Assembly: GCA_977020255.1 (NCBI GenBank)
Contig: CDROCS010000103.1
Span: forward strand, 620,001 to 684,000
Direction of reading: 5' to 3'
DNA length: 64,000 nt
Origin: Obrimoposthia wandeli
Lineage: Eukaryota
Of this stretch, positions 1 through 64,000 are shown in pieces; the first letter of the stretch is position 1, and every line of letters starts with the position of its first letter. The translations under genes were made by a program, and so were the position numbers. Below the pieces are notes generated by a model. The model had not been told where the DNA came from and did not search any database. It was given only the letters and a program-made list of their open reading frames with translations.

Positions 1-270
1 TGTTAATAATTTATATATTTAAACTAATTTAATAGAATCAACGCTTGTAGAAGGACGACGAGTTCCCCTTTTGAGAACAATATGGATTTCTCAAAATGAA
101 ACTAAAGATGGGGACGCTGTCGGTATGTGTATAGATCAACCAATGTATCTTCCAGTTTCTCTCTTTTCTATAAACAATATTGAAGTAAATATTAGAGATG
201 ATTCCGGACAACTAATATATTTCACGTACGGGCCAAGACAAGTTTAACAATACATTTAAGAAAACAAAAT
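1..270 (+). pseudogene. Polinton minor capsid (penton-like) protein, C-terminal fragment
   Basis: Translates as DQPMYLPVSLFSINNIEVNIRDDSGQLIYF, then after a frameshift KTSLTIHLRK, matching the typical P.YLP...IEI.IRDD.G....F......LHFR end of Polinton minor capsids; lies directly upstream of the capsid module. Confidence 0.68.
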
Positions 271-646
271 GGCGAATCCAGCAATAATTGAGGCTTATAG
301 TCAAAGCCAACAAGGTGGAAAATTACCATATTTTGTTGGTAAACAATATAGATCTGGCTGGCTTAGAACATTAGGTAGATTTGCCTTTCCTCTTTTAAAG
401 AGACACGGACGATTTAAATCAAAATTAGGAAAGGAGTACCTTTCATCTAAGGACAATAAACTAATACCAACTTTTAAGAAGCATGCACTTGATGAACTTG
501 ATAATGTTTTGCCTGAAGTTGCTAATTTGATTAGAAAACGTAAATCAAATAAATGCCAAGGAGGTAGTGGATTTAAAAGTAAAAAGAAGCAAAAAATCAA
601 TATAAACAAACGTAAGAAAGTTGAAGGAACAATATTTGCAAAATGA
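269..646 (+). CDS. Small basic Polinton virion-core-like protein (125 aa)
   Basis: Y..Q.GG.LPYF.G...R....GRFAFPLLK motif and Lys-rich C-terminus resemble the conserved small ORF between minor and major capsid genes; ATGA overlap with the major capsid start at 643. Confidence 0.62.
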   Translation: MANPAIIEAYSQSQQGGKLPYFVGKQYRSGWLRTLGRFAFPLLKRHGRFKSKLGKEYLSSKDNKLIPTFKKHALDELDNVLPEVANLIRKRKSNKCQGGSGFKSKKKQKININKRKKVEGTIFAK

Positions 647-1868
647 GTTGCGTCAAAACCGAATTGTGTATTTTTGATAAACCACTTCCACAAGTAGTTG
701 TAGATAATGCATCATTTGAATAAATATTTCTAGTTAACTCAGTTTCAGGAACCACTTTAACCGATTTAGAATTTAACATTAATGGTTCCAATAGCAAGTA
801 TTTAGATTTGAATGATACTTTGCTTTATGTTCAAATAAAAGTATTAAATGGGGATGGTACTAATTTAGATAAAAATGCCGATGTAACACCTGTAAATTAT
901 CTCTTTAATTCTTTATTTAGTGATGCCATTGTTACTCTTAATAATGTCAAAATTGAAGGTGGAAATTCTTTCTATGCTCATAAAGCTTTGATTGAAAGTA
1001 TTTTGAATTATACTACTGATACTTAAAATACTAATTTGGCAACCATTGGTTATGATAAAACGGTCGCAACTCGCAAAGAATGGATTGCGGATTCTAAAGC
1101 TTATGAAATGTGTGGGTCTTTGAGATTGAATTTCTTTGAACAACCGAAATATTTAATTTTCGGTGTTAATGTACATCTTCGTTTAAAACAAAATAAATGG
1201 AATTTTTCTTTGATAAGGCCAGACGTTCTAAAACCTAGAATTGATATTTTGGATGCAAAATTGTATGTCCGAAGACTTAAAACGGAGCAATCAGTTTTAA
1301 TGGCCCATAATATATGAATGGAAAAAACAATGCTTGTTATCCTATAAGAGAAACTAAACTTATATCCTATTCTTTAGGTACGGGTACACAAGCTTTTAAT
1401 AAGGATCAAATGTTTGGTGATGTAAGATTACCGAATTCATTTTAATTTCTTTCAAAAAACTGCAAAGTATCTAGGAAATTATACGACAGATGCAACTCAA
1501 TTTGACAATCTTAATGTAGGTTCAGTGACACTTTCAAGAAATACTGATTATCGTGAAACATATAAAACAGATTTCGAAGGTGACGCTTATGCTTTGGCTT
1601 ATACCCAATCTATTATTCGGAATTTGGGTCAACTAGATAAAAATATAAACAATGTATTTCTTTCACTGAGTTTAAAAGTAGCTGCCCGTTCTTCACATTT
1701 GTTTTGGCACCAGACTTTGATATAATCCAATGCCAACTACCAAAGGATGGAAATTTACGACTATAAATTAAGTTCAATGCAGCTTTAACACATCCTACTA
1801 CGGTGCTTATTTACGGAGTGTTTGATTCGGAAATACAAATCAATAAAAACAGAACTGTCATATTATAG
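643..1868 (+). pseudogene. Polinton major capsid protein (double jelly-roll, hexon-like), disrupted
   Basis: MSCVKTELCIFDKP..., YLDLNDTLLYVQIKV, PVNYLFNSLFS, FFEQPKYLIFGVNVHLRL, DAKLYVRR and terminal VLIYGVFDSEIQINKNR motifs; several in-frame stops and frameshifts. Confidence 0.85.
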
Positions 1869-1933
1869 AATGAAGTAAAACATATTTTCAAAATTTATAT
1901 TTATTAATTTTATTTAGTTCAGTACAAGTACAA

Positions 1934-2251
1934 GAATCAGCAGAGAAGGTCCTGGGTGATAAATTCAATGGAGTTAATCCAATTGATATGATACCATTTT
2001 TTCAATCTGGAGGTTACATTATCAATACTCATACTTCGAATTTACCAGGAGAACATTGGATAGCTATTTATGTTAAAGAGTGGACAATACATGTATTTGA
2101 CCCACTTGCAATGTATTATCCACACAAACTTGTTTCAACTATTCAAAAAGGACGAAGAAGAGTATTTTACAACAAGATACAATAACAGGATCCTGCGACG
2201 AGAAACTGTGGACATTTATGTATTTTATGGTTATCGTTGCAAAACGATTAG
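1934..2251 (+). pseudogene. Adenain-like cysteine protease (Polinton PRO), one in-frame stop at 2183-2185
   Basis: IINTHTSNLPGEHWIAI (His), VFDPL (Asp), then after the stop QDPATRNCGHLC (Gln, Cys). Confidence 0.9.
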
Positions 2252-2513
2252 TGTGTTATAAAAATAAATATTTTTAATGTTTTTTTTTGAATTATTTTTA
2301 AAATCCCTAAAAAATATAAGGGTAAAATAATAAAAGACATAAGACGAATTTTTTTAATACATTTATTAAACACAACATCACAATGAGATCTGTCAGCAAA
2401 GATAAGGTCCAACCTAACAAATGTATTGAAATAACAAAAAGTTAGAGTCAAGGTACCATAGGGATCTAAAATTTAAAAAAACTAAACTAAAAAAATCAAA
2501 AAATGAAAACCGT

Positions 2514-2930
2514 TTAAATTCGGAAGTGTCCATAAGTCAGGCTAGCGTTCTTTTCTACCCAAAAGCGCTTGTCGTCATTACTACTCAAAGCGATTTTGGA
2601 TGATTTATGGGAATACAGTTGATGGACTCTTGAAATAAATCTAGTTTGCTCAACGCTTTCAATACACCCTGTATCATAAACTTTCCGGTAGGCCTCATGT
2701 GTAAGATTGTTTCTTCTCACACCCTTTGCTCTCATTGAACATGTATTATTAGATGCATGTAAACTGTAGCATTTAGGGCGTAGGAAAATACAATCATCAT
2801 ACGAAACCTTTCCCTCGCTTTCATCCATAAATTTCCCGATAAAATCTTTTAAACTCATAGAGTGTAGATGATGGTTAGCGGGATATTTATAGGTATCTAA
2901 TAAGTTGATTATTTAAACTAACATTCCTAC
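2514..2930 (-). pseudogene. polB: Protein-primed family B DNA polymerase, C-terminal fragment
   Basis: LDTYKYPANHHLHS, GKFMDE, FLRPKCYS, RAKGV, ALSSNDDKR, LTYGHFRI motifs typical of Polinton/adintovirus PolB ends; 5' part missing. Confidence 0.9.
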
Positions 2931-5499
2931 ATTCTAAAAAGAAAGAGTCAGGGTCCCCAGCTGCGATTTTGATCTCACAATCGAGTTGTTATAATATTAA
3001 TATTAAAATTGTTCTTTGTTAATATATTTCGTAGATTAGCATTATTTTGTATGGTTATTGTTTTATTTATTCATATTATTATTGGTTTATCTCTAAAAAT
3101 ATGTATTTTCCAGCTGAAATATACTTTTATTCTACCTGAAAAAAATCCAGATTTTTATACATTCTCATTTTAGCTTTAACGATTAGCTTTTGCAATCCTT
3201 CACATTGTTAGATTAAGAAAAATTAAAATATAAATTAATTATATAAAATTGCAATGAAAATATGTTTTCAAAATAAATTGAGGCTTTATTAATTAAATGA
3301 AGACCTTGGAAAGGTCATGAAATGTATATAAGTACAAGAAAAGTGTAGAAATAAGCCCAGAAAATACGAAGAAATCAAAGAAGATTTGAGAACTTCAAAA
3401 ATTAGAATAAATAGTTTAGCGATTGCCTTTCGATCGACGAGATACAGGTAATAATTTGGTGACTATCGCAGCATCCAGCATTCCAGCAGTTGACCCAGGT
3501 AAGCTTATAAATAAGCAATGATTCATTATCGAACAGCAGCTGTAGAAAATCGGAACACCAGTTATTCGAAAAAGAAGAAGTTGCAGAGAAAACATCGTTT
3601 TAAGAAGGAGTTGAATTGGTAGCTAATTTGAGAATAAGTTGAATCAAGTTGATCAAAGAAAGACTTTGCTAGGAGCGTGGATATCATAAGGAAATGGGAC
3701 TACAACAATCGGCGAGGGTGAATATTATCATAAAAGTGAATTTAATCAATATTGTTTTTATATAGTGAATTTAGTAAATTGTTATCTTAACGTGAAAATA
3801 CGAATAAAACTCGACTGTGAATTTAAACTTATTTTGTGGTTTAGTGAATAGGTTTTGAATACAAATTGAAGAGGTATTAAAGTAACAAGATTATAAAGTT
3901 ATAGAGTGTCGCCTTACTTTGTGAAAAGTGTAGTATAGATTTTGTTACGAATATTTTTGATTTGTAGCTAGGATTAATATAAAATTTCAAATAAACACCA
4001 GGAATTCTATTTTGGTATTAATTACCCTCGAATAACACTCATAATAACTAACCTTTAAGTCAGCCGAGAATTAACCAATTAGTCCAAGCCCTGATATATT
4101 CAGAGGATTATCGTCATCGTCGATTGGTTCCGGCTTAGTTTTGCTGATTTCTGGTTTTGGTTTAGCCAGATCGTTTTTTAATCTAAATTCTTCATCGGCT
4201 TAATCAGCTTAATACATCAGCCTCACACAACATAACAATACTTTAGGGACCCCCAGTTATCTTAAACAATATCTCTATACACAACACAACCAACAAAAAT
4301 AGAAAACCTTCAGATAAGTGAGACAAACATTTATATAAATTGAGAATAGGTAGGCCACATCCCTATGTAAGCTCTATCGCTACAGAACTCACGCTGGAGG
4401 CCTCCATACGACGATTCTAATAATCAGACATTTATAAGAAAACCCCAACAGCATCTTAATGTCATAAAATTAGAATGTTTAAATGTTATCAGATCGCTTA
4501 TGGATGTTGGATTATTAAAATGTATGCTTTTCTGAACAATTAAGTTAATTTTAAATTCAATTCTTTAATATATGTTGTTATGTTATATATTTTTCGGATT
4601 TGAAATACTAATCTTGCAGCTTTGTTAAAATTAATTTGGAGGTGATTTAAATGTTCAGTAAAAATAATCCAGAGTGAGTAATCATAATAGTCACTTCTCT
4701 CGATAGATAATGACGGATACTAAATATTTGCTTTGAATGATAATTACTTCTTAAAAGTTGTATAATGGTATATTGAGTAGATTTTTCAGGATGGGTTTGA
4801 AAACTTTCTTTCTAATTAATAAAATGGATAAAAAATACGTATTTGTATTTTACATACTTGTGTATTGAATTCGTTATTATTTATCAACAATTTTTAATTA
4901 TCGAGTTAACCAATTTCAACATATACAAACATTTATAGGCAGAATGGTCACTGAATCTTGGCTAGTTGTGATGGATGAAACATTGTAGAAATATTACCAG
5001 GTGCAATGGTTTATTATCGTTATATCGTCCAGGACCAACACAATAATCAGATTTTATCCACTCTACCCGACACAAAGGTACACACACACTCAGTCATGCA
5101 TTCATTTGGTATTTACTGTTTCCCATTTATCAGAACATTATCGCTATACAGGAATAAACGGCAATAACTTCAAAATAAATATGTACATTTAGGAACCGAT
5201 TAAAAATTCAACAACATAATAATGTGACTTCTAATTTTTTACAACTATTTTTCATTCGTTTTTTTAAAGTTACGTAATGTGCTGAATTTTATAAATATCA
5301 GAAAAGATTTACTTTTCCGATAATCATTTATCACTAAAAATGTGTAAAAATAATAAATTATTATAAAATAGATTAAAGGAACATTTATCGTATTTTTGAT
5401 AATATTATGTCTAATCAATATTTATCTCAAGTTAGATTTTTAATAGTGGATTGTTCTAAACTACAAAAGTCGAATGGTTTTTTTGAAGAATATTAAGAG

Positions 5500-6240
5500 A
5501 CATGGAAATAGTACGAACATTCCTCATTATCGTTCTATTCTACGAATTCGCGCAAATGTTATATGTAGGATAGTAAAATTGCTAGTCAAAATATGGAAGG
5601 TGGTCGTCCCTGTTTAACTACATGTTTGGAAAGTGTGTTTTAAAAAGTGATTAATCGTTTCAAAAATAAGTCAGCAATTTCTGCGAGAAAGGCGGAAAAG
5701 CAATTTAATACTGACCCCATTTCAATGTATAGAGTCAAAAACAATAAAAACAATCCCATATCACCCTGTATGCATCTATAAGCTTCATGAAAATGCTATC
5801 ACCTGTTGATTATCATTAGTGGAACAAATGTTAAAATTGCTTGGTAAAACTGAAAGATATATTATTCAATTATGATATTCAGTTTGCATATTTTTGGAGT
5901 TCTATCGTTCTGAGACCAGTATGGTCAAGAGTTTGGTTTGAAGGCATTAATGTTCCGTATTTTTCAACGGAATAGTAACTAAAGGAAGATATACCGACAT
6001 GATACAAAACTGGTTACTTCCACAGTTGCAGAACTTATTTGTGGTTCAAGAAGTTAGGTATCGGTTTATTGCTCAGTGGATTAGGTCGAGATGATACAAT
6101 CAAATGGCAACCAAGCTCAATCGAAATGACTCCTCGTGATTTTGGGTCGTGGATGACTTAAAGCGACAAGTTTTCAAAACCGAAGTTGTGAATATCAAAG
6201 ATGCGAAAGAAAGAATCTCAAGATGTATTCGAAAAAAAAA
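5500..6240 (+). mobile_element. Tc1/mariner-superfamily transposase relic
   Basis: Degenerate VWFEGINVPYF..NG.VT...Y..M.QNWLLPQL and WLGRDDTIKWQPSSIEMTPRDF..DLKRQVFKT...KERI, i.e. the WPxRSPDLTPxDF motif region; many stops. Confidence 0.7.
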
Positions 6241-9200
6241 AATTTAGGGTATGACTGAAAAATATAGAATTCCCATGTTCTATGGATGAGAAATAATATT
6301 TGTATGTGATCATAAAATTTTAAGTCTTATTTTTGTTTAAAAAAAATTAAATTATTTCACTTAAATTTAAAGTGAATTACCACCCTACAAAACATTTATT
6401 GAATGGAAAATCTAATAATCTTTAAAGCATCCATAAAAATGTTTCATATGTCATTGTGCAATGGGAATAAAAACTATTAAAATAATTATGTGTTTCATAA
6501 TTATAAATATTGAACAAGTATCTATAAATAATTAGCAACCTAGCAGCAAAATCATCGAATCTGAAAAATAAATTAAGAATTTTACTAACTAATAAAAAAT
6601 ACTAATAATCAGTCAAATCTCCAACAATTCATCAGTTTTAATATTCGCCCATCAACTCAATCATTCTACCCAATCATACTACTCTCCATCAGACCAAGAG
6701 AAATATCCTCCAAACAACGTATATGAACCCATGACCGTCTCAGGTTATTTACTAATTTACATTATCAGAAATTCAATAATTTTGTTCTATAAAATTCTCG
6801 TTCTCGTTTACATATTGCTAAAAAACTACAGTTTCAGATTTTTGTTGTTGTCACATCTGAATTTTCTTTTCCACAGTCATAAGCAATATGCAGGTTATCG
6901 AAATATATATATATTGATATATTTTCAAGAGAGAGGTCTTATATTATAATTTTAAATTGATATTAGAAAAAGTAGTTACAAATTCAGGAAAACATGTTGA
7001 GAAATGTGTTTTTATTGATTTATTGATACAGAGTTGATATCAATCATTAAATTTATTTTTAATTTTTTGTTGAAAAGATTTATTGCAAATTTATAAATGA
7101 AATAAACTGGAGTGATCATATATTCTAAATAAAATAAAAATATGCATACTATTCAAATTAAAATGTTGGTTAAAATTTTGAAACACCCTGTAATATTGAT
7201 AAATTCAAATTTATCAAATATTTAGTCCTTCTCAGTAAAAGTTTTACGATAACAATTTCAAACACTTTTATTGTCAATTTACAATTTAAAATAAAATTTA
7301 CAAATAGTTTAAAAGCATTTTCTAAACTGTATATTTTATTGTGATTACTTTTAAAAAAAGAGTAAATAATAAATTTTGAAAGATACAAAAAACATAAAAT
7401 AACCTCTTGAAAGGTTAAATTTGAGATATATCATTAATATACTGTATTTCATCATATATGAACCTTACCCATTTCGGTGGCAAAAACCTCTATTTGTGAA
7501 CTATTTAAACTATTTAGTGTAACAATAAAGTAAAAATGTTAGACAGATTTTCCTATGATATAGTCTAATTTTACTTATACAGACAAAAAGATTTTATATA
7601 AATTTCAGTAAAAAATTATTTGTAGCAATAATTAAAGTTTCAATGTAACTTTCACTTTTTCTAAAATAAAACATAAAATTTAATATACAGAAACTTTTAC
7701 AAACAATTTTAAGACAAAAAAAGTTACAAATGAAAACAAAATTCAGGAACCAAGTTTTCCTTAAGACCATCATAGAGAAATTAGCAGAATTTTCTCTTCA
7801 CAAATATAATAACAATCAACAGATTTAAAATTTTCTCCAAACGATTTGTAAACATAAAAATTCTTCAATCGAGTGGTGTTGATTTTTATTCAACTCCAAA
7901 CTCATATTTTCCTTTTTGACAGAATTTTTGAGACGAAATTAGTCAAATAATTTAAGAAATAACTTTGTAACGTTTAGGTGCATGTTATTTATTTGTATTT
8001 TCAAATTTAAATAAATTGTTTTAATAATTACTTTGGTGTGTCGAATTTTGACCAAAATATTAAATTAAAGAGTTCGTTATTCATATGATCCATTTCTGTT
8101 GGACTTATATACGGAAACATGTTACATTATATGGGAAAATATTGTTTTCGATTTATTTCCAATTAAACTTTGTTATTTAAAAAAGCTGGTAACATTTATA
8201 TTTATTTATAGCTTGGGAGAATTATAATAGAACAAAGATAATTTTTATAGTGGGATGGTACTCATAATGAATTTTCATTCTCATCTTCGATTTAATTAAA
8301 TTTAAAATTTATTTGAATATCTAAGTATAAATCATAAAGTTTTAAGATAGTAACATAAACTAATAAACGTGCTCCTGTTTTAGTATTTTTAAAATAGAAA
8401 AACCATAACTGATACATTATTCAGAAGGATCCTTCGTTTCGTTTTGTATTTTCAGAAACTTTTATTTTAATTTTGCCGATTGCAGTAAATAAAACCAAAA
8501 AAATTCCTCCTTTGGTTAAAAATAATTAATACGAAGGTTATGTTATTTTAATTCTTATATCATATGAATTTTATTTAAATCGCAAACGAGAGATTTTGAA
8601 TGCTGTGTATCATTATTCTCAAACGTAAAATATTTTAAACAATGTAAATAGCTGTACAAGTTATGTATCAAGTTTCACATCTGATATACCTCGATATGAC
8701 ATTCTCAATTTAAAAAATATTTTAATGAATGAAATAAAAACAAGAATGAAACAATTATTAATTTTTGTCAATTCGGGTTTCTGAAGAAACTTTTAAATTC
8801 AGTTGTTTATGTATCATTAGATTTTTGTAAGATGTTTAATTATAAGTGTAACAAACGTGCTTCCGTATCTTAAAATAAAGAAATAAATACTAAAAAACCT
8901 TTTGTTATACATTGAAGATTTAGAAAACTATTTAAGGCAATATAAATTGCGCATTTTGTTTTATGAACATTCTAAATTTTTGTTATATTTTTAAAAAAGC
9001 AGAATATAATACGGTGAAACTTTACAACTTGAAAGTACTCTTAGTTGTCTTTAAATAAAATGAATAAAGAAGCAATAATATTATAAATGGTTTTCTTTTC
9101 TCTACACAGTCAAACTATAATCAGTAAAAATAACATAATATTAACCGAGGTAAAACGCAACAAAGAGGGTACTGAAAATCAGAAAATTTTCCAAATATAA

Positions 9201-9513
9201 GTCAAATGAAGAAATATATGATACTTGAATTCTTTTTTTAATGTACTAGCATTTTTATTCTAGATTTGTGCGATCTCAATTTTCTTTTTCTCAATTTCAC
9301 TATAAACCTGTGCCATATTTGGTGATTTTAATAAAAAACTGTTTGTTCGGTTTTTCACTTCTTACTCTATCTTTAATAAAAGCGTCAGTCAGTTCTTCTT
9401 CGCTAACATTGATTTCCATCGTGGAATCAACAAGTTTTCTAACTCTAATGCTGAACCATGAGAAACGTTCGATTTCTATTTGCTTCAATTTTGCGAGTTT
9501 GCTTAATTTATCA

Positions 9514-9679
9514 ATAATGTATTGATTTTATAGACATTTTCTTTTAACCATTTGTTGAATTTACTGTTTCACTGTATCTTTCGAGAATAATGTATTGAAT
9601 ATAATGTATTGATTTTATAGACATTTTCTTTTAACCATTTGTTGAATTTACTGTTTCACTGTATCTTTCGAGAATAATT
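9514..9679. repeat. Tandem duplication with 87-bp period (two near-identical copies)
   Basis: ATAATGTATTGATTTTATAGACATTTTC...CGAGAATAAT occurs at 9514 and 9601. Confidence 0.92.
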
Positions 9680-12281
9680 GCAGCTTCATCCGACAACAGC
9701 ATATCAAATTAAGATCATTTGCGTTGACCCATTCTCCTATATATTTTAACCATTTTCACCCACCTTTAAACTCGTTCCATAATATTTGCTTATGTGGTAC
9801 TGCAACATCATTCTAGTTTGTTGTAGAAGAAACCTGAGAATATTCTTTTCTGCTTATATTTAAGATAATTGAAACTTTCAAATATTTTAATTTCAATAAT
9901 TCAAATTATACTTTTTTATACATTTAAATATCAAGTTATTATAATATAATTTAAAATGTTTAATGTAAAAATGTAGATAGGGGAATATTTTTAGATGGCA
10001 CTGACATTGATTATAGAAATTAATTTAAAATTTATTCAATATAAACCAAAATCCAGTTTTCCAATATGGCGACCATTTAAAACTTGTATTTTCTTTCATC
10101 CCTGAACCGAATGATCAAGCTCTGAAATAAACACGTCTTTGATGAAGAAATGCCATTCAAGATATCGAAATCTTAAATATACCGTGGTAATTAATATTCC
10201 AATCATTGAACTTTTACAGCTGATATTTCGTGCCAACTTTATTCACTTCTAAAATTCAGGACCTGTCACAGATGAAGGCATATATCAAAATGAACAATAA
10301 ATCATTAATAATTCAGAGAATAATAAAGCTGCAGCTGGTCCGAATAACTGTCTGAGTTTTCTTTTGGTTTGCTCCATTTGCATATCTTGGGCTACGTCGC
10401 GAAAAATCCCGAAATTAATGGAATATATTATATAATTAAAATATTTAAATTTCTATATTCGTAACTGAACTCCGTATATTTGCAAAAAATTGTACTCATG
10501 CAAAACAAATGGTTAATTAAAATTAATTATTTCTAAAATCAGCATTAGATTCCAAAGACAAGCCTCATATACTCATTCTACAAAAGACATTCTTAAGTTG
10601 TGTGAAATACTTTTAGCAAATTTTGAAAAATTCTTTTTTCACATGAAAATCGAAAATTATTACGATCCATAACTTTTAATACGTGTTTAAAAATATTGAA
10701 GAATAAATGTGTAAATAATCTTAGCAATACATCGGTTGGTTGAGATTTGTTTATTGTTTATTTTTACTTATTCTTATTTAGTTTAGAGTAAAATTTCAAA
10801 TAATTAAAGTTTTACTATCTTTATTGTTTTTCTGTTATTTAATATTTCTTCTTCTTAATAAATTCAATTTATAACATCACAGTAGAATGTTTTTTAATAT
10901 ATTACTTAGATGAATACTAGACGACGTAATGGCTTATCAGGAGAGATATACGCATCTAAAAACTGACAAGGAATAAATCAATGATTAACCGATTTTTAGC
11001 AAATCCAACATCATATGACAACAGAAAATTCAATGAGGCCATCAAAATTGCCAGCAAGGGACAATGGAAATAATGTATTAGAAGCAAGAAAGGGAAATTG
11101 CAGTGCAGATCATATAAAAACCATGAAAAGAAGCCCCAATAGACGACTGCTAATGTTTGTTTCATGAGCTTGTTGGATCAGAGTGATGCAGCGGCATATG
11201 TAATATTCAATCAACTAAACGCTAATAGGCAAATAATAAAGAATGAACTTTGAAATATTTTTATTCAGAAATTTTCCAAGGAATGGGTTTGAGCAAACTT
11301 CAATCGACGGCATGTATCAGTACATAATAAACGAGTCGGTTATTGTGTTCCGAAATGATTATATTTGAAATATATGTTTAACAAATGTCTTATTTTCTTT
11401 TCTTATACATTGAAGGAAATTAATATACTTTGCATTATTTTTACACTTGCACCACAGAGGCAAAGGGTTTGTGTAACAAATTTCCTAACAATGGTTAAGA
11501 AAGTAAAATAATTTTTAAACGATATTATAATGAACATCTTTATGTGGCTTTAAACTCGATGCAAAAGACAGTGATTGGGTTTCTGTATGTCATATTTCCC
11601 TCTCAAATAACGACACGCTACCTTCTTGGGGTTCTGACCACGTGCAAAGAACGTGTTCTAAGAAGATGAATATCTTGAAGTCTTAAAGGTGACTTCAAAG
11701 GTCCAACTAAAATAAACAATGATTTATTGATGGCTTCTTGCCGGTTTAGAAATACTTGATGAAACAAAAAGTCATCATACGGTAGCAGAGAATATTATGA
11801 TTTTTGTAATAGAAATTGCGTTATTAAAACTCAAAAGTCTCAAATCATATGCAATAAAAGCTCAGTACATTGATCGACTGCAGAAAAAATATGAAAACAT
11901 TTGTAAAATAACGTCTTATTTAAAAGTAAGTTAAAAAAAGAAGCAACTTTGTAACATGCCATAATAATAAGTGAACAGTTCAGCGAAGATAACATTCAAA
12001 TTTACTCATATTTCCGCATCAAAGATTACATTAACGTTTTACTCAATTTTCTCCAACTCCTCTCTTAAACCTGTCTTCATAAATTGACCTAGTCTGTCAT
12101 GACTGTGGGGGCTCTATGAGATTTCCAGTTTTAAGAGGTCTAAAATGGGGTTAAATAGTATTTTGTGGTGGGCAAAGTAGAGGGGTAGTTAAAAAACAGT
12201 TGTACATTACTTTATAAAATTCTCAAAATACAATATAGTTATTTAGTGGCAGTGATATGGTACACACGAGGATAAATTGAT

Positions 12282-12411
12282 AAGTAAAAATGGCACAAGT
12301 AAAAATGGCACAAGTAAAAATGGTATAAGTAAAATTGGCATAAGTAAAAATGGCACAAGTAAAAATGGCATAAGTAAAAATGGCACAAGTAAAAATTACT
12401 TAAGTACAAAT
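12282..12411. repeat. 15-bp minisatellite (AAGTAAAAATGGCAY), 8 copies plus a partial one
   Basis: Directly visible tandem units starting at 12282, 12297, 12312 and onward. Confidence 0.95.
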
Positions 12412-13539
12412 CCGTCATAGGAAATATTAAAAAAAGAAAGTATGTATAAATATTTCGATCGATTTACTCTGCATCAAACACATTGCCATAGTTCAATTTC
12501 TGTTCGTGTAACATTATCAACCTAACGAAATAAAGGCATATATAGATGTATAATTGTAAACTATTTTACTCCTCAAAGGATTTTCCATGTATGCTCAAAA
12601 TAAGTCTGATTTTTGTAGACAAAACGTTAAAAATGTTTTACATTTAATTCTTCTATTAAAATTATTCCAAATTTTAAATTTCAATCTATATATATTCAAG
12701 AATAATTTATTAATATTGAAATTTGGAAATGTTTGATATACACATTATTATACAATTTATAATATAATGTGCATAAAATAAAATGTAAAAATAATTATTT
12801 GGAATTTTTTTATTTTATTTTAACAAAGATTGTCATGAAATTCTTTTTAAATATTATTGATATTCTCACATGTTATTTATTGTTATATTATTATATTTAC
12901 CTGATCGTATTTATAATTTTATAAACTCTATATTTTATTCTCATTTTAATTTGGCAAATTCTGCAATCAGTTTAAGAAATGCTAATAAAATAATATTAAA
13001 GTGATTTTATAAAATCTAATTTAAGGCTTGATCAAAACCGAAAGTAATTTTGATTATTGATGTTTACAGAGATTATCAAAATGAACTACCCTGAAAATTC
13101 TTAAAGACCGGGGATTTGTTATTTCCTTTTTGTCAGCAAATTTAACTTCTCATGTCAACCAAATGATCCATTGTTAAATGATATTTTTAAAGAGATTCGA
13201 GATTCTTTTGAATATTTCATGTGGAAAATGTCATAAGTTAATTATGAAATGGCAAAACTACTGATATCAACGTTGGCTTGCGCTTAATAGAAATAAAATC
13301 AAAACTTGCGATATGGTTGAAAACCACTTTCAAAAGACTTTCCTTTTTTAATGAATTAATAATAGCAGCATATTCACTAACTGGTATCAAACTTAAATCG
13401 TTTAAAATGTAAATATATATATTTATGCGTATTTTGAATCGTTAAATAGTTCAAATCCTTATACATTTCATCTCTATTATATATACTAAATAAAGTTAAA
13501 TGTATTTTTAAAAAATTAATGAAAATAAAATTCTTAAAC

Positions 13540-13860
13540 TAAGACAAAACTAAAGCTTTCATGTTTGGTTCAACAAAGAATTTTTAACAACTAGAAAGTT
13601 CTATATCAGATATTGATGTATATTTAACTTAAATCTGTCTTGGATTCCACAAATAAACAAAACAGTAAAGATATGCAATTTTGAACTGAAGAAAATATTT
13701 AAAATTCAAAAATACTATTACACAAAATATTTCATCATTCAATCTAAATTTCTACAAATCACTCCTCTACAGTACTCCAAAATGTTACTTTAGAAGCAGC
13801 AAATGATTCAGAACAGAGCTGTACGCTTTATATTTAAAATTAAAAAGGTGGCAGTATAAA
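13540..13860 (+). mobile_element. LINE (L2/CR1-like) RT C-terminal relic
   Basis: Degenerate KTKAFMFGS and YSTPKCYF..QMIQNRAVRFI, resembling the LQ..QNRAARxI end of CR1/L2 RT. Confidence 0.52.
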
Positions 13861-16800
13861 TTGTAGCCTAAAAAACTTGGTTCGTTACCTGTTAGAGTAG
13901 AAACCAATTACACGTTAAGGAGCATTGTAAAGAAGTGTTTATTAAAGAAACAGCCAGTATACATATATGTGAACTAATAAAAGAATTTAATATTCAAATT
14001 GCAATAAATTTGAGAAATTTCAGAATAAAAATTAAATTACAAACTAGTGAAGAAAATAATTCTAATAGTCAAAACTTCAAGATACAAGTTTAATCACATT
14101 TATTGAACATGCGTTATCAGCAGCTGGAGAAATAAGAATTTTAAAATAAAAAACGAAATAAAGATGGCGTGTTTGAATAGCAGTTGTGTGCAGCTGCTAG
14201 ATTTATGTGCATATATATACAAAAAACACTAAAATCCAAGTAACTAATAATCATAAACAAATATTGATGAGTGAAAATGAAGTATATTATATTTTTTTGA
14301 TATATTGTTTGAGTTCATAGTTATAATTAAATTTATGTAATATGACAAAATCAATCCACCAGTTATTTTACAGAGGGCGTTCTAAAATTAAAGTAATACA
14401 AATGAACGTAAATTTAAAATTAACCAAATATATATACTAAAAATGCTTACTTTGAGATAACAGCTGTTGTAATATTATTTTAAGACAGTTCATATTTGGG
14501 AAAAATATTGATTTAAATAATTCCCAAATAAAACATAGATAGAATTTAATGAAATGTGTAAAAGTGAGGTTTTAAATAATTATAATTGAGTTTAATTTAG
14601 CACACATTTTATGTTTGATGATAATTAATGCACCTGCACAGGCGTTGGTGCATAAACGTGTACGCTTCGCATCGCATTAATTAATGATTTATTTTATTTT
14701 AATCTAAGAAAAAAGCTAATCTTTATCTCAATTAATTACCTATTCCGTAGACAACTCTGCTTAATTTGTCACTCATCCACCATCACTCCATACGAGTTTG
14801 CCGAATACTTAGGCGAGCAACCTCAAAACGCATGCCATTTGATTTTATACAAACTAATCTCTTTAGTTTCATTGTATCCTATTGGGATCTAAAGTCACTT
14901 ATTCTCCCATATAACATAATCCAAGTAGGCTTGGAACCAGAGTTCATCCGTACGACACAGTTTTCATATCTCAACCTATCATGTGAGTAGATCTCAATGA
15001 AACTGAGAGTTAGTTATTTTAAGGTCTACAGATAGGTCATGGCTTTTCATTTGTACTTCATCCTGTATTGGAACAATTTAATTTCCTGGAAAAAGCATGT
15101 ACGTACGATATAAGAACGGTTGTATTATCATTGGTACAATACTTTGAAAATTTAGAAATTTAGCAAATGAAGTATCAGCGATGAAAAATTAAAATCTTTC
15201 TTTTTTTGCAATTTCATATATCTTTCAATTTAAAAAACTGTTAAACCAATTTAAATTGAAATATATCCGGCCTGTAATAGGAGTACAGTCACGCCTCATC
15301 CAACAAGGATCAGGGCTGAATGTCAGATTGATATAAAATATGTTTGTTCGGCAACCCAAAACTTCGTGTTACAAACCTTTAATAGTTAAGGCAAACATAA
15401 AGTTCTAAATATTACTATGGACGAGGCAATAAAAATGATCATAAATTAACCATTAAATTTATATAAAAAAACTATAAAATTTCCATTTAAGTCTAAGATA
15501 GTTTTTCAGTGACTTAAAATATTGCAGGGCTCTGGCCTGAACCTTTCTTTTGGTCAATTTTTCTCGACTTAATCAACCTCCAATTTCATTTGTCGGATGA
15601 GGTTTTTGTTTGGCTATACCCCATTACCCTTTGAACGCGTATTTTAACTAAATTATAGCGGATTTTAATCTTGTTTAAACTGCTTCTTTTGAATCATGCC
15701 TTTTTTAATTCTAGAAATTGGGGGATTGGTAAACATGTAGCTTTATAGGCAATTTAATACTATCAAAAATTATGAAGTGCCTTTTTTATTGGCATATAAA
15801 AATTTAGAATCTTTCGGTAGGAGCTTTTTAGCAAAGAAAGCTTACATAAATTCAATGTAGTTCAAAAGAAATGAAACACTTTGTGACATGTGTAGTGGAA
15901 AAGTTTACTTATGAAACTTACTGATGAAAAGGTTTCTTCAAATAGTTTTTGACATTATTTTCGATATGTAGGGGAACTCATACTGCATTTTTGACATACT
16001 CTTTTTCCTAAGAAATTCCAGCTCCTCAAGATAGCGTTGGTCATTTAAGGTTATTTCAAAGAAAATATTTTTCAGTAAAACTCCTTGGGAAAATGAAGTG
16101 GTGTTTCAGAACAAACACTTATTTGTTGTAGCCTCATTTTAAATTTTCGAAAAAAAATATTCAATCGTTTGGATTTATTTCCATCTGTGACTTGACAATT
16201 TATTTAAACAAGTGAGCATTGGTCTCAAAATTGCTGTGTATATCTTTCTTTCATTTTTAGCCTTCTCCAAACCTCCATTGCACTTCATAATTGTCTTGCA
16301 TGCCTTTACTTTGTCCAATTATGCATGATGAACTGCTACTGGTCAGCTGTTATCACTTGCCTTTTATATTCATTTGTTAGAAGTACAGTTTGAAAGTAAT
16401 ACCGGTGAGAGCATCTTTATCATGAATAGGAGCTGCCATAATTTTCCGTGACCTATATTACAACCTGTTACGATTAAAGTAAGTCTTGTGATTTTAGTTT
16501 TTGAACATCCTAATTCCAACAAATTTGCTTAATTTTTTGAAACGTACTGTACATAAATACGATTGAGTTTAAAAATTGTATTTGTAAACATTGCAAATGA
16601 TTTATTTTGCTGTGAGTTTGCTGAGAACTAGAAATGACTAAACATATTTAAATTTACAATTTAAAATTGAAATTGACACACATTTCCGGTCTCCATGACG
16701 ATTTAGACTGTGTTTGAATTACCGGGTGTGTAATGTACCAAACCCCTTTATATTTGAAGCTGTCGTAAACAGACTGCCACTTTGTTGGAGAACATAAATA

Positions 16801-19800
16801 TTCCTACTGAGTTTCTATGACAGAGATGTCGATATAATAGAGAATCAATTTTAAATGAATTTGGCATTCTTCTGAAACACATAAAATATTTAGAATTTTC
16901 TGGCTCGAAATCTTCTGTATTTTTATTGTTTATTTTCGCTTTTATGGAAGGATACTAAAATAAATTGGCAGATGCTTTGAATTTATCGCAAATTCCACTT
17001 CTATATTACGGGTTATTTGAATAATTTTAGATTTTATTGTAAACTAACAAAATCGTGATCGAAAATTTCGAAATATACGAAACACACATCCATGTTTAAG
17101 ACTGAGAGGAGTGTTTTTATCAAATGATATAACTTCAAAGTATACTCATGTGGTAGCAGCTTAGCAAGCGCTCGAGGCGTAATGTGGGAAAATTGTCAGT
17201 CGAGGCGGTGACACTGGCATTACGTAATAATTATAAAGAAACATTTTAAATATATTTTTCACCAAGGTTTGGTAATAAAATAAAATTTATTAAAAGATAC
17301 AACAAAAATAAAATGCACTTTTTAAAATATTTTCTCATGAAATTATTTTTCTTGTCTAAAAATGGTTCAATTTAAAAATCACCTTTGCAGTTATGAGTGT
17401 CAATTTTCTTGAAATTTGAAATTATCTAAAAATATTTAAATTTCTAAATAAGGAACTTTTTATACGTACATCAAAATTTATCAGCATCGCTGTAATTTTA
17501 TTCACAAATGATAAATAAAAACACAAGATCTAAATACAAGTTTCTAAAAAAGATTTTCTAAAAAGGTTTATTGAAAATAAGAGCCAAAGCCAAAATTTCT
17601 GTTTATTCTGCAGCATAACATTTTCAAAGTATTTTTTCTTCATATTAACTAAAATTGTTTCTCAAATTTGTTTTAACAAAAATATGAAAGTATTTAAAAT
17701 ACTGTAAAAGTTAAAATAATTTTGATTATTAAATTTTCATGATTTTAATTAAATCGTTATATTTTGTGATCTAAATTTCGCAATTCTCAAACATAATTCA
17801 TAAATAACAAACAATAACAAATATGCATTTATTATAAGAAGTATATTAAATTAACCAGCAGAACCGGCGTTAATTAATCCTTTTTTATGTGTCACTCTGC
17901 TATATAATGTTTAAATTTTACTTTTGATTGCTGAAGATTAACTTTCTCCTTTGGGTTTTTTTTACATTTGACCACTGACTCATTTGATGACATGATGACA
18001 TGTGAACTATCAAAGTCAAGTGATTGTAGATCATTGGTACAAATTGATAGTAAAACAATACATAAAATACATTTTCATGCACCGATTTTAATAGTGATTC
18101 ACCACGATGAGATTTTAAAACAGATTTCTGAAATTCTGTAAGTTTCTAATAAATAGTAATATAATTTTGTTAACATATCGATTCAGTGATTCATTGTTAG
18201 GGAAGTGACTTGTATGATAAATATCCCAATCATCAGGAACCTTTACGCTTACTGGATGACACCGTTTCGATTTTCCTAAGGATAATATATGATAAATGTT
18301 ATTTACCTAGATACAAAATTTGAGGTGGTAATAAATTACCTCACGGGGATGCACTATAAGTAACACTATGGCCTGTCTTTAATCATCTACAGTTACTGGA
18401 ACTTGCTTACATCCTTTCCCACATAATTTATAACCAGTTTGATCAATATTTATAACTAATTATGCTGTTGTATTAATATCCAAAATACTTAATTGATTAT
18501 TTCAAGAAAACTTTGTTCAATCATTTTAAAATCATTTGTTAGTTTACATAGTTCACAATTTTACTTTCCACATATTTTCTTAATTATTTAGAATACTGAA
18601 ATACCATGTAAAAACATCCATGTAGTCATCGAAGATATGTTTACAACATTTTCATGAAATACATATCGTATTTAGTTACAAAATTTATTTATATTGCTTA
18701 CTGACTATTAATTAATTTTCCAGAGTCAAAAAAGAACATTATTTATGTAGAATTCCATTGTAAAAAGTTGGGAAATTGCTAATTGAATGGAAAATACATG
18801 AATATATACATGATGATTATATATATATAAAAATGAATCAAAATAATCAAACTAAAATCAATTTTTATGTTAGGCTTAATTTAAATATAAAAAGAAAATA
18901 TAAAAATTGTAATATAATTTTATAAAATGGAAAAAAATGACCAGGGGCCAACAATTATGAGAGTTCTCAAATCAAAATTTCAATATTTTTAAAAACGTTA
19001 ACATATTTAAGAATAAAAATAACAAAAATAAAAGTTTAAAAAAATGTCACGATGTCCAGTAAAATTATTGTAATTCTATTCCCAAAAACCAGGGTTTATT
19101 CTAATTCCTATGCAATGTCCAAATCTTCCTGTCGGGGCTTTTGATTTTGATTAAATTAATCTAAATGGGGTTTGGTCCTTTAGATAATTTGCCCACTTAG
19201 ATTCCATCGGGTAACCCATTAGTAGATATGTTTGCCTATTAGTATTGTAAAGTTTTATGTACTTTCTTATACTATAGAATTTTTTTACCCAAAGATGGAA
19301 TTTTTATGAGTCGTACATTTTTCAATAGGAATTAATTTATGCTTTAAAATGATATTTTGTTAATTTCTTTGCGACTTTTAGATGTCTAGAAATTTTTCTT
19401 TAAAGTTTAATTAATTAACGTTTTAATTAACAAAAATCACATTTTGTGGATCTTTCTTAATATGAAAGTTGAAAAACTTTCAAGCATACATGAAATAAAT
19501 CGGTATTTCATTACTAATTTATATGTAATTCAGATTTTGATCTAAGGTCTTTAAAATGTCATTCATAAAAAGGTGAATTTTTCACAAAATTAATTATTAT
19601 TTTAAAACTATTATTCTTAATTGTGGATTACTATAAAACATTTTAATAATTATTTTGGTATAAACTTTATTCATAACTTAAACAATTGTTATTTATTTGC
19701 TTTAAAGTTTTTAAGGAGAGTAATTTAAATATTTGTTATTTTGTTGTTCTTTTAAATTTAACTTTAACAATTAGGTCGTTTTTTTATTAAAAAGCGCAAC

Positions 19801-20442
19801 GTTGATTTTTATAATTCGAAATAAAATATGAATTTTTCAGATGCATAATTAAATATTGTTGAATATGAATAATTTTGTGCCAGAAAACACAGGGACTGAA
19901 TCCTCGCCCAGAGGATGTACGTGTTAATTCAATTAGCAGACTAGTTATAATTAATTCATTGTCAGAATATCTGTTCCTTTATTTTCAGTTTTTCTTCACA
20001 CAATTTTAAATTATTGTTGAAATAATAAAACTTAAAATTTATAGACCGTTTTTCAAAATTGATTTAATATTCCTTCTAAGATTTATAAGAAGAAAAATTG
20101 ACTTACTCTTTCAATATTCAGTTGATTTCGAAAAGAGTTTTTTTTCATTTAGATTGAATGACTTTTTTTCAATTTCTTAATTTTATTAAAAAATTAAGAG
20201 TTCTTAGCTTTTATATTTTATATACTTTTATAAGCTTGTTTTTATATACAAGGGGTTCATCCTATAATAATATTTGAACTAAAAGTTATTAATGTTAATA
20301 GGACAGTTTTTTATAGAAGAACAAAACAGTTGAGGAATTTGTTCTAAATCGTAAGTATAATATTAACACAAAAAACTTGATTTCGTCTTTTTGGCGAAAT
20401 AAAAGTTCATGTGTAAAATTTTCTTCATTTCAAAAGTTGTAA

Positions 20443-20651
20443 CATTTTATATTGTTTTTTCCATAAATACATTAACTTAAAACAAATATCATTTAAAATT
20501 TTTTATCACATAGCTATATTCCATTTAGTCAGAATATAGCGAGAAGCCATATTTCTTTTATGGACGACATAAACATAAATACATGTTCTCAATTGAAGGT
20601 GTACATTATAACACGTAATTATATAATTATTGGGAAAGTTACATACTTTTT
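20443..20651 (+). repeat. ~200-bp dispersed repeat, copy 1
   Basis: Near-identical to 26741-26936 apart from a short indel at ACAT microhomology and a few substitutions. Confidence 0.92.
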
Positions 20652-21199
20652 ATACATAAAATCACTAAATTGAGATGTATTTATCTGTTATGTCCACGCC
20701 TGACAAAACAAACTCAGCTGCTGCAGCAAAAGTATTACAAAATGTTGGGAATGTCGTGATGATAGGGTTGAAGAAAACTGTATGGAAAGTTTCTTCTGAA
20801 AGTTACGCACAACGCTTTGATAAAGGTGAAGGTGATATAAAGAGTTCAGAAGTTTCCAATGTCATTGAAAAATTTTAGAAATAAATAAATTCATCATGAA
20901 GGGTAGGAAACGAATTTGGGATAAACTATGGCAACAATCAGGAGGAGAGGTTCCATCTAAAGGAAAAAAGGTAAATACTGAATTAGATTCTTTAAATTGT
21001 TTCACTTCTGAACAAATCAATAAACGTGAGTTGTGCAGATACTGCAAATAATCCCATTATGATCTCCCTCTTGGAGAATTCGACAAGTCATTGAAATAGA
21101 ATATTTTCTCGGAGTTTACAGCAAAGATTGTTTTATCAAATGCCTGTGATCTGAAATATTTGGAGTTCCTATTTTCTGACGCTTCATGCCAATTGATAG

Positions 21200-22080
21200 C
21201 TACAAGCTCTTGAAACAGAATATCAAAATTGATGATCTGAACGCATTGATTTTGATCTATTTACTCATATTTCCAGTTTTTAGCTATGTGTTGACGAGAA
21301 ATGGATTCGAATGAAAACGCAATGCAGATTTTTTGATTTTATGTCTAACAAACTTCAAGGTTTTGAATATTGACTGCCGTTTGACAACGTCACGATGTAT
21401 ATTTGGAACATTTTGCCGTATCTCAATAAATGTGATGTCTCAGAGAGGAACGTTGTGAAAAATTGATGTGTTTGCTTAGAATGCTTCACATGCAAGTACT
21501 ATAACGTTTGACAATTTTATCTCCAATATTTGTCTCACTTAATTTTTGCTAGCTAAACAAACAACTGTGATCGGCACTGTACGCAATAATGCTAAAGGTT
21601 TATATAAAACATCCCTTTTCCACAATTAAATCGATGAGATATTACTTTTAAAATATCCAGGGAGGCTGAAAACGACTGAACATATTATTTCACCGTTATA
21701 CAAAAGCCAAATTCAATTATATTTGATCACCAAAGGGGTGTGGATGCAGAAGATGTAAAGCTGCGTCTTTATTCAACACGAGTGGCCTGTTGAGGCTGAT
21801 CTGTCCCTGTCTGGCACAATATGCTGAATGTCGCTGTTTAGAATTCTACTGACAGCTACATTTAGAGAAAAGCTTTCGCGTTGAATCTAATTGAACAGCC
21901 TTCTTTATGTAGAAAAGATGTACAAGCAAATCCAATTGTTGAACCTAATGTTGGTAAGCTAACATACAGTGTATCGTGAGTAAAAACGAGCAATCTGTTA
22001 AATACCGCTGGTGTGGGATTATTCTCTGGGGATCTCATTGCACCAACTCCGTAGAAAATATGCTTTGACTACCTGCGATA
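21200..22080 (+). mobile_element. piggyBac (PGBD) transposase relic
   Basis: LCVDEKW...CRFFDFMSNK (DE motif), TFDNF...TVIGTVRNN, RGVD...LYSTRVA..NMLNVA..NS and a Cys-rich tail remnant; many stops. Confidence 0.8.
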
Positions 22081-24999
22081 ATTATTCAAAATTGAAGTTA
22101 TATATTAGTATTTTGTGGGGTGTTGGTTCCATCTCTATAGCAGATATTAATGTGTTTTAATAAAATTTGGTTTAAATAAATGTTCATTACTAGACACCGA
22201 GTTTGTATGTGATCCTTTTATATGTTTTCTGTTATAATTTTTACCAGGATTTTTTGTGTCCATATAACTATTATTAAATACAGAAAGATAGAGATATTAT
22301 ATAAATTTTTAGGCGTAAAACTATATTTCAGCTTAGACTTTAGTTGATGAAACAATATAAAATCTTTAGAATTTTAATCATATCCATGGAATGTCAGAAG
22401 AACTCCCATAAATACGTCATTTCTTCACATTTTTCACATTCTAAGAAATCACTTTTCTATAAAATGACATCAACTACTAATGATATATCACATAAACCAC
22501 CACACGCGATAAAATATTTACCGTATTGTTTCCAGACATTGACAAAGAGATGTAAAAGACGAAGATAATGCTACGACAAAAGGAAAAGCAAGAAGTCTGA
22601 AATTGAATATTTGAAAAAATAATTTCCTTCGACAATTTAATCGACTTATAAAAACATCAAAAGCCGCCTTCTACCAAGAGACTTCATTACTGAGGAGGAT
22701 ATAACGAATATTAATATAATTCAGCAAAAGATAAATCAAACATGAAGAAATCTACCCCACAACCACAGTTCAAGAAACTAAATAAACCTCTAGAGCAGTA
22801 GTGTGCAAGTATGTAGTTCCATACAGTTACTTTTTTCTTTTATAACATTTATGCAACATCAAACAATACAATCAGAAATTTCTGAATATCAGATGTCTAT
22901 CTAATCCCAAAGGTGTTATAATGAAATATGTTCAATTAATTTTGTGTGAAATATAAAACGAATAATAAGTATTAATATTTTTATTGATTTTTCTGATAAT
23001 GATTTCCATAAAAATACAATATCTTCATTGAAGAAGTTTTTCGTTTTGGGAAGTATTATTATGTTTACGAACAAATAAATTCTTTGCCAGGAATATTTTA
23101 GGTTTATTTACACTGTGCAAATTGATGATGTTTTGTTTATTAGGTTTTGCATAAATTCCAAAATGTGTAATATTATGAATTTCTATATAAATCATGTTCT
23201 AATATTAAACAAAAATAGGAATCCCTTTAGTGATTATTGATGTGTCTACTCTTACACATGCAGGGGTTTGCAGCTTTGGGTATGTGCCACATGGCTCGGT
23301 TATATTTCCCGGATGTTGCTATTTGTCTTCCCAGTTTTGATTTATATAATTTGCTCTTTAAATTTCATGTGATACACAAAAACGGTATACTCCAACTTTC
23401 TGTGCATTTGTTTGTATACATTGACTTCTTGTCTTTAAATCTATAATTGAGCATGTTTACAGTTGAATCCCCATTACTATTTTGAAAAAAATATTGAGAG
23501 TTTTATGACTTACGTAAGAATTAAAATCCACTAGAAAATAGAATAATCTAATTTTTTAAAACAATTTCGTATGTATAATTTACTATTTTTATTTTTAAGT
23601 AATACATGTATAAATAACTTAAGTTTGAAATTTCAAAAATTTGCATCCATAAAAAGAATGTTGTAGAAAAACAACTAACTGAATAAATTGTAATTGTAAT
23701 TTAAACCTGATTGATTTGATAAGTATATCGATTTAAACTTTAATAAATATATAAATATATATTGATATATAATCCATTTAAAATTTTGTTAAAAACAAGA
23801 AAAAATCGAAAAATTTTATTACACTTTTATCATATTTATGCTGTATGTTATAAAAATTGGTTTGTTTTAATCAATAACTATTTAGAATTATTTTATTTTT
23901 ACACAAAATATGAATAACCTTTTCAATCTTATGAAATTTGGAAACTTAAATTTCGAAGTTACAAAAAATCAAAAAGTTAACAGTGTTTAGATGACATGAA
24001 ATTTTGTGTAATAATAACAGGAGAGTGACTTACATAAAAAGAAAATAGTTGTTTCATAATTAAATACAACCTTTATTGATTAAAATATGATTTATAACAT
24101 TTAGCCGGATAGAATAGCAAAAATATTCATAAACAGTATTAAATTGTTTTCAAATTACAAAAGTTTTAGATGAATGGTAATTGTTTCCCATTGTCTAAAT
24201 AAATAGACAGTCAACAAATAATGATTTAGTTTCAGGAACAATAAAGTGGTAATAAAGAAAGAATTTGCAAACTCGAAACCAAAACTGAATTTTTAAATTG
24301 AAGAAAAGATTAAAGATTCGATTGGTTGTTTTAGTTTCCTTTTTATTCCGCATATTGTAGATTGTCGTATTGTTGAGAAACTCAATATATATTTAATTAT
24401 GGTAACTTTCATTTACTAAAGATGTCAGACTACATTCCGTACATTTTTGGGAGATACTTTAGAGTTTTAGTTAGAGGACGATTTCGTGTAAGGTTTTCTG
24501 TTCCTTAGTAACAAAGTCACGAAATATTTCTGTCGATTTTGAGCCAAAATCAACTACTCAAACAATTACCCCGGTGCTGACTTTATTTGTGACGTTCTTT
24601 TCTCCGCGTCGAAACTCTTGTCCTATTATTTTAGTTTCTTCCTTTTGATGCTAATTTATTTTTCTGACTTTGCGATCCCTTTAGCAATTCGCTGCATATG
24701 AATGTTTTTTTTTGCCAAAATATAGCTTCCGAGTATTATTATTGTTCAATTGATACCATTTATCATCTTTGACTAAAAGTCTCTGCGAGAAGTTAATTAA
24801 AAATCATTCATAATTTATTATTCAAAATTTGTTTTACCATATAATTTGGTCATGATCATTTTCTTGATATTTGTATATTTGTATGTTTATTGTGATTTTT
24901 CTTTTGTTCACTTTATTTGTGACAAATATTTGGGTACATCATGGACATGTACTTGACTGAAATACCACAAAGGTACCAGAAATAAATTAAACATCAAAG

Positions 25000-25130
25000 A
25001 CATAAACTGAAGAAAATATTTGAAATACGAAAAAAATATATTTTCAAACTTTGTTTCTATACAGTACTCCAGATTCTTACTTTAAGAAGCCGTAACTGTT
25101 TCAGAACAGAGCTGCACTGTACAGTTGTTC
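25000..25130 (+). mobile_element. Second relic of the same LINE-like 3' end
   Basis: Shares AAACTGAAGAAAATATTT, CAGTACTCC and TTCAGAACAGAGCTG with 13680-13825. Confidence 0.5.
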
Positions 25131-26740
25131 TTTGAAATTCATTAAATTTGATTTCCTAAAAGATCAACTATAAAATAGAGAAATGAGAATTCAAAAAATA
25201 TAATTTTCTTCTAAACACTTAAGAAAACCCTTTGGACATCCTTGATTTGGTCATTAGTCCGACTATGGATGGTAGAGCTGAGATTTGTATTTTTTTATAA
25301 AATCTAATAAAGATATATCAATTCATTTTTATGTTAACTTGAATTTCAATGAACTAATAAAAGTACAATGAAATTCAATTTCTTATTAACGAAGAATATC
25401 TATCAGCCTCAGTAGGTAGACCTTTACCTATATTTTTGACCTCAGATGACATTGACCTATATTTTGACTTCATTTTGACCTTAACTTGTCCTCATACCCC
25501 TGGGGGCTTTGTTCCAAAAGTCACACATCTACCTACTAGCCTGCCAGCGAACTGTGTAACATTTGATTTCAAACTTTATTAAAGGAGTCTAATTAATGAA
25601 TTTTAGTAAGATAAATTGATGGTATCACGTTTGTTCAACATACGTCCTTGTAACTCTTCATCAAGTTTATACACACAAATTATTATAAAAGGTAAGTCTT
25701 TTTTTAATATTTAAAAATAACTTCGACTACCGACTGCGCATGGAAAAATTATTTGTTGTTTTACAAGTGTGTTAAATAACTTATGCAATTTCATAAATTT
25801 GATTACAAAACATAAAATTTAAAAATACTATCATTGAAATAAAATTGTTATTTTTTCATGAGAAAAAAAATTCAAAATATGAAGTTTTCCAAAATAATTC
25901 AGATATCAAGACAATATTTATATGTTATAAACGAAATAAATTTAGCAACCAAATACAGTTAGTTTAGTAAAATATTTGAGTTATAAACATATGGATTTAG
26001 TTAAGGATGAAAGTTATTTTTTTATATAATTATATAAAAAAACAATATCCAAAAACACGGTATATTAGCAGGAATAGCAGTAGTGTCACAAATGTGAATT
26101 AAAGTAAGATGGGGCCAATCCTAGTCTTATTGGCGGGACTTTTCAAGTTTAAGAGAAGGCTATGACCTTTACAGGTCAACGCTTTTATATTATCTACCCA
26201 AAACTAAAGGACAGATACAGAATAATATATATTATATATTTTATGGCAATGATATTATTTTTATATTTTTGTACAAAAAAACCAATTTAATATTTTTTAC
26301 AATACTTTGGTACACAGTGAAGGCAACGAACTGAAATTGGAAGATTAAGGTCATATGATACTTTTTTTAAATAAATTATATGCAAGAAAGAAAAGTATAT
26401 GTTTTTATTTAATCTTAACCTCCCTCCTACCACTCAAAGCACAAATGCATTGTGATCCTATTCAATAAACTCAGATGCTTCTCAATAAAGTAAAAGTATA
26501 AAAATATACTTTTGAAGATTTTGACCCATTACAGGTTCAAACCTCGAAGATTTGACAAAAGTCGGACCAAGTTTATCATTTATAACGCTCAAAATAAGTA
26601 AATTAAAAGAAAATTAATCCTTAAATGTTAACTTTTGAAGGTTGACCTTCAAAGATCACCTTTGAAGCTCCATGGGCTATTCTATAGCGAAGACTGCATG
26701 TCAATACGATCTATAGATCAAAAGATATGTAAGTTTGTTT

Positions 26741-26936
26741 CATTTTATATTGCTTTTTCCATAAATACATTAACTTAAAACAAATATCATTTAAATTTTT
26801 TTTATCACATAGCTATATTCCATTTAGTCAGAATATAGCGAGAAGCCATTTTTCTTTTATGGACGACATGTTCTCAATTGAAGCTGTACATTATAACACG
26901 TAATTATATAATTATTAGGAAAGTTACATACTTTTT
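26741..26936 (+). repeat. ~200-bp dispersed repeat, copy 2
   Basis: Direct-orientation match to 20443-20651. Confidence 0.92.
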
Positions 26937-27937
26937 GCCCTTGATTTGTCTGAACATTATGCAGACAGGAGACAGTGGTGACGTAGCGAGCCAGTATTCG
27001 CCGTTCATATGCGAAGGTGTATAAAATGTGGTAGTGGTAGCATGGCTGATGAAATGAGTCTCAAATTATATTTTCAAGTTGTTGCTTGAGAAGGCATATT
27101 AATTTCAGTTTTTAACAAAAAGAGCCAACCGTAATGTTTTACCAAAATCCAAATTGAATGGAAGCGACTGTTTGGCCACGCTAGGCTTATATACATAGTG
27201 TCAAAACCAGGCAACCAGGCCTTGTCAGTAATGCCACCGACGAAATGCGGACTTATGGCACTGATAATAATATATTGTCGCCAGTCAGCATGCACCTAAT
27301 AACCCTTATGACTTATAAATGTAATATATTTTTAAATGAAGTTTAACCAATTTACAATTAAAATTTGAAAAATAATCATCACTAAAACTTTCCAGTAATT
27401 AATTTAACCAGATTTTAATTTAAATTGTTAAAACACATGTAAAATAATTGAAAAATGGTCAAAATAATATTCCTAAATGTGGCCATCTCCTACGATGTGA
27501 CTGTTTCACATAAGGTCTACCAGTCTAGAGGTATAACTGACAAATATTATGATGATCTTGTAGAACCAAAACACGCTTTTAAGACACACATATTTATTTA
27601 ATATCTACTAAATACAAGTCAAATCATAGAACCTGACTGACACAAGTCAAGATACGGAATTTTAACTTATGCATACAAATATAAAATACAAAACACTTTC
27701 AATATAAATTAAAAATTTGCAGCATACAAATTAAAATTTTATTCCATTTAATTTTTGTTAACATTTTTTTTTCTTTTATTTATGGTGTTAAAAGGAGTTC
27801 ACATTATGACGATGTGTAATTATTAAAAATAATTGAACTGCCAGAACAATAATAAATATAAAATCAAATTTGAAAAATATAAAATTGAAATCTGTAGCAA
27901 CAACATCTGAAACATCCACTACGAATTACATCCGATA

Positions 27938-30601
27938 TCATATGAAATAATATTCACATTTTGAAGTATCAAATGCTCGACAATATTGATTTGCCAGTTT
28001 CCTTCGTAAATCTTGAGTTCTTTGGGAAGGTGATGATTTGAGTATTTGGGTCGATTTCTTACATTCACCCAAAGAGCTGGTAATTTGGAATTTGCGACTC
28101 TTTGGCTCATATTTCTGAATGGTGAAAGAATAACATATACATTTCTGAGAGATAATTTTATTGATCAGCTTCTGGGTGGAGATTGAGTTAACAAAGTGGC
28201 AGAAAAGAACATTAATTCCATGGAAATTTTGCGCTTCTACTGTGGTAGCGGTGGCAGGTGGTCCGGCAACTTGATCCTGTATCACGAACTCGATACGGCA
28301 GCCCACTGGACAGCGTTCCTGAACCGAGAGGAGAGTGTTGAGCTGGAGAAATTGCGACTGGAACCGGCAAAGGTTGATCTGAGCGCGAACCACAGCAAAG
28401 CATGGGCAGTAACTACGCGTCTTGGATTGGAACAAGAAGGTAGGCTGTTTGTCTTCGATCCAAAAGAAGTTACTGGTGAAGATGGAAAACACGCAGCGGT
28501 GACAATGGAGTGCCTCTAGTGTGTACAGATTATCCGTATTGTTTTCCAGTCGCTGGAAGGTGCTCGGCGTGACGAAGCAGGCCTGTACGATGTTGCTGAT
28601 GGCCAACTGTCTGCAGTGTGGCCTGTGGACTAGCGGATAGAGAACCTGATTGACGAGGAGCAGCACTACACCGGCCACAAGAAGACAGCTGACAGCCGAC
28701 ACGATGAGAACATTGAGTCGCACCACCTCACAGGATTCCACACGGTGGCCATGGAAACCCGAAAGAAGAGCAACGGTGCGATAGAGTTCAACTGCTTCTG
28801 AAATCTTCTCGCTAATGTCGTCGTGGATCAGAATGGTATAGTTTGGAACGAGCTTGCCTATTCGTACAGCGTGTTTCAGCAGCTGCTTGAATCTAGTCAT
28901 TGCAATGGCAGTTGTAGTTCGTTTATTGTAGTAGCCCAGGAATGCAACGGATATGGATAATCTGTTGTAGCTGGCTGTGTCAGCCTGATCCTCGAATTTG
29001 AAGCCCTTTGCTGCATATATTTGGCCACCGTCCGACACTAAAAAGTTGTATGGGAATGCATAGCTGTTCTCTAACCTGCGAATTTGATCGGAACAAGAAA
29101 TCTCGGTGTAACAACTGCAAGCCGGATGCGCGGTCGCCGTAACGATGACATACTTGGTTGGAGTCTTTGAGAAACGTTTATCGAGTGATGGTGATGGAAG
29201 TGGTAAGTAGGAATCACGGGGAAAGATCTGGAAGTTTTTGAGGACTTCTTCCTCGTAGGGGTAGGCATCATAGATATCACAATCATTGGCTAGTGGAAAG
29301 TTGGCCTCTGTGACATTGATAAGCACGAAGTTCTCATAACCGCTGCTCACCATCAACCAGTCAAGAGTTCTCCACTGGCCTTGGCCCCACTGCTCCGTTC
29401 CATTGCTGTCCAGAATCTTCACGATCCGGAAACTCTGAGTTGTTTGACAGTGATACACGATATCATACGCGATCACAGGCTTGGTATGTGAATCAATGTC
29501 GTGGCAATTCGCAGCATTGGTCCAATTTCCCACAATCCTGCCACATTTGACAGCGATAATCCACACATTCTGGTTAGACGCTAATTTCCTGCACTGTCCA
29601 ACTTGGAATGTTGGAATGGGTTTGACAACAGAATCACTAGAAGAACTGCTACAGAAAATCCAGGTGTAGACGTAATATGTGTACAATGAAATATTGCAAT
29701 CATTGTCGATATATAGTTCCCCACAAATCGAATTATTGGTCGCTACTAATATGCATTTGGAACCTTTCTTGGAGTACAAGGCTCTTTGACAGTCAGTGTG
29801 AAGTTGGCAACTCTCCAGACAATCTTCGTACTGATTGGTGTAGAAGTTTATTACAATTTTGAACCCATATTTTGGTAATGGGATGGACTGATTTGAAATT
29901 CGCCAGAAACCGGCAGAGTGACCTTTACGGGAAAAGCATTTGTTGCTTGGCTTTGGCAACTTGTAGTTAGGGGAACAGTGCCAATAGAAAGCTGTCCAAT
30001 GCAGATTCCGTCTGTAGACTAATTTGTCAACGGGAAACTGCAATATCAGCTCACAATCTCTCTTATTGTTTGAGCTTTGTTTGATATCAAGGACGTTGAT
30101 AGCACCACAAGATGGAGTTTGCAGACAAAGTTCCATGCATGAAGCTTGGCCCCAGACTTTCAGAGATTTCAGAGGTAAACTAAGCATTTTGTTGGAGAAC
30201 TTATAGTTGAATCGTTTGGTCCAAAACCCCGGACAACGGTTATTTCCGGTTGGCTGGTAACTCGAATTGGAGTTGCAGCACTTCCACACGGATATGCTGT
30301 CAGCGTTTTGTATCGACATGTAGTCTCTGGAGCTGTACAAACGACATATTTTGGCATGGTTGCTCCACACAGACATCACACATGAGTCGTTAATATTACA
30401 CTGATTTACACAGAGTTTGTTTGATGTCAAATTACAGCTCGTGATGAGCTTGGCCATTGGTTTTGGGTGGCCTGTTATTGTCAATTTGTAACCGGGACAT
30501 TTATTCAAGTTTATGATCTCACATACATAGCTATTCTTGGAATTCTGACACTGCGCTGTTGTCAGAATAACGATGAGTACAACCACAATGGACTGAAGCA
30601 T
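27938..30601 (-). CDS. 887-aa predicted type I membrane protein: signal peptide, 3 PAN/apple domains, non-catalytic PGRP (amidase_2 fold) domain, TM helix, Cys-containing tail
   Basis: Uninterrupted 2.66-kb ORF. Hydrophobic N-terminus; three C...C.....C....C.L modules (~30440-29700); PGRP motifs KYVIVTAT, PYNFLVSDGGQIY, YNRLSISVAFLG, GKLVPNYTILIH (~29230-28750); hydrophobic LNVLIVSAVSCLLVAGVVLLLV (~28720-28650). Confidence 0.85.
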   Translation of the reverse strand: MLQSIVVVLIVILTTAQCQNSKNSYVCEIINLNKCPGYKLTITGHPKPMAKLITSCNLTSNKLCVNQCNINDSCVMSVWSNHAKICRLYSSRDYMSIQNADSISVWKCCNSNSSYQPTGNNRCPGFWTKRFNYKFSNKMLSLPLKSLKVWGQASCMELCLQTPSCGAINVLDIKQSSNNKRDCELILQFPVDKLVYRRNLHWTAFYWHCSPNYKLPKPSNKCFSRKGHSAGFWRISNQSIPLPKYGFKIVINFYTNQYEDCLESCQLHTDCQRALYSKKGSKCILVATNNSICGELYIDNDCNISLYTYYVYTWIFCSSSSSDSVVKPIPTFQVGQCRKLASNQNVWIIAVKCGRIVGNWTNAANCHDIDSHTKPVIAYDIVYHCQTTQSFRIVKILDSNGTEQWGQGQWRTLDWLMVSSGYENFVLINVTEANFPLANDCDIYDAYPYEEEVLKNFQIFPRDSYLPLPSPSLDKRFSKTPTKYVIVTATAHPACSCYTEISCSDQIRRLENSYAFPYNFLVSDGGQIYAAKGFKFEDQADTASYNRLSISVAFLGYYNKRTTTAIAMTRFKQLLKHAVRIGKLVPNYTILIHDDISEKISEAVELYRTVALLSGFHGHRVESCEVVRLNVLIVSAVSCLLVAGVVLLLVNQVLYPLVHRPHCRQLAISNIVQACFVTPSTFQRLENNTDNLYTLEALHCHRCVFSIFTSNFFWIEDKQPTFLFQSKTRSYCPCFAVVRAQINLCRFQSQFLQLNTLLSVQERCPVGCRIEFVIQDQVAGPPATATTVEAQNFHGINVLFCHFVNSISTQKLINKIISQKCICYSFTIQKYEPKSRKFQITSSLGECKKSTQILKSSPSQRTQDLRRKLANQYCRAFDTSKCEYYFI

Positions 30602-31639
30602 TTGATCGTTTCTTTGTGTTTTTGAGAAGAACTCGAATCAATTCTCTCGCACTTTTCGTCAGGTTGACAATTAACTTGGACTAAGCAATCAATATTTATA
30701 ACATTCATTAAGCTATTCAAATACACACTTAAATTCAAGCTTGTACAATTATAAATTCTACTGCCATTCATTTGTCACCGACTGCATAGTAAAATGTGTG
30801 TCTCATCTTCCAACAAAATCGTCAATATCGACCTTGATTGAAATGTTTAAGTCCAAATCATTTGCACAATTGTGATAAACAAAGGGTTCATTATACTTGA
30901 ACCATCCACAGCATACACATTAATAGAGACTGGGTGCAAATGTATTTCTATAATATTTTTATCGAACAATAATAATAATAATCTGTTTTCTGAGTTTATA
31001 TGAAATAAAATAACGTTATAACTATCAACACATTCTTTATAGACAAAAACTACATATTGAAATCAACATTTGTTTTCCTTGTATACCAAAAACAGCTCAT
31101 TGCATTTTCTTTCTCTATATTGTGTTATATTCTTCTGCCAATTGATGAAGTATCCATCTGTTGCGCAAATGCATTTTCCTCATTGTCATTTAATTTTTTG
31201 TCATTTAATTGAGTTGTACATTAATACAGTCTCAAGACAGATTTGAATTTAATTGACAAAGTACCTATTACCCATGGTTTATCGTCAGGATCAAATATCC
31301 CTTCCATGAACTTAGGTGTCCATCGTCTGAGCCTTGTATCTGTCAAGGTATCTCTAGTCATTGTTCCTTTCTGATATAATTACAATTATTGTATCTGAGA
31401 ACTTTCTTCCATAAAAAATAAATTATCGTATTTTTCGGCATACAAGTTACTACTGTTTTCCTAAAAATATTTGGGTGCAGCATATATATGTGTGAACGAA
31501 GTCCTTTAAATGATCGAAGCTTATAAGCGAAAAAAATAATGCAAAAAAATAAAACTTGAGAATGATTGATAGATTTATATTAATTTTATAATATCAATTA
31601 TACAATAACAGCACTGCGTTAATTTGGACTTCCAGAGAA

Positions 31640-31970
31640 GCCATCAAACTGTTCAATGTCTGAATCTGAATGAAATAATTCATAAATAACAGAAGGTTCT
31701 TTCTGGGAGTATGCAGTTTTCATCAGATAAACGGGAATATTTTTGCATTTCGGAATGGTCACCTGGTTTTATTTCCTATATTAGCCTTCATGGTTTTCCA
31801 TTGCTATATGTAAATTTGTCTTCTTGTTTTCTCCAATCTCAAACGAGTTACTCTGATATTCCATATTATCTGCCTGTTGTTTTGTTTCCATTGTCTTTAG
31901 CAAACGGATTAGATTCCAGCTAAGAAACGACTGTATAGCTTTTTCTTGTCGAAATGAACAGCATGTATAC
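31640..31970 (-). mobile_element. Possible pogo/Tigger-type transposase C-terminal relic
   Basis: Ends in ELFHSDSDIEQFDGF, the kind of acidic tail seen at pogo-like transposase C-termini; no catalytic motifs seen. Confidence 0.3.
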
Positions 31971-34900
31971 AAAATAATAATATATATTTTGAATAAATTC
32001 GATTTTAATATTTTTATTTTAATAATATCTACATAACAAAAGAACTACAAAAATATAATCTAGTAAACCTCTTTGGTGTGATTGTCACTCGTCCATCTAT
32101 CGGAACTGAAATTGCAAGTGTAACTTATGAAAAAGTGCTAATAATAGTGCAAAAAACGGAGTTGTTTTGGTTTGAGACATCCATTGTTTACAAAAAGATA
32201 GTTTCAATAACACAAAAATAATAAAAAAATGTGTCACGCAGTTATGCGATAGTAAGTATTATTAAACTTAATGAACGAACCTAGATAACAATGCATAGAT
32301 TAATAAAAACGTTATTTCGATTACTGACACAACTTTTCTGTTAAACTTGTAAATATTTCTAGAATAATTTCAAAACTCATAAAAAACTGATATATTTTTG
32401 GCTTCAAAACATTTTCTTATTATTCCTTTTACCTCTCTTAACGTATTTTGTACAGATAAATCAGGTGAAGTTATACATAAATTATTTAAACAAAACATGT
32501 TGGCCACTAATTGAAAATGTTCGAATTTACTAAAGTTCAGCTTGAATCAACAAATATGAAATAAACAATGAAATGTGATTGAAATATTCATATTTCTCTC
32601 ATGTGCAAATTAATAAATGACCTTTGAACAAATGCTGCAATGTTACATTGTCTATCAATCCTTATGTTTTCTAGCTTTGTAAACAGGAATTGGCTTAAAT
32701 TAAAAGGAGGTAGAGTGAACCTTACCCTTTATCTCCTAGATTAAATTTTTTTTCGGATCTTTATAATTTTTGCTGTGAATGGTATTGATAATAAAAACAT
32801 AAAAAAAATTCCTGCATGGCATATACTTTCCAAGATATAAGTTGTTGCCATATGGCTACGCTAGTAAAATATAGGTACATGTTTATTTTTTTAAAAAATA
32901 ATTAAAAAAGATAATTTTGGCGTTGCCATATAGCAATGCTAGGAGATAATGGGTTAATGGTTAAATTTTTTGTATGTCTACAAAGTATAGTTCGTGAATT
33001 ACTAAAAAATGAATTTGTAACAGTTATTTTTAAAACTTCAATCTTGAAATGCAATACACAGTTGAAACTGATATTAATTGGAAAATTAAAATCAAAATGA
33101 TTTTGTAATTTCTGAAACAATAAAAACATAATACGTAAATTATACACAATCTTATCACTCATAGTTAGAAGTAATAAATTCTGAATTAATGTTTTAAATG
33201 TTGACTTTTTATTATTTCAGGTCGGTTTTCTCTATAATGTAACCATGACCAAATACATATTCATGTAAAACATAAAAAAAAACTTTTATTTAAGAATAAT
33301 TAAAATGTTGAAACGATTGCAGCTGATTTCGGACTTAATTAATGCAACAAACCTTGAAAACAATTTGTTACAGCTTATAATTGATGTATTCGAAATGTAG
33401 AAGTAGACATTTAAAAATAATTTATGTCGAAGTTTGCATAATTATAATAGTTACAATATATTATTTTACTTTCGTATATGGATATGTCCGGTTTAATCCT
33501 CCCATATCCATTCACGAGGCGTATGCAAGCCTATATCCTTTAAAACGATACAAGTGTGTATGTAGAAACATTTCGTGCTTGCGAGTATTATCTGAAAAAT
33601 AATTTTTGTGTAGTTTTCTTGATCATATTTAAAATATGTTAATGACTATTTCATTTATTTCACATCCTACCTCAAAGGATAAACTTGTCGTAGACGAGAT
33701 TTTAGATGATAACTTTGTATGAATATATGACCACACCTTTTACGAATAGGTGGAGGGCAAAAATATGTATTGCATACTTATGTAATTTAACAGAGAATTA
33801 ATAAAACACAAAACAAAAAAACGCAGTACATTTAATAAATCAACACAAATATTAAATATAAAACACCACATAGCCTCACTCAAAGTCCAAAGAGGTTGTA
33901 TTTTATTTGTCGTCATCAACATAATATCTATTGGAATTGAAATATTTTTCTCCATCTAAATTCGGACTAATCAAATGACAAGGGTAATCTCCAAAAACAA
34001 CACAGGGACAGCGTCAATCTTAAAAGAATTTCCTTCATATGAGAATTTCCTTATGAAAATTTCCTTAAAATAATTTCCTTCATCAGGTATGTAAAATTCT
34101 TCAAACGGTTTGGAACTAATCAAAATCATATTATTATCATTTTATAAATTTTTTCTTTGAGAAGTCATTTAGGGTTAAATTTTTTTTGTAAATAACTCAA
34201 AACAAAAAAATCTTAAAAATTAAAACTAATAAAATACAAATTTTAAATAATAGTTATGTTTAAATAAAATCAAATATTATTAAACAATATTTATAAAAAA
34301 CAAAATAAAACTTATTATAATTTATTATTTGAATAAGGTCAATGTGCAGAATAACTTAATTGAAAAAAACAGTGACAACAAATAAAAAATAACATAGAAA
34401 AACATAAATAAAATAAATAGTCAATAAATGTTAAATTTTTCAAAAATAAGTAGCTTTGTTTCAATTTTATTTTTTGTTTAACATTGAAGTAAATTTTTTA
34501 CAGCCCATTGCTTTTATTTTAGAACTGCATCAATATCAACGTCTCTTCCATACTCATCTATAAATGATTAAATCTCTTCGTTTATAAAATTCGTGTTTAG
34601 CTCATTTTAATTTGAGAACTATTTTTATTCAACTTTCTGTTTAATATATTTTATAGATAAAATCTAAACCTTTCACAAATAGTTGAACTTTCTTCAAAAT
34701 CTAGACTTTGCATTTGAAATATTTTTTTCACTTCTTCATATCTACTCTTATCCGAATCTTCATCATCACTCAGTATTTATTGACTATATTCCACCATTGA
34801 TACTTGTCTTTGGTATGAATGTATTTATTATGATTCGTTCTCCAATGAACTCTCCATTTATACTAATTTATAACAAATACATACATTTAATTAGTCAATA

Positions 34901-37849
34901 TGACTAATTCATTAAATTTGATTGGAAGAAATATGCGATTCTTTAATAATCTAATTACAAAAAGTTTGCAAAATATTTACAGAAAATGATCGAAAAAGGA
35001 CAATTTTAACATATATAAAGCATATTATTATATTTAACAATTTTAATCTGATTAAACTTATAATATAAAGTATAAAGAAAGAATAGAAGTCAATATTTTA
35101 TACTTACCAATTAATGACCAGAAGCCGAGAAAATCTGTAAACATTTGACAAATATTTAATTGTTATTTTTCCTTTTAGTTAGTATTTCTTTTTCTAGAAA
35201 ATTAATGGATTTGATCCTCTTTTCTGGTGTGTTCATCGGAGTCACCTTCCTGATTTTGATGTTTGTCAACAATGTGATCAGAAATAATGTCTGAAATGAA
35301 TAGTTAGTTGTTTATATCTAACCTTGCCTGATTGATCCTGATTTTGATTGGATGTTTCACATCAATTGTATCCATGGATATGTAATAGAATGTATGTTAA
35401 CATTGATTATGTTTATACTAGGTGTGTGTATATGTGTTAGTATTTATTTATTTATACCACATGTATATTTTAGTATTAGTAGAAAAGTTTTTGTAAAATA
35501 TATGTTGTTTACATGTAAAGGTTTTTATAAAAAAATCGTAATAAAAATTTTATATTTTACAAACATTACAAACATTCAGTTCTTTAATTAGATAACATCT
35601 CACATACACATTCCAAACTGATTTTCAACTTATTAGAAATGTATACTAAATTTATAACGCAGAAAAGTTTTGTTTTGGTTTAAATTTCAATCGGAATATA
35701 TTTTCTATTAAATACGTGTGTGACATATTTAGCAGTACACATATTTACTAAATACTTACAATGATTTATGTATACATATATCTATATACTTTGTTTAATG
35801 ATTTTAATGATTTTATTATCTTTTATTATCTTTATAATCATTCTAACATGTATTTTTAATATAATTGAAAAATGTATTAACACATATTTATCAACTAATT
35901 TCTTTGTCAAAATAAATTAATATAAATTTAAATGTAAATTTGAATGTAAATATACAATGTTTAACTAATTTTATTGTAATATTTATACATATTCTTGAGT
36001 GAATGTAACCAATTTTATATATGGTCATTTAAACTTTAAATTTAATATGTATCGGTAGTTATAGCAATACATTAATATTGGATGATATAGATATTATTAT
36101 TATATATTTGCTCTATAATCATACTATACTTTAAAGTAATTTGATGGTATAATTATTACTATGTAAATTATTTTTTGGTGTATTTACTGAAGAAATACTA
36201 CTATTTTCTAATTTAACATAAAAGTAATTGAAATTCAAGCGTTTTTTACTAATATGTTTTATTATATGAATTTACTTAATAACTCATTGCTTGATAATCA
36301 TAGATTTACTTTAAATATATGTTGATTAAAAGATTTTATTGAAATATTTATAGATATTTTCACAATAAATACATCTATGAAAAGGTTATATACAATTAAA
36401 TAATCGATTTTTATTCATTAATTTTTAAACTATAATATTTATGTTTTACAATGAAACATAATAAAAAATATTTTTTTTAATGCATCAATAAAATTAATCC
36501 TGTACGAGTATATAAGAGAATCATTTAAGTTTCATTTCATTATTTATAAAATGGAGTTCAAACAAATGAAGAAGCTCATGGCGCAATAGGGAAGAATATC
36601 AAGAAGAATGCAAAACAAGAGACAAGCTGATTTTAAATCTGAATTTTATGCCACTGTCGCATTGGAATGGAATAAGAAGACACAAGATAGGCGACTAGCT
36701 GAAGAAGGCTCTGGAGTGGAATATGAAGGTGGAGTTGGAGAACAATCAGTTGATAGAAAGAAGAAAGGTGGGCATGGAAGCAAAATGTAGAGCTAAAAAC
36801 AGGAAGCTGTTGATGTAGGGTATGTGATAATAAGCACGAAAAAGGTACTACATCCTCAACCTAAAGTAAAACTTGTAACAAAATAAATATTGATTTGATG
36901 TTTTTAAATTTTTGTCTTTTAATTTTTATCATGACTAAATATTACTAAGTATAATCGAATTCTCCATATGGCTGATTTTCCTTCACTTGATATTGATACT
37001 TCTGAATATCAGGGAATAATGGAATTAAGTGTGAAACCTATAGTATAATATGAAAAGTAAATTAGTTTACATTAATTTAATCGATATATTATGATAAAAT
37101 CGTTTATTTTATATGTTTCAGTTAATTATATAGTTATAATATATAAAGACACAAAAACAACAACAATTAATTATATTGTGATAACATTCTTTCTGTCAAT
37201 ATATGCCATAGAAGAGACACTCGTCCAAATTTCCCCTTCTTATATCCATTGATACGTACTTTAACTTGATAAAATTCCAATTTGGGACACGTGGTTATAG
37301 AGTTTCCAAATTCATCCGTAAAGTTTGCTTTAAATCCGCTGATGTGATAAAATGAGTGTAAAAATTTGAAATTTGGAGATTAGCAATCGAATTTTCTTGA
37401 GGAGAGTTATATCCTTATGGTGAATATTCTTCATGAAAAAGATTCCCAAATTACAATCTATCTTCAATGGATACCAGGTTTAGTGACTACATATTCAGAG
37501 AAGTTTGAATTATCGTAAAGTAGAAGTTCTATTTCATATTTAGAGAAAGTTTGAATTATCGTAAAGTAGAAATTTGATTGGGACTAAATAACATTTTTAA
37601 TTAACAAGGCAGATTTGGTTTAAAGCGTAAAATCAATAGAAGGTCATTTCCTTGTTACAGTGTGTCTTAAGTAATTGTTGTTAGACAACCTACTTGTCAA
37701 TTTGTTAAATCCATTTTAGTTGGTATAATAATATATTTCTTTCCTACAGATCGACTAGATTAATTTTAGGTAACCACCGTATAGCCGTAGAGCACACACT
37801 ACATTAGTTGTATTTATTAGATTTTGCCAAAATTGCAGTTCTACTATAT

Positions 37850-38400
37850 GTGGTGGGTTCCGGAGATAAGAAGGCAACATAATGGTCACTGGATTGTAAA
37901 ATGAGTTTTGCACTTCTTAAAGAAAAATTATGAACAGGTCCCATTTTAAACATTCTCAGACAAAATTAAAAAAATATACAGACCCAAGCTTTGGTGTGAT
38001 TGAAGCAATATTGAGCCAAATGGATGAAATGAGAAACGAAAAAGTGACTGCATTTGCTTCAAGACATTTGACTTCTTTTTAAAAAGGATTTTGTGTTTCC
38101 AGAAAAGAACCTTTATCAGTATTAAAATGTATTATGCATTTAGAAATATATTTATATGGAACAGAAGGCTTGGCAAGAATATATCATAAAGCATTTATGT
38201 TTTTAAGAACAAGTTAAAAAAACAATCCTAATTTTTAAACATGGCTGACAAATTTATCAGAATTTAATTTTAAGTTAAAACATCGCAAAGGTATTGACCA
38301 CGGTAATGCCGATAGCATGTCAATATTGAATGAAACAGTATGTGCTCAATGTGAAACTAAACATATAGACGCAAAAGAAAAGTGATATAAAATACGATAT
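37850..38400 (+). mobile_element. Ty3/gypsy RT-connection/RNase H relic (separate old element)
   Basis: DPSFGVIEAILSQ, KVTAFASR, SRKEPLSV, HKAFMFL, WLTNLSEFNFKLKHRKGIDHGNADSMS, CAQC; several stops. Confidence 0.85.
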
Positions 38401-41400
38401 ATTCACTTACTAAATGAAGACAACTTCTAGAACAAGATAAGGAAAATACAACAAGAACATATTCACGCAAAATAAATAAACTTTTTCTCAAACTAGTAAG
38501 AATTTATCAGAAGAATGTAAAATAAGTTGGATTTATCAGATTTTAAAAAAATTGAAACTCTTTAATGATATTCTTTATTTTGAAAAATTTATATACCTCC
38601 AAATAACGCTAATGAAAGAATTAATGGAATTCACCAGGATCTTTTTCACAAAGGATTTTAAGTATATATATGTTAGGCTGAAAGTCTTGAATCTGATCGA
38701 TGCTGCACAACCCGCTTTCTTTCCGTGTCCTGTCTGAACACTCCTTCACCATTCCATAATACAGCTGACGGTTCAGAACCTTCTAAGAATTTTAACCTTC
38801 TCCTTGACCCATGCCACCAGCTCCTTCATTTTTTGTAATTATATTATTTGTCAATAATGAAATGAATCACATGTTGAACCTATAAGTATTATTTTCTAAA
38901 TACATCTATTTCCATTTTATTTTCCAAATATTTAATTCATATAAAATAAATTAATTTTAATAGCATTTAAGAATTTCTTTTAGTTTTAAAGTTTTCCTAA
39001 GTTATAAATGGTTGAATGAAAATTAATTAAATGAATTTAAATAAGAATTTTAACGAGAATTATGAATATAAATATTCATATATAAATAATTTTCCTCTAA
39101 ACAATATTTAACATTATTTAACATATAAGCTCGTGAATTTTAAAAGAACTAAGGTAAATAATAAAAACTACAAAAAACAGAATTGATATAATTACTTATG
39201 TTTAAATTAAATACCCATAATTTTTTAAAGAGCCTTTAATTAGCGTAAAATAAAAATCTAATTAATCAAAGATCGAAGTAAAAAAAAAGAATGCACATTA
39301 TTTTTTAAATTATATTTTAGAAACACATTTATCAAAGTCATCGTCAAGTAGACCCATTCGAAATTGTTGTGGTCTAGTAATTAGCTGGTCCAGCTTCTTC
39401 GGGCCTCCAAGCTTCGTTTTTAGGGTAGAACTATTGATTGTTATGCAGTAAATGCCGTCCCTGGTGGCTTTAGCTGTGCCTGTTAAAAGAGAGAAGAAAA
39501 TGAACCACAAAGATTCCTGCCTAAGTTGAATGAGTAGCTGCTGTTTTCTCTTTGGGGGCTCGCTTCTTTCTCTATGTTTTTTACGTCCGCATCTTCCCAC
39601 GCATTCACTGTTGTGATGGTAGCAGTTGTTGTGGGTGTGGAATTACCAAATCAAATAAGGCTTCGTTTAAGCCCGCACTGAGCCAGGCCTGTTACATATT
39701 CGGGCTGGTTGATACCGCAGTCTGATGTGTGGTTTCCTCATCTTGTTCTGCTTGCATTAGGGTTTTGGCTCAGAGTTCAATCAGCGGCGAGAGAAGCTCT
39801 TTTGGGATGAATGGGATCGTCTCGTCTAAGTTTGGCCCGTCGCGAGTATCTTCTGCTGAACTCTCAACTTCTTTAGTTGGCACCTTGGGAGTGGCATCTC
39901 TCAGCTTCTCCTGCAGTTGCTGCACCCGGTTGGGTTCCTGTATGAATATAGTTTTGTTTTCTTATATGAAATTCTTTACTTGTAGCTTCTCAGAACATGC
40001 CAGGTGTCAAAGCTGAGTCCTTGGAAGCTCTCGGTTTGATTGGCTCGCTATGCTATCTGGTTCGAGCTGCCTCTTCATCAAAGTTACCGATGGCACTATA
40101 TCGAGCTGGATTTTCTAGATAACAATCGCACCTGCGTGGCTTTGAGTCAGTGAGTCCGTTAGTTAGTGAACAGCCGCTACTCGTCTTCATTTAATACGTC
40201 AATGACTGGCTCACTTCTGGCAGAAGATTCTCGGAATATTATGTGACATTAATCCACTCCTCGAGGAAAGGAGCGACTCCTTCTTCCACCTACACTATAT
40301 ATCGTTCAGTCAGAAGGCCACTGCATTGGTCATTTGGGCAACCTACATCGTGCGGAGAGAGGTTCGAGCTATACAGTTTTAGAAGCTTATAGAGCTCTCA
40401 AAGGGACTCAAAATTCTTTTTACACTCTGAGGGAGACGTCACTTAAGTGTTTCAGTTATTTCACAAACTATTAAATTTTATTTTTTTGCATATAATACAT
40501 TAAAAAAAGTCTTTTATAGTGCTTTAATAATCTTTAATAAGCTTTAACAATATCATAAGTACCTGCTGACAATTTCAGAAGCTATATTAACCTAAATGAT
40601 AGCTTTAATAGCTTTTCGAAACAACGGAAGAAGTTAACTTTCTTCAACATCGCTCCAATTTGATTTTTTCCATTTTTTTAATTTTGACAGTTCGTTACTT
40701 TATATTAAATTTGAAGTATATTTTACGAGTTTCTAAAGTTAGTCTGTGTTTATGGATTACATAAAAATACTAAATTTAGAAATGATCAATGTCGCTGAAA
40801 CAGTTGAAATATTTAAATTAACACTGTACCAGATCATTTACCTCAAAATTTTCGTTTATACAATTCAACAAATAGAAATTTAACTTTCGAGAATTTATTG
40901 TGGTTTCGCAACTGAAGCAGATATATTTCATTTTGCTCTTTTTACAAAGGAAAATCAATGTAAAATGATAATTATCAGAGTGGATGAAATAAATTTGCCG
41001 TTGTTAGCAGCATAGGCAGGGGAATTTTGTTTGTGTAACGCACAACGATATTTATGGGCTGATCTGTCTCTTCAATCGCTGTCTTTGTTTTCGGTTTCCG
41101 GTTCACTTCTAATCACACGCTGCACGAATGAGACAATTTATGACGACCCGCGCTGCTACACGACGGCGGGTCCCTCTCTACGCTACAATGTCCTGGGGCA
41201 ATTTGAGATAATCGATGACTTTTTAACGATAATTCAAAGATTAGATTTATGAGTTATCACGGAGATTATTAACCTTTTTCTTATAAACGAGCCTCCTAAA
41301 CCTTACAAAATTGTCAAACACCCTGGTTATGAAAGGGAAATCATCCAACAAAATCTACAAAATTATCCTTGTGATTGAAGCGCCTTGATGGATGGCCGCA

Positions 41401-42789
41401 TTTTTGTTAGACTCAATCACAACTCACCACGCTGTGTGACTTCTAGCCGCAGTCATTTCTTTGTTAAGACGTCATTAACCACTGAAAATGTCGATTCAAC
41501 TGGGTAGCTTGAAGGAATAGGCAGTTGCAACTCACATTATAAAATTAAATATTTTAATTTGTAGCATGTCTGTCTTCATCCAGCATTCATTCTACGTTTG
41601 TCTAACCTTGATATTCATTTTTTTTCTGCATCAATAACTTTAAATTATCCTCCTAGAAACTTAACTATCACTCTGTAGTCCTCACAGCTATTCATTAGTT
41701 TCTGGAGTCATGTCATAAGCTGATAGCTTACGTTTCCGACAAAAAAACAACTTTTTTATTAAAATTCATTTCGAAATATTGATTTATAAATAATTAAATT
41801 AGTCCAATTAAATTGCCTTTATTTTAAAAATGAATGAATCGTAGAAAATGTATGATTATTCTTTTAGTGCAATTCATTTTAGATATTTTTCAATGCTCTT
41901 AAAAGCTTTTTAAGTTGTTAAAATTTATTTTACAGTTCTGTATTTAAGTTTGTTATTTTAAGTTTAAAATAATTTGTAAGTGGCGAGTTTAAAACGCCTT
42001 TTCGCTTTGCGTACACAGTGCATTGTGAAGTAACAATTATTAACAAGCATACACGGATGTGGCAACAGAGAAAATTAATGAAGAGTCATATTTCGAGTAA
42101 ACTGGACTGGCGGCGAAATGACAATTGGAATTATTAAAACCGACATCATGAAATATTGATCGGAGTCTATTTACAAAATTCAGAATGGAACGACAGTCAA
42201 CTTGCTAATGAAATGATGACAGCAATTTGGTGGTGGCTAATTCGTTTTCCCGGAGATTACTATCACAATTGATGGGGATTAATTTACTTCTAGTAGGATT
42301 CAAAGTCATTTGTGATCACTTAAATGTTTGTGAATAAAAACAAAGTAATGAGAACAGAATAAAAAAGAATCATAAATTGAAATTAGTTTTTACACATTAT
42401 TTGTAAAACATTCATTACTTTTCCAATCTTTTTCGTGAAAGCTCTGTATTTAATGACTCAATTAATTTACACATTTGAGAGTATTTGCCCATTTTTACAT
42501 ACTACATAAAAATCAGTGCAAATCGATTGTCAGGCGTGAAGAAAGAACGAAATACTTATCAAACCATTCCCCTCGGGAAAGATTACATCTGCAGTGTGTT
42601 GTATCTGGTAAATCGACTGTTTCAAAGTACTGGATATATAAGTTCTTTCTTAGAAACTTTAAATTGAAGTCGCAAGATGTTTGTCGATATGTTCGAAGCA
42701 CCAAAAATGATTCTGGTTTTCATAGCGATCATCAACATACATCAAGCGTCAAAGTACTTTTTTATGAAACCATTTAATAGCTTAGTCAT

Positions 42790-43015
42790 ACCACAGTAGT
42801 AGGTAGAAGGATGGAGTCTAGACCACTTGACCCCCCCCCTAAAGGGTGACATACCATAAGGATGTCTCGCCACACCATAAGGGTATATGTTGCCTCACCT
42901 CCGGTGACCCAACATATACCCTTATGGTATGGCAAGACACCCTTTAGGAGGAGGCGGGAGGCGGGGAGGGGTCAAGTGATCTAGACTCCATCCTTCCTTG
43001 ATATACTACTATGGT
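42790..43015. repeat. ~225-bp imperfect palindrome (fold-back)
   Basis: GAAGGATGGAGTCTAGACCACTTGACCCC pairs with GGGGTCAAGTGATCTAGACTCCATCCTTC; inner CCATAAGGGTATATGTTG pairs with CAACATATACCCTTATGG; apex TCACC-TCC-GGTGA near 42902. Confidence 0.95.
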
Positions 43016-43028
43016 CGTCCATAGTTTA

Positions 43029-43258
43029 AAGGGTCAAGTGGCTTAGTCTCCACCCTTCTTTTTGTGATATACCACTATGAAAGGGTCAATTGGCTTAGTC
43101 TCCACCCTTCTTTTTGTGGTCTAGTCTCCACCCTTCTTTTAGTGATCTAGTCTCCACCCTTCTTTTTGTGATCTAGTCTCCACCCTTCTTTTTGGCTAAC
43201 TACTAATTCAAAGGATCAAGTGGCTTAGTCTCCACCCTTCTTTTTTTGTGATCTAGTC
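43029..43258. repeat. Six copies of AGTCTCCACCCTTCTTTT, variants of the palindrome's right arm
   Basis: Directly visible; related to AGACTCCATCCTTC at ~42983. Confidence 0.92.
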
Positions 43259-43262
43259 CATA

Positions 43263-43505
43263 ATGAAAATTTATGATAAAGTTCACTCTTAACAATTAAG
43301 AAATGTGGTTTTTAACACACACATACACTATTTTATGTGAAATTTATGATAAAGTTCACTCTTATCAATTAAGAAATGCGGTTTTTTAACACACACATAC
43401 ACTATTTTATGTGAAATTTAAACTAAAGTTCACTCTTATAAGTTAATGAATGTATTACGTAATCACACACATACTATTTTATGTGAAATTTAGATCAAAG
43501 TTTTT
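43263..43505. repeat. ~73-bp tandem repeat, about 3.3 copies
   Basis: GAAATTTA...AAAGTTCACTCTTA...ACACACATAC..CTATTTTATGT repeated. Confidence 0.92.
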
Positions 43506-43620
43506 CCTAGGCTTTCACATTTATAGAATTATGATAAAATTTCTTTAAATAACTTCAATTATATATTAAAATAAAAAGAAAATAAGAAAGAAGTCAGAGA
43601 ATAATACAAAATTAAACACA

Positions 43621-43626
43621 TTTATT
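43621..43626 (-). terminator. Candidate polyadenylation signal of the LTR
   Basis: AATAAA on the minus strand followed by TGTGTTT and a T-rich tract; an alternative AATAAA lies at 44046-44041. Confidence 0.4.
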
Positions 43627-44313
43627 ATGTAATTTCATAATATCATCTTCAAACTTAAGTGAATAACATTTACAAAGTAAGAAAGTCTATTCTTTATACA
43701 TTCTTTTCGTTTCAACGACTAAGTTACAACGGAATTAATAGAAAATTAGTAAAAATATTAATTTATTTGAATATTTGAATGAGAGTTTGAATAAATGAGA
43801 GGTAGAATGAATGTAAATGAATAAAATTATGCATGTGTTGGGGTTTCTATACGAAACTTGGTATAGAGCCTCTTGAGTGCGGAGGGCCCCAACGTGAGTT
43901 CGATTAGAAGCAGGTCTTAAAGTTGGTCGTGGCCTACTTAGTGTTATGGTTGCCTAATCTCTTGTACTATCTGAAGGTATTTGATTTGATGTCTCTTAGT
44001 CTGAAGGGTGTAAAACAACTTGTTCTAATGTAGGAAATTGTTTATTTGTAATTCACGTAACTAACACAACAATACGTTTATGTACGTATTTCTAAAAAGT
44101 ATGATAAAATTCCTAAAGGACTTCTGTAAGTCTCTACAAGAAGTGGGGATGAACCACGTATCGATTTTACGTTCAGGTGATTAAGCTTTTAGGTTTGTTC
44201 TTCTTACTTAGGTTGGTTAATCTATAACGCAACTCTCTTAAATTTCTTCGCTCCTACTTCTTATCTCTAGATAAAGTTTCTTGGTTCCTTAACTCTATCT
44301 GTGTGTGTTTGAC

Positions 44314-44749
44314 CCGAATTGTCCACTGTGAACAATGGGTCTCCTAAAAACCTAATTGTCAAGATGACAATGAAAAACTTACTCCTAATTGTCAACTACG
44401 GACAATGAACGAACCGAATTGTCAGCTAGGGACAATGAGTCTTACCGAATTGTCTACTAGGGACAATGAGTATTTATCCGAATTGTCAACTAGGGACAAT
44501 GAATGAACCTAATTGTCAGCTAGGGACAATGAATCTTACGGGTAAAAAGTCTGGGTGTGATTCCTAATTGTCGCTGGGGACAATGAATAAATGTCAGATC
44601 TTAATTACCAACTAGGGGCAATGATTTTGTTAAAGAGTCGGATTGTCCTAATTGCCAGCTAGGGGCAATGAATCTGTGTATTAGTTTAAAATTTAGAATT
44701 ACCAACAAGGGGTAATGACAGTATCCTAATTGCCAACTAGGGGCAATGA
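44314..44749. repeat. Array of 12 ~25-bp palindromic units (6-bp arms, mostly 7-nt loop) with variable 5-30 bp spacers
   Basis: Consensus CCKAATTGYC-ARCTAGG-GRCAATGA; units at about 44314, 44351, 44384, 44414, 44445, 44478, 44508, 44563, 44600, 44647, 44694, 44725. Confidence 0.95.
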
Positions 44750-44891
44750 ATAGTTTAGTTGGTGTTCTTACCAGTTACGGCAACTAGTGGGACGTCCGAT
44801 GCAGGATCCGTAGATCTTTCGGAATCTTCTTCGAAACAGAGCTTATTACTTGTGGGAGGTTGAGTACACGCTTGAATATACTTTGACTTTG

Positions 44892-45463
44892 AATTATCTC
44901 CACTGACTTGAACCTTTAATACAATCAATTATCTCCACTGACTTGAACCTTTAATACAATCAATTAGCTCCACTGACTTGAACTTTTAATACAATCAATT
45001 ATCTCCACTGACTTGAACCTTTAATACAATCAATTATCTCCACTGACTTGAACTTTTACCTTTAATACAATCAATTATCTCCACTGACTTGAACTTTTAA
45101 TACAATCAATTATCTCCACTGACTTGAACCTTTAATACAATCAATTATCTCCACTGACTTGAACTTTTACCTTTAATACAATCAATTATCTCCACTGACT
45201 TGAACTTTTAATACAATCAATTATCTCCACTGACTTGAACCTTTAATACAATCAATTATCTCCACTGACTTGAACTTTTAATACAATCAATTATCTCCAC
45301 TGACTTGAACCTTTAATACAATCAATTATCTCCACTGACTTGAACTTTTACCTTTAATACAATCAATTATCTCCACTGACTTGAACTTTTAATACAATCA
45401 ATTATCTCCACTGACTTGAACTTTTAATACAATCAATTATCTCCACTGACTTGAACTTTTAAT
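44892..45463. repeat. 35/41-bp satellite, 16 copies, with a ~111-bp higher-order unit
   Basis: AATTATCTCCACTGACTTGAAC(C/T)TTTAATACAATC; 41-bp variants at units 5, 8 and 13. Confidence 0.96.
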
Positions 45464-45534
45464 GGACACTTGGCTTTTTGGACACGAGAACTTAATTGTT
45501 CGATTTGTGGTCAGGGAGTTGAATCCCGTATTTG

Positions 45535-45565
45535 TGATTTGGGTTTCTCCTGTCTGCCTTATATA
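45535..45565 (-). promoter_or_regulatory. Candidate LTR core promoter (TATA box plus initiator)
   Basis: Minus-strand TATATAA at 45565-45559 and TCA initiator with A at 45535, 30 nt downstream, oriented like the element's ORFs. Confidence 0.55.
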
Positions 45566-46255
45566 GAGGCACTGTACGTCAATCAATTGACAGCTGCTAA
45601 CGATTTGGTTCGGAAGATATCGGAGAGGCAAGGACTGGAATGTCAATCAATTGACAGCTGAAATTGAAATTTAGTTTACTGCACGAAAATGTGCTTACCT
45701 CTTGAAATCCTTGATTGACGTTTTTAATTAACCGTTTAATTTTCTGACTTTCTCCTTAATTAATTTTTTGTAACAATTGTCCTTTTTGGGTTAATTAATT
45801 TAACTTTTATACATTTTCGCATAATACACGACCTTCGTGGTCCTCCTAATTTTTACCCTAAATTCCACTAATTTTAATTTTAAAACTTAAATTAATATTT
45901 TAATTTAATTTTCAACCTTGCTTTCAAGGATTTTTATTTTAGTATTTAATCGACTAAAATATTTAAATTTCTTAATTCTCAATCCTAACATACCTCGGGG
46001 GTTTCAAAAAAGTTACGTCCCCGGAACGTATCGATTTTACTTAAATAAGCCTTTGGCTGTTGATTTTAGGTTCATCCCTACAAAATCAATCATTCAACTT
46101 CAACAAACATGCCCAAAAAAAAATTTTCCAAAATCCCGGTTTTTAGTGGGAAACATAATATATAATTTGGAGCAAGTCTCAAACCATACATTATTACTTA
46201 TAACAACTAAAAATTTACACAAAGGAAAGGTTCAAGGGTGATTGTCAGGGATATG

Positions 46256-46759
46256 TTAATTGTTCCTGTCTCGCAAGAATAGCAAGACCTGCTCCAGTGG
46301 TAGTTCTGGATACGATGGTGGGCCGCCATCGTACAGTATCATCTGCTGGCGCATGGTGAGGTGTTGACTCGGGTGGAAAATAGTTGTATATCGCCCGTGT
46401 ATTCCGCGATTTCTGAGCCATATTTGACGGCCACGCTGCCATGAGCGGGGGTCGCGAGTTGACCGGTATTTCTCGCGGAGGACGAGTTTCGCATCGCGAC
46501 GGCGCGCGATACAGTCGGGGCAATGGCAGTGCTCGCCACCAATACAGCTGGTGAGCGAATGGGTGCCCTTGTGGCGCCCTCGACACTGTAGTGTCCATTC
46601 CGCGAAGGGAGTACGGCAAAAGGGGCAATTGACATGTCCTTCGGGTCGAAGTCGGGCCCAAGTATATAGGCAGGATTCGTGGAATTTGTGACGGCAGCCG
46701 ACAGGGGATGCTGATACCGCCCAAATTTTCTCCATGCATACAGCGCACTTCATCTGCAT
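46256..46759 (-). CDS. RING-H2 protein 3 (167 aa) with extra Cys cluster and C-terminal PPSY motif
   Basis: CAVC...CRHKFHESC...CPFC (C3H2C3); SC...HCHCPDC; PPSY near the C-terminus; intact ORF. Confidence 0.88.
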   Translation of the reverse strand: MQMKCAVCMEKIWAVSASPVGCRHKFHESCLYTWARLRPEGHVNCPFCRTPFAEWTLQCRGRHKGTHSLTSCIGGEHCHCPDCIARRRDAKLVLREKYRSTRDPRSWQRGRQIWLRNRGIHGRYTTIFHPSQHLTMRQQMILYDGGPPSYPELPLEQVLLFLRDRNN

Positions 46760-47092
46760 AAGAAAATAACTCCTTTCAATTTGGGGTTCACCGTTCTCAT
46801 CGTTAATTTAAATTTTATTTCAAAACGAATCCTTAGTTATCTAATCCTATCGAGTTTTGTTTCGATTTTAGGCATGTTTACGCATTCACACTAAGCATAA
46901 AAATTGTCTTTTTAGAAATTCAGTATAATAATTACAATTTCAGTTAAACATCATACATAAAAATGGTAATGGTCAATTTACAGTTCACAAGATTATATAA
47001 TTATGATTACAATTATGGTAGCTAATTTATCGCGGTATGCGATACACAGGGTAGTTCATGATGTCACGTTCAAGTCAGAAAGTTACCTTCGA

Positions 47093-47398
47093 TTATTGTT
47101 GGGGATTGGGCTGGCCTGTGCTTCGCTCCTCCACGCAGAACGAGCACCAGCAATCGCAGATTGTTTTCCAGCAGTGTACGATGGGTACCACTGCTTGGAG
47201 GCTGTCTTGGTTGTACACGTAGTGTACTGAGAAGGTCGCTCTGCACATCGGGCAGGTTGGGAAGTCGAGGGGATTGTTGCTGTTGGCAATGGGGATCCAC
47301 GTCTCGAGGCATTCGACGTGGAAGAGGTGGTCGCAGTTGTTGGGCTTGGTGTAGAAGTCCACAATGCTCTCGTAGCAGATGGAACATTCTCCAGACAT
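47093..47398 (-). CDS. RING-H2 protein 2 (101 aa)
   Basis: CSIC...CDHLFHVEC...CPMC plus HCWKTICDCWCSFC; intact ORF. Confidence 0.9.
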   Translation of the reverse strand: MSGECSICYESIVDFYTKPNNCDHLFHVECLETWIPIANSNNPLDFPTCPMCRATFSVHYVYNQDSLQAVVPIVHCWKTICDCWCSFCVEERSTGQPNPQQ

Positions 47399-47458
47399 TA
47401 CTGTGGGAGGGTTGATGTTGAATTTGGGCTCGATTGAGGACTGGTGGTTGTGTGATGT

Positions 47459-47758
47459 TTACACAAAAGTGGTCTGATTTTGTCGATCTGACAAACAGTA
47501 ATAACACCAACACTCTCCGAAATTCTTCCAACAGAATACCACCTGTACATATACATCCTCTTGGTTGGGTTCTAACATGATGAATCTTGCGAATTGTCTT
47601 CTGCATACGGGGCAACAAGGGTATGTTGGATGTCCAAACTGTCCATAAGTTCTGATCCATGTCGATAAACATTCCTCGTGGTGTAAATGGTTGCAGGTTT
47701 CGGGTCTTGTTCTTCGTTCGGTTAGATCTTCCAAACATATTGGGCATTCTTCGGCCAT
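47459..47758 (-). CDS. RING-H2 protein 1 (99 aa)
   Basis: CPIC...CNHLHHEEC...CPVC plus FCWKNFGECWCYYC; clear paralog of RING 2. Confidence 0.9.
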   Translation of the reverse strand: MAEECPICLEDLTERRTRPETCNHLHHEECLSTWIRTYGQFGHPTYPCCPVCRRQFARFIMLEPNQEDVYVQVVFCWKNFGECWCYYCLSDRQNQTTFV

Positions 47759-47866
47759 TCTAAATACATGATGATGATTAATTTCTACATGAGTTTTATA
47801 TACTTCTACTATTTGTACAATCGCTTCTAGATATTTCTACATATTTCACACACTAATTTATCTACA

Positions 47867-47876
47867 ACCTCCTCTG
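47867..47876 (-). other. Candidate polypurine tract
   Basis: CAGAGGAGGT 5 nt after the last long ORF's stop and directly before TGTAGA; short for a PPT. Confidence 0.58.
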
Positions 47877-47881
47877 ACTCA

Positions 47882-50752
47882 TCATATCTTGATGGGAGGC
47901 GGAGGTAAGTCTAATTCCACTTCCTCCATGATGGGTGTGTCACAGCATCGCAATCCTTCGCATTTTCGTCGTATTCCTGGGCATACTTGACTGCCTTTTA
48001 CGCACACGATTGTCAATAAAACCACTGCTGTTGACACTACGGCCATTCCAATTAGGGCATTGACCGCTGTTATTCCGCTGTCTGATGATTTATAATCATA
48101 CTTCATTTTGTTGTTTGTTGGTTCGAATGACATTTCCATGGGTTTTGATCGGTTTCCATGTATTATGTCCGATTTTCTAAAAATTCGGGGATTTGGGTGT
48201 TTTGTTTCTGATGGAACAGGTATTATTATTTTGGATTGGAAATGATGTTTGGGATCTAGTGGGATCGTTCCCCTCACTCTTGTCCTCTTAATAATTGTAC
48301 TTTGGTTTCTGGACTTGGACTCTTTTTCTTTCGCTTCTGTCTTTGTTCTGATCACTGTCGGTTTTTCGGAATGTCGTTTACTTTCGTTTACTTTTGCCTT
48401 CTTTTTGACTAGGATTGGTCTTTTGGGAATGATTTTCCTGGGTTTGATACTTATACCGTATCTACGAAATCGACGGTTCTGGTATCTTAGAGTTATGTAG
48501 AATATTTCACCTGTTATTATCATGATTATGGTCGAGGTCTCTGTAGAATTACTGGCAATTCGATTACACAGACATTCTGTGTTAAAATGTGGTACTAACA
48601 TTTGGCTTTGGATTTCGAATCTGATTCCGCCATCTGGGTTGGGACACATTACTGTCACGCTGTCGGTTTCTAGCAATCTGAAAAATATCCTAACGGAATT
48701 CCATACGGCTTTGCGTCGTCTACCTGTGATCATAATCCTGTCGACAATTTTCCAGATGCGCTCATCTCTAGGCAATATTAATGACTTTGTTCGGATACTT
48801 TGGATAATCCGCTTCCTCTTTGATATTGTTATCCGTAGGTATAACACTCTTTCATGATACAATAATATTAAATTGTAATCGGGTGTATTTTGGTCGATTT
48901 TTATTCTGACCTGTCGGATGACATACAACTTCTGATCGATATTGTCAGTTGCTGACGTCTGTAGATGAATGTCTACTACGTGATCTGTTTTTAGTAGTGG
49001 AATTTCTATGTATACTGCCCGTATTACGTCTTGTCTCCATTTACTGATCATGATCTCATAACTAGCCTTGGTAGTGGTGATTTGTACGATCAGCATGATT
49101 CCTATGATCGTTCGATTCCTAAACTCAGGAACTTCAATGAAACAAGTCAAATTACTCATATAGTACGGTCTTTCCTCAATATGTTCATATATCGTTGGCT
49201 GGTACTCTGGTGCTGGTTCATCTAGAAATGGTGGTCTTGGTATAATTGTGTTGAATTTTTGTAAGTTCATTTGACCTGTTCGTCTTGCGAGATCATGCCT
49301 TTTCTTTTTTGATCTCAACTCTAACTTTGTACAACAAAACAAGATGAGTAATATTAATATTATAAATCCAATGATCAGTGCGAGTATTGGATTAACCAAT
49401 TCTAGAATACCGTAACGTACTGCTGGTATTCCTTTACTCTTGATGGTTAATATTTTAAATTTGTGTGCACTTTGGTTGGACATGTCACTGAGAAGCACTA
49501 TTTTAGTTTGTCCAAATATGTAGTCTTCACATGTGACAACACTAACTCCATAATGTCCATTAAGTGTTATCATTTCGGTCGCTGGGACTATACACATTCG
49601 TCCTGGACATCCTTTTACACACATGATCATCACGGCTCTACTGTGGGATGTCTTGATTATTTCCAGGGTGTTGTCTAGATTTCTCAAGTGTAAATTATAT
49701 TCGGATAGTGTCATCAATTCGGCTTTACTGGTTGGCATGGCTTGCAGTACCAATCCAATTACTACTCCATAAATCAATCCTTGTGCAACGGTGCACAGGG
49801 CCTTGACTGACCTTTTGCAAAGGGTTTTAATTATCAATCGTTTGAGAGATATCTGTTTCTGATTGGTTCGTTTTGTTGTCTGTCGTTGTTTTGACATCTC
49901 CTCGATTCCATCTCTTCCGATAATCAACTGTACCGGTTTACCTTGTATCGTCAACTTTCCGAATCCATTTTTGGCGGACAAGCATGTTTTATGTCCTTCC
50001 CTTGTTTCAATTATCACTCTCTTACTTCCATACTCACGTGTTTTGATGACATCGCCGTTGAATATATACGTTGGTCCTTTTGTATCAGCATCTTTTTGTA
50101 TTTCCTTTACAACTCGTTTTCTCCGCTTGCATCCGGCGAATGTTGTTGATATTCGGTCAAGTGTGTGCTGTCGGTCAGCTTCATAATATATTCGAAATTG
50201 ATTCAGTATTCTGTTTTGTGGGTAAAATATCGCTTCATTTACTATGTTGTCTTCGATCCTTTCGTCTAGATACACAAGCACTTTGTTCGTTGGTCCATTT
50301 GGTCTTTTCATCTTTACAAACTGAAATCTTTTACTGTCGGTTCTCATAGATCGAAGACATTTTCGGATGATCCATACATCAATTAGTCCTAACAACACTA
50401 ATAGCATCATTAGTGCCGGTGTATGGTACTGTATGGTGTAGTTGTGGATTTCGTTGAACCAGGAACTATTTCCGTGGTTGGAGCCTATCTCCTGTGCTCC
50501 CGTTATCGGCATTAGACAACTTAACAAGCCTATTGCTAACAATCTTTGGTATTGAAAGCTGGGCACTGTTGTTGTAGCTTCATTTGTTTCTCGTTGTTGC
50601 TTCCTCTTTTCGGTGTATTTTTCTATTTCTCGAACGAGTAACGGTTTGAATTCCGTATTTGGTCTATTCTGTTTGATGTAGACCATCGCTTCTTCTGGCG
50701 TGTGACCATGGTACTCTACCAACAAGGATACACCTATGGTAGGCGCTAACAT
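47882..50752 (-). CDS. 956-aa terminal reading frame: end of pseudo-DUSP, then three signal-peptide/ectodomain/TM units
   Basis: Open frame with alternating signal-like (LLAIGLLSCLMPITGA, GLIYGVVIGLVLQAMPTSKA, TIIGIMLIVQITTTKA) and TM-like (ALMMLLVLLGLIDVWII, PILALIIGFIILLILILFCC, ALIGMAVVSTAVVLLTIVCV) segments. Confidence 0.78.
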   Translation of the reverse strand: MLAPTIGVSLLVEYHGHTPEEAMVYIKQNRPNTEFKPLLVREIEKYTEKRKQQRETNEATTTVPSFQYQRLLAIGLLSCLMPITGAQEIGSNHGNSSWFNEIHNYTIQYHTPALMMLLVLLGLIDVWIIRKCLRSMRTDSKRFQFVKMKRPNGPTNKVLVYLDERIEDNIVNEAIFYPQNRILNQFRIYYEADRQHTLDRISTTFAGCKRRKRVVKEIQKDADTKGPTYIFNGDVIKTREYGSKRVIIETREGHKTCLSAKNGFGKLTIQGKPVQLIIGRDGIEEMSKQRQTTKRTNQKQISLKRLIIKTLCKRSVKALCTVAQGLIYGVVIGLVLQAMPTSKAELMTLSEYNLHLRNLDNTLEIIKTSHSRAVMIMCVKGCPGRMCIVPATEMITLNGHYGVSVVTCEDYIFGQTKIVLLSDMSNQSAHKFKILTIKSKGIPAVRYGILELVNPILALIIGFIILILLILFCCTKLELRSKKKRHDLARRTGQMNLQKFNTIIPRPPFLDEPAPEYQPTIYEHIEERPYYMSNLTCFIEVPEFRNRTIIGIMLIVQITTTKASYEIMISKWRQDVIRAVYIEIPLLKTDHVVDIHLQTSATDNIDQKLYVIRQVRIKIDQNTPDYNLILLYHERVLYLRITISKRKRIIQSIRTKSLILPRDERIWKIVDRIMITGRRRKAVWNSVRIFFRLLETDSVTVMCPNPDGGIRFEIQSQMLVPHFNTECLCNRIASNSTETSTIIMIITGEIFYITLRYQNRRFRRYGISIKPRKIIPKRPILVKKKAKVNESKRHSEKPTVIRTKTEAKEKESKSRNQSTIIKRTRVRGTIPLDPKHHFQSKIIIPVPSETKHPNPRIFRKSDIIHGNRSKPMEMSFEPTNNKMKYDYKSSDSGITAVNALIGMAVVSTAVVLLTIVCVKGSQVCPGIRRKCEGLRCCDTPIMEEVELDLPPPPIKI

Positions 50753-51060
50753 CGTACCTTTTTCTGATATATCAGAACGCCGTTTCCTTCTGTGACTTCA
50801 GCTTGGATGGTTTGAGTCAATTTCGTCAGATGTTGTTGTGCATCGTTTATTTCTCGATTGGAAGCATGTATGTATCGAGTGGTGTCGTCTTCAGTATTTT
50901 GACACAGACTAATTATCTCGTTTCCGACTTCAACAATGTTGATTACTCGGTTGATACTATGGAACTTCAATCCAGCAGTATCTATATCTCCTGGATGACA
51001 TAAAAATACTTTTGGCATTATCTGTGTAATTTTATCGACTCCGGCTAAAAATAACCCGGT
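50610..51060 (-). other. Degenerate second dual-specificity phosphatase domain (pseudophosphatase)
   Basis: ITQIMPKVFL, INRVINI, GNGVLIY, TIGVSLLVEYHGHTPEEAMVYIKQNRP parallel the first DUSP, but the P-loop reads YQKKGTMLA (no Cys/Arg) across a frameshift in an A5 run at ~50760. Confidence 0.7.
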
Positions 51061-51149
51061 CAATGATAATGCTTGGAGGAAATTCTTTTCCTTTGGATCC
51101 TCAGGAATGTCGTCCATCCGTCTTTGTTCTTGCAACAGAAGTTGGTAAT

Positions 51150-51548
51150 TTGCCAACTGTCCCAAAAATTAAGATTTGGGTTTGCAATACTTCTTCTCTC
51201 CTGTAGGTATTTTAGCGCTTCTAGTACCTGCATTCGTCTAGTCTTTATTAGGTATGCTAATACTAGAGTTGCTGATCGAGAAATTCCTTTCTGGCAATGT
51301 ACTAACACTTTTCCTTGGTTCCGGAGTTCTCTGTGAAGTATTTCGTTTGTTTCTACAAACCATTCAAGAAGATTAGCGTCCATTGAGTCTTTTACTCTTA
51401 ATGTCATAGCTCTGATCGTCTGATATTGCGATTTGTGATTCATTGTAACGTTGATCACATATGTTATCCCTTGTTCCAACAGTTTCTTTTCATCTGTTGC
51501 ATCCTCCACATTTCCGAGGTATAACTTACCTGGAATGATCTCACTCAT
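51150..51548 (-). CDS. Dual-specificity protein phosphatase domain fused downstream of integrase
   Basis: SEIIPGKLYLG, GITYVINVT, VKD (general-acid loop), VLVHCQKGISRSATLVLAYL (HCxxGxSRS at 51299-51273), RRSIANPNLNF. Confidence 0.95.
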
Positions 51549-52059
51549 TGGTGGCGTTAATTCTGACTCTTCAAGTTTTAGTCTTTCTAATCTCTTCTCT
51601 ATCTGTTCGTCGATGTTGGATAGTTTCGCCAGTTTCTTTCCTCTCAGCATTCGTATTGCTGGAGAGATATTCATCTTTGTCTCTGATGTCTGTTCCTTTG
51701 TTGAGTCTTCTTCCGACTCGGTCTCTTCTGCAGATTTAATTCGTCTTTCTTGTATATTCTGTTTCACGAATTCTATATTTTGTCTTTTTCTGCTCTCTTT
51801 AGCGAATTCAACCTCCATGGTTCTTCCGAATCGCTCTATTATGTTATCTTCGGATTCTGTTGATTCTGTATCGTTACTTTCCGGTTCACTGTCTTCACTA
51901 GACTCGCTCGAAGGGTATTCTGGTATGTCTGTCTGAACTGAAATTAATGAAGGGGTTAGAATAATTGGGTTGATTTCCCCTTCGTATTTGTGAATCGGAT
52001 ACGGTATTACACTATCTTTAAGTATCTCAACTTGGAACTGTGCTCCATAGCACATGACA

Positions 52060-52985
52060 ATTGTTTCTAATTTACCCATGATGGACAATCCATCGAAATA
52101 GGTAACATTCAGCTTAGATATCGGTGTCTTCGCATAATTAATTAAGTTTACTCGTATCTCGGTTGATGACGGCCATCGATTTTTTAGTAAAATTATAATT
52201 TCGTCGTTTATCGATGTAATTACACTTGGTGCGGATGATACTATTTCAGCATGATATTTTGGCTGGATTGAGTTGGTCACTTGTTCTCGGATCATATTGA
52301 TTCTTTGTGGCTTTTTATTTTTAGCTTCCCACTTCCGGTATCCGCTGTCAATGCGTAATTCTGCCGTTGCTTTGATGATTTTATTGTTAGTCACTTCCGG
52401 ATGGGTTGGCGAATGGAATCCTTCTATTACGCTCAACCTTACAGATACTTCCGTTTGGTCTGTATCTAACCGGTGAGATTCTGGTATACAACATACAATT
52501 GTCTTTCCATCAAAGTATTTGGTGTCCATCTGACAAATTATCTTTTCAGTGTCAGCGTCAATTAAATGGACTCTCATGATATCTCTTTTCCCATGTGAAT
52601 TACGTAATACCATTATTACATCGTGGTATTCTTGTTTGAGTCTTTTTGGTGTACCATGCAGTATGTGACCACCGGCCGGTTCTTTTTCTTCCTGACTGGC
52701 TAGTCCTGCTTCAGTACTGTCATAGTTCTGCCATGCAACTATGTTTGGTGTCAATGTGATTTCGATTATCACTTTCTCAGTCGTAAACACATTGGAATTT
52801 TGATAAAGTGCTGCGACTAGTGTATTTCCGTCGTAGTATGACACTCTAAGTTCGCACAGAAATTCGTTTGTCAGTGCATCTTTCACAATGACTTCTTTAG
52901 CCACATCTGTCGGTTGTGTTTTTTCGAAAACAACTATTATCTCTTCGTCTTCTTCTAATATCTCTTGTGGTGCGATGTGTCGGAT
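52060..52985 (-). other. Three ~65-aa related beta-rich repeats (possible IPT/TIG-like)
   Basis: Shared pattern I...P....e(I/V)I..L.n....i.V...d....i..l.v.Y(Y/F)DG.t(I/L) at ~52979-52800, 52667-52477 and 52247-52065. Confidence 0.65.
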
Positions 52986-53229
52986 TACTTCCTTTTCCTC
53001 TTGGTACTTCATTCTGAGCATACCAATTCTCGCTGGTTTTTTCTCGCTACCACTCGTCATCGTGTTTATGTAGTTCCGATCACTTATCATTCGTGTAAGT
53101 TTAATGGTATTGGTGTTCGATTTCGATTTCTGTGATCTTAACTCATATCGTGACGCATTATCTTTATTTGGTACTAATTTGCATCGATTTGCATGTACAA
53201 TCATCGGTTCCTTGTTCCGATTCTCTTCG

Positions 53230-54210
53230 TTGATTACTTTCAAATTTGTTGAGGTTGTCTGGATCACTTTGTACGGTCCTTTGTATGGTCTATGAAGTTT
53301 AAACGATAGACCTGGTTCGATGACTGGATAAAATATCATCACTTGATCTCCGACTCTAAATTCATGTGGTTTTGCTTTTTTGTCGTATTGTTCCTTGTAA
53401 CCTTCTTGATTGAATTTCAACTTCAATCCGGCTTTGGTCCAAGCATCTTGTAACCTTTCCTTCATAACGACAATGTATTGTTCAGTTTCTAGGTACTGAG
53501 ATGTTGGCTCGGTCCACTCCAGATCCATTGGCATATTGTTCTGTCTGAGATACATCAGATAGAATGGTGTGTGACCCGTCGCCTCTCGAACTGAATTCCT
53601 GTAAGCATATAAACATGAAGGTAAATATTTATCCCAATCCTCTTGCTTGTCTGAGCAATAGGATTGTACCATCATACATAAAGTTTTATTAAACCTTTCT
53701 ACCAGACCATCTGTCTGTGGGTGATATGGTGAAGTTTGTAACTTCATGATTCCGAATATCTTCGATACTGCTTTTATGACTTCTCCAGTGAAGTTCTTAC
53801 CTTGATCCGTTAACAACTTTCTAGGCACTCCGTATCGAAATATTATCTCTTCCACTAAGATTTGCGCTATTGTTTCAGCTTTCTGGTTCTGCATGGGATA
53901 TGCTTCTACCCATCTCGTCATGTAATCCGTAAATACTATGACATACTTGTTTCCTTTACTTGATTCTCTCAATGGTCCCAATATATCCATCGCTGTGAAT
54001 TCCATTGGTGCCAAGGGAACTGGCATTGGTTTCAACGGAACTTTAGTACGAGTTCCGGTGTCTTTTCTGGTTAAACATACTTTACATTGTTTACACCATT
54101 GTTTTATGTCGTCTTCCATACCATCCCAATGGTACTTCTCTTTGATTCTGGCTATCGTCTTTCGCCCTGACAGATGTCCTCCTAGTGTTCCGTCGTGATA
54201 CTGGATCATC
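53230..54210 (-). CDS. pol: Integrase (HHCC zinc finger, DDE core, GPY/F-type C-terminal module)
   Basis: HDGTLGGH...CKQCKVC, AMDILGPL, TDQGKNF, SPYHPQTDGLVERFN, YKGPYKV; inside the 1309-aa ORF 51060..54989. Confidence 0.97.
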
Positions 54211-54499
54211 ACTGCTGTTTTCAATGACTTCGGAATTACTACTACTATCTTTCCGACGTTATTGACAATATACAAGATTCCTTCTTTTATCAGTATTTTC
54301 TTCGTCATTTCATCGTTTAGATCTCCTTTCACCAACAATTCTTTAATTAGACTCAGTTCTTCATCTTCTTTCTGTTCTTTGATGATCTCTTTGTCTATTT
54401 TACCCGTCTTTAGCAAAATCGTCAGTAGATTTGCTTCTCCTTTTTGATCATTGGTTTCATCTTCTTCTGGAATTATGTTTCCTTTCTCGTCTACATTTG

Positions 54500-55800
54500 T
54501 CAATCTCGATAAACAATCTGCGTTGCCGTTCGACTTTCCGGTTCTATAACGGATTTCTAGATCGAATTCGGCCAATTTTAGAAACCATCTGTTTAATCTA
54601 CTCATCTCATCTCTATGTTTATACAAGAACTGTAGTGGTTTGTGATCTGTATACAGGAATACTTTTTGTCCTAGCAAATAGTGTCTGTACTGTCTACATG
54701 AATACACTATGGCTAGACATTCCTTTTCGATAACAGAGTATCCTCTTTCGGCTCTGTTTAATCCTCTACTCGCATACGCAATGACGTGTTCTCTTCCTTC
54801 GTCATCCTCTTGTCCCAATACTGCTCCTACAGCATAGTTACTTGCATCTGTCATAAGTATGAATTGTCGGTTTATATCTGGAAACGCTAATATCGGTGCT
54901 TTTATCAATCTTTCTTTTAAATGCTCGAACGCTTGTTGGGCTTCTTCTCCCCATATGAACTTCTCATCTTTTCTCGTCAACTTTCTCAATGGTGTTGCTA
55001 TATCTGAAAAATGTTCAACAAATCGTCTATAATAATTCGCAAGACCTAAAAAACTCTGTATCTCCTTAACAGTCTTTGGCGCTAAATGCGCTTTTACTTT
55101 CTCGATCTTTGCTGGATCAGGTCGAATGCCTTCTTTCGATACTATATGTCCTAAAATGTTACTCGCTCTTTAGCCCATTCGCATTTTGTAGGTTTAACTT
55201 TTAATTTAGCGTTTTCCAGTCTTTTAAATACAACTTCAAGATTTTTTAAATGTTCTTCGAACGTTTTCGAAAATATTATTATGTCATCAATATAAACCAT
55301 CGTGTTTGCACGATGCGAGTACAAAATTCATGCAACGCTGAAATGTTGCTGGAGCTCCTGGCAGTCAGTCGAATGGCATCTTTTCGCATTCGTATAATCC
55401 ATCTCCGCAGGAAAAGGCTGTTTTGTGTTTATCCTCTTCCTCTATCTCGATTTGCCAGTATCCACTCTGCAAATCTAATGTTGTAAAATAATCTGAATTA
55501 CCCAATTTATCGAGCATCTCTTCGATTCTAGGTAATGGATACACATCTTTTCTTGTGATCTTGTTCAGTTCTCTGAAATCTATACAGAATCTCATTTTCC
55601 CATCCTTCTTTTTTTACCAACACCACAGGTGCTGAGAATGGCGAAAAACTCGGTCTAATTACTCCTGTTTTAGACATGTCTTCGATCTGACTTTTTACTT
55701 CATCTTGTAATTGTAATGGTACTCGATATGGTCTTCTTCTGACTACTTTGTCTTCTGTCAGTGGTATTGTATGTTTTATGACAGGTGTTTCTCCTATGTC
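54500..55800 (-). pseudogene. pol: Reverse transcriptase and RNase H, frameshifted
   Basis: PYRVP, SPFSAPVVLVKK, RFCIDFRELN, YPLPRI, LDLQSGYWQI, YIDD, LGHIVS, FLGLANYYRRF, TDASNYAVGAVL, EKECLAI, TDHKPL, NADCLSR. Confidence 0.97.
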
Positions 55801-56259
55801 ATATGGATTTTTTGCAATTACTTTTGGAAATTTATGTATTAGATCAAGTAATTGTTTCTTTTCTCTAGTTGTCAGTCTTTCTGATTGGATTACTATTTCT
55901 TCGTAATCATTCGTATCTTTATCGAGTTTCATAGCACACACGGTGGAATTCTCCATCTGTGCTATCTTTCCCAACCTCATTCCTCTGTATAATAGAATGT
56001 CATTGTTGGTTGTATTCATCAGTCTAACTGGTATTTTGTGGTTTTCGATCAGACATACTGTACTCACAACTGGTAATTCGTATTTCTCTATGAAATCTCG
56101 TGATGGTTCGAACACAACTGGTCCTTTATCTTCTGATAATGTGTGACCTTGAATGAGAAATTGTGATCTTTTACCGATTTTTATAGGATTCTCTATAATT
56201 ACATCAATTTGGTTTATTTGTCTGTTTGATGTGCTATCCTTCAATCTTGGATCTTGTAA

Positions 56260-56560
56260 ATCAATACTTATCCCTTTAAGTTGTGATAGTACATCCATTC
56301 CTAAAATTGTAGGTTCAGGACATTCTTTCATGATTCTAACTGGTATAGTGATCGTATTACGTCCAATTATAAATGTACATGGTAATATTCCGTCACTTTT
56401 ACAGGGTCTCCATTGACCGATACCAAGAATTCATCTGGTTCTGCCATTGTTCGTTTCTGTTCCTCTGTCAAACAGTCTTCACTTACTATCGAAGCCACAG
56501 CACCTGTATCAATTAAGGCTTTTACTCTTAAATTATTTACTCTAATGATAGCTGCTGGTC
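56260..56560 (-). other. Retroviral-type aspartic protease 2 (adjacent to RT)
   Basis: KALIDTGAVASIV (DTG at 56510-56502) and, after a frameshift, TILGMDVL. Confidence 0.92.
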
Positions 56561-56684
56561 GCTGTGCTCCATTTATGTTTCCCATATGGTATATTGTATT
56601 TATCGAATTATTACACTCTGTCAGTCCACTTCCTATGTTTGGATAGTGAAATCTAATATTTCTCACTTGTCGATCTATTATTCT

Positions 56685-57680
56685 TCGACAAATCGGACAT
56701 GATACCATTTTATTCGCACATCTCCGACATGTTCTTACATGTCCGCATGGTAGAAAAGGCAACTTCTATTTTGTTGACCATGCAAACTGCGCATTCCGGA
56801 TCTTCTAGTACGTATTCTAGTTCATTTATGTACTCTTTTCTCTTTTGTTTCAATTGTACTGTCATCTTTATCTCGCAGTAATTCAAAAAATCGATCCGTA
56901 TCCATTTCGCGTAGTTTTTATTTTTAATTCTACCAATTCTCTGATTCTTTCTGCTTCTTTTGGATATAACCTTCTCACGAATGACACTACCGGTGTGTCT
57001 TGTTGAGCCAAAATCTCTTTCCGTGTGATTTGGTATTCGATTATACATTCGGTTTTTCTGTTCTTTTTTGCTTTATTTTGTTTTTAAAAAGTACAAAATT
57101 CGCAAAATTCATGATGTAAAAATTTTCTTAGGTAGCTCAAGAGTGTATCTGTCGATAATTCATTCTTTTTTACACTTGTGGCAATAAATTAAGTCTTTAC
57201 AATACTTTTTTATAGCAAAAAGTCCCTTTTTTGCCAATTTTTTAAGTCTTGGGTCTTCGAAGGTTATTTCTCGATACTGTTCGTCACATTCGTTCACTTC
57301 TCGCATAACTTCGAATATATCTTCAATTCGACTATTCGTTATTACTCTTCCTGTTATTAGAGCTGATTCTCCTTTTGGAATCCCGTCACTGTAATCGAAA
57401 TCGGGTGCTTTTCCCGTTTGGATTTCTGGTACGTTTGACGTTTTAAGTTTCAAAAGAAATGGACAATTTGGTGCATCTCTTTTATGACGTCTCATTGGGT
57501 TTTCATTCTGTTCCCATTCTCTAAACTTTACTCTACACCATACGCATCGTACTACTATCTCCTGACCATAACTACTTGTCGCGTTTAACATTTCTAGGCC
57601 TGATCTTGCCATTTTACGTGCCATTCCTTTTGAATAGTACTGTTCTAATATATTTCGTCTCTTTCTCTCGAATCTCATAG
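56685..57680 (-). other. IAP-like module: intact BIR, degenerate second BIR, C-terminal RING-HC
   Basis: CVWC-x16-H-x6-C at 57546-57463; LAKKGLF..CHKC..HHEFCEF (frameshifted); CAVC..F/LPCGH..C..CA....CPICR at 56793-56685. Confidence 0.92.
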
Positions 57681-57919
57681 GATCCTTTTCTGACAGATTC
57701 ACGTATGTTATTTTTCTCCTCGTCGTATCTTGTGGTCCGAAATTTACATTTTTGTAGTGAAGTATCGACTTTGCTAGCGCTTCCTGTTTTTTTGTCTGGG
57801 TACGAACTTCCCATACGGAACGTAGTGCATTTTTCCTTTTCGACTATAGGTCCTCTCAACATTTTTATCTCTCTCACTGAACTGTCATTCTTATAACTCT
57901 TGTTGTTTGGTAGTATTAT

Positions 57920-58210
57920 TATTCCTTCAAACATTCGTATTACGTCCATCCCAATCATGACTGGACTACCGCAATCTGTGAATATTCTAGCATTTAACTG
58001 TAATGCTCTTCCATCGATATTCAATGAACATTTCAGTGTTCCTTCCGACACTACATCTGTACCATTCACGTTAACAAATGTCTGTTTTCTAGGACATACT
58101 TCTCTTAATTCTTTTGATGACAAGATTTCTTTACTCAGTACTGATACTGCAGATCCGGTATCAACTTCGGCAAGATATTCTCTTCCGTTCAATGTTACTG
58201 CTACTTGTGG
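57920..58210 (-). other. Retroviral-type aspartic protease 1
   Basis: LAEVDTGSAVSVL (DTG at 58162-58154) and VMIGMDVI. Confidence 0.92.
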
Positions 58211-58559
58211 TGGAGCATTTGGATTCTCATTTGATATTCTAGATTTCAGAATTCTTCTGGAATTATCTTTTGTCTTTTTCCTCTGCTTGTGGAATTTCAC
58301 TGTAGCTTACTTTAGGCCATCTTATCATTAAGATGCCTCTCTTGAACTTTCCTTTTCTTCCTTCAATTCCTTCATTGGATATAAGTTTAACGCCACTTCT
58401 TCCTTGTCTGGTAACGGAATCTTTGGTTTTCCTGGTATCTTTGCATATACTCCTGGACTATCATTATCGTCGTCGTTGTCGTCTCGATAGTTTCTTGGTT
58501 CTCTCATCATGGTTCTCGTTTGGTGTTGTTCCTTCTTGAGGGCTCGCAACTCGTTCTCG

Positions 58560-60414
58560 TGATGATGGTGCATTAGATATTTTGCTAAAAATGGAAAACA
58601 TCCAATTATAAGTTGCCAGGTGATTCCGGTTATCCTGTATAAACTATACGTAGACAACACCTGGGCTATAATTACCTGCACAAATTTGGTATAACATAAA
58701 TACCTATGATACCCGAAAATAATTGTCCTAAAACAAGGAATTTCCCCACATCTTTCTAAGTGTCTGATGTGCTGCTTCCTTGAAATGACTTGGCGATAAT
58801 AACATATCGAAATTCACATATCTCGCTCCTGGCGGTAATGCTCGATGTACCATCTCCGTAAGTACTCTGGCTCTTCTTACTGGAAACATTATTTCGTTCC
58901 ACGCCGCTTTTAAATCTTTTCATTGTACAATCCTGCGTTCTCCATATTTTCCACCGCTTGGAATTTCATTTTACCTTTAAGATTCGTCATTCTTATCATC
59001 GCTGGGGTTTTCGTTGGCTTCCGATCAGGTAACGTTATCCATAGATTATTCGTCATCTGATATTCAGGTGCCATTATATTAGAGCAGCTGATTTCTTGAG
59101 TTGGAGTGTCTTTTGGAAGTAACATTCTCGTGATTGGTTCAACAAAAGATCTTTTAAATTATACGTTACTGCCAATTCACTCGTACATCGATCTGTTTTC
59201 CTCAACTGTACCTCTACTTTATTACACTTGTAAGTATACAATACTTCTCCCATGGTTTTAGCAAATACTCCTTCATCCAAGGGTAATAATGGTGCTACCA
59301 TGTCTGGATTCGTAATAGCTAATGCTAACTTTGTTCTTACGATCTCTTTATTTAACTTCAGCAATCTCTTTCGATCATCATCCGATATAACTGTTCCATT
59401 TGCATCAATCCTTTATGATAATAGAAATCAATTTTTATTATTAAAATGCGTGTGTAACTGCATATCTTTTTTGGTTTTAGCTTGGTTTCTGCCAATGCTA
59501 TTGCTTCTTTAGACAAAACTATTCCTGGATAGTTTGTGGTACTAACAGTCATTCCGCATCGCGCTTTGTTTCTCTTTTTAATAAATATCAATCCTTCTTC
59601 TATTGATGTTGCCATTAACAGTGTAGGTGTCTTTGTCATTGGAATTGGTCTTGTTTCATTTAGCAATCCTTTTCCAACTTTATTATACAGGAATCCTTCT
59701 CCATCTTTATTATACAGGAATCCTTTTTTTTATTAAAACTAATCTCTTTCAAAAATACTAGGAGCATTGCTTCGGATTTATGTGATACACAATTGTGGAT
59801 TCACCTGTAAAACAAGATGCATCTGTCATTTTACATTCTGGATACTTCATCATTAGTTGTGTCTTTTTATCAAAATTGGCGGTCCATGTTTTTAATTCAA
59901 TTTTGTAAGTTACGTCCATTACTAACTCGGTTACTTTGGTTCCACGCACGTTTTTTGTTCCTCCGTCACAAGATCCATCGGCCCATCGTTGTCCGACTCT
60001 CGTGACTGTTTCGTATCGTCTCACTCCAATTTTTACATCAGGTTTGTAATTCTTGTCTACCTCTATTGTTCCCGTTCGAAATGCGTCTTCGCAATCTCTC
60101 GGCAAAACCTTATGTGCCTTGTACGGTGTGGTAGGTGTGATTTCTGACATAAAACTTCTATGGCCACAATAGAATTCGTGATAACTTGAATGGATTGAAC
60201 ATTCTTTCACTTCTACTTGTACTTTATCAACATCCTGATACAGAAAGTAGTTTTCAACACCTTGAACTTCTAGTTTTGACGGTTGTGATTCTGGACAGTC
60301 TTCGCTGTCAAGCAGTGAATACTTTTGTCCCATCTTTGGTATGCTACAGTCATATGCTATCAATCCTGATGCCTGTTGCATTCCCATGAACATTACTAAC
60401 ATCATCATCATCAT
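58560..60414 (-). pseudogene. env: Envelope glycoprotein of the chuvirus/BEL-Pao-associated type, frameshifted
   Basis: Signal-like MMMMMLVMFMGMQQASG, then LIAYDC, YSLLD..DC, FYCG, DGSCDG, GEVLYTYKC.KVEV..R.TDRC..EL.V, F.EPITR, C-terminal TM pair LGQLFSGIIGIYVII and YSLYRITGITWQLII; recognised from memory of chuviral G motifs. Confidence 0.82.
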
Positions 60415-60534
60415 TGTTGTGGACATATTTGGTTGATTGTTTCTCTCTTTCGGACGGTATTGTTTATTTTCCCTTTGACGATTCTCATGACATTGTTCGT
60501 CATCGTCTTCATTCATTTCCACAATGGTTTTAGC

Positions 60535-60900
60535 ATAGTCACTTAATTTTGCCCAACCTCCATTTTCGTCAATTCGTCTCTGTAACACATTCTCGATCAA
60601 ATACATCGCTTCATTTATTCCTTGTTTGACTTCGTGAGGTTGGCTCGTTCGTTCCGTCAATTGGAAACATAGATATGTGATCGCTGTAATTAACTTTTTT
60701 ATTTGTAGTCTGGTTTCCACATAGTCTCGCTAAAACTTCACCAAATCAGATAATCTATCTATGGATGCATGGTATACATGATTCGCGGTCATTCTCTTTA
60801 CTGCAGACATCTGTGATCTGACTGCTTTAGTCAAATTGTCTGTTATATCGGTTGTTTCATCTCTGTACATTTTAAACAACTTCGGCTTCACTTGCCTGAG
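60535..60900 (-). other. Bcl-2-like helical domain
   Basis: VLQRRIDENGGWAKLSDY matches BH2 (WIxxNGGWxxF); upstream LQIKKLITAITYLCFQL sits in the BH1 position but lacks NWGR; one in-frame stop at 60732-60730. Confidence 0.62.
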
Positions 60901-61600
60901 AATTCCCGTAAGTATATCTTTACTACTTGGAGTTTCCGAATTCATATCACCTCTGATATCTTCATTCCTATCTGCACTATACTGCTCTAATGACGCCGCT
61001 AACTGTCCAATACTTAGATGTCTTTCTTCATCAGTTTGTGGTGCAGTTAGAACATTTCGTAATATACTTTCGCCTTTTCTAGGTCTTTAGGTCCTCTTCG
61101 AAAATACTGATACTCAGTTTGATTCTCTCCTGGATCATACGTTTCACCATTATACTGCATCTCGTGACTTGGTCCTTCTTCATGGCCAATCTCTTTTTTG
61201 TCGCATCATTTGCTCTGCTTGTCTATCTTTGTATGCAGCATGCCAAATTGGTGAATCCAAATCTACAATCTCGGAGACTTCGTCTTCTCTACTAGTTGGG
61301 TTACGGTTTCGTTTTGTCTCACTTGGTTAGCTGTATCCGTGACTTCATCTTGTCTGATTGGAATTATATCTGGTTCTGGTGGCACCTCGACCACTGGAGT
61401 TGTCAACTCATTTTCTAAATTCATGTCTTGTAATTCAGTTACGTACGGTTCTGGTGTGATGTCTTGTTCCAAGCTTCAGCTACATCATTATCTCCGCTTT
61501 CACTTGAACTGTCTAAAATTTCTATAGGCGTTTTTATCATTTCTTTTAACGCAGAATTCAATATCTCGGTTAATCCTTCATTATCTACTAACTCTTGACG

Positions 61601-61833
61601 TCCTACAGTGATGACATCAATTTTTTCCTCTAATTCATTTCCTATCGGATATCCAAACTCGACTGGTACGTCCTCATCATCTAATGATCTCCCTTTATAA
61701 TGGAACAACATATTCATTCCATCGAATTTCAAGTTTCTCAGCCAGCTTTTTCCAGAATCGTTTTCATTGTTTGATACACGTTAAGTTTTTCATGTATTAT
61801 CTGTCCGGAAATTAATCGAAGTGAAATTTTCAT
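61601..61833 (-). other. Ubiquitin/SUMO-like domain
   Basis: MKISLRLISGQIIHEKLNVYQTMKTILEK, then (A5-run frameshift) LKFDGMNMLFHYKGRSLDDEDVPVEFG...KIDVITVG follows the beta-grasp pattern. Confidence 0.62.
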
Positions 61834-62699
61834 CGTTCCTTTTGGTTTGATCTCTGTACATAACGACCATAACCTTTCAGTAGTCCTCGGTACTTCTTTG
61901 TAACCCAAGTTATCATGACTATGTTTAACCAATTCTGCTCGCACTTCTTCAATCGGTGCATTGCACTTTAATTGTTTGCAATTTGGCCAAAACTTCTGGA
62001 GCTTCACTCGTTTTCATCTAACGGTTGATTCAACGTTTCCTTAGCTTCACTAATTATCTTTTTTTACATTTTCCATACTCGTTGCATTTCTCGCTGCTTC
62101 ACATGATCAGCCATAGGTTGTGCGTTACACGTTTTCTCTATTGGTGTCTCATGCGCTTCTAATATTCTATTCATTAAATCATTCATCTCTTCTCTCGAAT
62201 GTGAACCTTTCTCTTGCACTCGACAACGTAGATGAATTCGCCATCTTTGTATGTGGTGAATCTTTTAATTATTCCCAACATTCGTTCAAATTTACTATCA
62301 CTATCTTTGAAATCTGTTATTTCGCGTCGAAGCTCGGTCTCGCGATTCCTATCACTAATCATCGCTTACATAACTAAAATTTCCTTTCGGTTTCGGCGAA
62401 TCTCTCTCATTATTTGTCTTGTCGACATTATTATTATTATATCTACCAGAATTATTATATCTCTCAGCTCCTTGCTGTCCTACGTATTATTGTATCTCTC
62501 AGCTCCTTGTAATGTAATGCTGCATAGTTATTATCTACCTGGTGACTGTTGTCTATCTGTATACTGATTATTCAGTCTCCATATGGCTGTGGAGTATATC
62601 CACCACCTCTATTCCATGGCGAGGTGAATTATATCCTCTATAATTATTTCCAAATTATTATTACCGAAATTATTATTTCCAAATCTGTTAGCTCGAACT

Positions 62700-63985
62700 C
62701 TTTACTTCTCGTACCATCTCTCGAATAAGTGACCCATTTGCTTACACGTGTAACACATTATTCTCCCTCGAATATCTATCTTATTTTGTTTTCATCTTCG
62801 AACTGTACTCGACGACTATTCTGTCTATTATCGTAGCGTCCTCTAAAAATCACATTTCTTCCGGAATTCGATTCAAAACCGCCCTCGATTATTGAATCTT
62901 CCGTCACTATTTCCTGCCATTTATTCCAAATCGAGTCACTTCGCTCTCTCTCTGTTGGCGTTATAATTCCTATCGTCTCCTCTCCAAGGTTGGCGATTTC
63001 CTGAATTATCTCTATTAAATCTATTCCTGGAATCATCTCTATTTCTATTCCACAGTCATTATTATTTCTACACTCTTGAATCATCTCGATTCCTGTTCCC
63101 AGACTCACTATTATTTCTCCTCGAATCATCTCCCGTTCCTACTTCGGGAAATTATCTCTATTTCCGTTGCACAGTTCCATCTACTTTTTCAAACTTATTT
63201 TGTCCATAATTTCGATTCTGAAAATTATCGGTTCTGTTTTATTCACGAAGACCTTTGTCTTATCGTCGTCACCTGCAGTCATTGCGTAAATTGCCAATGC
63301 TGCGTTATTTTTTGCTATTTCTCAATCTCTCTCTCTCGCCTTTCGCACGGCGTTATCAAAATCATTTGTATCCGATACTGCTAATAACACTTTAATATCC
63401 TTTTTCAATCCTCACTCTAAATATATCTAACAAGACCTCTGCCATTTCATTTTGGTTCCGGTCATTTTCCGCTGCTTGTGCTTCTGGAGCTACAGGATTA
63501 CCGTCCTGATTTCTCATTATTCTTCTTGGGTACGCTCTTGCGGCCAAGGTTCTCAAAAAACATACGCGCTATTCATTCACGCCTTCGTCATGTTTCTGTT
63601 TCCGTTCTCTCATGAGTCGCTTATTTACTTTGGCTAAATCTCCTAATACCAATTTTCAATAAAAGCATTTTTCCAACGTTGGCCAGTCTAAACGTTCTGC
63701 TTCTGTCAAATGTTTATACACTTCAAGTGCTAATCGGTTAAATATTGCCTGTACTTTGACACATTTTTCTTTATCGTTCCATCCTTGAACATCTGCACAA
63801 CTCGGAGTATTCTGCGAGGAAGTCACAAATACTTTCCTCATCTCCTTTAAACTTTGTAATCTGCAATGATCCTGAAAATTGGAGTCTCAACGTCGCATTT
63901 AAAGAAGCATTGCCAACTGCTCGGCATTCATGTCACCTACATTATTTCACTGCATTAATATCTGCTTGAGCTCTGGTTGAGCCAT
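62700..63985 (-). pseudogene. gag: Gag: capsid domain, N/R/D-rich linker, CCHC zinc knuckle; heavily frameshifted
   Basis: ITKFKGDEESICDFL, GWNDKEKC, RKQKHDEGVNE, DFDNAVRKARE; CYTCKQMGH at ~62755-62729; candidate ATG at 63985. Confidence 0.85.
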
Positions 63986-64000
63986 ATCTTCCAACTATAT

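Follow-up and report, generated by a model that had tools for sequence, protein, structure and literature searches.

RNA control elements carried within LTRs have been described in several retroviral systems. The RxRE of HTLV-1/2 is located in U3/R or R/U5 beside the major splice donor (PMC3504254), LTR export elements such as the HERV-K RcRE and the CTE have been exchanged, lost and replaced between lineages (PMC11379458), and in foamy virus a splice donor in R governs polyadenylation in the 5' versus the 3' LTR through U1 and RNA structure (PMC3694450). The hairpins of TAR, the IRE and HBV epsilon share a pair between loop positions 1 and 5, and pseudo-triloops are defined as hexaloops in the accessible part of that report (PMC1636360). 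Among giant retroelements, planarian Burro is described as a Gypsy element of more than 30 kb that has thousands of copies, encodes a BIR domain and carries, between gag and pol, a fusion protein resembling that of mononegaviruses; the available part of this description mentions tandem repeats and no hairpin array (PMC6431247).

The window analyzed here, a stretch of 64,000 nucleotides from Obrimoposthia wandeli, belongs to an AT-rich genome of 1.35 Gb and contains an envelope-bearing Ty3/Gypsy element of about 23 kb on the minus strand, with a Burro-like gene order. Pfam domains in the minus-strand frames between 46 and 64 kb comprised RNase H, integrase, a phosphatase domain, protease, BIR, RING and a Monjiviricetes-type fusion glycoprotein. 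The 3' part of pol (51060–55169, minus strand) encodes RNase H, integrase and a C-terminal dual-specificity phosphatase domain, and the regions for an aspartyl protease with a BIR domain (56367–58306, minus strand) and for the env-like glycoprotein (PF24664; 58328–60729, minus strand) have broken frames in the window copy. The order with env between gag and pol was also present in 60 other copies, and in one of the other copies gag, which was located upstream of the glycoprotein, encodes a single CCHC knuckle as well as a long low-complexity stretch rich in Arg, Asn and Gly. A single open frame was absent from both copies for which ORFs were listed, and the nearest pol matches were 50–58% identical. 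Three small RING-like ORFs (46256–47836, minus strand; one with a Pfam match) and a 971-aa ORF that contains both hydrophobic and basic stretches and lacks a Pfam match (47882–50797, minus strand) were found 3' of pol, and the polyprotein has two protease-like regions. Elsewhere in the window, an 899-aa intron-less frame (27938–30637, minus strand) carries PAN and Amidase_2 (peptidoglycan recognition-like) domains and has a GC content of 44–47% against a background of 25–30%. Like Burro, the element is giant, is present in thousands of copies, has its fusion glycoprotein gene placed between gag and pol, and encodes a BIR domain; it differs from Burro in its length (about 23 kb versus more than 30 kb) and in the presence of a phosphatase domain and RING genes. 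The Burro modules MATH, BCL2, ankyrin and dUTPase were not detected in the 14 ORFs scanned, a scan limited by the broken frames. Because the element is shorter and several Burro modules were unseen, we call it Burro-like only.

The LTR pairs of this family are spaced about 20–22 kb apart, and a PBS of 19 nt lies 8 nt past the 5' LTR (L002 and L032–L121), with 5363 exact matches in the genome; it resembles what we take to be the 3' end of elongator tRNA-Met. The 3' LTR of the window copy (43836–45990, minus strand) is 2155 bp long and bounded by TG and CA, with ends common to 30 other copies and flanks that are either unrelated or the PBS, so that the hairpin array, as the sequence-only reading had proposed, lies inside an LTR. 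A TATATAA box at 45559–45565 (minus strand) is a putative promoter, and similar boxes recur in many 3' LTRs at LTR positions of about 175 and about 400–480; a second TATA-like box is found at 45806–45811 (minus strand). The window LTR has a single AATAAA past the TATA box, at 44041–44046 (minus strand), and the position of this signal is kept about 210–230 nt before the PBS in most LTRs. With these TATA-like boxes upstream and the one AATAAA downstream, R would be about 1.5 kb long, and the array would probably be part of it, U3 being a possible location as well. Only the last ~340 nt and the first ~300 nt are common to all LTRs, and the conserved terminal block of about 340 nt (43836–44169, minus strand) is shared by LTRs with and without the array. 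The sampled LTRs (L032–L121), of 1.5–3.0 kb, have similar ends, near-identical coding regions beside them, and middles composed of dozens of unrelated tandem repeats. In the window LTR, a 35-nt tandem repeat of 15.8 copies (44892–45463, minus strand) lies between the TATA box and a splice-donor consensus; the repeat at this place differs by subfamily and has no more structure than its composition gives. The 14-mer that opens the terminal block (44156–44169, minus strand) is repeated at 46026–46039, about 45 nt before the 3' LTR, and both copies were present in 27 of 33 3'-LTR loci. The 3' LTR is not preceded by a plain polypurine tract, and a G/C inverted repeat is found there instead.

The array consists of 12 stem-loop units (44318–44747, minus strand) of the sense form C-AUURYC-loop-GRYAAU-U-M-GG, in which the loop is mostly CNNNGYW. 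On the plus strand the units start at 44318, 44355, 44388, 44418, 44449, 44482, 44512, 44567, 44604, 44651, 44698 and 44729, and the loop is 5 nt in the unit at 44355 and 6 nt in that at 44567. The sequence-only reading had placed twelve hairpins with these arm types here, which we confirmed; the mismatches it assigned to units 1 and 9 are in fact U·G and G·U pairs on the minus (sense) strand, where 72 of 72 stem pairs are canonical. Its view that the spacers are unrelated did not hold for the array as a whole, since units 3–7 form a repeat with a 30-nt period at 81% identity and a 63-nt block is duplicated at 92%. These repeats show that the array was born by tandem duplication and diverged later. 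A 21-nt unit pattern with at most one mismatch matched the window 11 times, 10 of them in the array and one at 11046, against 0.01 expected from 100 shuffles. The lone perfect match at 11046–11066 (minus strand) was dismissed as chance; it lies in an old dispersed repeat whose homologues have no unit. An Rfam scan of 43700–46300 gave no match at E ≤ 5, and the unit patterns had no matches in metagenome and viral contigs. No description of the array was found in the literature searched; Repbase/Dfam and Grohme et al. (2018) with its supplements, which lie outside that search, could cover Burro LTR repeats.

As the 30 best-scoring LTR copies were too similar to each other and selected for the array, we based the LTR sample on the PBS and took the first 90 of its 5363 matches in contig order. 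Units were present in 37 of these 90 LTRs, 35 with 10–16 and two with 3–4, and absent from 53. The array subfamilies range from homogeneous tandem arrays with a 34–46 nt period to the diverged 12-unit type of the window, and the genome as a whole holds at least 49,928 units by a pattern slightly stricter than that used for the pair counts below. Unit number was unequal between the two LTRs of one element in L080/L131 (14 versus 25) and L082/L132 (16 versus 14), which indicates either that arrays alter after insertion or that these loci are misassembled. Elements without the array encode near-identical proteins, many of them 90–98% identical in the env and protease segments, and are not significantly older than array-bearing ones, with a median LTR-pair divergence of 1.4% versus 0.7% (p = 0.46; partner LTRs found for 18/20 and 15/20, the 20 array-bearing loci having been chosen partly where a partner was likely). 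The array is thus optional. Array status tracks internal sequence only loosely: nearest-neighbour agreement for the gag region was 0.73–0.78 versus 0.53 after shuffling (three windows), and agreement was equally strong around env. The same loop on other stems was found once in the 53 array-less LTRs and once in the reversed control; this look-alike search covered the LTRs, and a substitute in the middle 5–6 kb of array-less elements is possible. The better folding of the replacement repeats on the sense strand is accounted for by their composition (mean z +0.38). Array-less LTRs (L033, L035, L039, L049 and others) often have one to three hairpins of the AGAGC-AACA-GCTCT type 400–520 nt before the PBS, and a TAGAGT-AAAG-ACTCTA hairpin also occurs there.

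The sequence-only reading had argued from covariation within a single array that pairing, rather than simple slippage, was selected. That argument is weak alone because duplication copies a double change, and the real test lies in the comparison of copies; the conclusion itself stands on other grounds, namely a sense-strand excess of G·U and a formal count of pairs. In the genome-wide pattern counts, one-sided changes at stem pair 4 gave G·U 4537 times and A·C 70 times, and those at stem pair 5 gave U·G 1969 times and C·A 166 times, with reversed-pattern controls of 0–1; most of the 166 C·A cases come from the last unit, which tolerates C·A. Shared descent inflates these counts, and we therefore turned to 29 orthologous arrays, namely the window array and 28 from the sample. 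Diversity was 0.189 in the spacers and 0.045–0.047 in the stems, loops and flanks, an approximately fourfold difference, and the block downstream of the array was equally conserved (0.051). In sense order, units 2, 3, 4, 6 and 7 showed stepwise states, U-A, U·G and C-G at pair 5 and G-C, G·U and A-U at pair 4; there were 40 G·U states in these units, no A·C at pairs 4–5 in units 1–11, and four A·C or C·A states in the last unit. Parsimony gave about two dozen independent changes on a tree that is approximate and arbitrarily rooted, the sequences being recombining. Compensatory change is traditionally described as proceeding through G·U (PMC6961544). Singleton rates outside the units were 18/123 for C>T, 6/97 for G>A, 15/233 for A>G and 16/172 for T>C, so that the relevant transitions differ at most about 2.4-fold, far less than the observed ratios of 65:1 and 12:1, and mutation supply does not explain them. 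When the pairs of the named structure were counted in 10 hand-picked arrays, 99.2% of 720 cells were paired and 15 double changes were found; none of 500 shuffles was as high, in a control that ignores relatedness and in which two other measures were equalled by 10 and 320 of the 500 shuffles. Pairing is confined to single units: mismatches were counted at 7 of 496 positions within units, compared with 22 of 248 and 46 of 248 in registers across neighbours. The excess of G·U on the sense strand and the formal pair count both point to RNA rather than DNA, and very probably the pairing of the sense strand has been under selection, most simply as RNA.

The stem positions differ in what they tolerate. 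Where pair 5 was C-G (87 units), pair 4 was G·U or A-U in 43; where pair 5 was U-A (318 units), pair 4 was G·U in 1. In the genome at large, a search among units with U-A at pair 5 and CCUAG loops turned up no double change at pair 4. The common stems have energies of −2.4 to −5.1 kcal/mol, and the weak ones that are rare or absent −1.1 kcal/mol; shared history may contribute to this epistasis between pairs 4 and 5. Pairs 1–3 hardly vary, and since pair 3 is intolerant of U·G (26 cases genome-wide), the stem base is likely to be read by sequence. Almost no variation was seen in the flanking C and U, in the GG, or at loop positions C1 and G5. Among 357 loops of seven nt, positions 1 and 5 were C-G in 338, U·G in 16, U-A in 2 and C·A in 1, that is, pairable in 356, with two double changes. 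The mid-stem pairs would thus act as a ruler, whereas the base and the loop appear to be sequence-read, a division also characteristic of TAR, the IRE and HBV epsilon. The flanks could extend the hairpin by a short lower stem that has a two-base bulge on its 3' side, which is suggestive only. Isolated units mostly fold as drawn; of four sense units folded one at a time, three did not outperform shuffles. Over the whole array, the equilibrium probability of the local hairpin averaged 0.10 for 219 units with identical neighbours and 0.20 for 200 units with different neighbours, pairing between units being dominant; with such low probabilities, a model built on local hairpins needs co-transcriptional folding or a binder.

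The sequence-only reading missed both the optional nature of the module and a splice-donor consensus at a fixed distance from it. In the window, CTG|GTAAG at 44767–44774 (minus strand) lies 24 nt before the first stem and is a predicted 5' splice donor. Of the 37 array-bearing LTRs, 35 have G|GTRAG at 20–28 nt upstream of the first stem, whatever the unit number, and the 20 nt upstream of the consensus are diverged (information 0.1–0.6 bits), in a comparison of LTRs that share ancestry and with donor letters picked by pattern. The two exceptions are short arrays, 653 and 961 nt from a donor. In array-less LTRs, a donor consensus lay within 120 nt before the unstructured tandem repeat in 21 of 45 scorable cases (chance 0.02–0.10), and the consensus is 4–5 times more frequent on the sense strand of LTRs than on the antisense strand. 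A search for spliced LTRs with one type of exon end returned six genomic matches lacking the donor's first G, and all six were unspliced and explained by small local changes. For L064, four contig sets from one sample cover all 30 bins, and no donor junction was seen among the 15 of 286 joints listed, which is uninformative.

The array resembles RxRE, RcRE and CTE, as known from the available parts of the reports, in being structured RNA inside an LTR, and RxRE-2 in particular lies in R/U5 near the major donor. Each of those elements is a single fold of 226–433 nt that replication requires and whose binder is known, whereas here there are 10–16 separate 19-nt hairpins, the array is optional, and no Rev-like protein was identified. 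As in the described part of the foamy virus system, a donor consensus stands upstream of the poly(A) signal in the LTR with structure adjoining; unlike in that system, about 725 nt separate it from the AATAAA, it takes no part in the pairing of the array, and it is a donor by prediction. The possible C1-G5 pair, the fixed-length upper stem and the conserved unpaired U near the base recall the pseudo-triloops of HBV epsilon, the IRE and HIV-1 TAR, which, in the accessible account, are hexaloops, whereas the array loops are mostly 7 nt. An IRE is defined by a CAGUGH loop on a 5-bp stem with a bulged C beneath; the loop census contained no CAGUGH loop closing a 5-bp stem, there was no Rfam match at E ≤ 5, and an IRE was rejected. 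TAR was rejected as well: the 5' TAR bulge is absent, and the TATA box from which the start site is predicted precedes the first unit by about 820 nt in the window and about 270 nt in L032; the TAR-like activation envisaged by the sequence-only reading is thus unlikely. U1A-type sites, with the motif AUUGCAC, and Musashi sites, with UAG, were dropped because these letters are paired or not conserved, and miRNA precursors because the stems are too short. By analogy, the array would work most like the RNA control elements borne by LTRs, yet, being multi-copy and optional, it is a member of none of these classes.

Judging from these features, we give a probability of about 0.5 to the reading that the array is a multivalent RNA docking array at the adjacent predicted donor and governs the fate of unspliced RNA. 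The 10–16 small stem-loops would act as RNA, as repeated docking sites for one protein, in which pairs 4–5 would form the ruler and need only pair, while the AUU/AAU base, the flanking C, U and GG, and loop C1/G5 with its possible cross-loop pair would be read by sequence. The weak hairpins (about −3 kcal/mol) would fold co-transcriptionally and be held by the binder, either a host factor or an element protein. Placed behind the predicted donor, the array would tune the share of full-length RNA that escapes splicing or premature polyadenylation and leaves the nucleus, the candidate controlled steps being splicing, export or poly(A) choice. As a tentative extension, which we consider doubtful, the LTR may possess an interchangeable RNA-control slot behind its donor, into which the array is one plug-in, comparable to an MS2-like tag of 10–16 sites, with copy number dialing the recruitment of one protein and hence the unspliced, exportable share, and with the stems drifting via G·U in parallel and so avoiding mispairing with neighbours.

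Binding of the hairpins by the element's own Gag is a rather unlikely alternative, in which the array would enhance packaging or assembly and its 5' copy, behind the donor, would mark unspliced RNA as retroviral psi does. The CCHC knuckle and the Arg/Asn/Gly-rich low-complexity region of Gag, the location of the array 3' of the donor consensus and the partial linkage of array status to the gag region are consistent with this, but the linkage is loose and as strong around env, spliced RNAs would carry the 3' LTR copy too, and array-less elements make up more than half of the sample and are not significantly older. An essential packaging signal, in the sense of the packaging role suggested earlier, is therefore unlikely with 53 of 90 LTRs lacking the array. 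It is improbable, too, that the array is a 3'-UTR element, which would have transcription start in the conserved terminal block, place the array in U3 and let it affect stability, localization or translation through a host protein, with the donor unrelated. The terminal block opens with ATCGATA, presumably a DRE-like word, and the restriction of shared sequence to the two LTR ends is typical of a conserved R-U5 with a variable U3; the HERV-K RcRE is likewise located in U3, according to the available part of the report (PMC11379458). Against a start in this block, TATA-like boxes recur upstream across diverged subfamilies, and the donor consensus is sense-enriched and kept at a fixed distance from the array.

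The covariation itself cannot separate hairpins from an in-register duplex, which would meet it equally, and the quasi-palindromic units might pair between two genomes, or between the ends of one genome, in dimerization or strand transfer that needs no protein reader. CUAG or AGCU palindromes in many loops, the inter-unit pairing favoured by the folding models and the cassette-like exchange of LTR middles would all suit such an RNA-RNA zipper, but pairing alone demands neither the rejection of U·G at pair 3 nor the fixed loop C1/G5 and flanks, many loops are non-palindromic (CCUCGUU, CACAGUU, CAAAGUU), and cross-unit registers are more often mismatched, making this reading distinctly improbable. 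Least probable by far is the reading that the units serve as palindromic factor sites (hr-like or HMG-box) in double-stranded DNA, or are unselected repeats produced by slippage, template switching or editing. The units are inverted repeats, their number varies even between the LTRs of one element, and ADAR-type editing could yield U·G from U-A; however, editing explains neither the C>U step at pair 4 nor the epistasis, switching from unit to unit would give A·C chimeras equally often, and the spacers vary four times more than the units. DNA, moreover, gives no reason for a preference of 65:1 and 12:1 for G·T on one strand, and ACAAT is lost in the GGTAAT and GGCAAT arms, both of which disfavour the baculovirus-hr and HMG-box palindromes that had been offered as the alternative.

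We know of no account of how very large env-bearing Gypsy elements get 20-kb unspliced RNA past splicing and early polyadenylation. A docking array of the kind preferred here would offer a handle on this problem: a defined element of 25 nt, whose presence and copy number vary naturally among retrotransposons with the same protein background. Whatever the function, compensatory evolution can be followed stepwise in the roughly 50,000 units of one genome, with intermediates and stability epistasis that are directly countable; to our knowledge, such step-by-step records are rare outside rRNA and tRNA.

Follow-up and report, generated by a model that had tools for sequence, protein, structure and literature searches.

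Three RING-H2 genes are carried by a giant, Burro-like LTR retrotransposon in the 64,000-nucleotide stretch of Obrimoposthia wandeli DNA analysed here (hereafter the window). The cassette lies outside the LTR, between the polyprotein stop and the 3' LTR, with one set per element, and all three ORFs are under purifying selection. Judging from sequence, spliced RNAs are their probable messages and accessory E3 ligases their likely products; we tentatively propose that RING3 could be directed at SUMO-tagged proteins of chromatin silencing. The coordinates of the features are collected in Table 1.

Table 1. Features of the retrotransposon and its RING-H2 cassette, in window positions.
Feature	Positions	Strand	Description	Basis or conservation
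Polyprotein region	47882-64000	minus	frameshifted in this assembly	
PPT-TGTAGA junction of the preliminary description	47876-47861	minus	internal sequence just past the polyprotein stop, not the LTR start	
Acceptor-like TAG	47762-47760	minus	1 nt before RING1 ATG	YAG in 40/40 unbiased copies
RING1	47758-47459	minus	99 aa; RING-H2 + Cys4 accessory ORF	Pfam match, model, ligand spacing
Acceptor-like CAG	47403-47401	minus	2 nt before RING2 ATG	35/38 copies
RING2	47398-47093	minus	101 aa; RING-H2 + Cys4 accessory ORF	
Acceptor-like CAG	46756-46754	minus	directly before RING3 ATG	36/38 copies
RING3, short allele	46753-46256	minus	165 aa from conserved ATG; RING-H2 + Cys4 + C-terminal region	
PPSY in RING3	46321-46310	minus	residues 145-148	restricted to window-type allele
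True 3' LTR	45990-43836	minus	2155 nt; TGTT...AACA, then CATG	
Likely promoter TATA box	45811-45804	minus	LTR position 180; no LTR ATG downstream	
Candidate splice donor AG/GTAAGC	45700-45693	minus	cut AG^GTAAGC; LTR position 293; would act from the 5' LTR copy	

A Burro-like element and the limits of its LTRs

The element is 23.4 kb long in all three full-length copies, and its family numbers more than 5,000 copies. It encodes a single polyprotein of about 5,450 amino acids, which the copy on contig C1804, the one with the fewest breaks among the three, shows as abutting frames of 3099 and 2395 codons. The domains are, in this order, a zinc knuckle, a viral fusion glycoprotein, a protease, BIR, RING-HC, a protease, RT, RNase H, integrase and a dual-specificity phosphatase. 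The fusion glycoprotein (PF24664) is in frame, in one open frame, upstream of the protease. In the window (51060-58306), two aspartic-protease domains flank the BIR-RING module, and the phosphatase (DSPc) follows the integrase. The C-terminal ~950 residues (47882-50752) had no Pfam match; hydrophobic segments occur there several times, together with one PPEY-like run, 'PAPEY'. The PR-RT-RH-IN order, paired TG..CA LTRs, target duplication and tRNA primer site are those of Ty3/gypsy elements, the one such feature not found being a polypurine tract beside the 3' LTR.

Burro, or GYPSM1, denotes giant gypsy retrotransposons of dugesiid planarians, which likewise reach thousands of copies and encode a single polyprotein of ~5,000 amino acids with a Gag zinc knuckle, BIR and RING domains and, preceding the protease in the same frame, a fusion glycoprotein of the mononegavirus type; accessory ORFs are present as well (PMC6431247). 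Burro is, however, more than 30 kb long, and the two protease domains and the dual-specificity phosphatase of the present element set it apart (PMC6431247). No Pfam match was obtained for MATH, BCL2, ankyrin, ubiquitin-like or dUTPase domains in the parts scanned, several of these being HHpred-only in the Burro literature. The element fits the published description of Burro except in length and some domains, and is here called Burro-like and not Burro. An older subfamily, at ~78% DNA identity, has the same cassette in the same place (20 loci, many decayed). At one locus (G000:C91:186500-196400, L191), tandem units lie ~5.2 kb apart, each with a RING cassette and an LTR; amplification of the cassette is thus possible in the absence of the polyprotein. 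Ubiquitin-like domains in long ORFs with retroelement-like flanks also recur in the genome (L189, L190, L192), where Rad60-SLD/ubiquitin-like matches number at least 150, and other mobile families may carry ubiquitin-pathway cargo.

A search with the 3' end of the element retrieved LTR pairs 21.4 kb apart on three contigs. In these full-length copies, both LTRs of a pair begin at the base that corresponds to 45990-45992 of the window, are 99-100% alike, and are flanked in all three by 4-bp target duplications (CTTT, TATA and CATA); three solo LTRs have the same ends, also with target duplications, and the 5' LTR is followed by a primer site with complementarity to a host tRNA-Met. The preliminary description had taken the TGTAGA that follows a purine-rich run as the LTR start, which placed the RING genes in U3; it likened them to HIV nef and MMTV sag, which are LTR-encoded genes, and implied that 5' and solo LTRs would hold a second set. 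The run is indeed there and is conserved, and the true LTR lacks a typical polypurine tract beside it. Nonetheless, RING sequence was found in none of nine 5' or solo LTRs, both 3'-LTR controls being positive, and the 5' LTRs begin at 45990, an outcome that the preliminary description had itself named as fatal to its proposal. Furthermore, the 40 closest copies of the RING region all extend upstream past the TGTAGA junction, 39 of them by 200 nt or more into the internal ORF and the remaining one by 56 nt. Genome-wide, the junction has 4573 exact matches, and 12 internal bases are kept upstream of it in 3817 of these (83%), although no more than about half could have them if an LTR began there; the junction is therefore not an LTR start. 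Set against 5316 LTR-primer-site junctions, the 4573 matches also amount to about one junction per element. The U3 location is thus refuted, together with the analogy to nef and sag and the second set of genes, and its probability is practically nil; the RING ORFs share with nef and sag a position as accessory genes near the 3' end but do not overlap the LTR.

Several observations were made on the LTR and its surroundings. No polypurine tract adjoins the 3' LTR, the preceding bases forming no purine run in either subfamily; a conserved stretch of ~45 nt (46035-45991, minus strand) abuts it in both and can fold as a hairpin of -10.5 kcal/mol, a value calculated without a shuffle control. The purine run of the preliminary description, 1.9 kb upstream of the LTR, is likewise conserved, and plus-strand priming of the element may be unusual. 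In most of the matches listed (e.g., L105-L134), 8 nt separate the LTR from the tRNA-Met primer site, a wider gap than in typical gypsy elements. At one locus (L136, G000:C2252:1-12000), tRNA-Met genes form a tandem array with 284-nt spacing (~38 matches). Within the LTR (44892-45463), 35/41-nt tandem repeats vary in unit and number between LTR types. The contig ends 753 nt past the window, and the 5' end of the window copy is off the contig; a 5' LTR on C660, 99.8% identical and with the same 4-bp flank, was rejected as part of the same insertion, the internal sequence being only 95-97% identical.

Three RING-H2 ORFs under purifying selection

The three intact ORFs of the preliminary description were borne out, RING3 having an alternative upstream start at 46759 (167 aa). 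All three score above the Pfam cut-off for zf-RING_2 and have C3H2C3 ligand spacing, and the second cysteine cluster (Cys4; C-x5/6-C-x-C-x2-C) that had been claimed to follow the RING is present in each, its four cysteines being unchanged in all 12 sequences aligned, which represent the three paralogs and alleles from several lineages. Also found in the RING-H2 ORFs are the Trp and the post-Cys Arg that, in RING domains, have a role in E2 binding. The RING1 model (pLDDT 75.6) had RING domains as its best fold matches (Z of at most 7.3, rmsd 3.0 over 59 residues); the RING3 model was discarded as too poor (pLDDT 45). The Cys4 cluster was absent from the 21 sequences inspected among the best 150 of 8178 generic RING HMM matches, and was unmatched in the fold searches, the rows of which cover residues 1-74 only. 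No homolog was retrieved by word-indexed searches with either RING1 or alignment A1.

The shift in base composition that had been noted is real for the line at 46441-46500 (GC 0.62) and for RING2 and RING3 (GC 0.54 and 0.56, GC3 0.75 and 0.58, respectively), the polyprotein having a GC of 0.39, but it does not extend to RING1 (0.42). A 225-aa ORF overlapping RING1-2 was set aside; it had no Pfam match and is probably a by-product of the C-ending codons of RING2. That the RING ORFs are intact although the main frame is broken, another point of the preliminary description, is correct but of little weight, since the local rate of breaks alone would leave them intact with P=0.55. There are 41 frame breaks in 62-64 kb and 4 in 47882-55200; as the frameshifts become more frequent near the contig end and the level of substitutions hardly changes, they look like assembly error, and those of the window copy say little about the RING ORFs.

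Selection was assessed in a near set, the 40 copies most similar to the window, which is biased by that choice, and in an unbiased set, namely the first 40 usable places among the junction matches listed, of which two lack RING2 and two lack RING3, partly at contig ends. Full-length ORFs made up 24/40, 26/38 and 23/38 of the unbiased RING1, RING2 and RING3 copies, respectively. Shared-variant pN/pS in the near set was 0.27, 0.06 and 0.17 in the same order; pairwise NG86 between lineages, over whole ORFs, was 0.47-0.49, 0.23-0.35 and 0.20-0.30, and YN00 gave 0.75 for one RING1 pair. Codon-model omega, given as point estimates from sets filtered for intact ORFs (23, 24 and 23 unbiased copies), was 0.50, 0.09 and 0.21. 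Mean amino acid identity in the same sample was 0.93 for RING2, 0.89 for RING1 and 0.69 for RING3, the last being far more variable than its neighbors, and an identical RING2 protein is encoded at no fewer than 150 loci. All three ORFs are under purifying selection, and the dN/dS check proposed at the outset thus supports functional, selected RING-H2 paralogs. The idea that they are captured fragments of host genes, carried along as neutral passengers without function, draws on the omega of 0.5 of RING1 and on the fact that the intactness of the window copy is uninformative by itself; it is contradicted by the omega values of RING2 and RING3, by the invariant cysteines, and by the occurrence of the cassette in both subfamilies despite their divergence. 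It is largely refuted by the selection data, and we consider it very improbable.

RING3 alleles and candidate spliced messages

The commoner RING3 alleles are 176-179 amino acids long and end in an [IV]DLT tail, which the window allele (165 aa) lacks. Window-type RING3 was found in 13 of 38 copies. These form a single clade with 100/100 support and a long branch; midpoint rooting, which does not give a tested root, puts the clade inside the diversity of the other alleles. The preliminary description had RING3 ending with PPSY and pointed to recruitment of NEDD4-family ligases. The motif is present, but 17 residues before the end, and PPxY occurs in only 9 of the 38 unbiased copies, all of them in the window clade, the other alleles having PSF, PAF, PVF or PTF at that place; NEDD4 recruitment is not supported as a family feature.

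Among the 25 remaining RING3 copies, [IV]DL[TI] is found near the end, in some frame, in 20, and [IV]DLT is present in all 17 intact long alleles. Its positions have 2, 1, 1 and 1 residue types on 4, 2, 5 and 2 codon types, respectively, i.e., the change is synonymous, whereas the flanking positions mostly have 3-7 residue types; the motif is absent from RING1 and RING2. VIDLT and VDLT are the type-b SIM cores of PIAS1 and RNF4, as described in part of PMC3901395, and a RING together with a SIM defines STUbLs such as ICP0, this being the design of RNF4, ICP0 and ORF61 according to part of PMC3685863. By motif, the long RING3 alleles have this combination, and the window allele, RING1 and RING2 do not. 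The same sources state that RNF4 needs tandem SIMs for avid binding (PMC3901395) and that EVIDLT in adenovirus E1A binds Ubc9, not SUMO (PMC3685863). When the complex of a 42-residue RING3 tail with a flatworm-like SUMO stand-in was predicted (the named relatives of the host SUMO, 3 of 5 matches, being flatworm proteins), a score of 0.46 was obtained versus 0.15 for the best control, with 69% agreement in contacts and a partner pLDDT of at least 50. In calibration, 51 of 78 solved pairs and 2 of 108 mismatched ones attained this mark, and the passes at 0.60 or below were 5 of the 78 solved pairs and all 4 passing mismatches. The prediction, which may reflect memory of solved SIM-SUMO complexes, hints that the long RING3 tail may bind SUMO. 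Since the tail-less clade still spreads, the SIM must be dispensable for at least one lineage. The analogy to ICP0 in the preliminary description, a guess at the time, gains from the conserved [IV]DLT of the other RING3 alleles but not from the allele in the window.

An acceptor-like YAG stands immediately before, or within 2 nt of, each of the three start codons. That of RING1 is kept in the older subfamily, and the GCAG before RING3 is kept while the bases upstream of it differ between lineages. As background, YAG occurs 0-2 nt before 48 of 447 internal-region ATGs (0.107), giving a post hoc P of ~1e-3. Because this conserved element precedes each start codon, the RING ORFs are probably read from cis- or trans-spliced RNAs; scanning is argued against by the out-of-place ATGs upstream, 3 before RING1 and 9 before RING3. 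With cis-splicing from a short first exon, each RING ATG would become the first AUG. Four sequencing runs, which behaved as DNA, contained no junction at the acceptors and so speak neither for nor against splicing. ORF3s of LTR retrotransposons are typically expressed from spliced messages, according to part of PMC5408684. The likely promoter is the LTR TATA box, found at LTR positions 140-230 in 54 of 65 LTRs; a TATA at 45566 was set aside, the one at 45811 being conserved. Beyond the box, G^GTRAG occurs on the sense strand of 17 of 24 LTRs and on the antisense strand of 1 of 24; AG^GTRAG was found in 28 of 65 LTRs (many truncated), and no single donor was common to all LTR types. A donor-like site just after the primer site was rejected as the main donor, since several LTR types do not have it and the repeat that contains it is variable. 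There is no ATG in 1701 nt of the LTR or in 1480 nt of the leader, where ~33 and ~37 were expected, and most of 30 unbiased 5' LTRs agree on this absence. The LTR (45803-43836) and the leader (on C1804) together span ~3.4 kb without a sense ATG, tandem repeats included, which would be an unusually long scanned 5' UTR.

Spliced-leader trans-splicing would be an alternative to cis-splicing; it occurs in planarians, and flatworm operon gaps are ~300 nt or less, as given in part of PMC12582326, the gaps in the cassette being 123, 60 and 339 nt. Expression could also proceed without splicing, through a RING1-RING2 fusion by stop readthrough, internal promoters or reinitiation. RING1 and RING2 do share one frame, with a single stop (TAA) and an open 60-nt linker that has no ATG and keeps its length in most older copies shown. 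However, the YAG is conserved at all three ATGs, the older subfamily has not retained the TATA-like box upstream of RING1, and several stops separate the polyprotein from RING1, so that this route appears quite unlikely.

Possible functions and known systems

We tentatively favor, with somewhat less than even confidence, a role of the three proteins as accessory E3 ligases made from spliced RNAs, RING3 being a likely SUMO-targeted ligase against chromatin silencing. A short 5'-LTR leader, or the host spliced leader, would be joined to one of the three acceptors; the RING1-3 proteins are predicted to be active E3 ubiquitin ligases; the long RING3 tail would bind SUMO; and the substrates, which constitute the least supported step, would be SUMOylated chromatin repressors of the piRNA/H3K9me3 pathway. 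RING3 in most lineages would thus strip SUMO-tagged silencing proteins from the element, and the window allele, having no tail, would target its substrates another way. SUMO takes part in piRNA-guided silencing in Drosophila. In mammals, SUMO-SIM contacts recruit SETDB1 to retroelements (part of a review, PMC12528215), and in planarians Burro1 is silenced by nuclear PIWI (part of PMC8532177). Against this reading stand the single SIM of RING3; its absence, with the tail, from 13 of 38 copies, the window's included; the lack of [IV]DLT in RING1 and RING2; the binding of Ubc9 by the E1A motif; the variation of the donor between LTR types; and the RING1 omega of only 0.5.

It is also possible, though doubtful, that the accessory E3s are aimed at cell-death or stress/innate signalling, alongside the BIR-RING (IAP) and phosphatase of the polyprotein, and that the tail serves only for nuclear placement or for Ubc9. 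The presence of BIR, RING-HC and DSPc in the polyprotein fits this, as do the Burro1 BIR-RING, reported second-hand in part of PMC13465017 to protect stem cells from caspase-mediated death, the E1A precedent for Ubc9 (PMC3685863, in part), and the lack of a SIM in RING1, RING2 and the short RING3 allele. However, the strict protein-level conservation of [IV]DLT within a variable tail points to a SUMO-linked job, and the Pfam scan found no BIR domain in any of the three ORFs. An action on the element's own proteins, i.e., turnover or sorting of polyprotein products or particles, with PPxY of the budding type in one lineage, would suit an element that encodes a viral fusion glycoprotein and carries PPxY in the window's RING3; against this, PPxY is confined to the minority of copies counted above, and RING3 is much more variable than RING1 and RING2, for which a changing host target is a better fit than a self target. 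We regard this self-directed role as unlikely.

Taken to its full extent, the SUMO-targeted reading would make this an animal LTR retrotransposon with its own SUMO-targeted ligase, an independently evolved, ICP0-like counter-defence belonging to an operon-like cassette of three genes that splicing resolves (possibly with the host spliced leader). RING3 would diversify much faster than its two neighbors, as expected of an arms race against piRNA silencing that depends on SUMO, and the ligase would help explain the high copy number; we consider this whole picture attractive but rather doubtful. It would bear on how giant planarian-type elements become so numerous in spite of nuclear PIWI, given that few anti-silencing proteins have been defined for retrotransposons of animals. 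The natural RING3 alleles with and without the motif offer a direct test of a 176-residue RING+SIM protein in an animal in which RNAi works, and the three acceptors predict specific RNA-seq junction reads that would tell cis-splicing from spliced-leader trans-splicing.

Among the titles and abstracts retrieved by literature searches, none dealt with 3' RING-H2 genes or with a RING+SIM protein in an LTR retrotransposon, and the Burro review (PMC6431247) mentions no three separate 3' RING-H2 genes, although the primary Burro descriptions may include such ORFs. By language-model features, the nearest clusters were small RING proteins of Nucleocytoviricota and Preplasmiviricota (large DNA and Polinton-like viruses), with scores of 0.94-0.90 for RING1 and 0.89-0.88 for RING3, a likeness without alignment that serves as a lead only. 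In bdelloids, the DEDDy and GDSL ORF3s similarly are non-env genes between pol and the 3' LTR, as described in PMC5408684, where the word RING does not occur; the present cassette differs in having three tandem paralogs, each with its own acceptor, and in being of the ubiquitin-ligase type. Compared with RNF4, ICP0 and ORF61, RING3 is a 176-aa, retrotransposon-encoded RING-H2 protein with a single SIM and an extra Cys4 cluster, for which no counterpart was found, and it has no homology to them outside the RING. In its design, nevertheless, long RING3 resembles the STUbLs RNF4, HSV-1 ICP0 and VZV ORF61, as these are described in parts of PMC3901395 and PMC3685863, in joining a RING to a short SIM motif; its [IV]DLT core is like those of PIAS1 and of RNF4 SIM2/3 (PMC3901395), and its arrangement, with the RING N-terminal and the SIM C-terminal, is that of ORF61 (PMC3685863).

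Follow-up and report, generated by a model that had tools for sequence, protein, structure and literature searches.

Two retropepsins flank a BIR-RING protein throughout a family of giant Gypsy elements in Obrimoposthia wandeli

Why should the polyprotein of a retroelement carry two aspartic proteases, and why should an IAP lie between them? This question is raised by a window of 64,000 nucleotides from Obrimoposthia wandeli (the whole stretch of DNA analysed here), in which a preliminary description had noticed two proteases with Asp-Thr-Gly (DTG) motifs bracketing a BIR-BIR-RING protein. The arrangement is indeed present, on the minus strand at 56200–58300. It belongs to a broken copy, also on the minus strand, of a Burro-like Gypsy element of about 23 kb, whose polyprotein runs in the order gag, ubiquitin-like, Bcl-2-like, env, first protease (PR1), IAP, second protease (PR2), spacer, RT, RNase H and integrase, continues with three TIG-like repeats, a phosphatase, a degenerate phosphatase and a membrane tail, and is followed by three RING ORFs. 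From 5′ to 3′ along the element, the features of the window copy are:

60730..64000, minus strand: gag (Retrotrans_gag, CCHC knuckle), ubiquitin-like domain and start of the Bcl-2-like region; broken in this copy
58472..60729, minus strand: env, a fusion glycoprotein of mononegavirus type; it is in frame, preceded by the Bcl-2-like region and followed by PR1
58320..58334, minus strand: I-L-M-I-R, a putative cut site ahead of PR1, with Arg in 44/48 copies
57857–58225, minus strand: PR1, the extra retropepsin (Pfam gag-asp_proteas, E 8e-7)
58154–58162 and 57944–57955, minus strand: DTG and I-G-M-D motifs of PR1
57854..57868, minus strand: I-K-M-L-R, a putative cut site where PR1 meets the IAP, with Arg in 63/65 copies
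57670..57856, minus strand: N-terminal extension of the IAP, fast evolving (omega 0.82)
57436..57669, minus strand: BIR1, canonical zinc ligands and variable surface (Pfam BIR, E 1.6e-13)
57096..57288, minus strand: BIR2, divergent spacing, strongly kept across copies (pN/pS about 0.1)
56867..57020, minus strand: UBA-like helical stretch between BIR2 and RING (weak assignment), also in Polinton IAPs
56670–56793, minus strand: IAP-type C3HC4 RING (E 2.6e-8)
56583..56603, minus strand: candidate core-type tetrads between RING and PR2, also found before the single protease of family D, an env-carrying Gypsy family of the same genome
56206–56573, minus strand: PR2, a canonical retropepsin, orthologous by position to the one protease of Gypsy elements
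56502–56510 and 56293–56304, minus strand: DTG and L-G-M-D motifs of PR2
55930..56205, minus strand: spacer separating PR2 from RT, with 33% identity to family D
51060..55758, minus strand: RT, RNase H, integrase, three TIG/IPT-like repeats and dual-specificity phosphatase
47882..51168, minus strand: degenerate second phosphatase and long polyprotein tail with membrane segments
46256..47836, minus strand: three short tandem RING-finger ORFs downstream of the polyprotein
43836..45991, minus strand: 3′ LTR with TG...CA ends and a 35-bp tandem repeat

The 5′ end of the element is lost at the end of the contig (C103), 753 bases past the window. Compared with one sister, the window copy has indels at 23 places between 55163 and 59898, 22 of which shift the frame; nine of these places fall between 57787 and 56389, and many adjoin one-letter runs. 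Because of this heavy damage the single polyprotein is visible only in sister copies; in the window copy the RING and the start of PR2 are in one frame. A complete sister (the C499 copy) measures about 23.2 kb, with 1907-bp LTRs that are 98.6% identical and a 4-bp target-site duplication, while a second complete copy has LTRs 96% identical and no such duplication, which is thus found in one of the two complete copies. The polyprotein comprises about 5400 residues by coordinates, and uninterrupted frames of more than 4600 residues are present. The TG...CA ends of the LTRs and the order PR-RT-RNase H-integrase are those of Gypsy (Metaviridae) LTR retrotransposons. The env matches Pfam Monjiviricetes_fusion (E 1e-25 in the window copy, E 8e-72 in a sister) and ends in a membrane segment by hydropathy, and the matches to Retrotrans_gag (E 0.005), ubiquitin (E 0.003) and Bcl-2 (E 0.03) in a sister copy are all below the cut-off. 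For the spacer no Pfam match was obtained; in the available text of PMC6431247 this position in Burro elements is dUTPase-like.

Several further observations concern the element. The three TIG/IPT-like repeats after the integrase (51060–53200, minus strand) reached an Atlas score of 0.91, with weak recognition; together with the intact and degenerate phosphatases they are possibly decoys for host signalling. The three RING-finger ORFs between the polyprotein and the 3′ LTR (46256–47836, minus strand) are kept in sister copies. An AT-hook-like motif was seen by eye between the ubiquitin-like and Bcl-2-like domains of one copy (L030, gag to env region), and at G000:C1068:272501-313000 (L030–L033) several elements lie head to tail, apparently with common LTRs, as a tandem array. 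Another sister element is adjoined by two tandem intronless copies of eIF5A (L022:7610-8811).

By its architecture, as the available text of PMC6431247 describes Burro elements, the element appears to be Burro-like. It resembles the Burro/GYPSM1 elements of Dugesiidae planarians in encoding a single polyprotein (about 5000 aa) in which gag, ubiquitin-like, Bcl-2-like and in-frame mononegavirus-like env are followed by protease, dUTPase-like spacer, RT, RNase H and integrase, and in its BIR cargo and long LTRs (PMC6431247, in the part available). In the element the env is in frame between gag and pol, and the ubiquitin-like and then the Bcl-2-like domain precede it (weak Pfam matches). It differs in its size of about 23 kb with 1.9-kb LTRs, in its single gag knuckle, and in its TIG repeats, phosphatases and RING ORFs; furthermore, no match to MATH or ankyrin domains was found in it, which is another difference from Burro/GYPSM1. 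Since its length of about 23.2 kb falls short of the >30 kb of Burro, it is called Burro-like and is not Burro1 itself. BIR and Bcl-2 cargo is already known from Burro elements, but as described there Burro/GYPSM1 has one protease after env and no BIR-RING IAP between two proteases (PMC6431247, same part). Literature searches on giant LTR elements with IAP repeats, Burro with BIR, Polintons with IAPs and LTR elements with two proteases, including the available text of PMC8532177 and PMC13238120, gave no description of an LTR element with two proteases or with an IAP between proteases; the figures of the primary Burro study (Grohme et al., 2018) may already depict such an arrangement.

The PR1-IAP-PR2 layout is real and family-wide. 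A DNA search for sister copies gave 4733 candidates, of which 40 were scored and 20 loci taken: the whole cassette aligned in 19/19 sister copies, and PR1, BIR, RING and PR2 are in one stop-free frame in nine of the 20 loci. Copies selected by their env have PR1 in 30 of 30 cases, continuing into the IAP in 29, the exception being deleted into RT. Counted as matches over all loci taken, some of which overlap, the RING lies upstream of PR2 in 60/60 PR2 matches, env directly before PR2 in none, and IAP sequence follows PR1 in 98/100 PR1 matches. Among older copies (79–95% identical, n=32) PR1 is kept in 24 and both proteases in 11, the rest having larger deletions; the cassette is seen in copies down to about 80% identity, and the copy tree is ladder-like. 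No duplication was found at six candidate junctions. A nested insertion is refuted by this census of copies. The preliminary description had held that its proposal would be refuted if PR1 and the IAP were missing from sisters or flanked by a target-site duplication, or if one protease had decayed in the consensus; instead, practically all copies contain the cassette, and purifying selection maintains the active sites of the two proteases.

Family D of the same genome offers a comparison with a single protease. It has gag, env, protease, spacer, RT, RNase H and integrase in frame, like the element considered here, and is 47% identical to it in env, 61% in RT and 36% between its protease and PR2. 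It differs in having one protease and, in 13 stretches, no IAP, Bcl-2, ubiquitin-like or phosphatase domain and no I-x-M-[LI]-R motif; one RING match and one TIG match were found in these stretches. As a family (L114–L119, L130–L136) it is young (98–99% identical) and very abundant; gag, env and pol share a frame, gag has three knuckles, and the tail is rich in membrane segments.

The two proteases of the cassette are 29% identical over 118 residues, aligned without gaps (E 6e-18), and each has DTG and a downstream hydrophobic-G-M-D motif, as retropepsins do. The predicted structure of PR1 (pLDDT 75) resembles the retroviral proteases of HIV, FIV and EIAV (E 3e-6). PR2 aligns ungapped to HIV-1 protease and retains Arg8 and Leu23, as does the family D protease; both residues are among those of the active-site cavity in the available text of PMC3185505. 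In PR1 the place of Arg8 is taken by Pro in 63/65 copies and that of Leu23 by Glu in 60/68. The DTG is unchanged in all young copies (22/22 for PR1, 23/23 for PR2). In older copies the Gly of the PR1 G-M-D motif is altered in 8/21, and Glu23 is altered in 8/68 of all copies; these active-site changes are scattered over the copy tree and consistent with a G-to-A decay bias, and a sublineage with dead PR1 was rejected. To the family D protease PR1 is 29% and PR2 36% identical. The phylogeny of the proteases allows either PR1 with PR2 (p-AU 0.15) or PR2 with family D (p-AU 0.06), so that PR1 may have come from duplication or from capture. Elsewhere in the assembly, a Ddi1-like protease exon was seen in five or more near-identical copies (L231, L235–L238).

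Selection on both proteases is purifying in comparisons across copies of the kind that had been proposed (dN/dS). The pN/pS ratios were taken from variants common to several copies, which reflect active lineages. Across the copy sets they are 0.23, 0.16 and 0.11 for PR1 and 0.09, 0.09 and 0.07 for PR2 (all p<1e-6); the values of 0.23 and 0.09 are those of older copies, compared with about 0.7 for private changes, and those of 0.11 and 0.07 come from young and RING-selected copies, after 6/29 loci were dropped as non-family, duplicate, old or deleted (L016 lies outside the young set). Our own codon model gave an omega of 0.14 for PR1 and 0.11 for PR2. PR1 is less constrained than PR2, the difference being not significant (p 0.58).

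The protein between the proteases was called a complete IAP in the preliminary description. BIR1 has the exact CX2CX16HX6C spacing that had been stated (57463–57546), and the RING is of IAP type as claimed (43.5 bits against cIAP1, in addition to the E value above). BIR2 is divergent: its spacing is CX2CX18HX6C or CX2CX19HX2C, and its Pfam score of 17.6 bits is under the cut-off of 22.9, so that it is not a second canonical BIR, yet its Cys/His residues are conserved. The UBA-like stretch has no Pfam match and aligns weakly with cIAP1 (3.4 bits). The RING forms the C-terminus of the IAP, followed by about 20 linker residues unless cut. A predicted structure of the IAP reached pLDDT 39.

Constraint is uneven along this protein. 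BIR2, the UBA-like stretch and the RING have pN/pS of 0.1–0.2, while the N-terminal extension and BIR1 evolve fast, with about five-fold more amino-acid change at similar synonymous change (amino-acid to synonymous counts 105:49 versus 29:62 in the rest of the IAP, Fisher p 4e-8; dN 0.31–0.34 versus 0.05–0.08) and with fixed zinc ligands. A site test on the N-terminus and BIR1 gave an LRT of 18.6 (p 9e-5), or 13.0 after codons near indels were dropped. BIR1 alone gave no signal of positive selection, and the control of BIR2, UBA-like stretch and RING gave a weak one too (LRT 7.7); the claim is therefore limited to fast evolution, and adaptive sites, few and mostly in the extension, are only possible.

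Where, then, may the IAP have come from? The genome has 12110 BIR candidates, of which 150 were scored and 30 taken. The best candidate is a survivin-like host BIR without RING, while at least 27 of the 30 loci taken lie in repeats that carry a BIR-RING gene as an ORF of its own. Their c-integrase, type B polymerase and inverted repeats of about 600 bp identify these repeats as Polintons. Loci of Polinton IAPs are:

L066:1132-2034, L070:952-1974, L088, L092, L096 and L074

The retroelement IAP is collinear with the Polinton IAPs end to end, from the N-terminal extension to the end of the RING, with 34–38% identity (55–59% in the RING), and their start aligns to it from near 57790. They differ from it as stand-alone intronless ORFs, and one family is without a second BIR. 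The retroelement IAP scores 153–169 bits against Polinton IAPs, 59 against cIAP1 and 65 against the single database match, which is an unrelated BIR-BIR-RING protein. Sequence comparison thus places the retroelement IAP nearest to the Polinton IAPs of its own genome, and not to the survivin-like host BIR or solved animal IAPs. An IAP tree against host and baculoviral IAPs had been suggested; in the tree made, whose taxa are without host RING-IAPs and baculoviral IAPs, the retroelement IAP is sister to all Polinton IAPs (89/97). These comparisons suggest a transfer of the IAP between Polinton and retroelement, in one direction or the other. Searches of protein databases, the ESM Atlas and viral and metagenome contigs gave nothing comparable outside the genome, blanks that signify neither absence nor novelty. 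Stand-alone BIR-RING genes without introns occur in two or more high-copy Polinton families, some of which also have a dual-specificity-phosphatase-like gene. Short ORFs at 260–646 and 2514–2912 of the window resemble, by eye, Polinton remnants (polymerase C-terminus).

Baculoviral IAP3 has a BIR-RING architecture. Like cIAP1, DIAP1 and baculoviral IAP3 types, the retroelement IAP combines BIR with a C-terminal C3HC4 RING; unlike them, it is inside a retroelement polyprotein, its BIR2 is divergent and its BIR1 carries a Lys, in 56/65 copies, at the presumed IBM-groove position, where BIR3 of cIAP1 has Gly. K, R, L or V at the groove position block IBM binding, according to the available text of PMC13159474. 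BIR1 thus appears not to be a type II BIR with an open IBM groove. Direct caspase inhibition by the retroelement IAP is doubtful because of this Lys, and a ubiquitin-ligase role driven by the RING would be likelier than direct blocking of caspases.

The host background can be sketched from the assembly. The multi-copy cox1 follows table 9, with AAA at positions of Asn, AGR at Ser/Ala and ATA at Ile, a mitochondrial code common to flatworms and echinoderms; a flatworm host would be compatible with it. Bacterial cox1 genes are numerous in the assembly too, and another animal cox1 there has a mitochondrial code of a different type (G000, L127); these are probably from the microbiome and prey. In the window itself, an 899-codon host ORF (27938–30637, minus strand) encodes PAN domains together with one domain of peptidoglycan-amidase (PGRP-like) type. 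Among 30 RING loci taken in the genome, four are non-family and without a BIR match within 1.5 kb, and a host RING-IAP may still be present beyond these loci. Platyhelminthes are reported to have lost RING-IAPs in the available text of PMC13159474, the main text of which never names Schmidtea or Macrostomum.

How the polyprotein may be cut is suggested by short motifs at the boundaries of its domains. The pattern I-x-M-[LI]-R is found five times in this element family, where 0.15 occurrences would be expected. One site lies before PR1 and one at the PR1/IAP boundary, two precede TIG repeats 1 and 3, and the fifth precedes the phosphatase. The motif is retained in older copies and occurs 0 times in about 3000 residues of family D. 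The motif was chosen post hoc, an equally good best pattern arising in 13/300 shuffles (corrected p about 0.04), and the two TIG sites lie within homologous repeats and hence are not independent. Neither the ubiquitin-like nor the Bcl-2-like cargo has it. V-R-N-I-R at the RING end fits a relaxed form and was not counted, as it is also present in Polinton IAPs. The core boundaries have similar tetrads without Arg, and the first and fourth residues are hydrophobic at all boundary sites; in retroviral sites the P2 residue is often beta-branched (PMC3185560, in the part available). From the sequence pattern, the I-x-M-[LI]-R motifs are putative cleavage sites. Site-like tetrads are conserved on both sides of the IAP, which agrees indirectly with the earlier proposal that a free IAP is excised; the cleavage itself is a prediction.

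These observations can be joined in one reading, to which we give a probability of about one half: a Polinton-related IAP sits inside the polyprotein between two conserved proteases, of which PR1 would cut Arg-type cargo sites and PR2 the core sites, freeing the IAP. PR1 may have arisen by duplication or capture and then gained an acidic pocket, in which its Glu, presumably placed in a particular subsite by HIV numbering, would read the Arg three places after the cut. PR1 would then cut the Arg-containing sites at cargo boundaries, PR2 would do the ordinary core sites, and one cut from each would free the IAP. The two proteases would each act as a homodimer, as retropepsins do in the available text of PMC3185560. 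The division of processing proposed earlier is supported to this extent, with the predicted line falling between cargo and core sites and not between env-side and pol-side sites. The freed IAP would be a ubiquitin ligase, anti-apoptotic or immune-damping mainly via its RING, and would be predicted to keep the host cell alive.

Other arrangements have to be weighed against it. Both proteases could be active with overlapping specificity, the second being kept for position or dosage; each would cut its neighbours, free the IAP and detach pol from the membrane-bound env, and the Arg motif would be incidental. The conservation of both PR1 and PR2, the hydrophobic first and fourth residues common to all boundary sites and the modest corrected significance of the motif (13/300) agree with this. 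It is nonetheless rather unlikely, for the fixed charge change in the PR1 pocket coincides with Arg sites that are absent from the single-protease family, and a divergence of 71% between PR1 and PR2 exceeds what redundancy needs. Smaller still are the chances of the intramolecular pair that the preliminary description had raised, in which PR1 and PR2 of one chain form an asymmetric enzyme, with the IAP of about 430 residues looped out, so that processing goes on without dimerisation of precursors. Equal lengths, an ungapped alignment, a linker that is long enough and the solved structures of engineered tethered HIV protease dimers would allow such a pair, and an asymmetric site would suit an asymmetric motif; however, only 29% of residues are identical, terminal strands included, the conserved site-like tetrads on both sides of the IAP would have the tether cut, and family D manages with one protease.

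It is improbable that PR1 has become dispensable for catalysis and persists as a scaffold or regulator, one that damps PR2, say, or dimerises the IAP. The missing Arg8, a charged residue at a normally hydrophobic place and the greater distance of PR1 than of PR2 from the family D protease (29% vs 36%) point that way, but the Asp-Thr-Gly of PR1 is invariant in the 22 young copies, the departures in old copies are scattered decay, and its omega is 0.14. Next to nothing speaks for the cassette as a functionless nested insertion or assembly chimera of the window copy, apart from the heavy frameshifting of that copy: against it stand 19/19 sisters, 29/30 env-selected copies and older copies with the layout, one frame in 9/20 loci, six junctions without duplication and purifying selection throughout.

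Returning to the reading with divided cargo and core cleavage, a wider picture may be drawn only tentatively, with the odds somewhat against it as a whole. The second protease, with its charge-reversed pocket, would be a dedicated cargo-release enzyme; the IAP would have come from or gone to a Polinton; mobile elements of two unrelated classes, numbering thousands of copies, would carry the supply of RING-IAPs in a lineage reported to have lost them; and an arms race would be under way at the IAP N-terminus.

The usual teaching is that in retroviruses and LTR elements a single protease serves every site of the polyprotein, and here is a natural element with two. The predicted split of specificity would make it a testable model for the co-evolution of protease specificity and cleavage sites, and for the uptake of cargo by giant polyproteins. 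The IAP that both carry would document gene exchange, within a single genome, between Polintons and an LTR element. Finally, the element makes testable an open suggestion in the available text of PMC6431247, namely that Burro elements may manipulate the apoptosis and ubiquitination of their hosts.

Follow-up and report, generated by a model that had tools for sequence, protein, structure and literature searches.

The closest described counterparts of the element reported here are the Burro elements of planarians, which reach 25-30 kb in length with their LTRs (PMC6431247). Burro elements carry an ORF of 4,873-5,140 residues in which a ubiquitin-like motif is followed by a BCL2-like motif, and which also contains a BIR domain. 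Their env is in frame between gag and pol, and it lies between the BCL2-like motif and the protease (PMC6431247, where Burro / GYPSM1 is credited to Jurka 2007 and to Grohme et al. 2018). The order of the BCL2-like domain and env has thus already been published, and because both the domain and its position are known, annotating them once more adds little in itself. The published account of Burro is silent on a signal peptide acting as an anchor and on the BH1 motif (PMC6431247, section 7). The BIR-RING module of Burro1 reportedly protects planarian stem cells from apoptosis, according to a second-hand statement in the accessible part of PMC13465017, and the accessible parts of PMC8532177 and PMC13238120 hold nothing further on the Bcl-2-like domain.

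The window analyzed here is a stretch of 64,000 nucleotides from Obrimoposthia wandeli (contig CDROCS010000103.1). Between about 64.0 and 43.8 kb, its minus strand carries a giant Gypsy LTR element in a decayed state, which is Burro-like as judged by its domain order against the published description. The element is at least 20 kb long (about 43.8-64.0 kb) and its 5' end lies outside the window. A piece of 320-380 bases at 43833 recurs upstream of gag in two of three copies. The domain order along the element, assembled from the window and its sister copies, runs from Gag with a zinc knuckle through a ubiquitin-like and a Bcl-2-like domain to env, a first protease, BIR-RING, a second protease, pol and a phosphatase (Table 1). 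Gag, the Bcl-2-like domain and env share a single reading frame in sister copies, and the part from env through protease, BIR, RING and second protease is one open frame in sister L109. Burro / GYPSM1 and the window element share the plan of a single polyprotein, some 5,000 residues long, that contains Gag with CCHC, ubiquitin-like, BCL2-like, env, protease, BIR and RT-RH-IN parts; both have an env related to mononegavirus fusion proteins, and both occur in thousands of copies. They differ in that the window element has one CCHC knuckle in the stretches read, whereas published Burro elements have 2-3. In addition, two proteases flank the BIR-RING of the window element and a dual-specificity phosphatase follows its integrase, neither of which is mentioned for Burro (PMC6431247, section 7). 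MATH/TRAF, ankyrin, dUTPase-like and other accessory motifs, which are variable in published Burro and were partly found there by HHpred, gave no Pfam match in the pieces scanned.

Table 1. Features of the Burro-like element around the Bcl-2-like domain, in positions of the window.
Feature	Position	Strand	Basis
Decayed Gag with CCHC zinc knuckle	62715..63990, limits approximate	-	Six-frame reading; zf-CCHC E 6e-6 in sister L111
Frameshifted ubiquitin-like domain, located upstream of Bcl-2-like	61615..61835, limits approximate	-	Pfam ubiquitin E 0.016 in sister L004, 0.031 in P0003; weak
Bcl-2-like domain, predicted helices 1-8, broken	60520..60927	-	Searches by Pfam, profile and fold with natural sisters and with relatives; dN/dS 0.08-0.14
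Out-of-frame stretch between two compensating frameshifts, contains the stop at 60729	60700..60745	-	Frame comparison with sister copies
BH2-like motif RRIDENGGWAKLSDY	60535..60579	-	Sequence; aligns with BH2 of Bax and Bcl-xL; NGGW in 33/37 readable copies
Charged linker, Bcl-2-like domain to signal peptide	60427..60519	-	Sequence; low model confidence
Predicted internal env signal peptide, candidate retained anchor	60364..60426, hydrophobic core 60414-60379	-	Hydrophobicity and small residues at -3/-1
Env-like fusion glycoprotein (Monjiviricetes_fusion), broken by stops and frameshifts	58400..60363, lower end approximate	-	Pfam E 2.3e-25 and 5.8e-15, two pieces
First aspartic protease domain, directly after env	57935..58204	-	Pfam gag-asp_proteas E 8e-7
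BIR with RING finger, an IAP-like module set between two proteases, and the second aspartic protease	56370..57627	-	Pfam BIR E 1.6e-13, zf-C3HC4_3 E 2.6e-8, protease E 1.1e-4
RT fragment, RNase H, integrase and fused dual-specificity phosphatase	51063..55613	-	Pfam RT_RNaseH, rve, DSPc E 3.5e-32; RT motifs by eye in ORF 55365-55613

Several features outside the Bcl-2-like region also merit description. Both aspartic proteases that flank the BIR-RING (56370-58204 on the minus strand; 1-3000 of L109) carry DTG and could release the IAP-like module. The pol part of the window contains, by Pfam, RNase H, integrase and dual-specificity phosphatase, followed by three RING ORFs. The phosphatase (51063-51600, minus strand) has an HCxxGxxRS motif and is fused after the integrase and a long spacer. 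A frame of 971 residues (47885-50797, minus strand) contains four or more segments of strong hydrophobicity (KD19 2.1-3.5) and finds no good match in Pfam; its start resembles, by eye, the end of a second phosphatase-type domain. The three RING ORFs are short, consecutive and of the RING-H2 type (46259-47836, minus strand; zf-RING_2 E 5e-9 to 1e-7), and lie close to the element's 3' end. A tandem array (44822-45531) with a period of 35-41 bases occupies part of what is presumed to be the 3' LTR region. Just past the 3' end is a short palindromic repeat (42799-43000) with arms of 42 bases and many genomic copies, possibly a MITE. A GC-rich island at 28001-30000 has 44-47% GC against about 28% in its surroundings. 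Programmed readthrough before the zinc knuckle was considered and rejected: the stop is common to L111 and L112 but absent from 19/19 readable of 20 other copies. The Gag-CCHC frame is open in most copies.

The window copy itself is broken and cannot encode a Bcl-2-like/env protein as it stands. The initial annotation had proposed a Bcl-2-like domain at 60535..60900, to be modeled after repair of its stop. The sequence confirms the BH2-like motif RRIDENGGWAKLSDY and its placement at 60579-60535 of the minus strand; the domain itself starts at about 60927, with helix 1, and ends at about 60520. The premise of stop repair did not hold. Comparison with a sister copy shows that the window carries a pair of compensating frameshifts, one near 60745 and the other near 60700, which leave about 15 codons before helix 5 out of frame, and the stop at 60729 belongs to this stretch instead of being a nonsense codon in an intact frame. 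Because it sits in out-of-frame codons, reading through it gives a wrong helix 4 and a wrong start of BH1. The domain is therefore judged here on natural unbroken sister copies.

Copies of the domain are abundant. In the genome of 1.35 Gb there are 12,106 first-look candidates for the domain, and all 150 that were scored match. Besides the self match, these comprise 149 sisters at 91-94% identity, none of which has a stop inside the match, with open frames of up to 4,985 residues. Since this set was picked by likeness to the Bcl-2-like domain itself, the counts given here come from copies chosen by env alone, namely 40 of the 68 scored in a search with the env family. The frame is unbroken from helix 1 to BH2 in 29 of these 40. 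NGGW, whose conservation among copies the initial annotation had made a test of the domain, is kept in 33 of the 37 that are readable there. The ratio dN/dS is 0.08 for the diverged copy L036 against 29 copies and 0.14 over 406 pairs within the family, and by these sequence ratios the Bcl-2-like domain is under purifying selection. Searches of the same genome with L036 and with the distant relative P0004 returned only this element family among the loci read.

A search of 1.84 billion representatives returned two distant relatives, P0003 (26% identity) and P0004 (31%), and a profile search added P0005. All three come from metagenomes and represent further lineages of this type of element. Word-based searches for homologs gave none among 309 candidates and solely the query among 1,078, and with a profile 2 of 1,665. 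P0003 has Gag, CCHC, ubiquitin-like domain, Bcl-2-like domain, signal and env within 1,130 residues. The layout of domain, linker, signal and env is common to P0003 and P0004 at 26-31% identity.

The initial annotation had suggested a Bcl-2 fold from the BH2-like motif and amphipathic helices, and profile and fold searches very strongly favor homology to the Bcl-2 family. Single sequences score weakly, which speaks against it: the Pfam Bcl-2 model gives E 0.15 for the window and 0.057-0.079 for sister L006. Diverged copies and relatives score better (E 7.7e-5 for P0004, 6.8e-4 for L036 with profile positions 6-100, and 0.055 for P0003), yet none of six element sequences or pieces, at 12.8-23.6 bits, passes the curated PF00452 cut-off of 31.4 bits, and the domain is therefore filed as Bcl-2-like and not as a canonical member. 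Single domains compared with PDB sequences by phmmer at E<=10 found no Bcl-2 protein among 3 and 7 hits. When profiles made of element sequences only were compared with PDB sequences, the Bcl-2 family filled all of the best 60 matches shown (best E 0.052), and with a second such profile 58 of the best 60 (best single-stretch match E 0.017). A genome-wide Bcl-2 profile search gave 16 matches, which are 15 host loci (L021-L035) and one element copy, L036. Aligned by hhalign with eight host Bcl-2 pieces, the element reaches a probability of 95.3% and E 2e-8, against 0.3% for the reversed control. Its score against the host Bcl-2 profile is reached by 2 of 1000 shuffles for the window, 7 of 1000 for L006, and 0 of 1000 each for L036, P0003 and P0004. 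The host loci are themselves varied: 10 of 15 are above the Pfam cut-off, several look single-exon, and some depart from NWGR although most keep its W.

Structure prediction points the same way. A single-sequence AlphaFold model (pLDDT 40.6) was discarded, since a fold search with it gave nothing meaningful (best Z 6.6, to ion channels). A model from nine element sequences has low confidence (mean pLDDT 50.1, pTM 0.37), and it does retrieve Bcl-2 structures. In a VIA fold search with it, ranks 1-28 among the best 50 matches are Bcl-2 family proteins (Z 9.1-5.7), and the best unrelated match in these 50 has Z 5.4. The top match is BAK1, which superposes on this pLDDT 50 model with an rmsd of 3.5 over 124 residues at Z 9.1, short of the value of about 13 up to which the tool itself advises caution with helical bundles. 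Foldseek showed 42 matches, 41 of them Bcl-2 family by title, with probabilities of 0.89-1.00 and E values of 0.02-0.1, none reaching E 0.001; the first, whose title is incomplete, is presumably Bcl-w. The ESM Atlas returned only fungal DUF6532-type clusters (0.91-0.93, low recognition) and no Bcl-2 cluster. The weak single-sequence scores, the uninformative single-sequence model and the ESM Atlas result would fit a helical domain unrelated to Bcl-2 whose GGW is a chance match. We consider this highly improbable, since several independent lineages, the controls with shuffled and with reversed sequences, and both fold searches agree on Bcl-2, and published work made the same call for Burro (PMC6431247).

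The element domain resembles BAK1, Bcl-xL, Hydra Bcl-2-4, KSHV KsBcl-2 and ASFV A179L in a predicted helical fold of about 120 residues, the GGW of BH2, a hydrophobic helix 5, a basic residue at the R position of BH1 and a hydrophobic segment at the predicted C-terminus. Unlike them, it lacks the W and G of BH1 and the Gly-Asp of BH3, stays below the Pfam cut-off and is part of a polyprotein. GGW is kept in P0003 and P0004, both of the distant relatives that reach BH2. At the positions of NWGR, neither W nor G occurs in 38/38 readable of 40 copies or in P0003-P0005, and a basic residue takes the R position in 36 of these 38 and in all three relatives (SRNK in P0003, DKSR in P0004, DKNR in P0005). 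The BH3 motif has a Gly-Asp in helix 2. By eye, no row of the element alignment has Gly-Asp in the second helix. The initial annotation had called BH1 divergent: part of the region it took for BH1 was misread from out-of-frame codons, and the true BH1 is indeed divergent, having lost W and G in every lineage seen.

The accessible part of PMC7719400 calls the G and R of NWGR key residues for BH3 recognition. According to the accessible text of PMC7823800, poxviral M11L, F1L, A52, B14 and K7 have, like the element domain, a Bcl-2 fold whose BH motifs are eroded; myxoma M11L lacks obvious BH motifs and still binds BH3 motifs, whereas A52 and B14 keep the fold and have no groove. Eroded motifs are compatible with both outcomes, so the loss of NWGR bars canonical membership and leaves function undecided. 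The fold may have been repurposed without BH3 binding, as a scaffold that blocks innate signaling in the manner of A52 and B14 or as a membrane-proximal, matrix-like tie between Gag and membranes that bear env. The loss of W and G in every lineage and the precedent of the grooveless poxviral proteins speak for this, as does the first Met of Gag, which does not precede Gly in L111 or P0003, so that a myristoylation signal is not evident. We nevertheless regard it as quite unlikely, because the basic residue and GGW are kept, the element also has an IAP module, and the closest structures are apoptosis regulators. These are cellular, herpesviral and ASFV proteins at Z 8-9 on a rough model, and vaccinia A52 comes only at rank 41. 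Unlike the poxviral proteins, the element domain retains detectable sequence likeness to cellular Bcl-2, and its model matches M11L, F1L and A52 at only Z 5.7, 6.0 and 4.9. The link to innate signaling that had been raised from the divergent BH1 finds no support in a model as rough as this one. An anti-apoptotic role of the domain is, by a little, the likelier function.

The domain is followed by a charged linker and a hydrophobic segment. The stretch at 60414-60364 had been taken for the signal of the glycoprotein, and its predicted features bear this out: the core and the -3/-1 pattern are present in three lineages, and Monjiviricetes_fusion starts directly afterwards. Residues -3 to -1 before the predicted cut are ASG, TLS and AEG in the three lineages, and 39 of 40 copies have a small residue at -1. 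On these sequence features the segment is in all likelihood the env signal peptide. Part of the signal core (60414-60400) is an ATG microsatellite of variable length: 39 of 40 copies have 4-7 Met/Ile codons, and one (L056) has 28. In two sisters, a single segment at the C-terminus of env exceeds a Kyte-Doolittle mean of 1.6 (2.32), and there is a weaker one (1.26). A hydrophobic segment at the end of env fits a chain that returns to the cytosol before the protease.

The signal could be an ordinary N-terminal one if env came chiefly from a message of its own, either spliced or started internally, in which case the fusion to the Bcl-2-like domain would be of little consequence. In the window family an ATG (60426, with an A at -3) stands ahead of the core, P0004 has a Met at the same place, and other gypsy envs are separate ORFs (PMC6431247). 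P0003, however, has no Met before the core, so that its signal is internal. The frame from BH2 into env, moreover, is open in the window, in 34 of the 40 env-chosen copies and in both distant relatives, and a separate message is accordingly improbable as the main source of env.

With an internal signal peptide, the domain would lie in the cytosol and would carry the hydrophobic segment at its C-terminus after cleavage. The initial annotation went further and proposed that the segment then stays as a membrane anchor, the usual topology of Bcl-2 proteins. That it doubles as an anchor is something we infer; the sequence alone does not show it. Since a signal at this place is required for any internal env, adjacency to the Bcl-2-like domain proves nothing by itself. 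The hydrophobic core is about 12 residues long and is interrupted by helix-breaking or polar residues (G in the window, P and N in P0003, Q in P0004). Its best 19-residue Kyte-Doolittle mean is 1.06 in the window family and 1.34-1.80 in the relatives, against 2.32 for the env anchor, and in the window's family no basic residue follows it. The linker is long, charged and predicted with low confidence, and the polyprotein has two protease domains. These properties would suit a segment that serves env only and is clipped by signal peptide peptidase or by the element's protease, leaving the Bcl-2-like domain soluble or bound to Gag. We think this rather unlikely in view of the spacing and of a viral precedent. 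The predicted cut lies 63, 59 and 58 residues past the BH2 tryptophan in three lineages at 20-31% identity. The precedent is the rubella capsid, in which the retained E2 signal peptide makes up the hydrophobic C-terminal end of the preceding polyprotein product and associates it with membranes, and this product blocks Bax (accessible part of PMC3040668). The capsid differs from the element in having no Bcl-2 fold, and its signal is 23 residues long. In the same accessible text, the retained E2 signal is required for mitochondrial targeting and dispensable for protection. Retention of the element's signal as a C-terminal anchor is, on balance, an even call. A co-translational signal leads to the ER and not to mitochondria. 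In Bax, 34 residues separate the tryptophan from the C-terminus in the alignment; the tail of the element domain, a signal peptide inserted co-translationally, would lie about 25 residues more distant from BH2.

If the signal is kept, a sequence of events can be outlined. The hydrophobic segment would start translocation of env into the ER, and signal peptidase would cut after it. The env anchor would then bring the chain back to the cytosol, where the protease, the IAP module and pol would be made. The N-terminal product would end in the Bcl-2 domain, the charged linker and the hydrophobic tail, on the cytosolic face of the membrane. Thus tethered, the domain might bind pro-death Bcl-2 relatives of the host through a non-standard groove, and this block would act upstream of the element's own BIR-RING caspase inhibitor. 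The overall reading, in which the Bcl-2-fold domain of the polyprotein precedes the env signal, probably keeps it as a tether and probably keeps the host cell alive, has about equal chances of being right or wrong. A wider scenario is speculative and, taken as a whole, doubtful: Burro-type elements may have captured a tail-less Bcl-2 domain and used the env signal as a replacement anchor, at a distance held fixed throughout the divergence of the lineages, so that the processed product on the membrane would block Bax/Bak-type proteins through a groove without NWGR and, with the BIR-RING, form a two-level block of apoptosis in host stem cells.

Reading the env signal as an anchor was not found in print in the sources as far as they were accessible, and Grohme et al. 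2018, Lee et al. 2026 or the supplements may cover it. The protection of stem cells by the Burro1 BIR-RING is said to come from Lee et al. 2026 (Dev Cell). What is added here to the known domain order is support for the fold, purifying selection, the loss of NWGR in three lineages and the conserved distance to the env signal. If the reading is true, the host-transposon story of the Burro1 IAP would gain a second module against cell death, one that acts upstream and is anchored by a signal borrowed from env.
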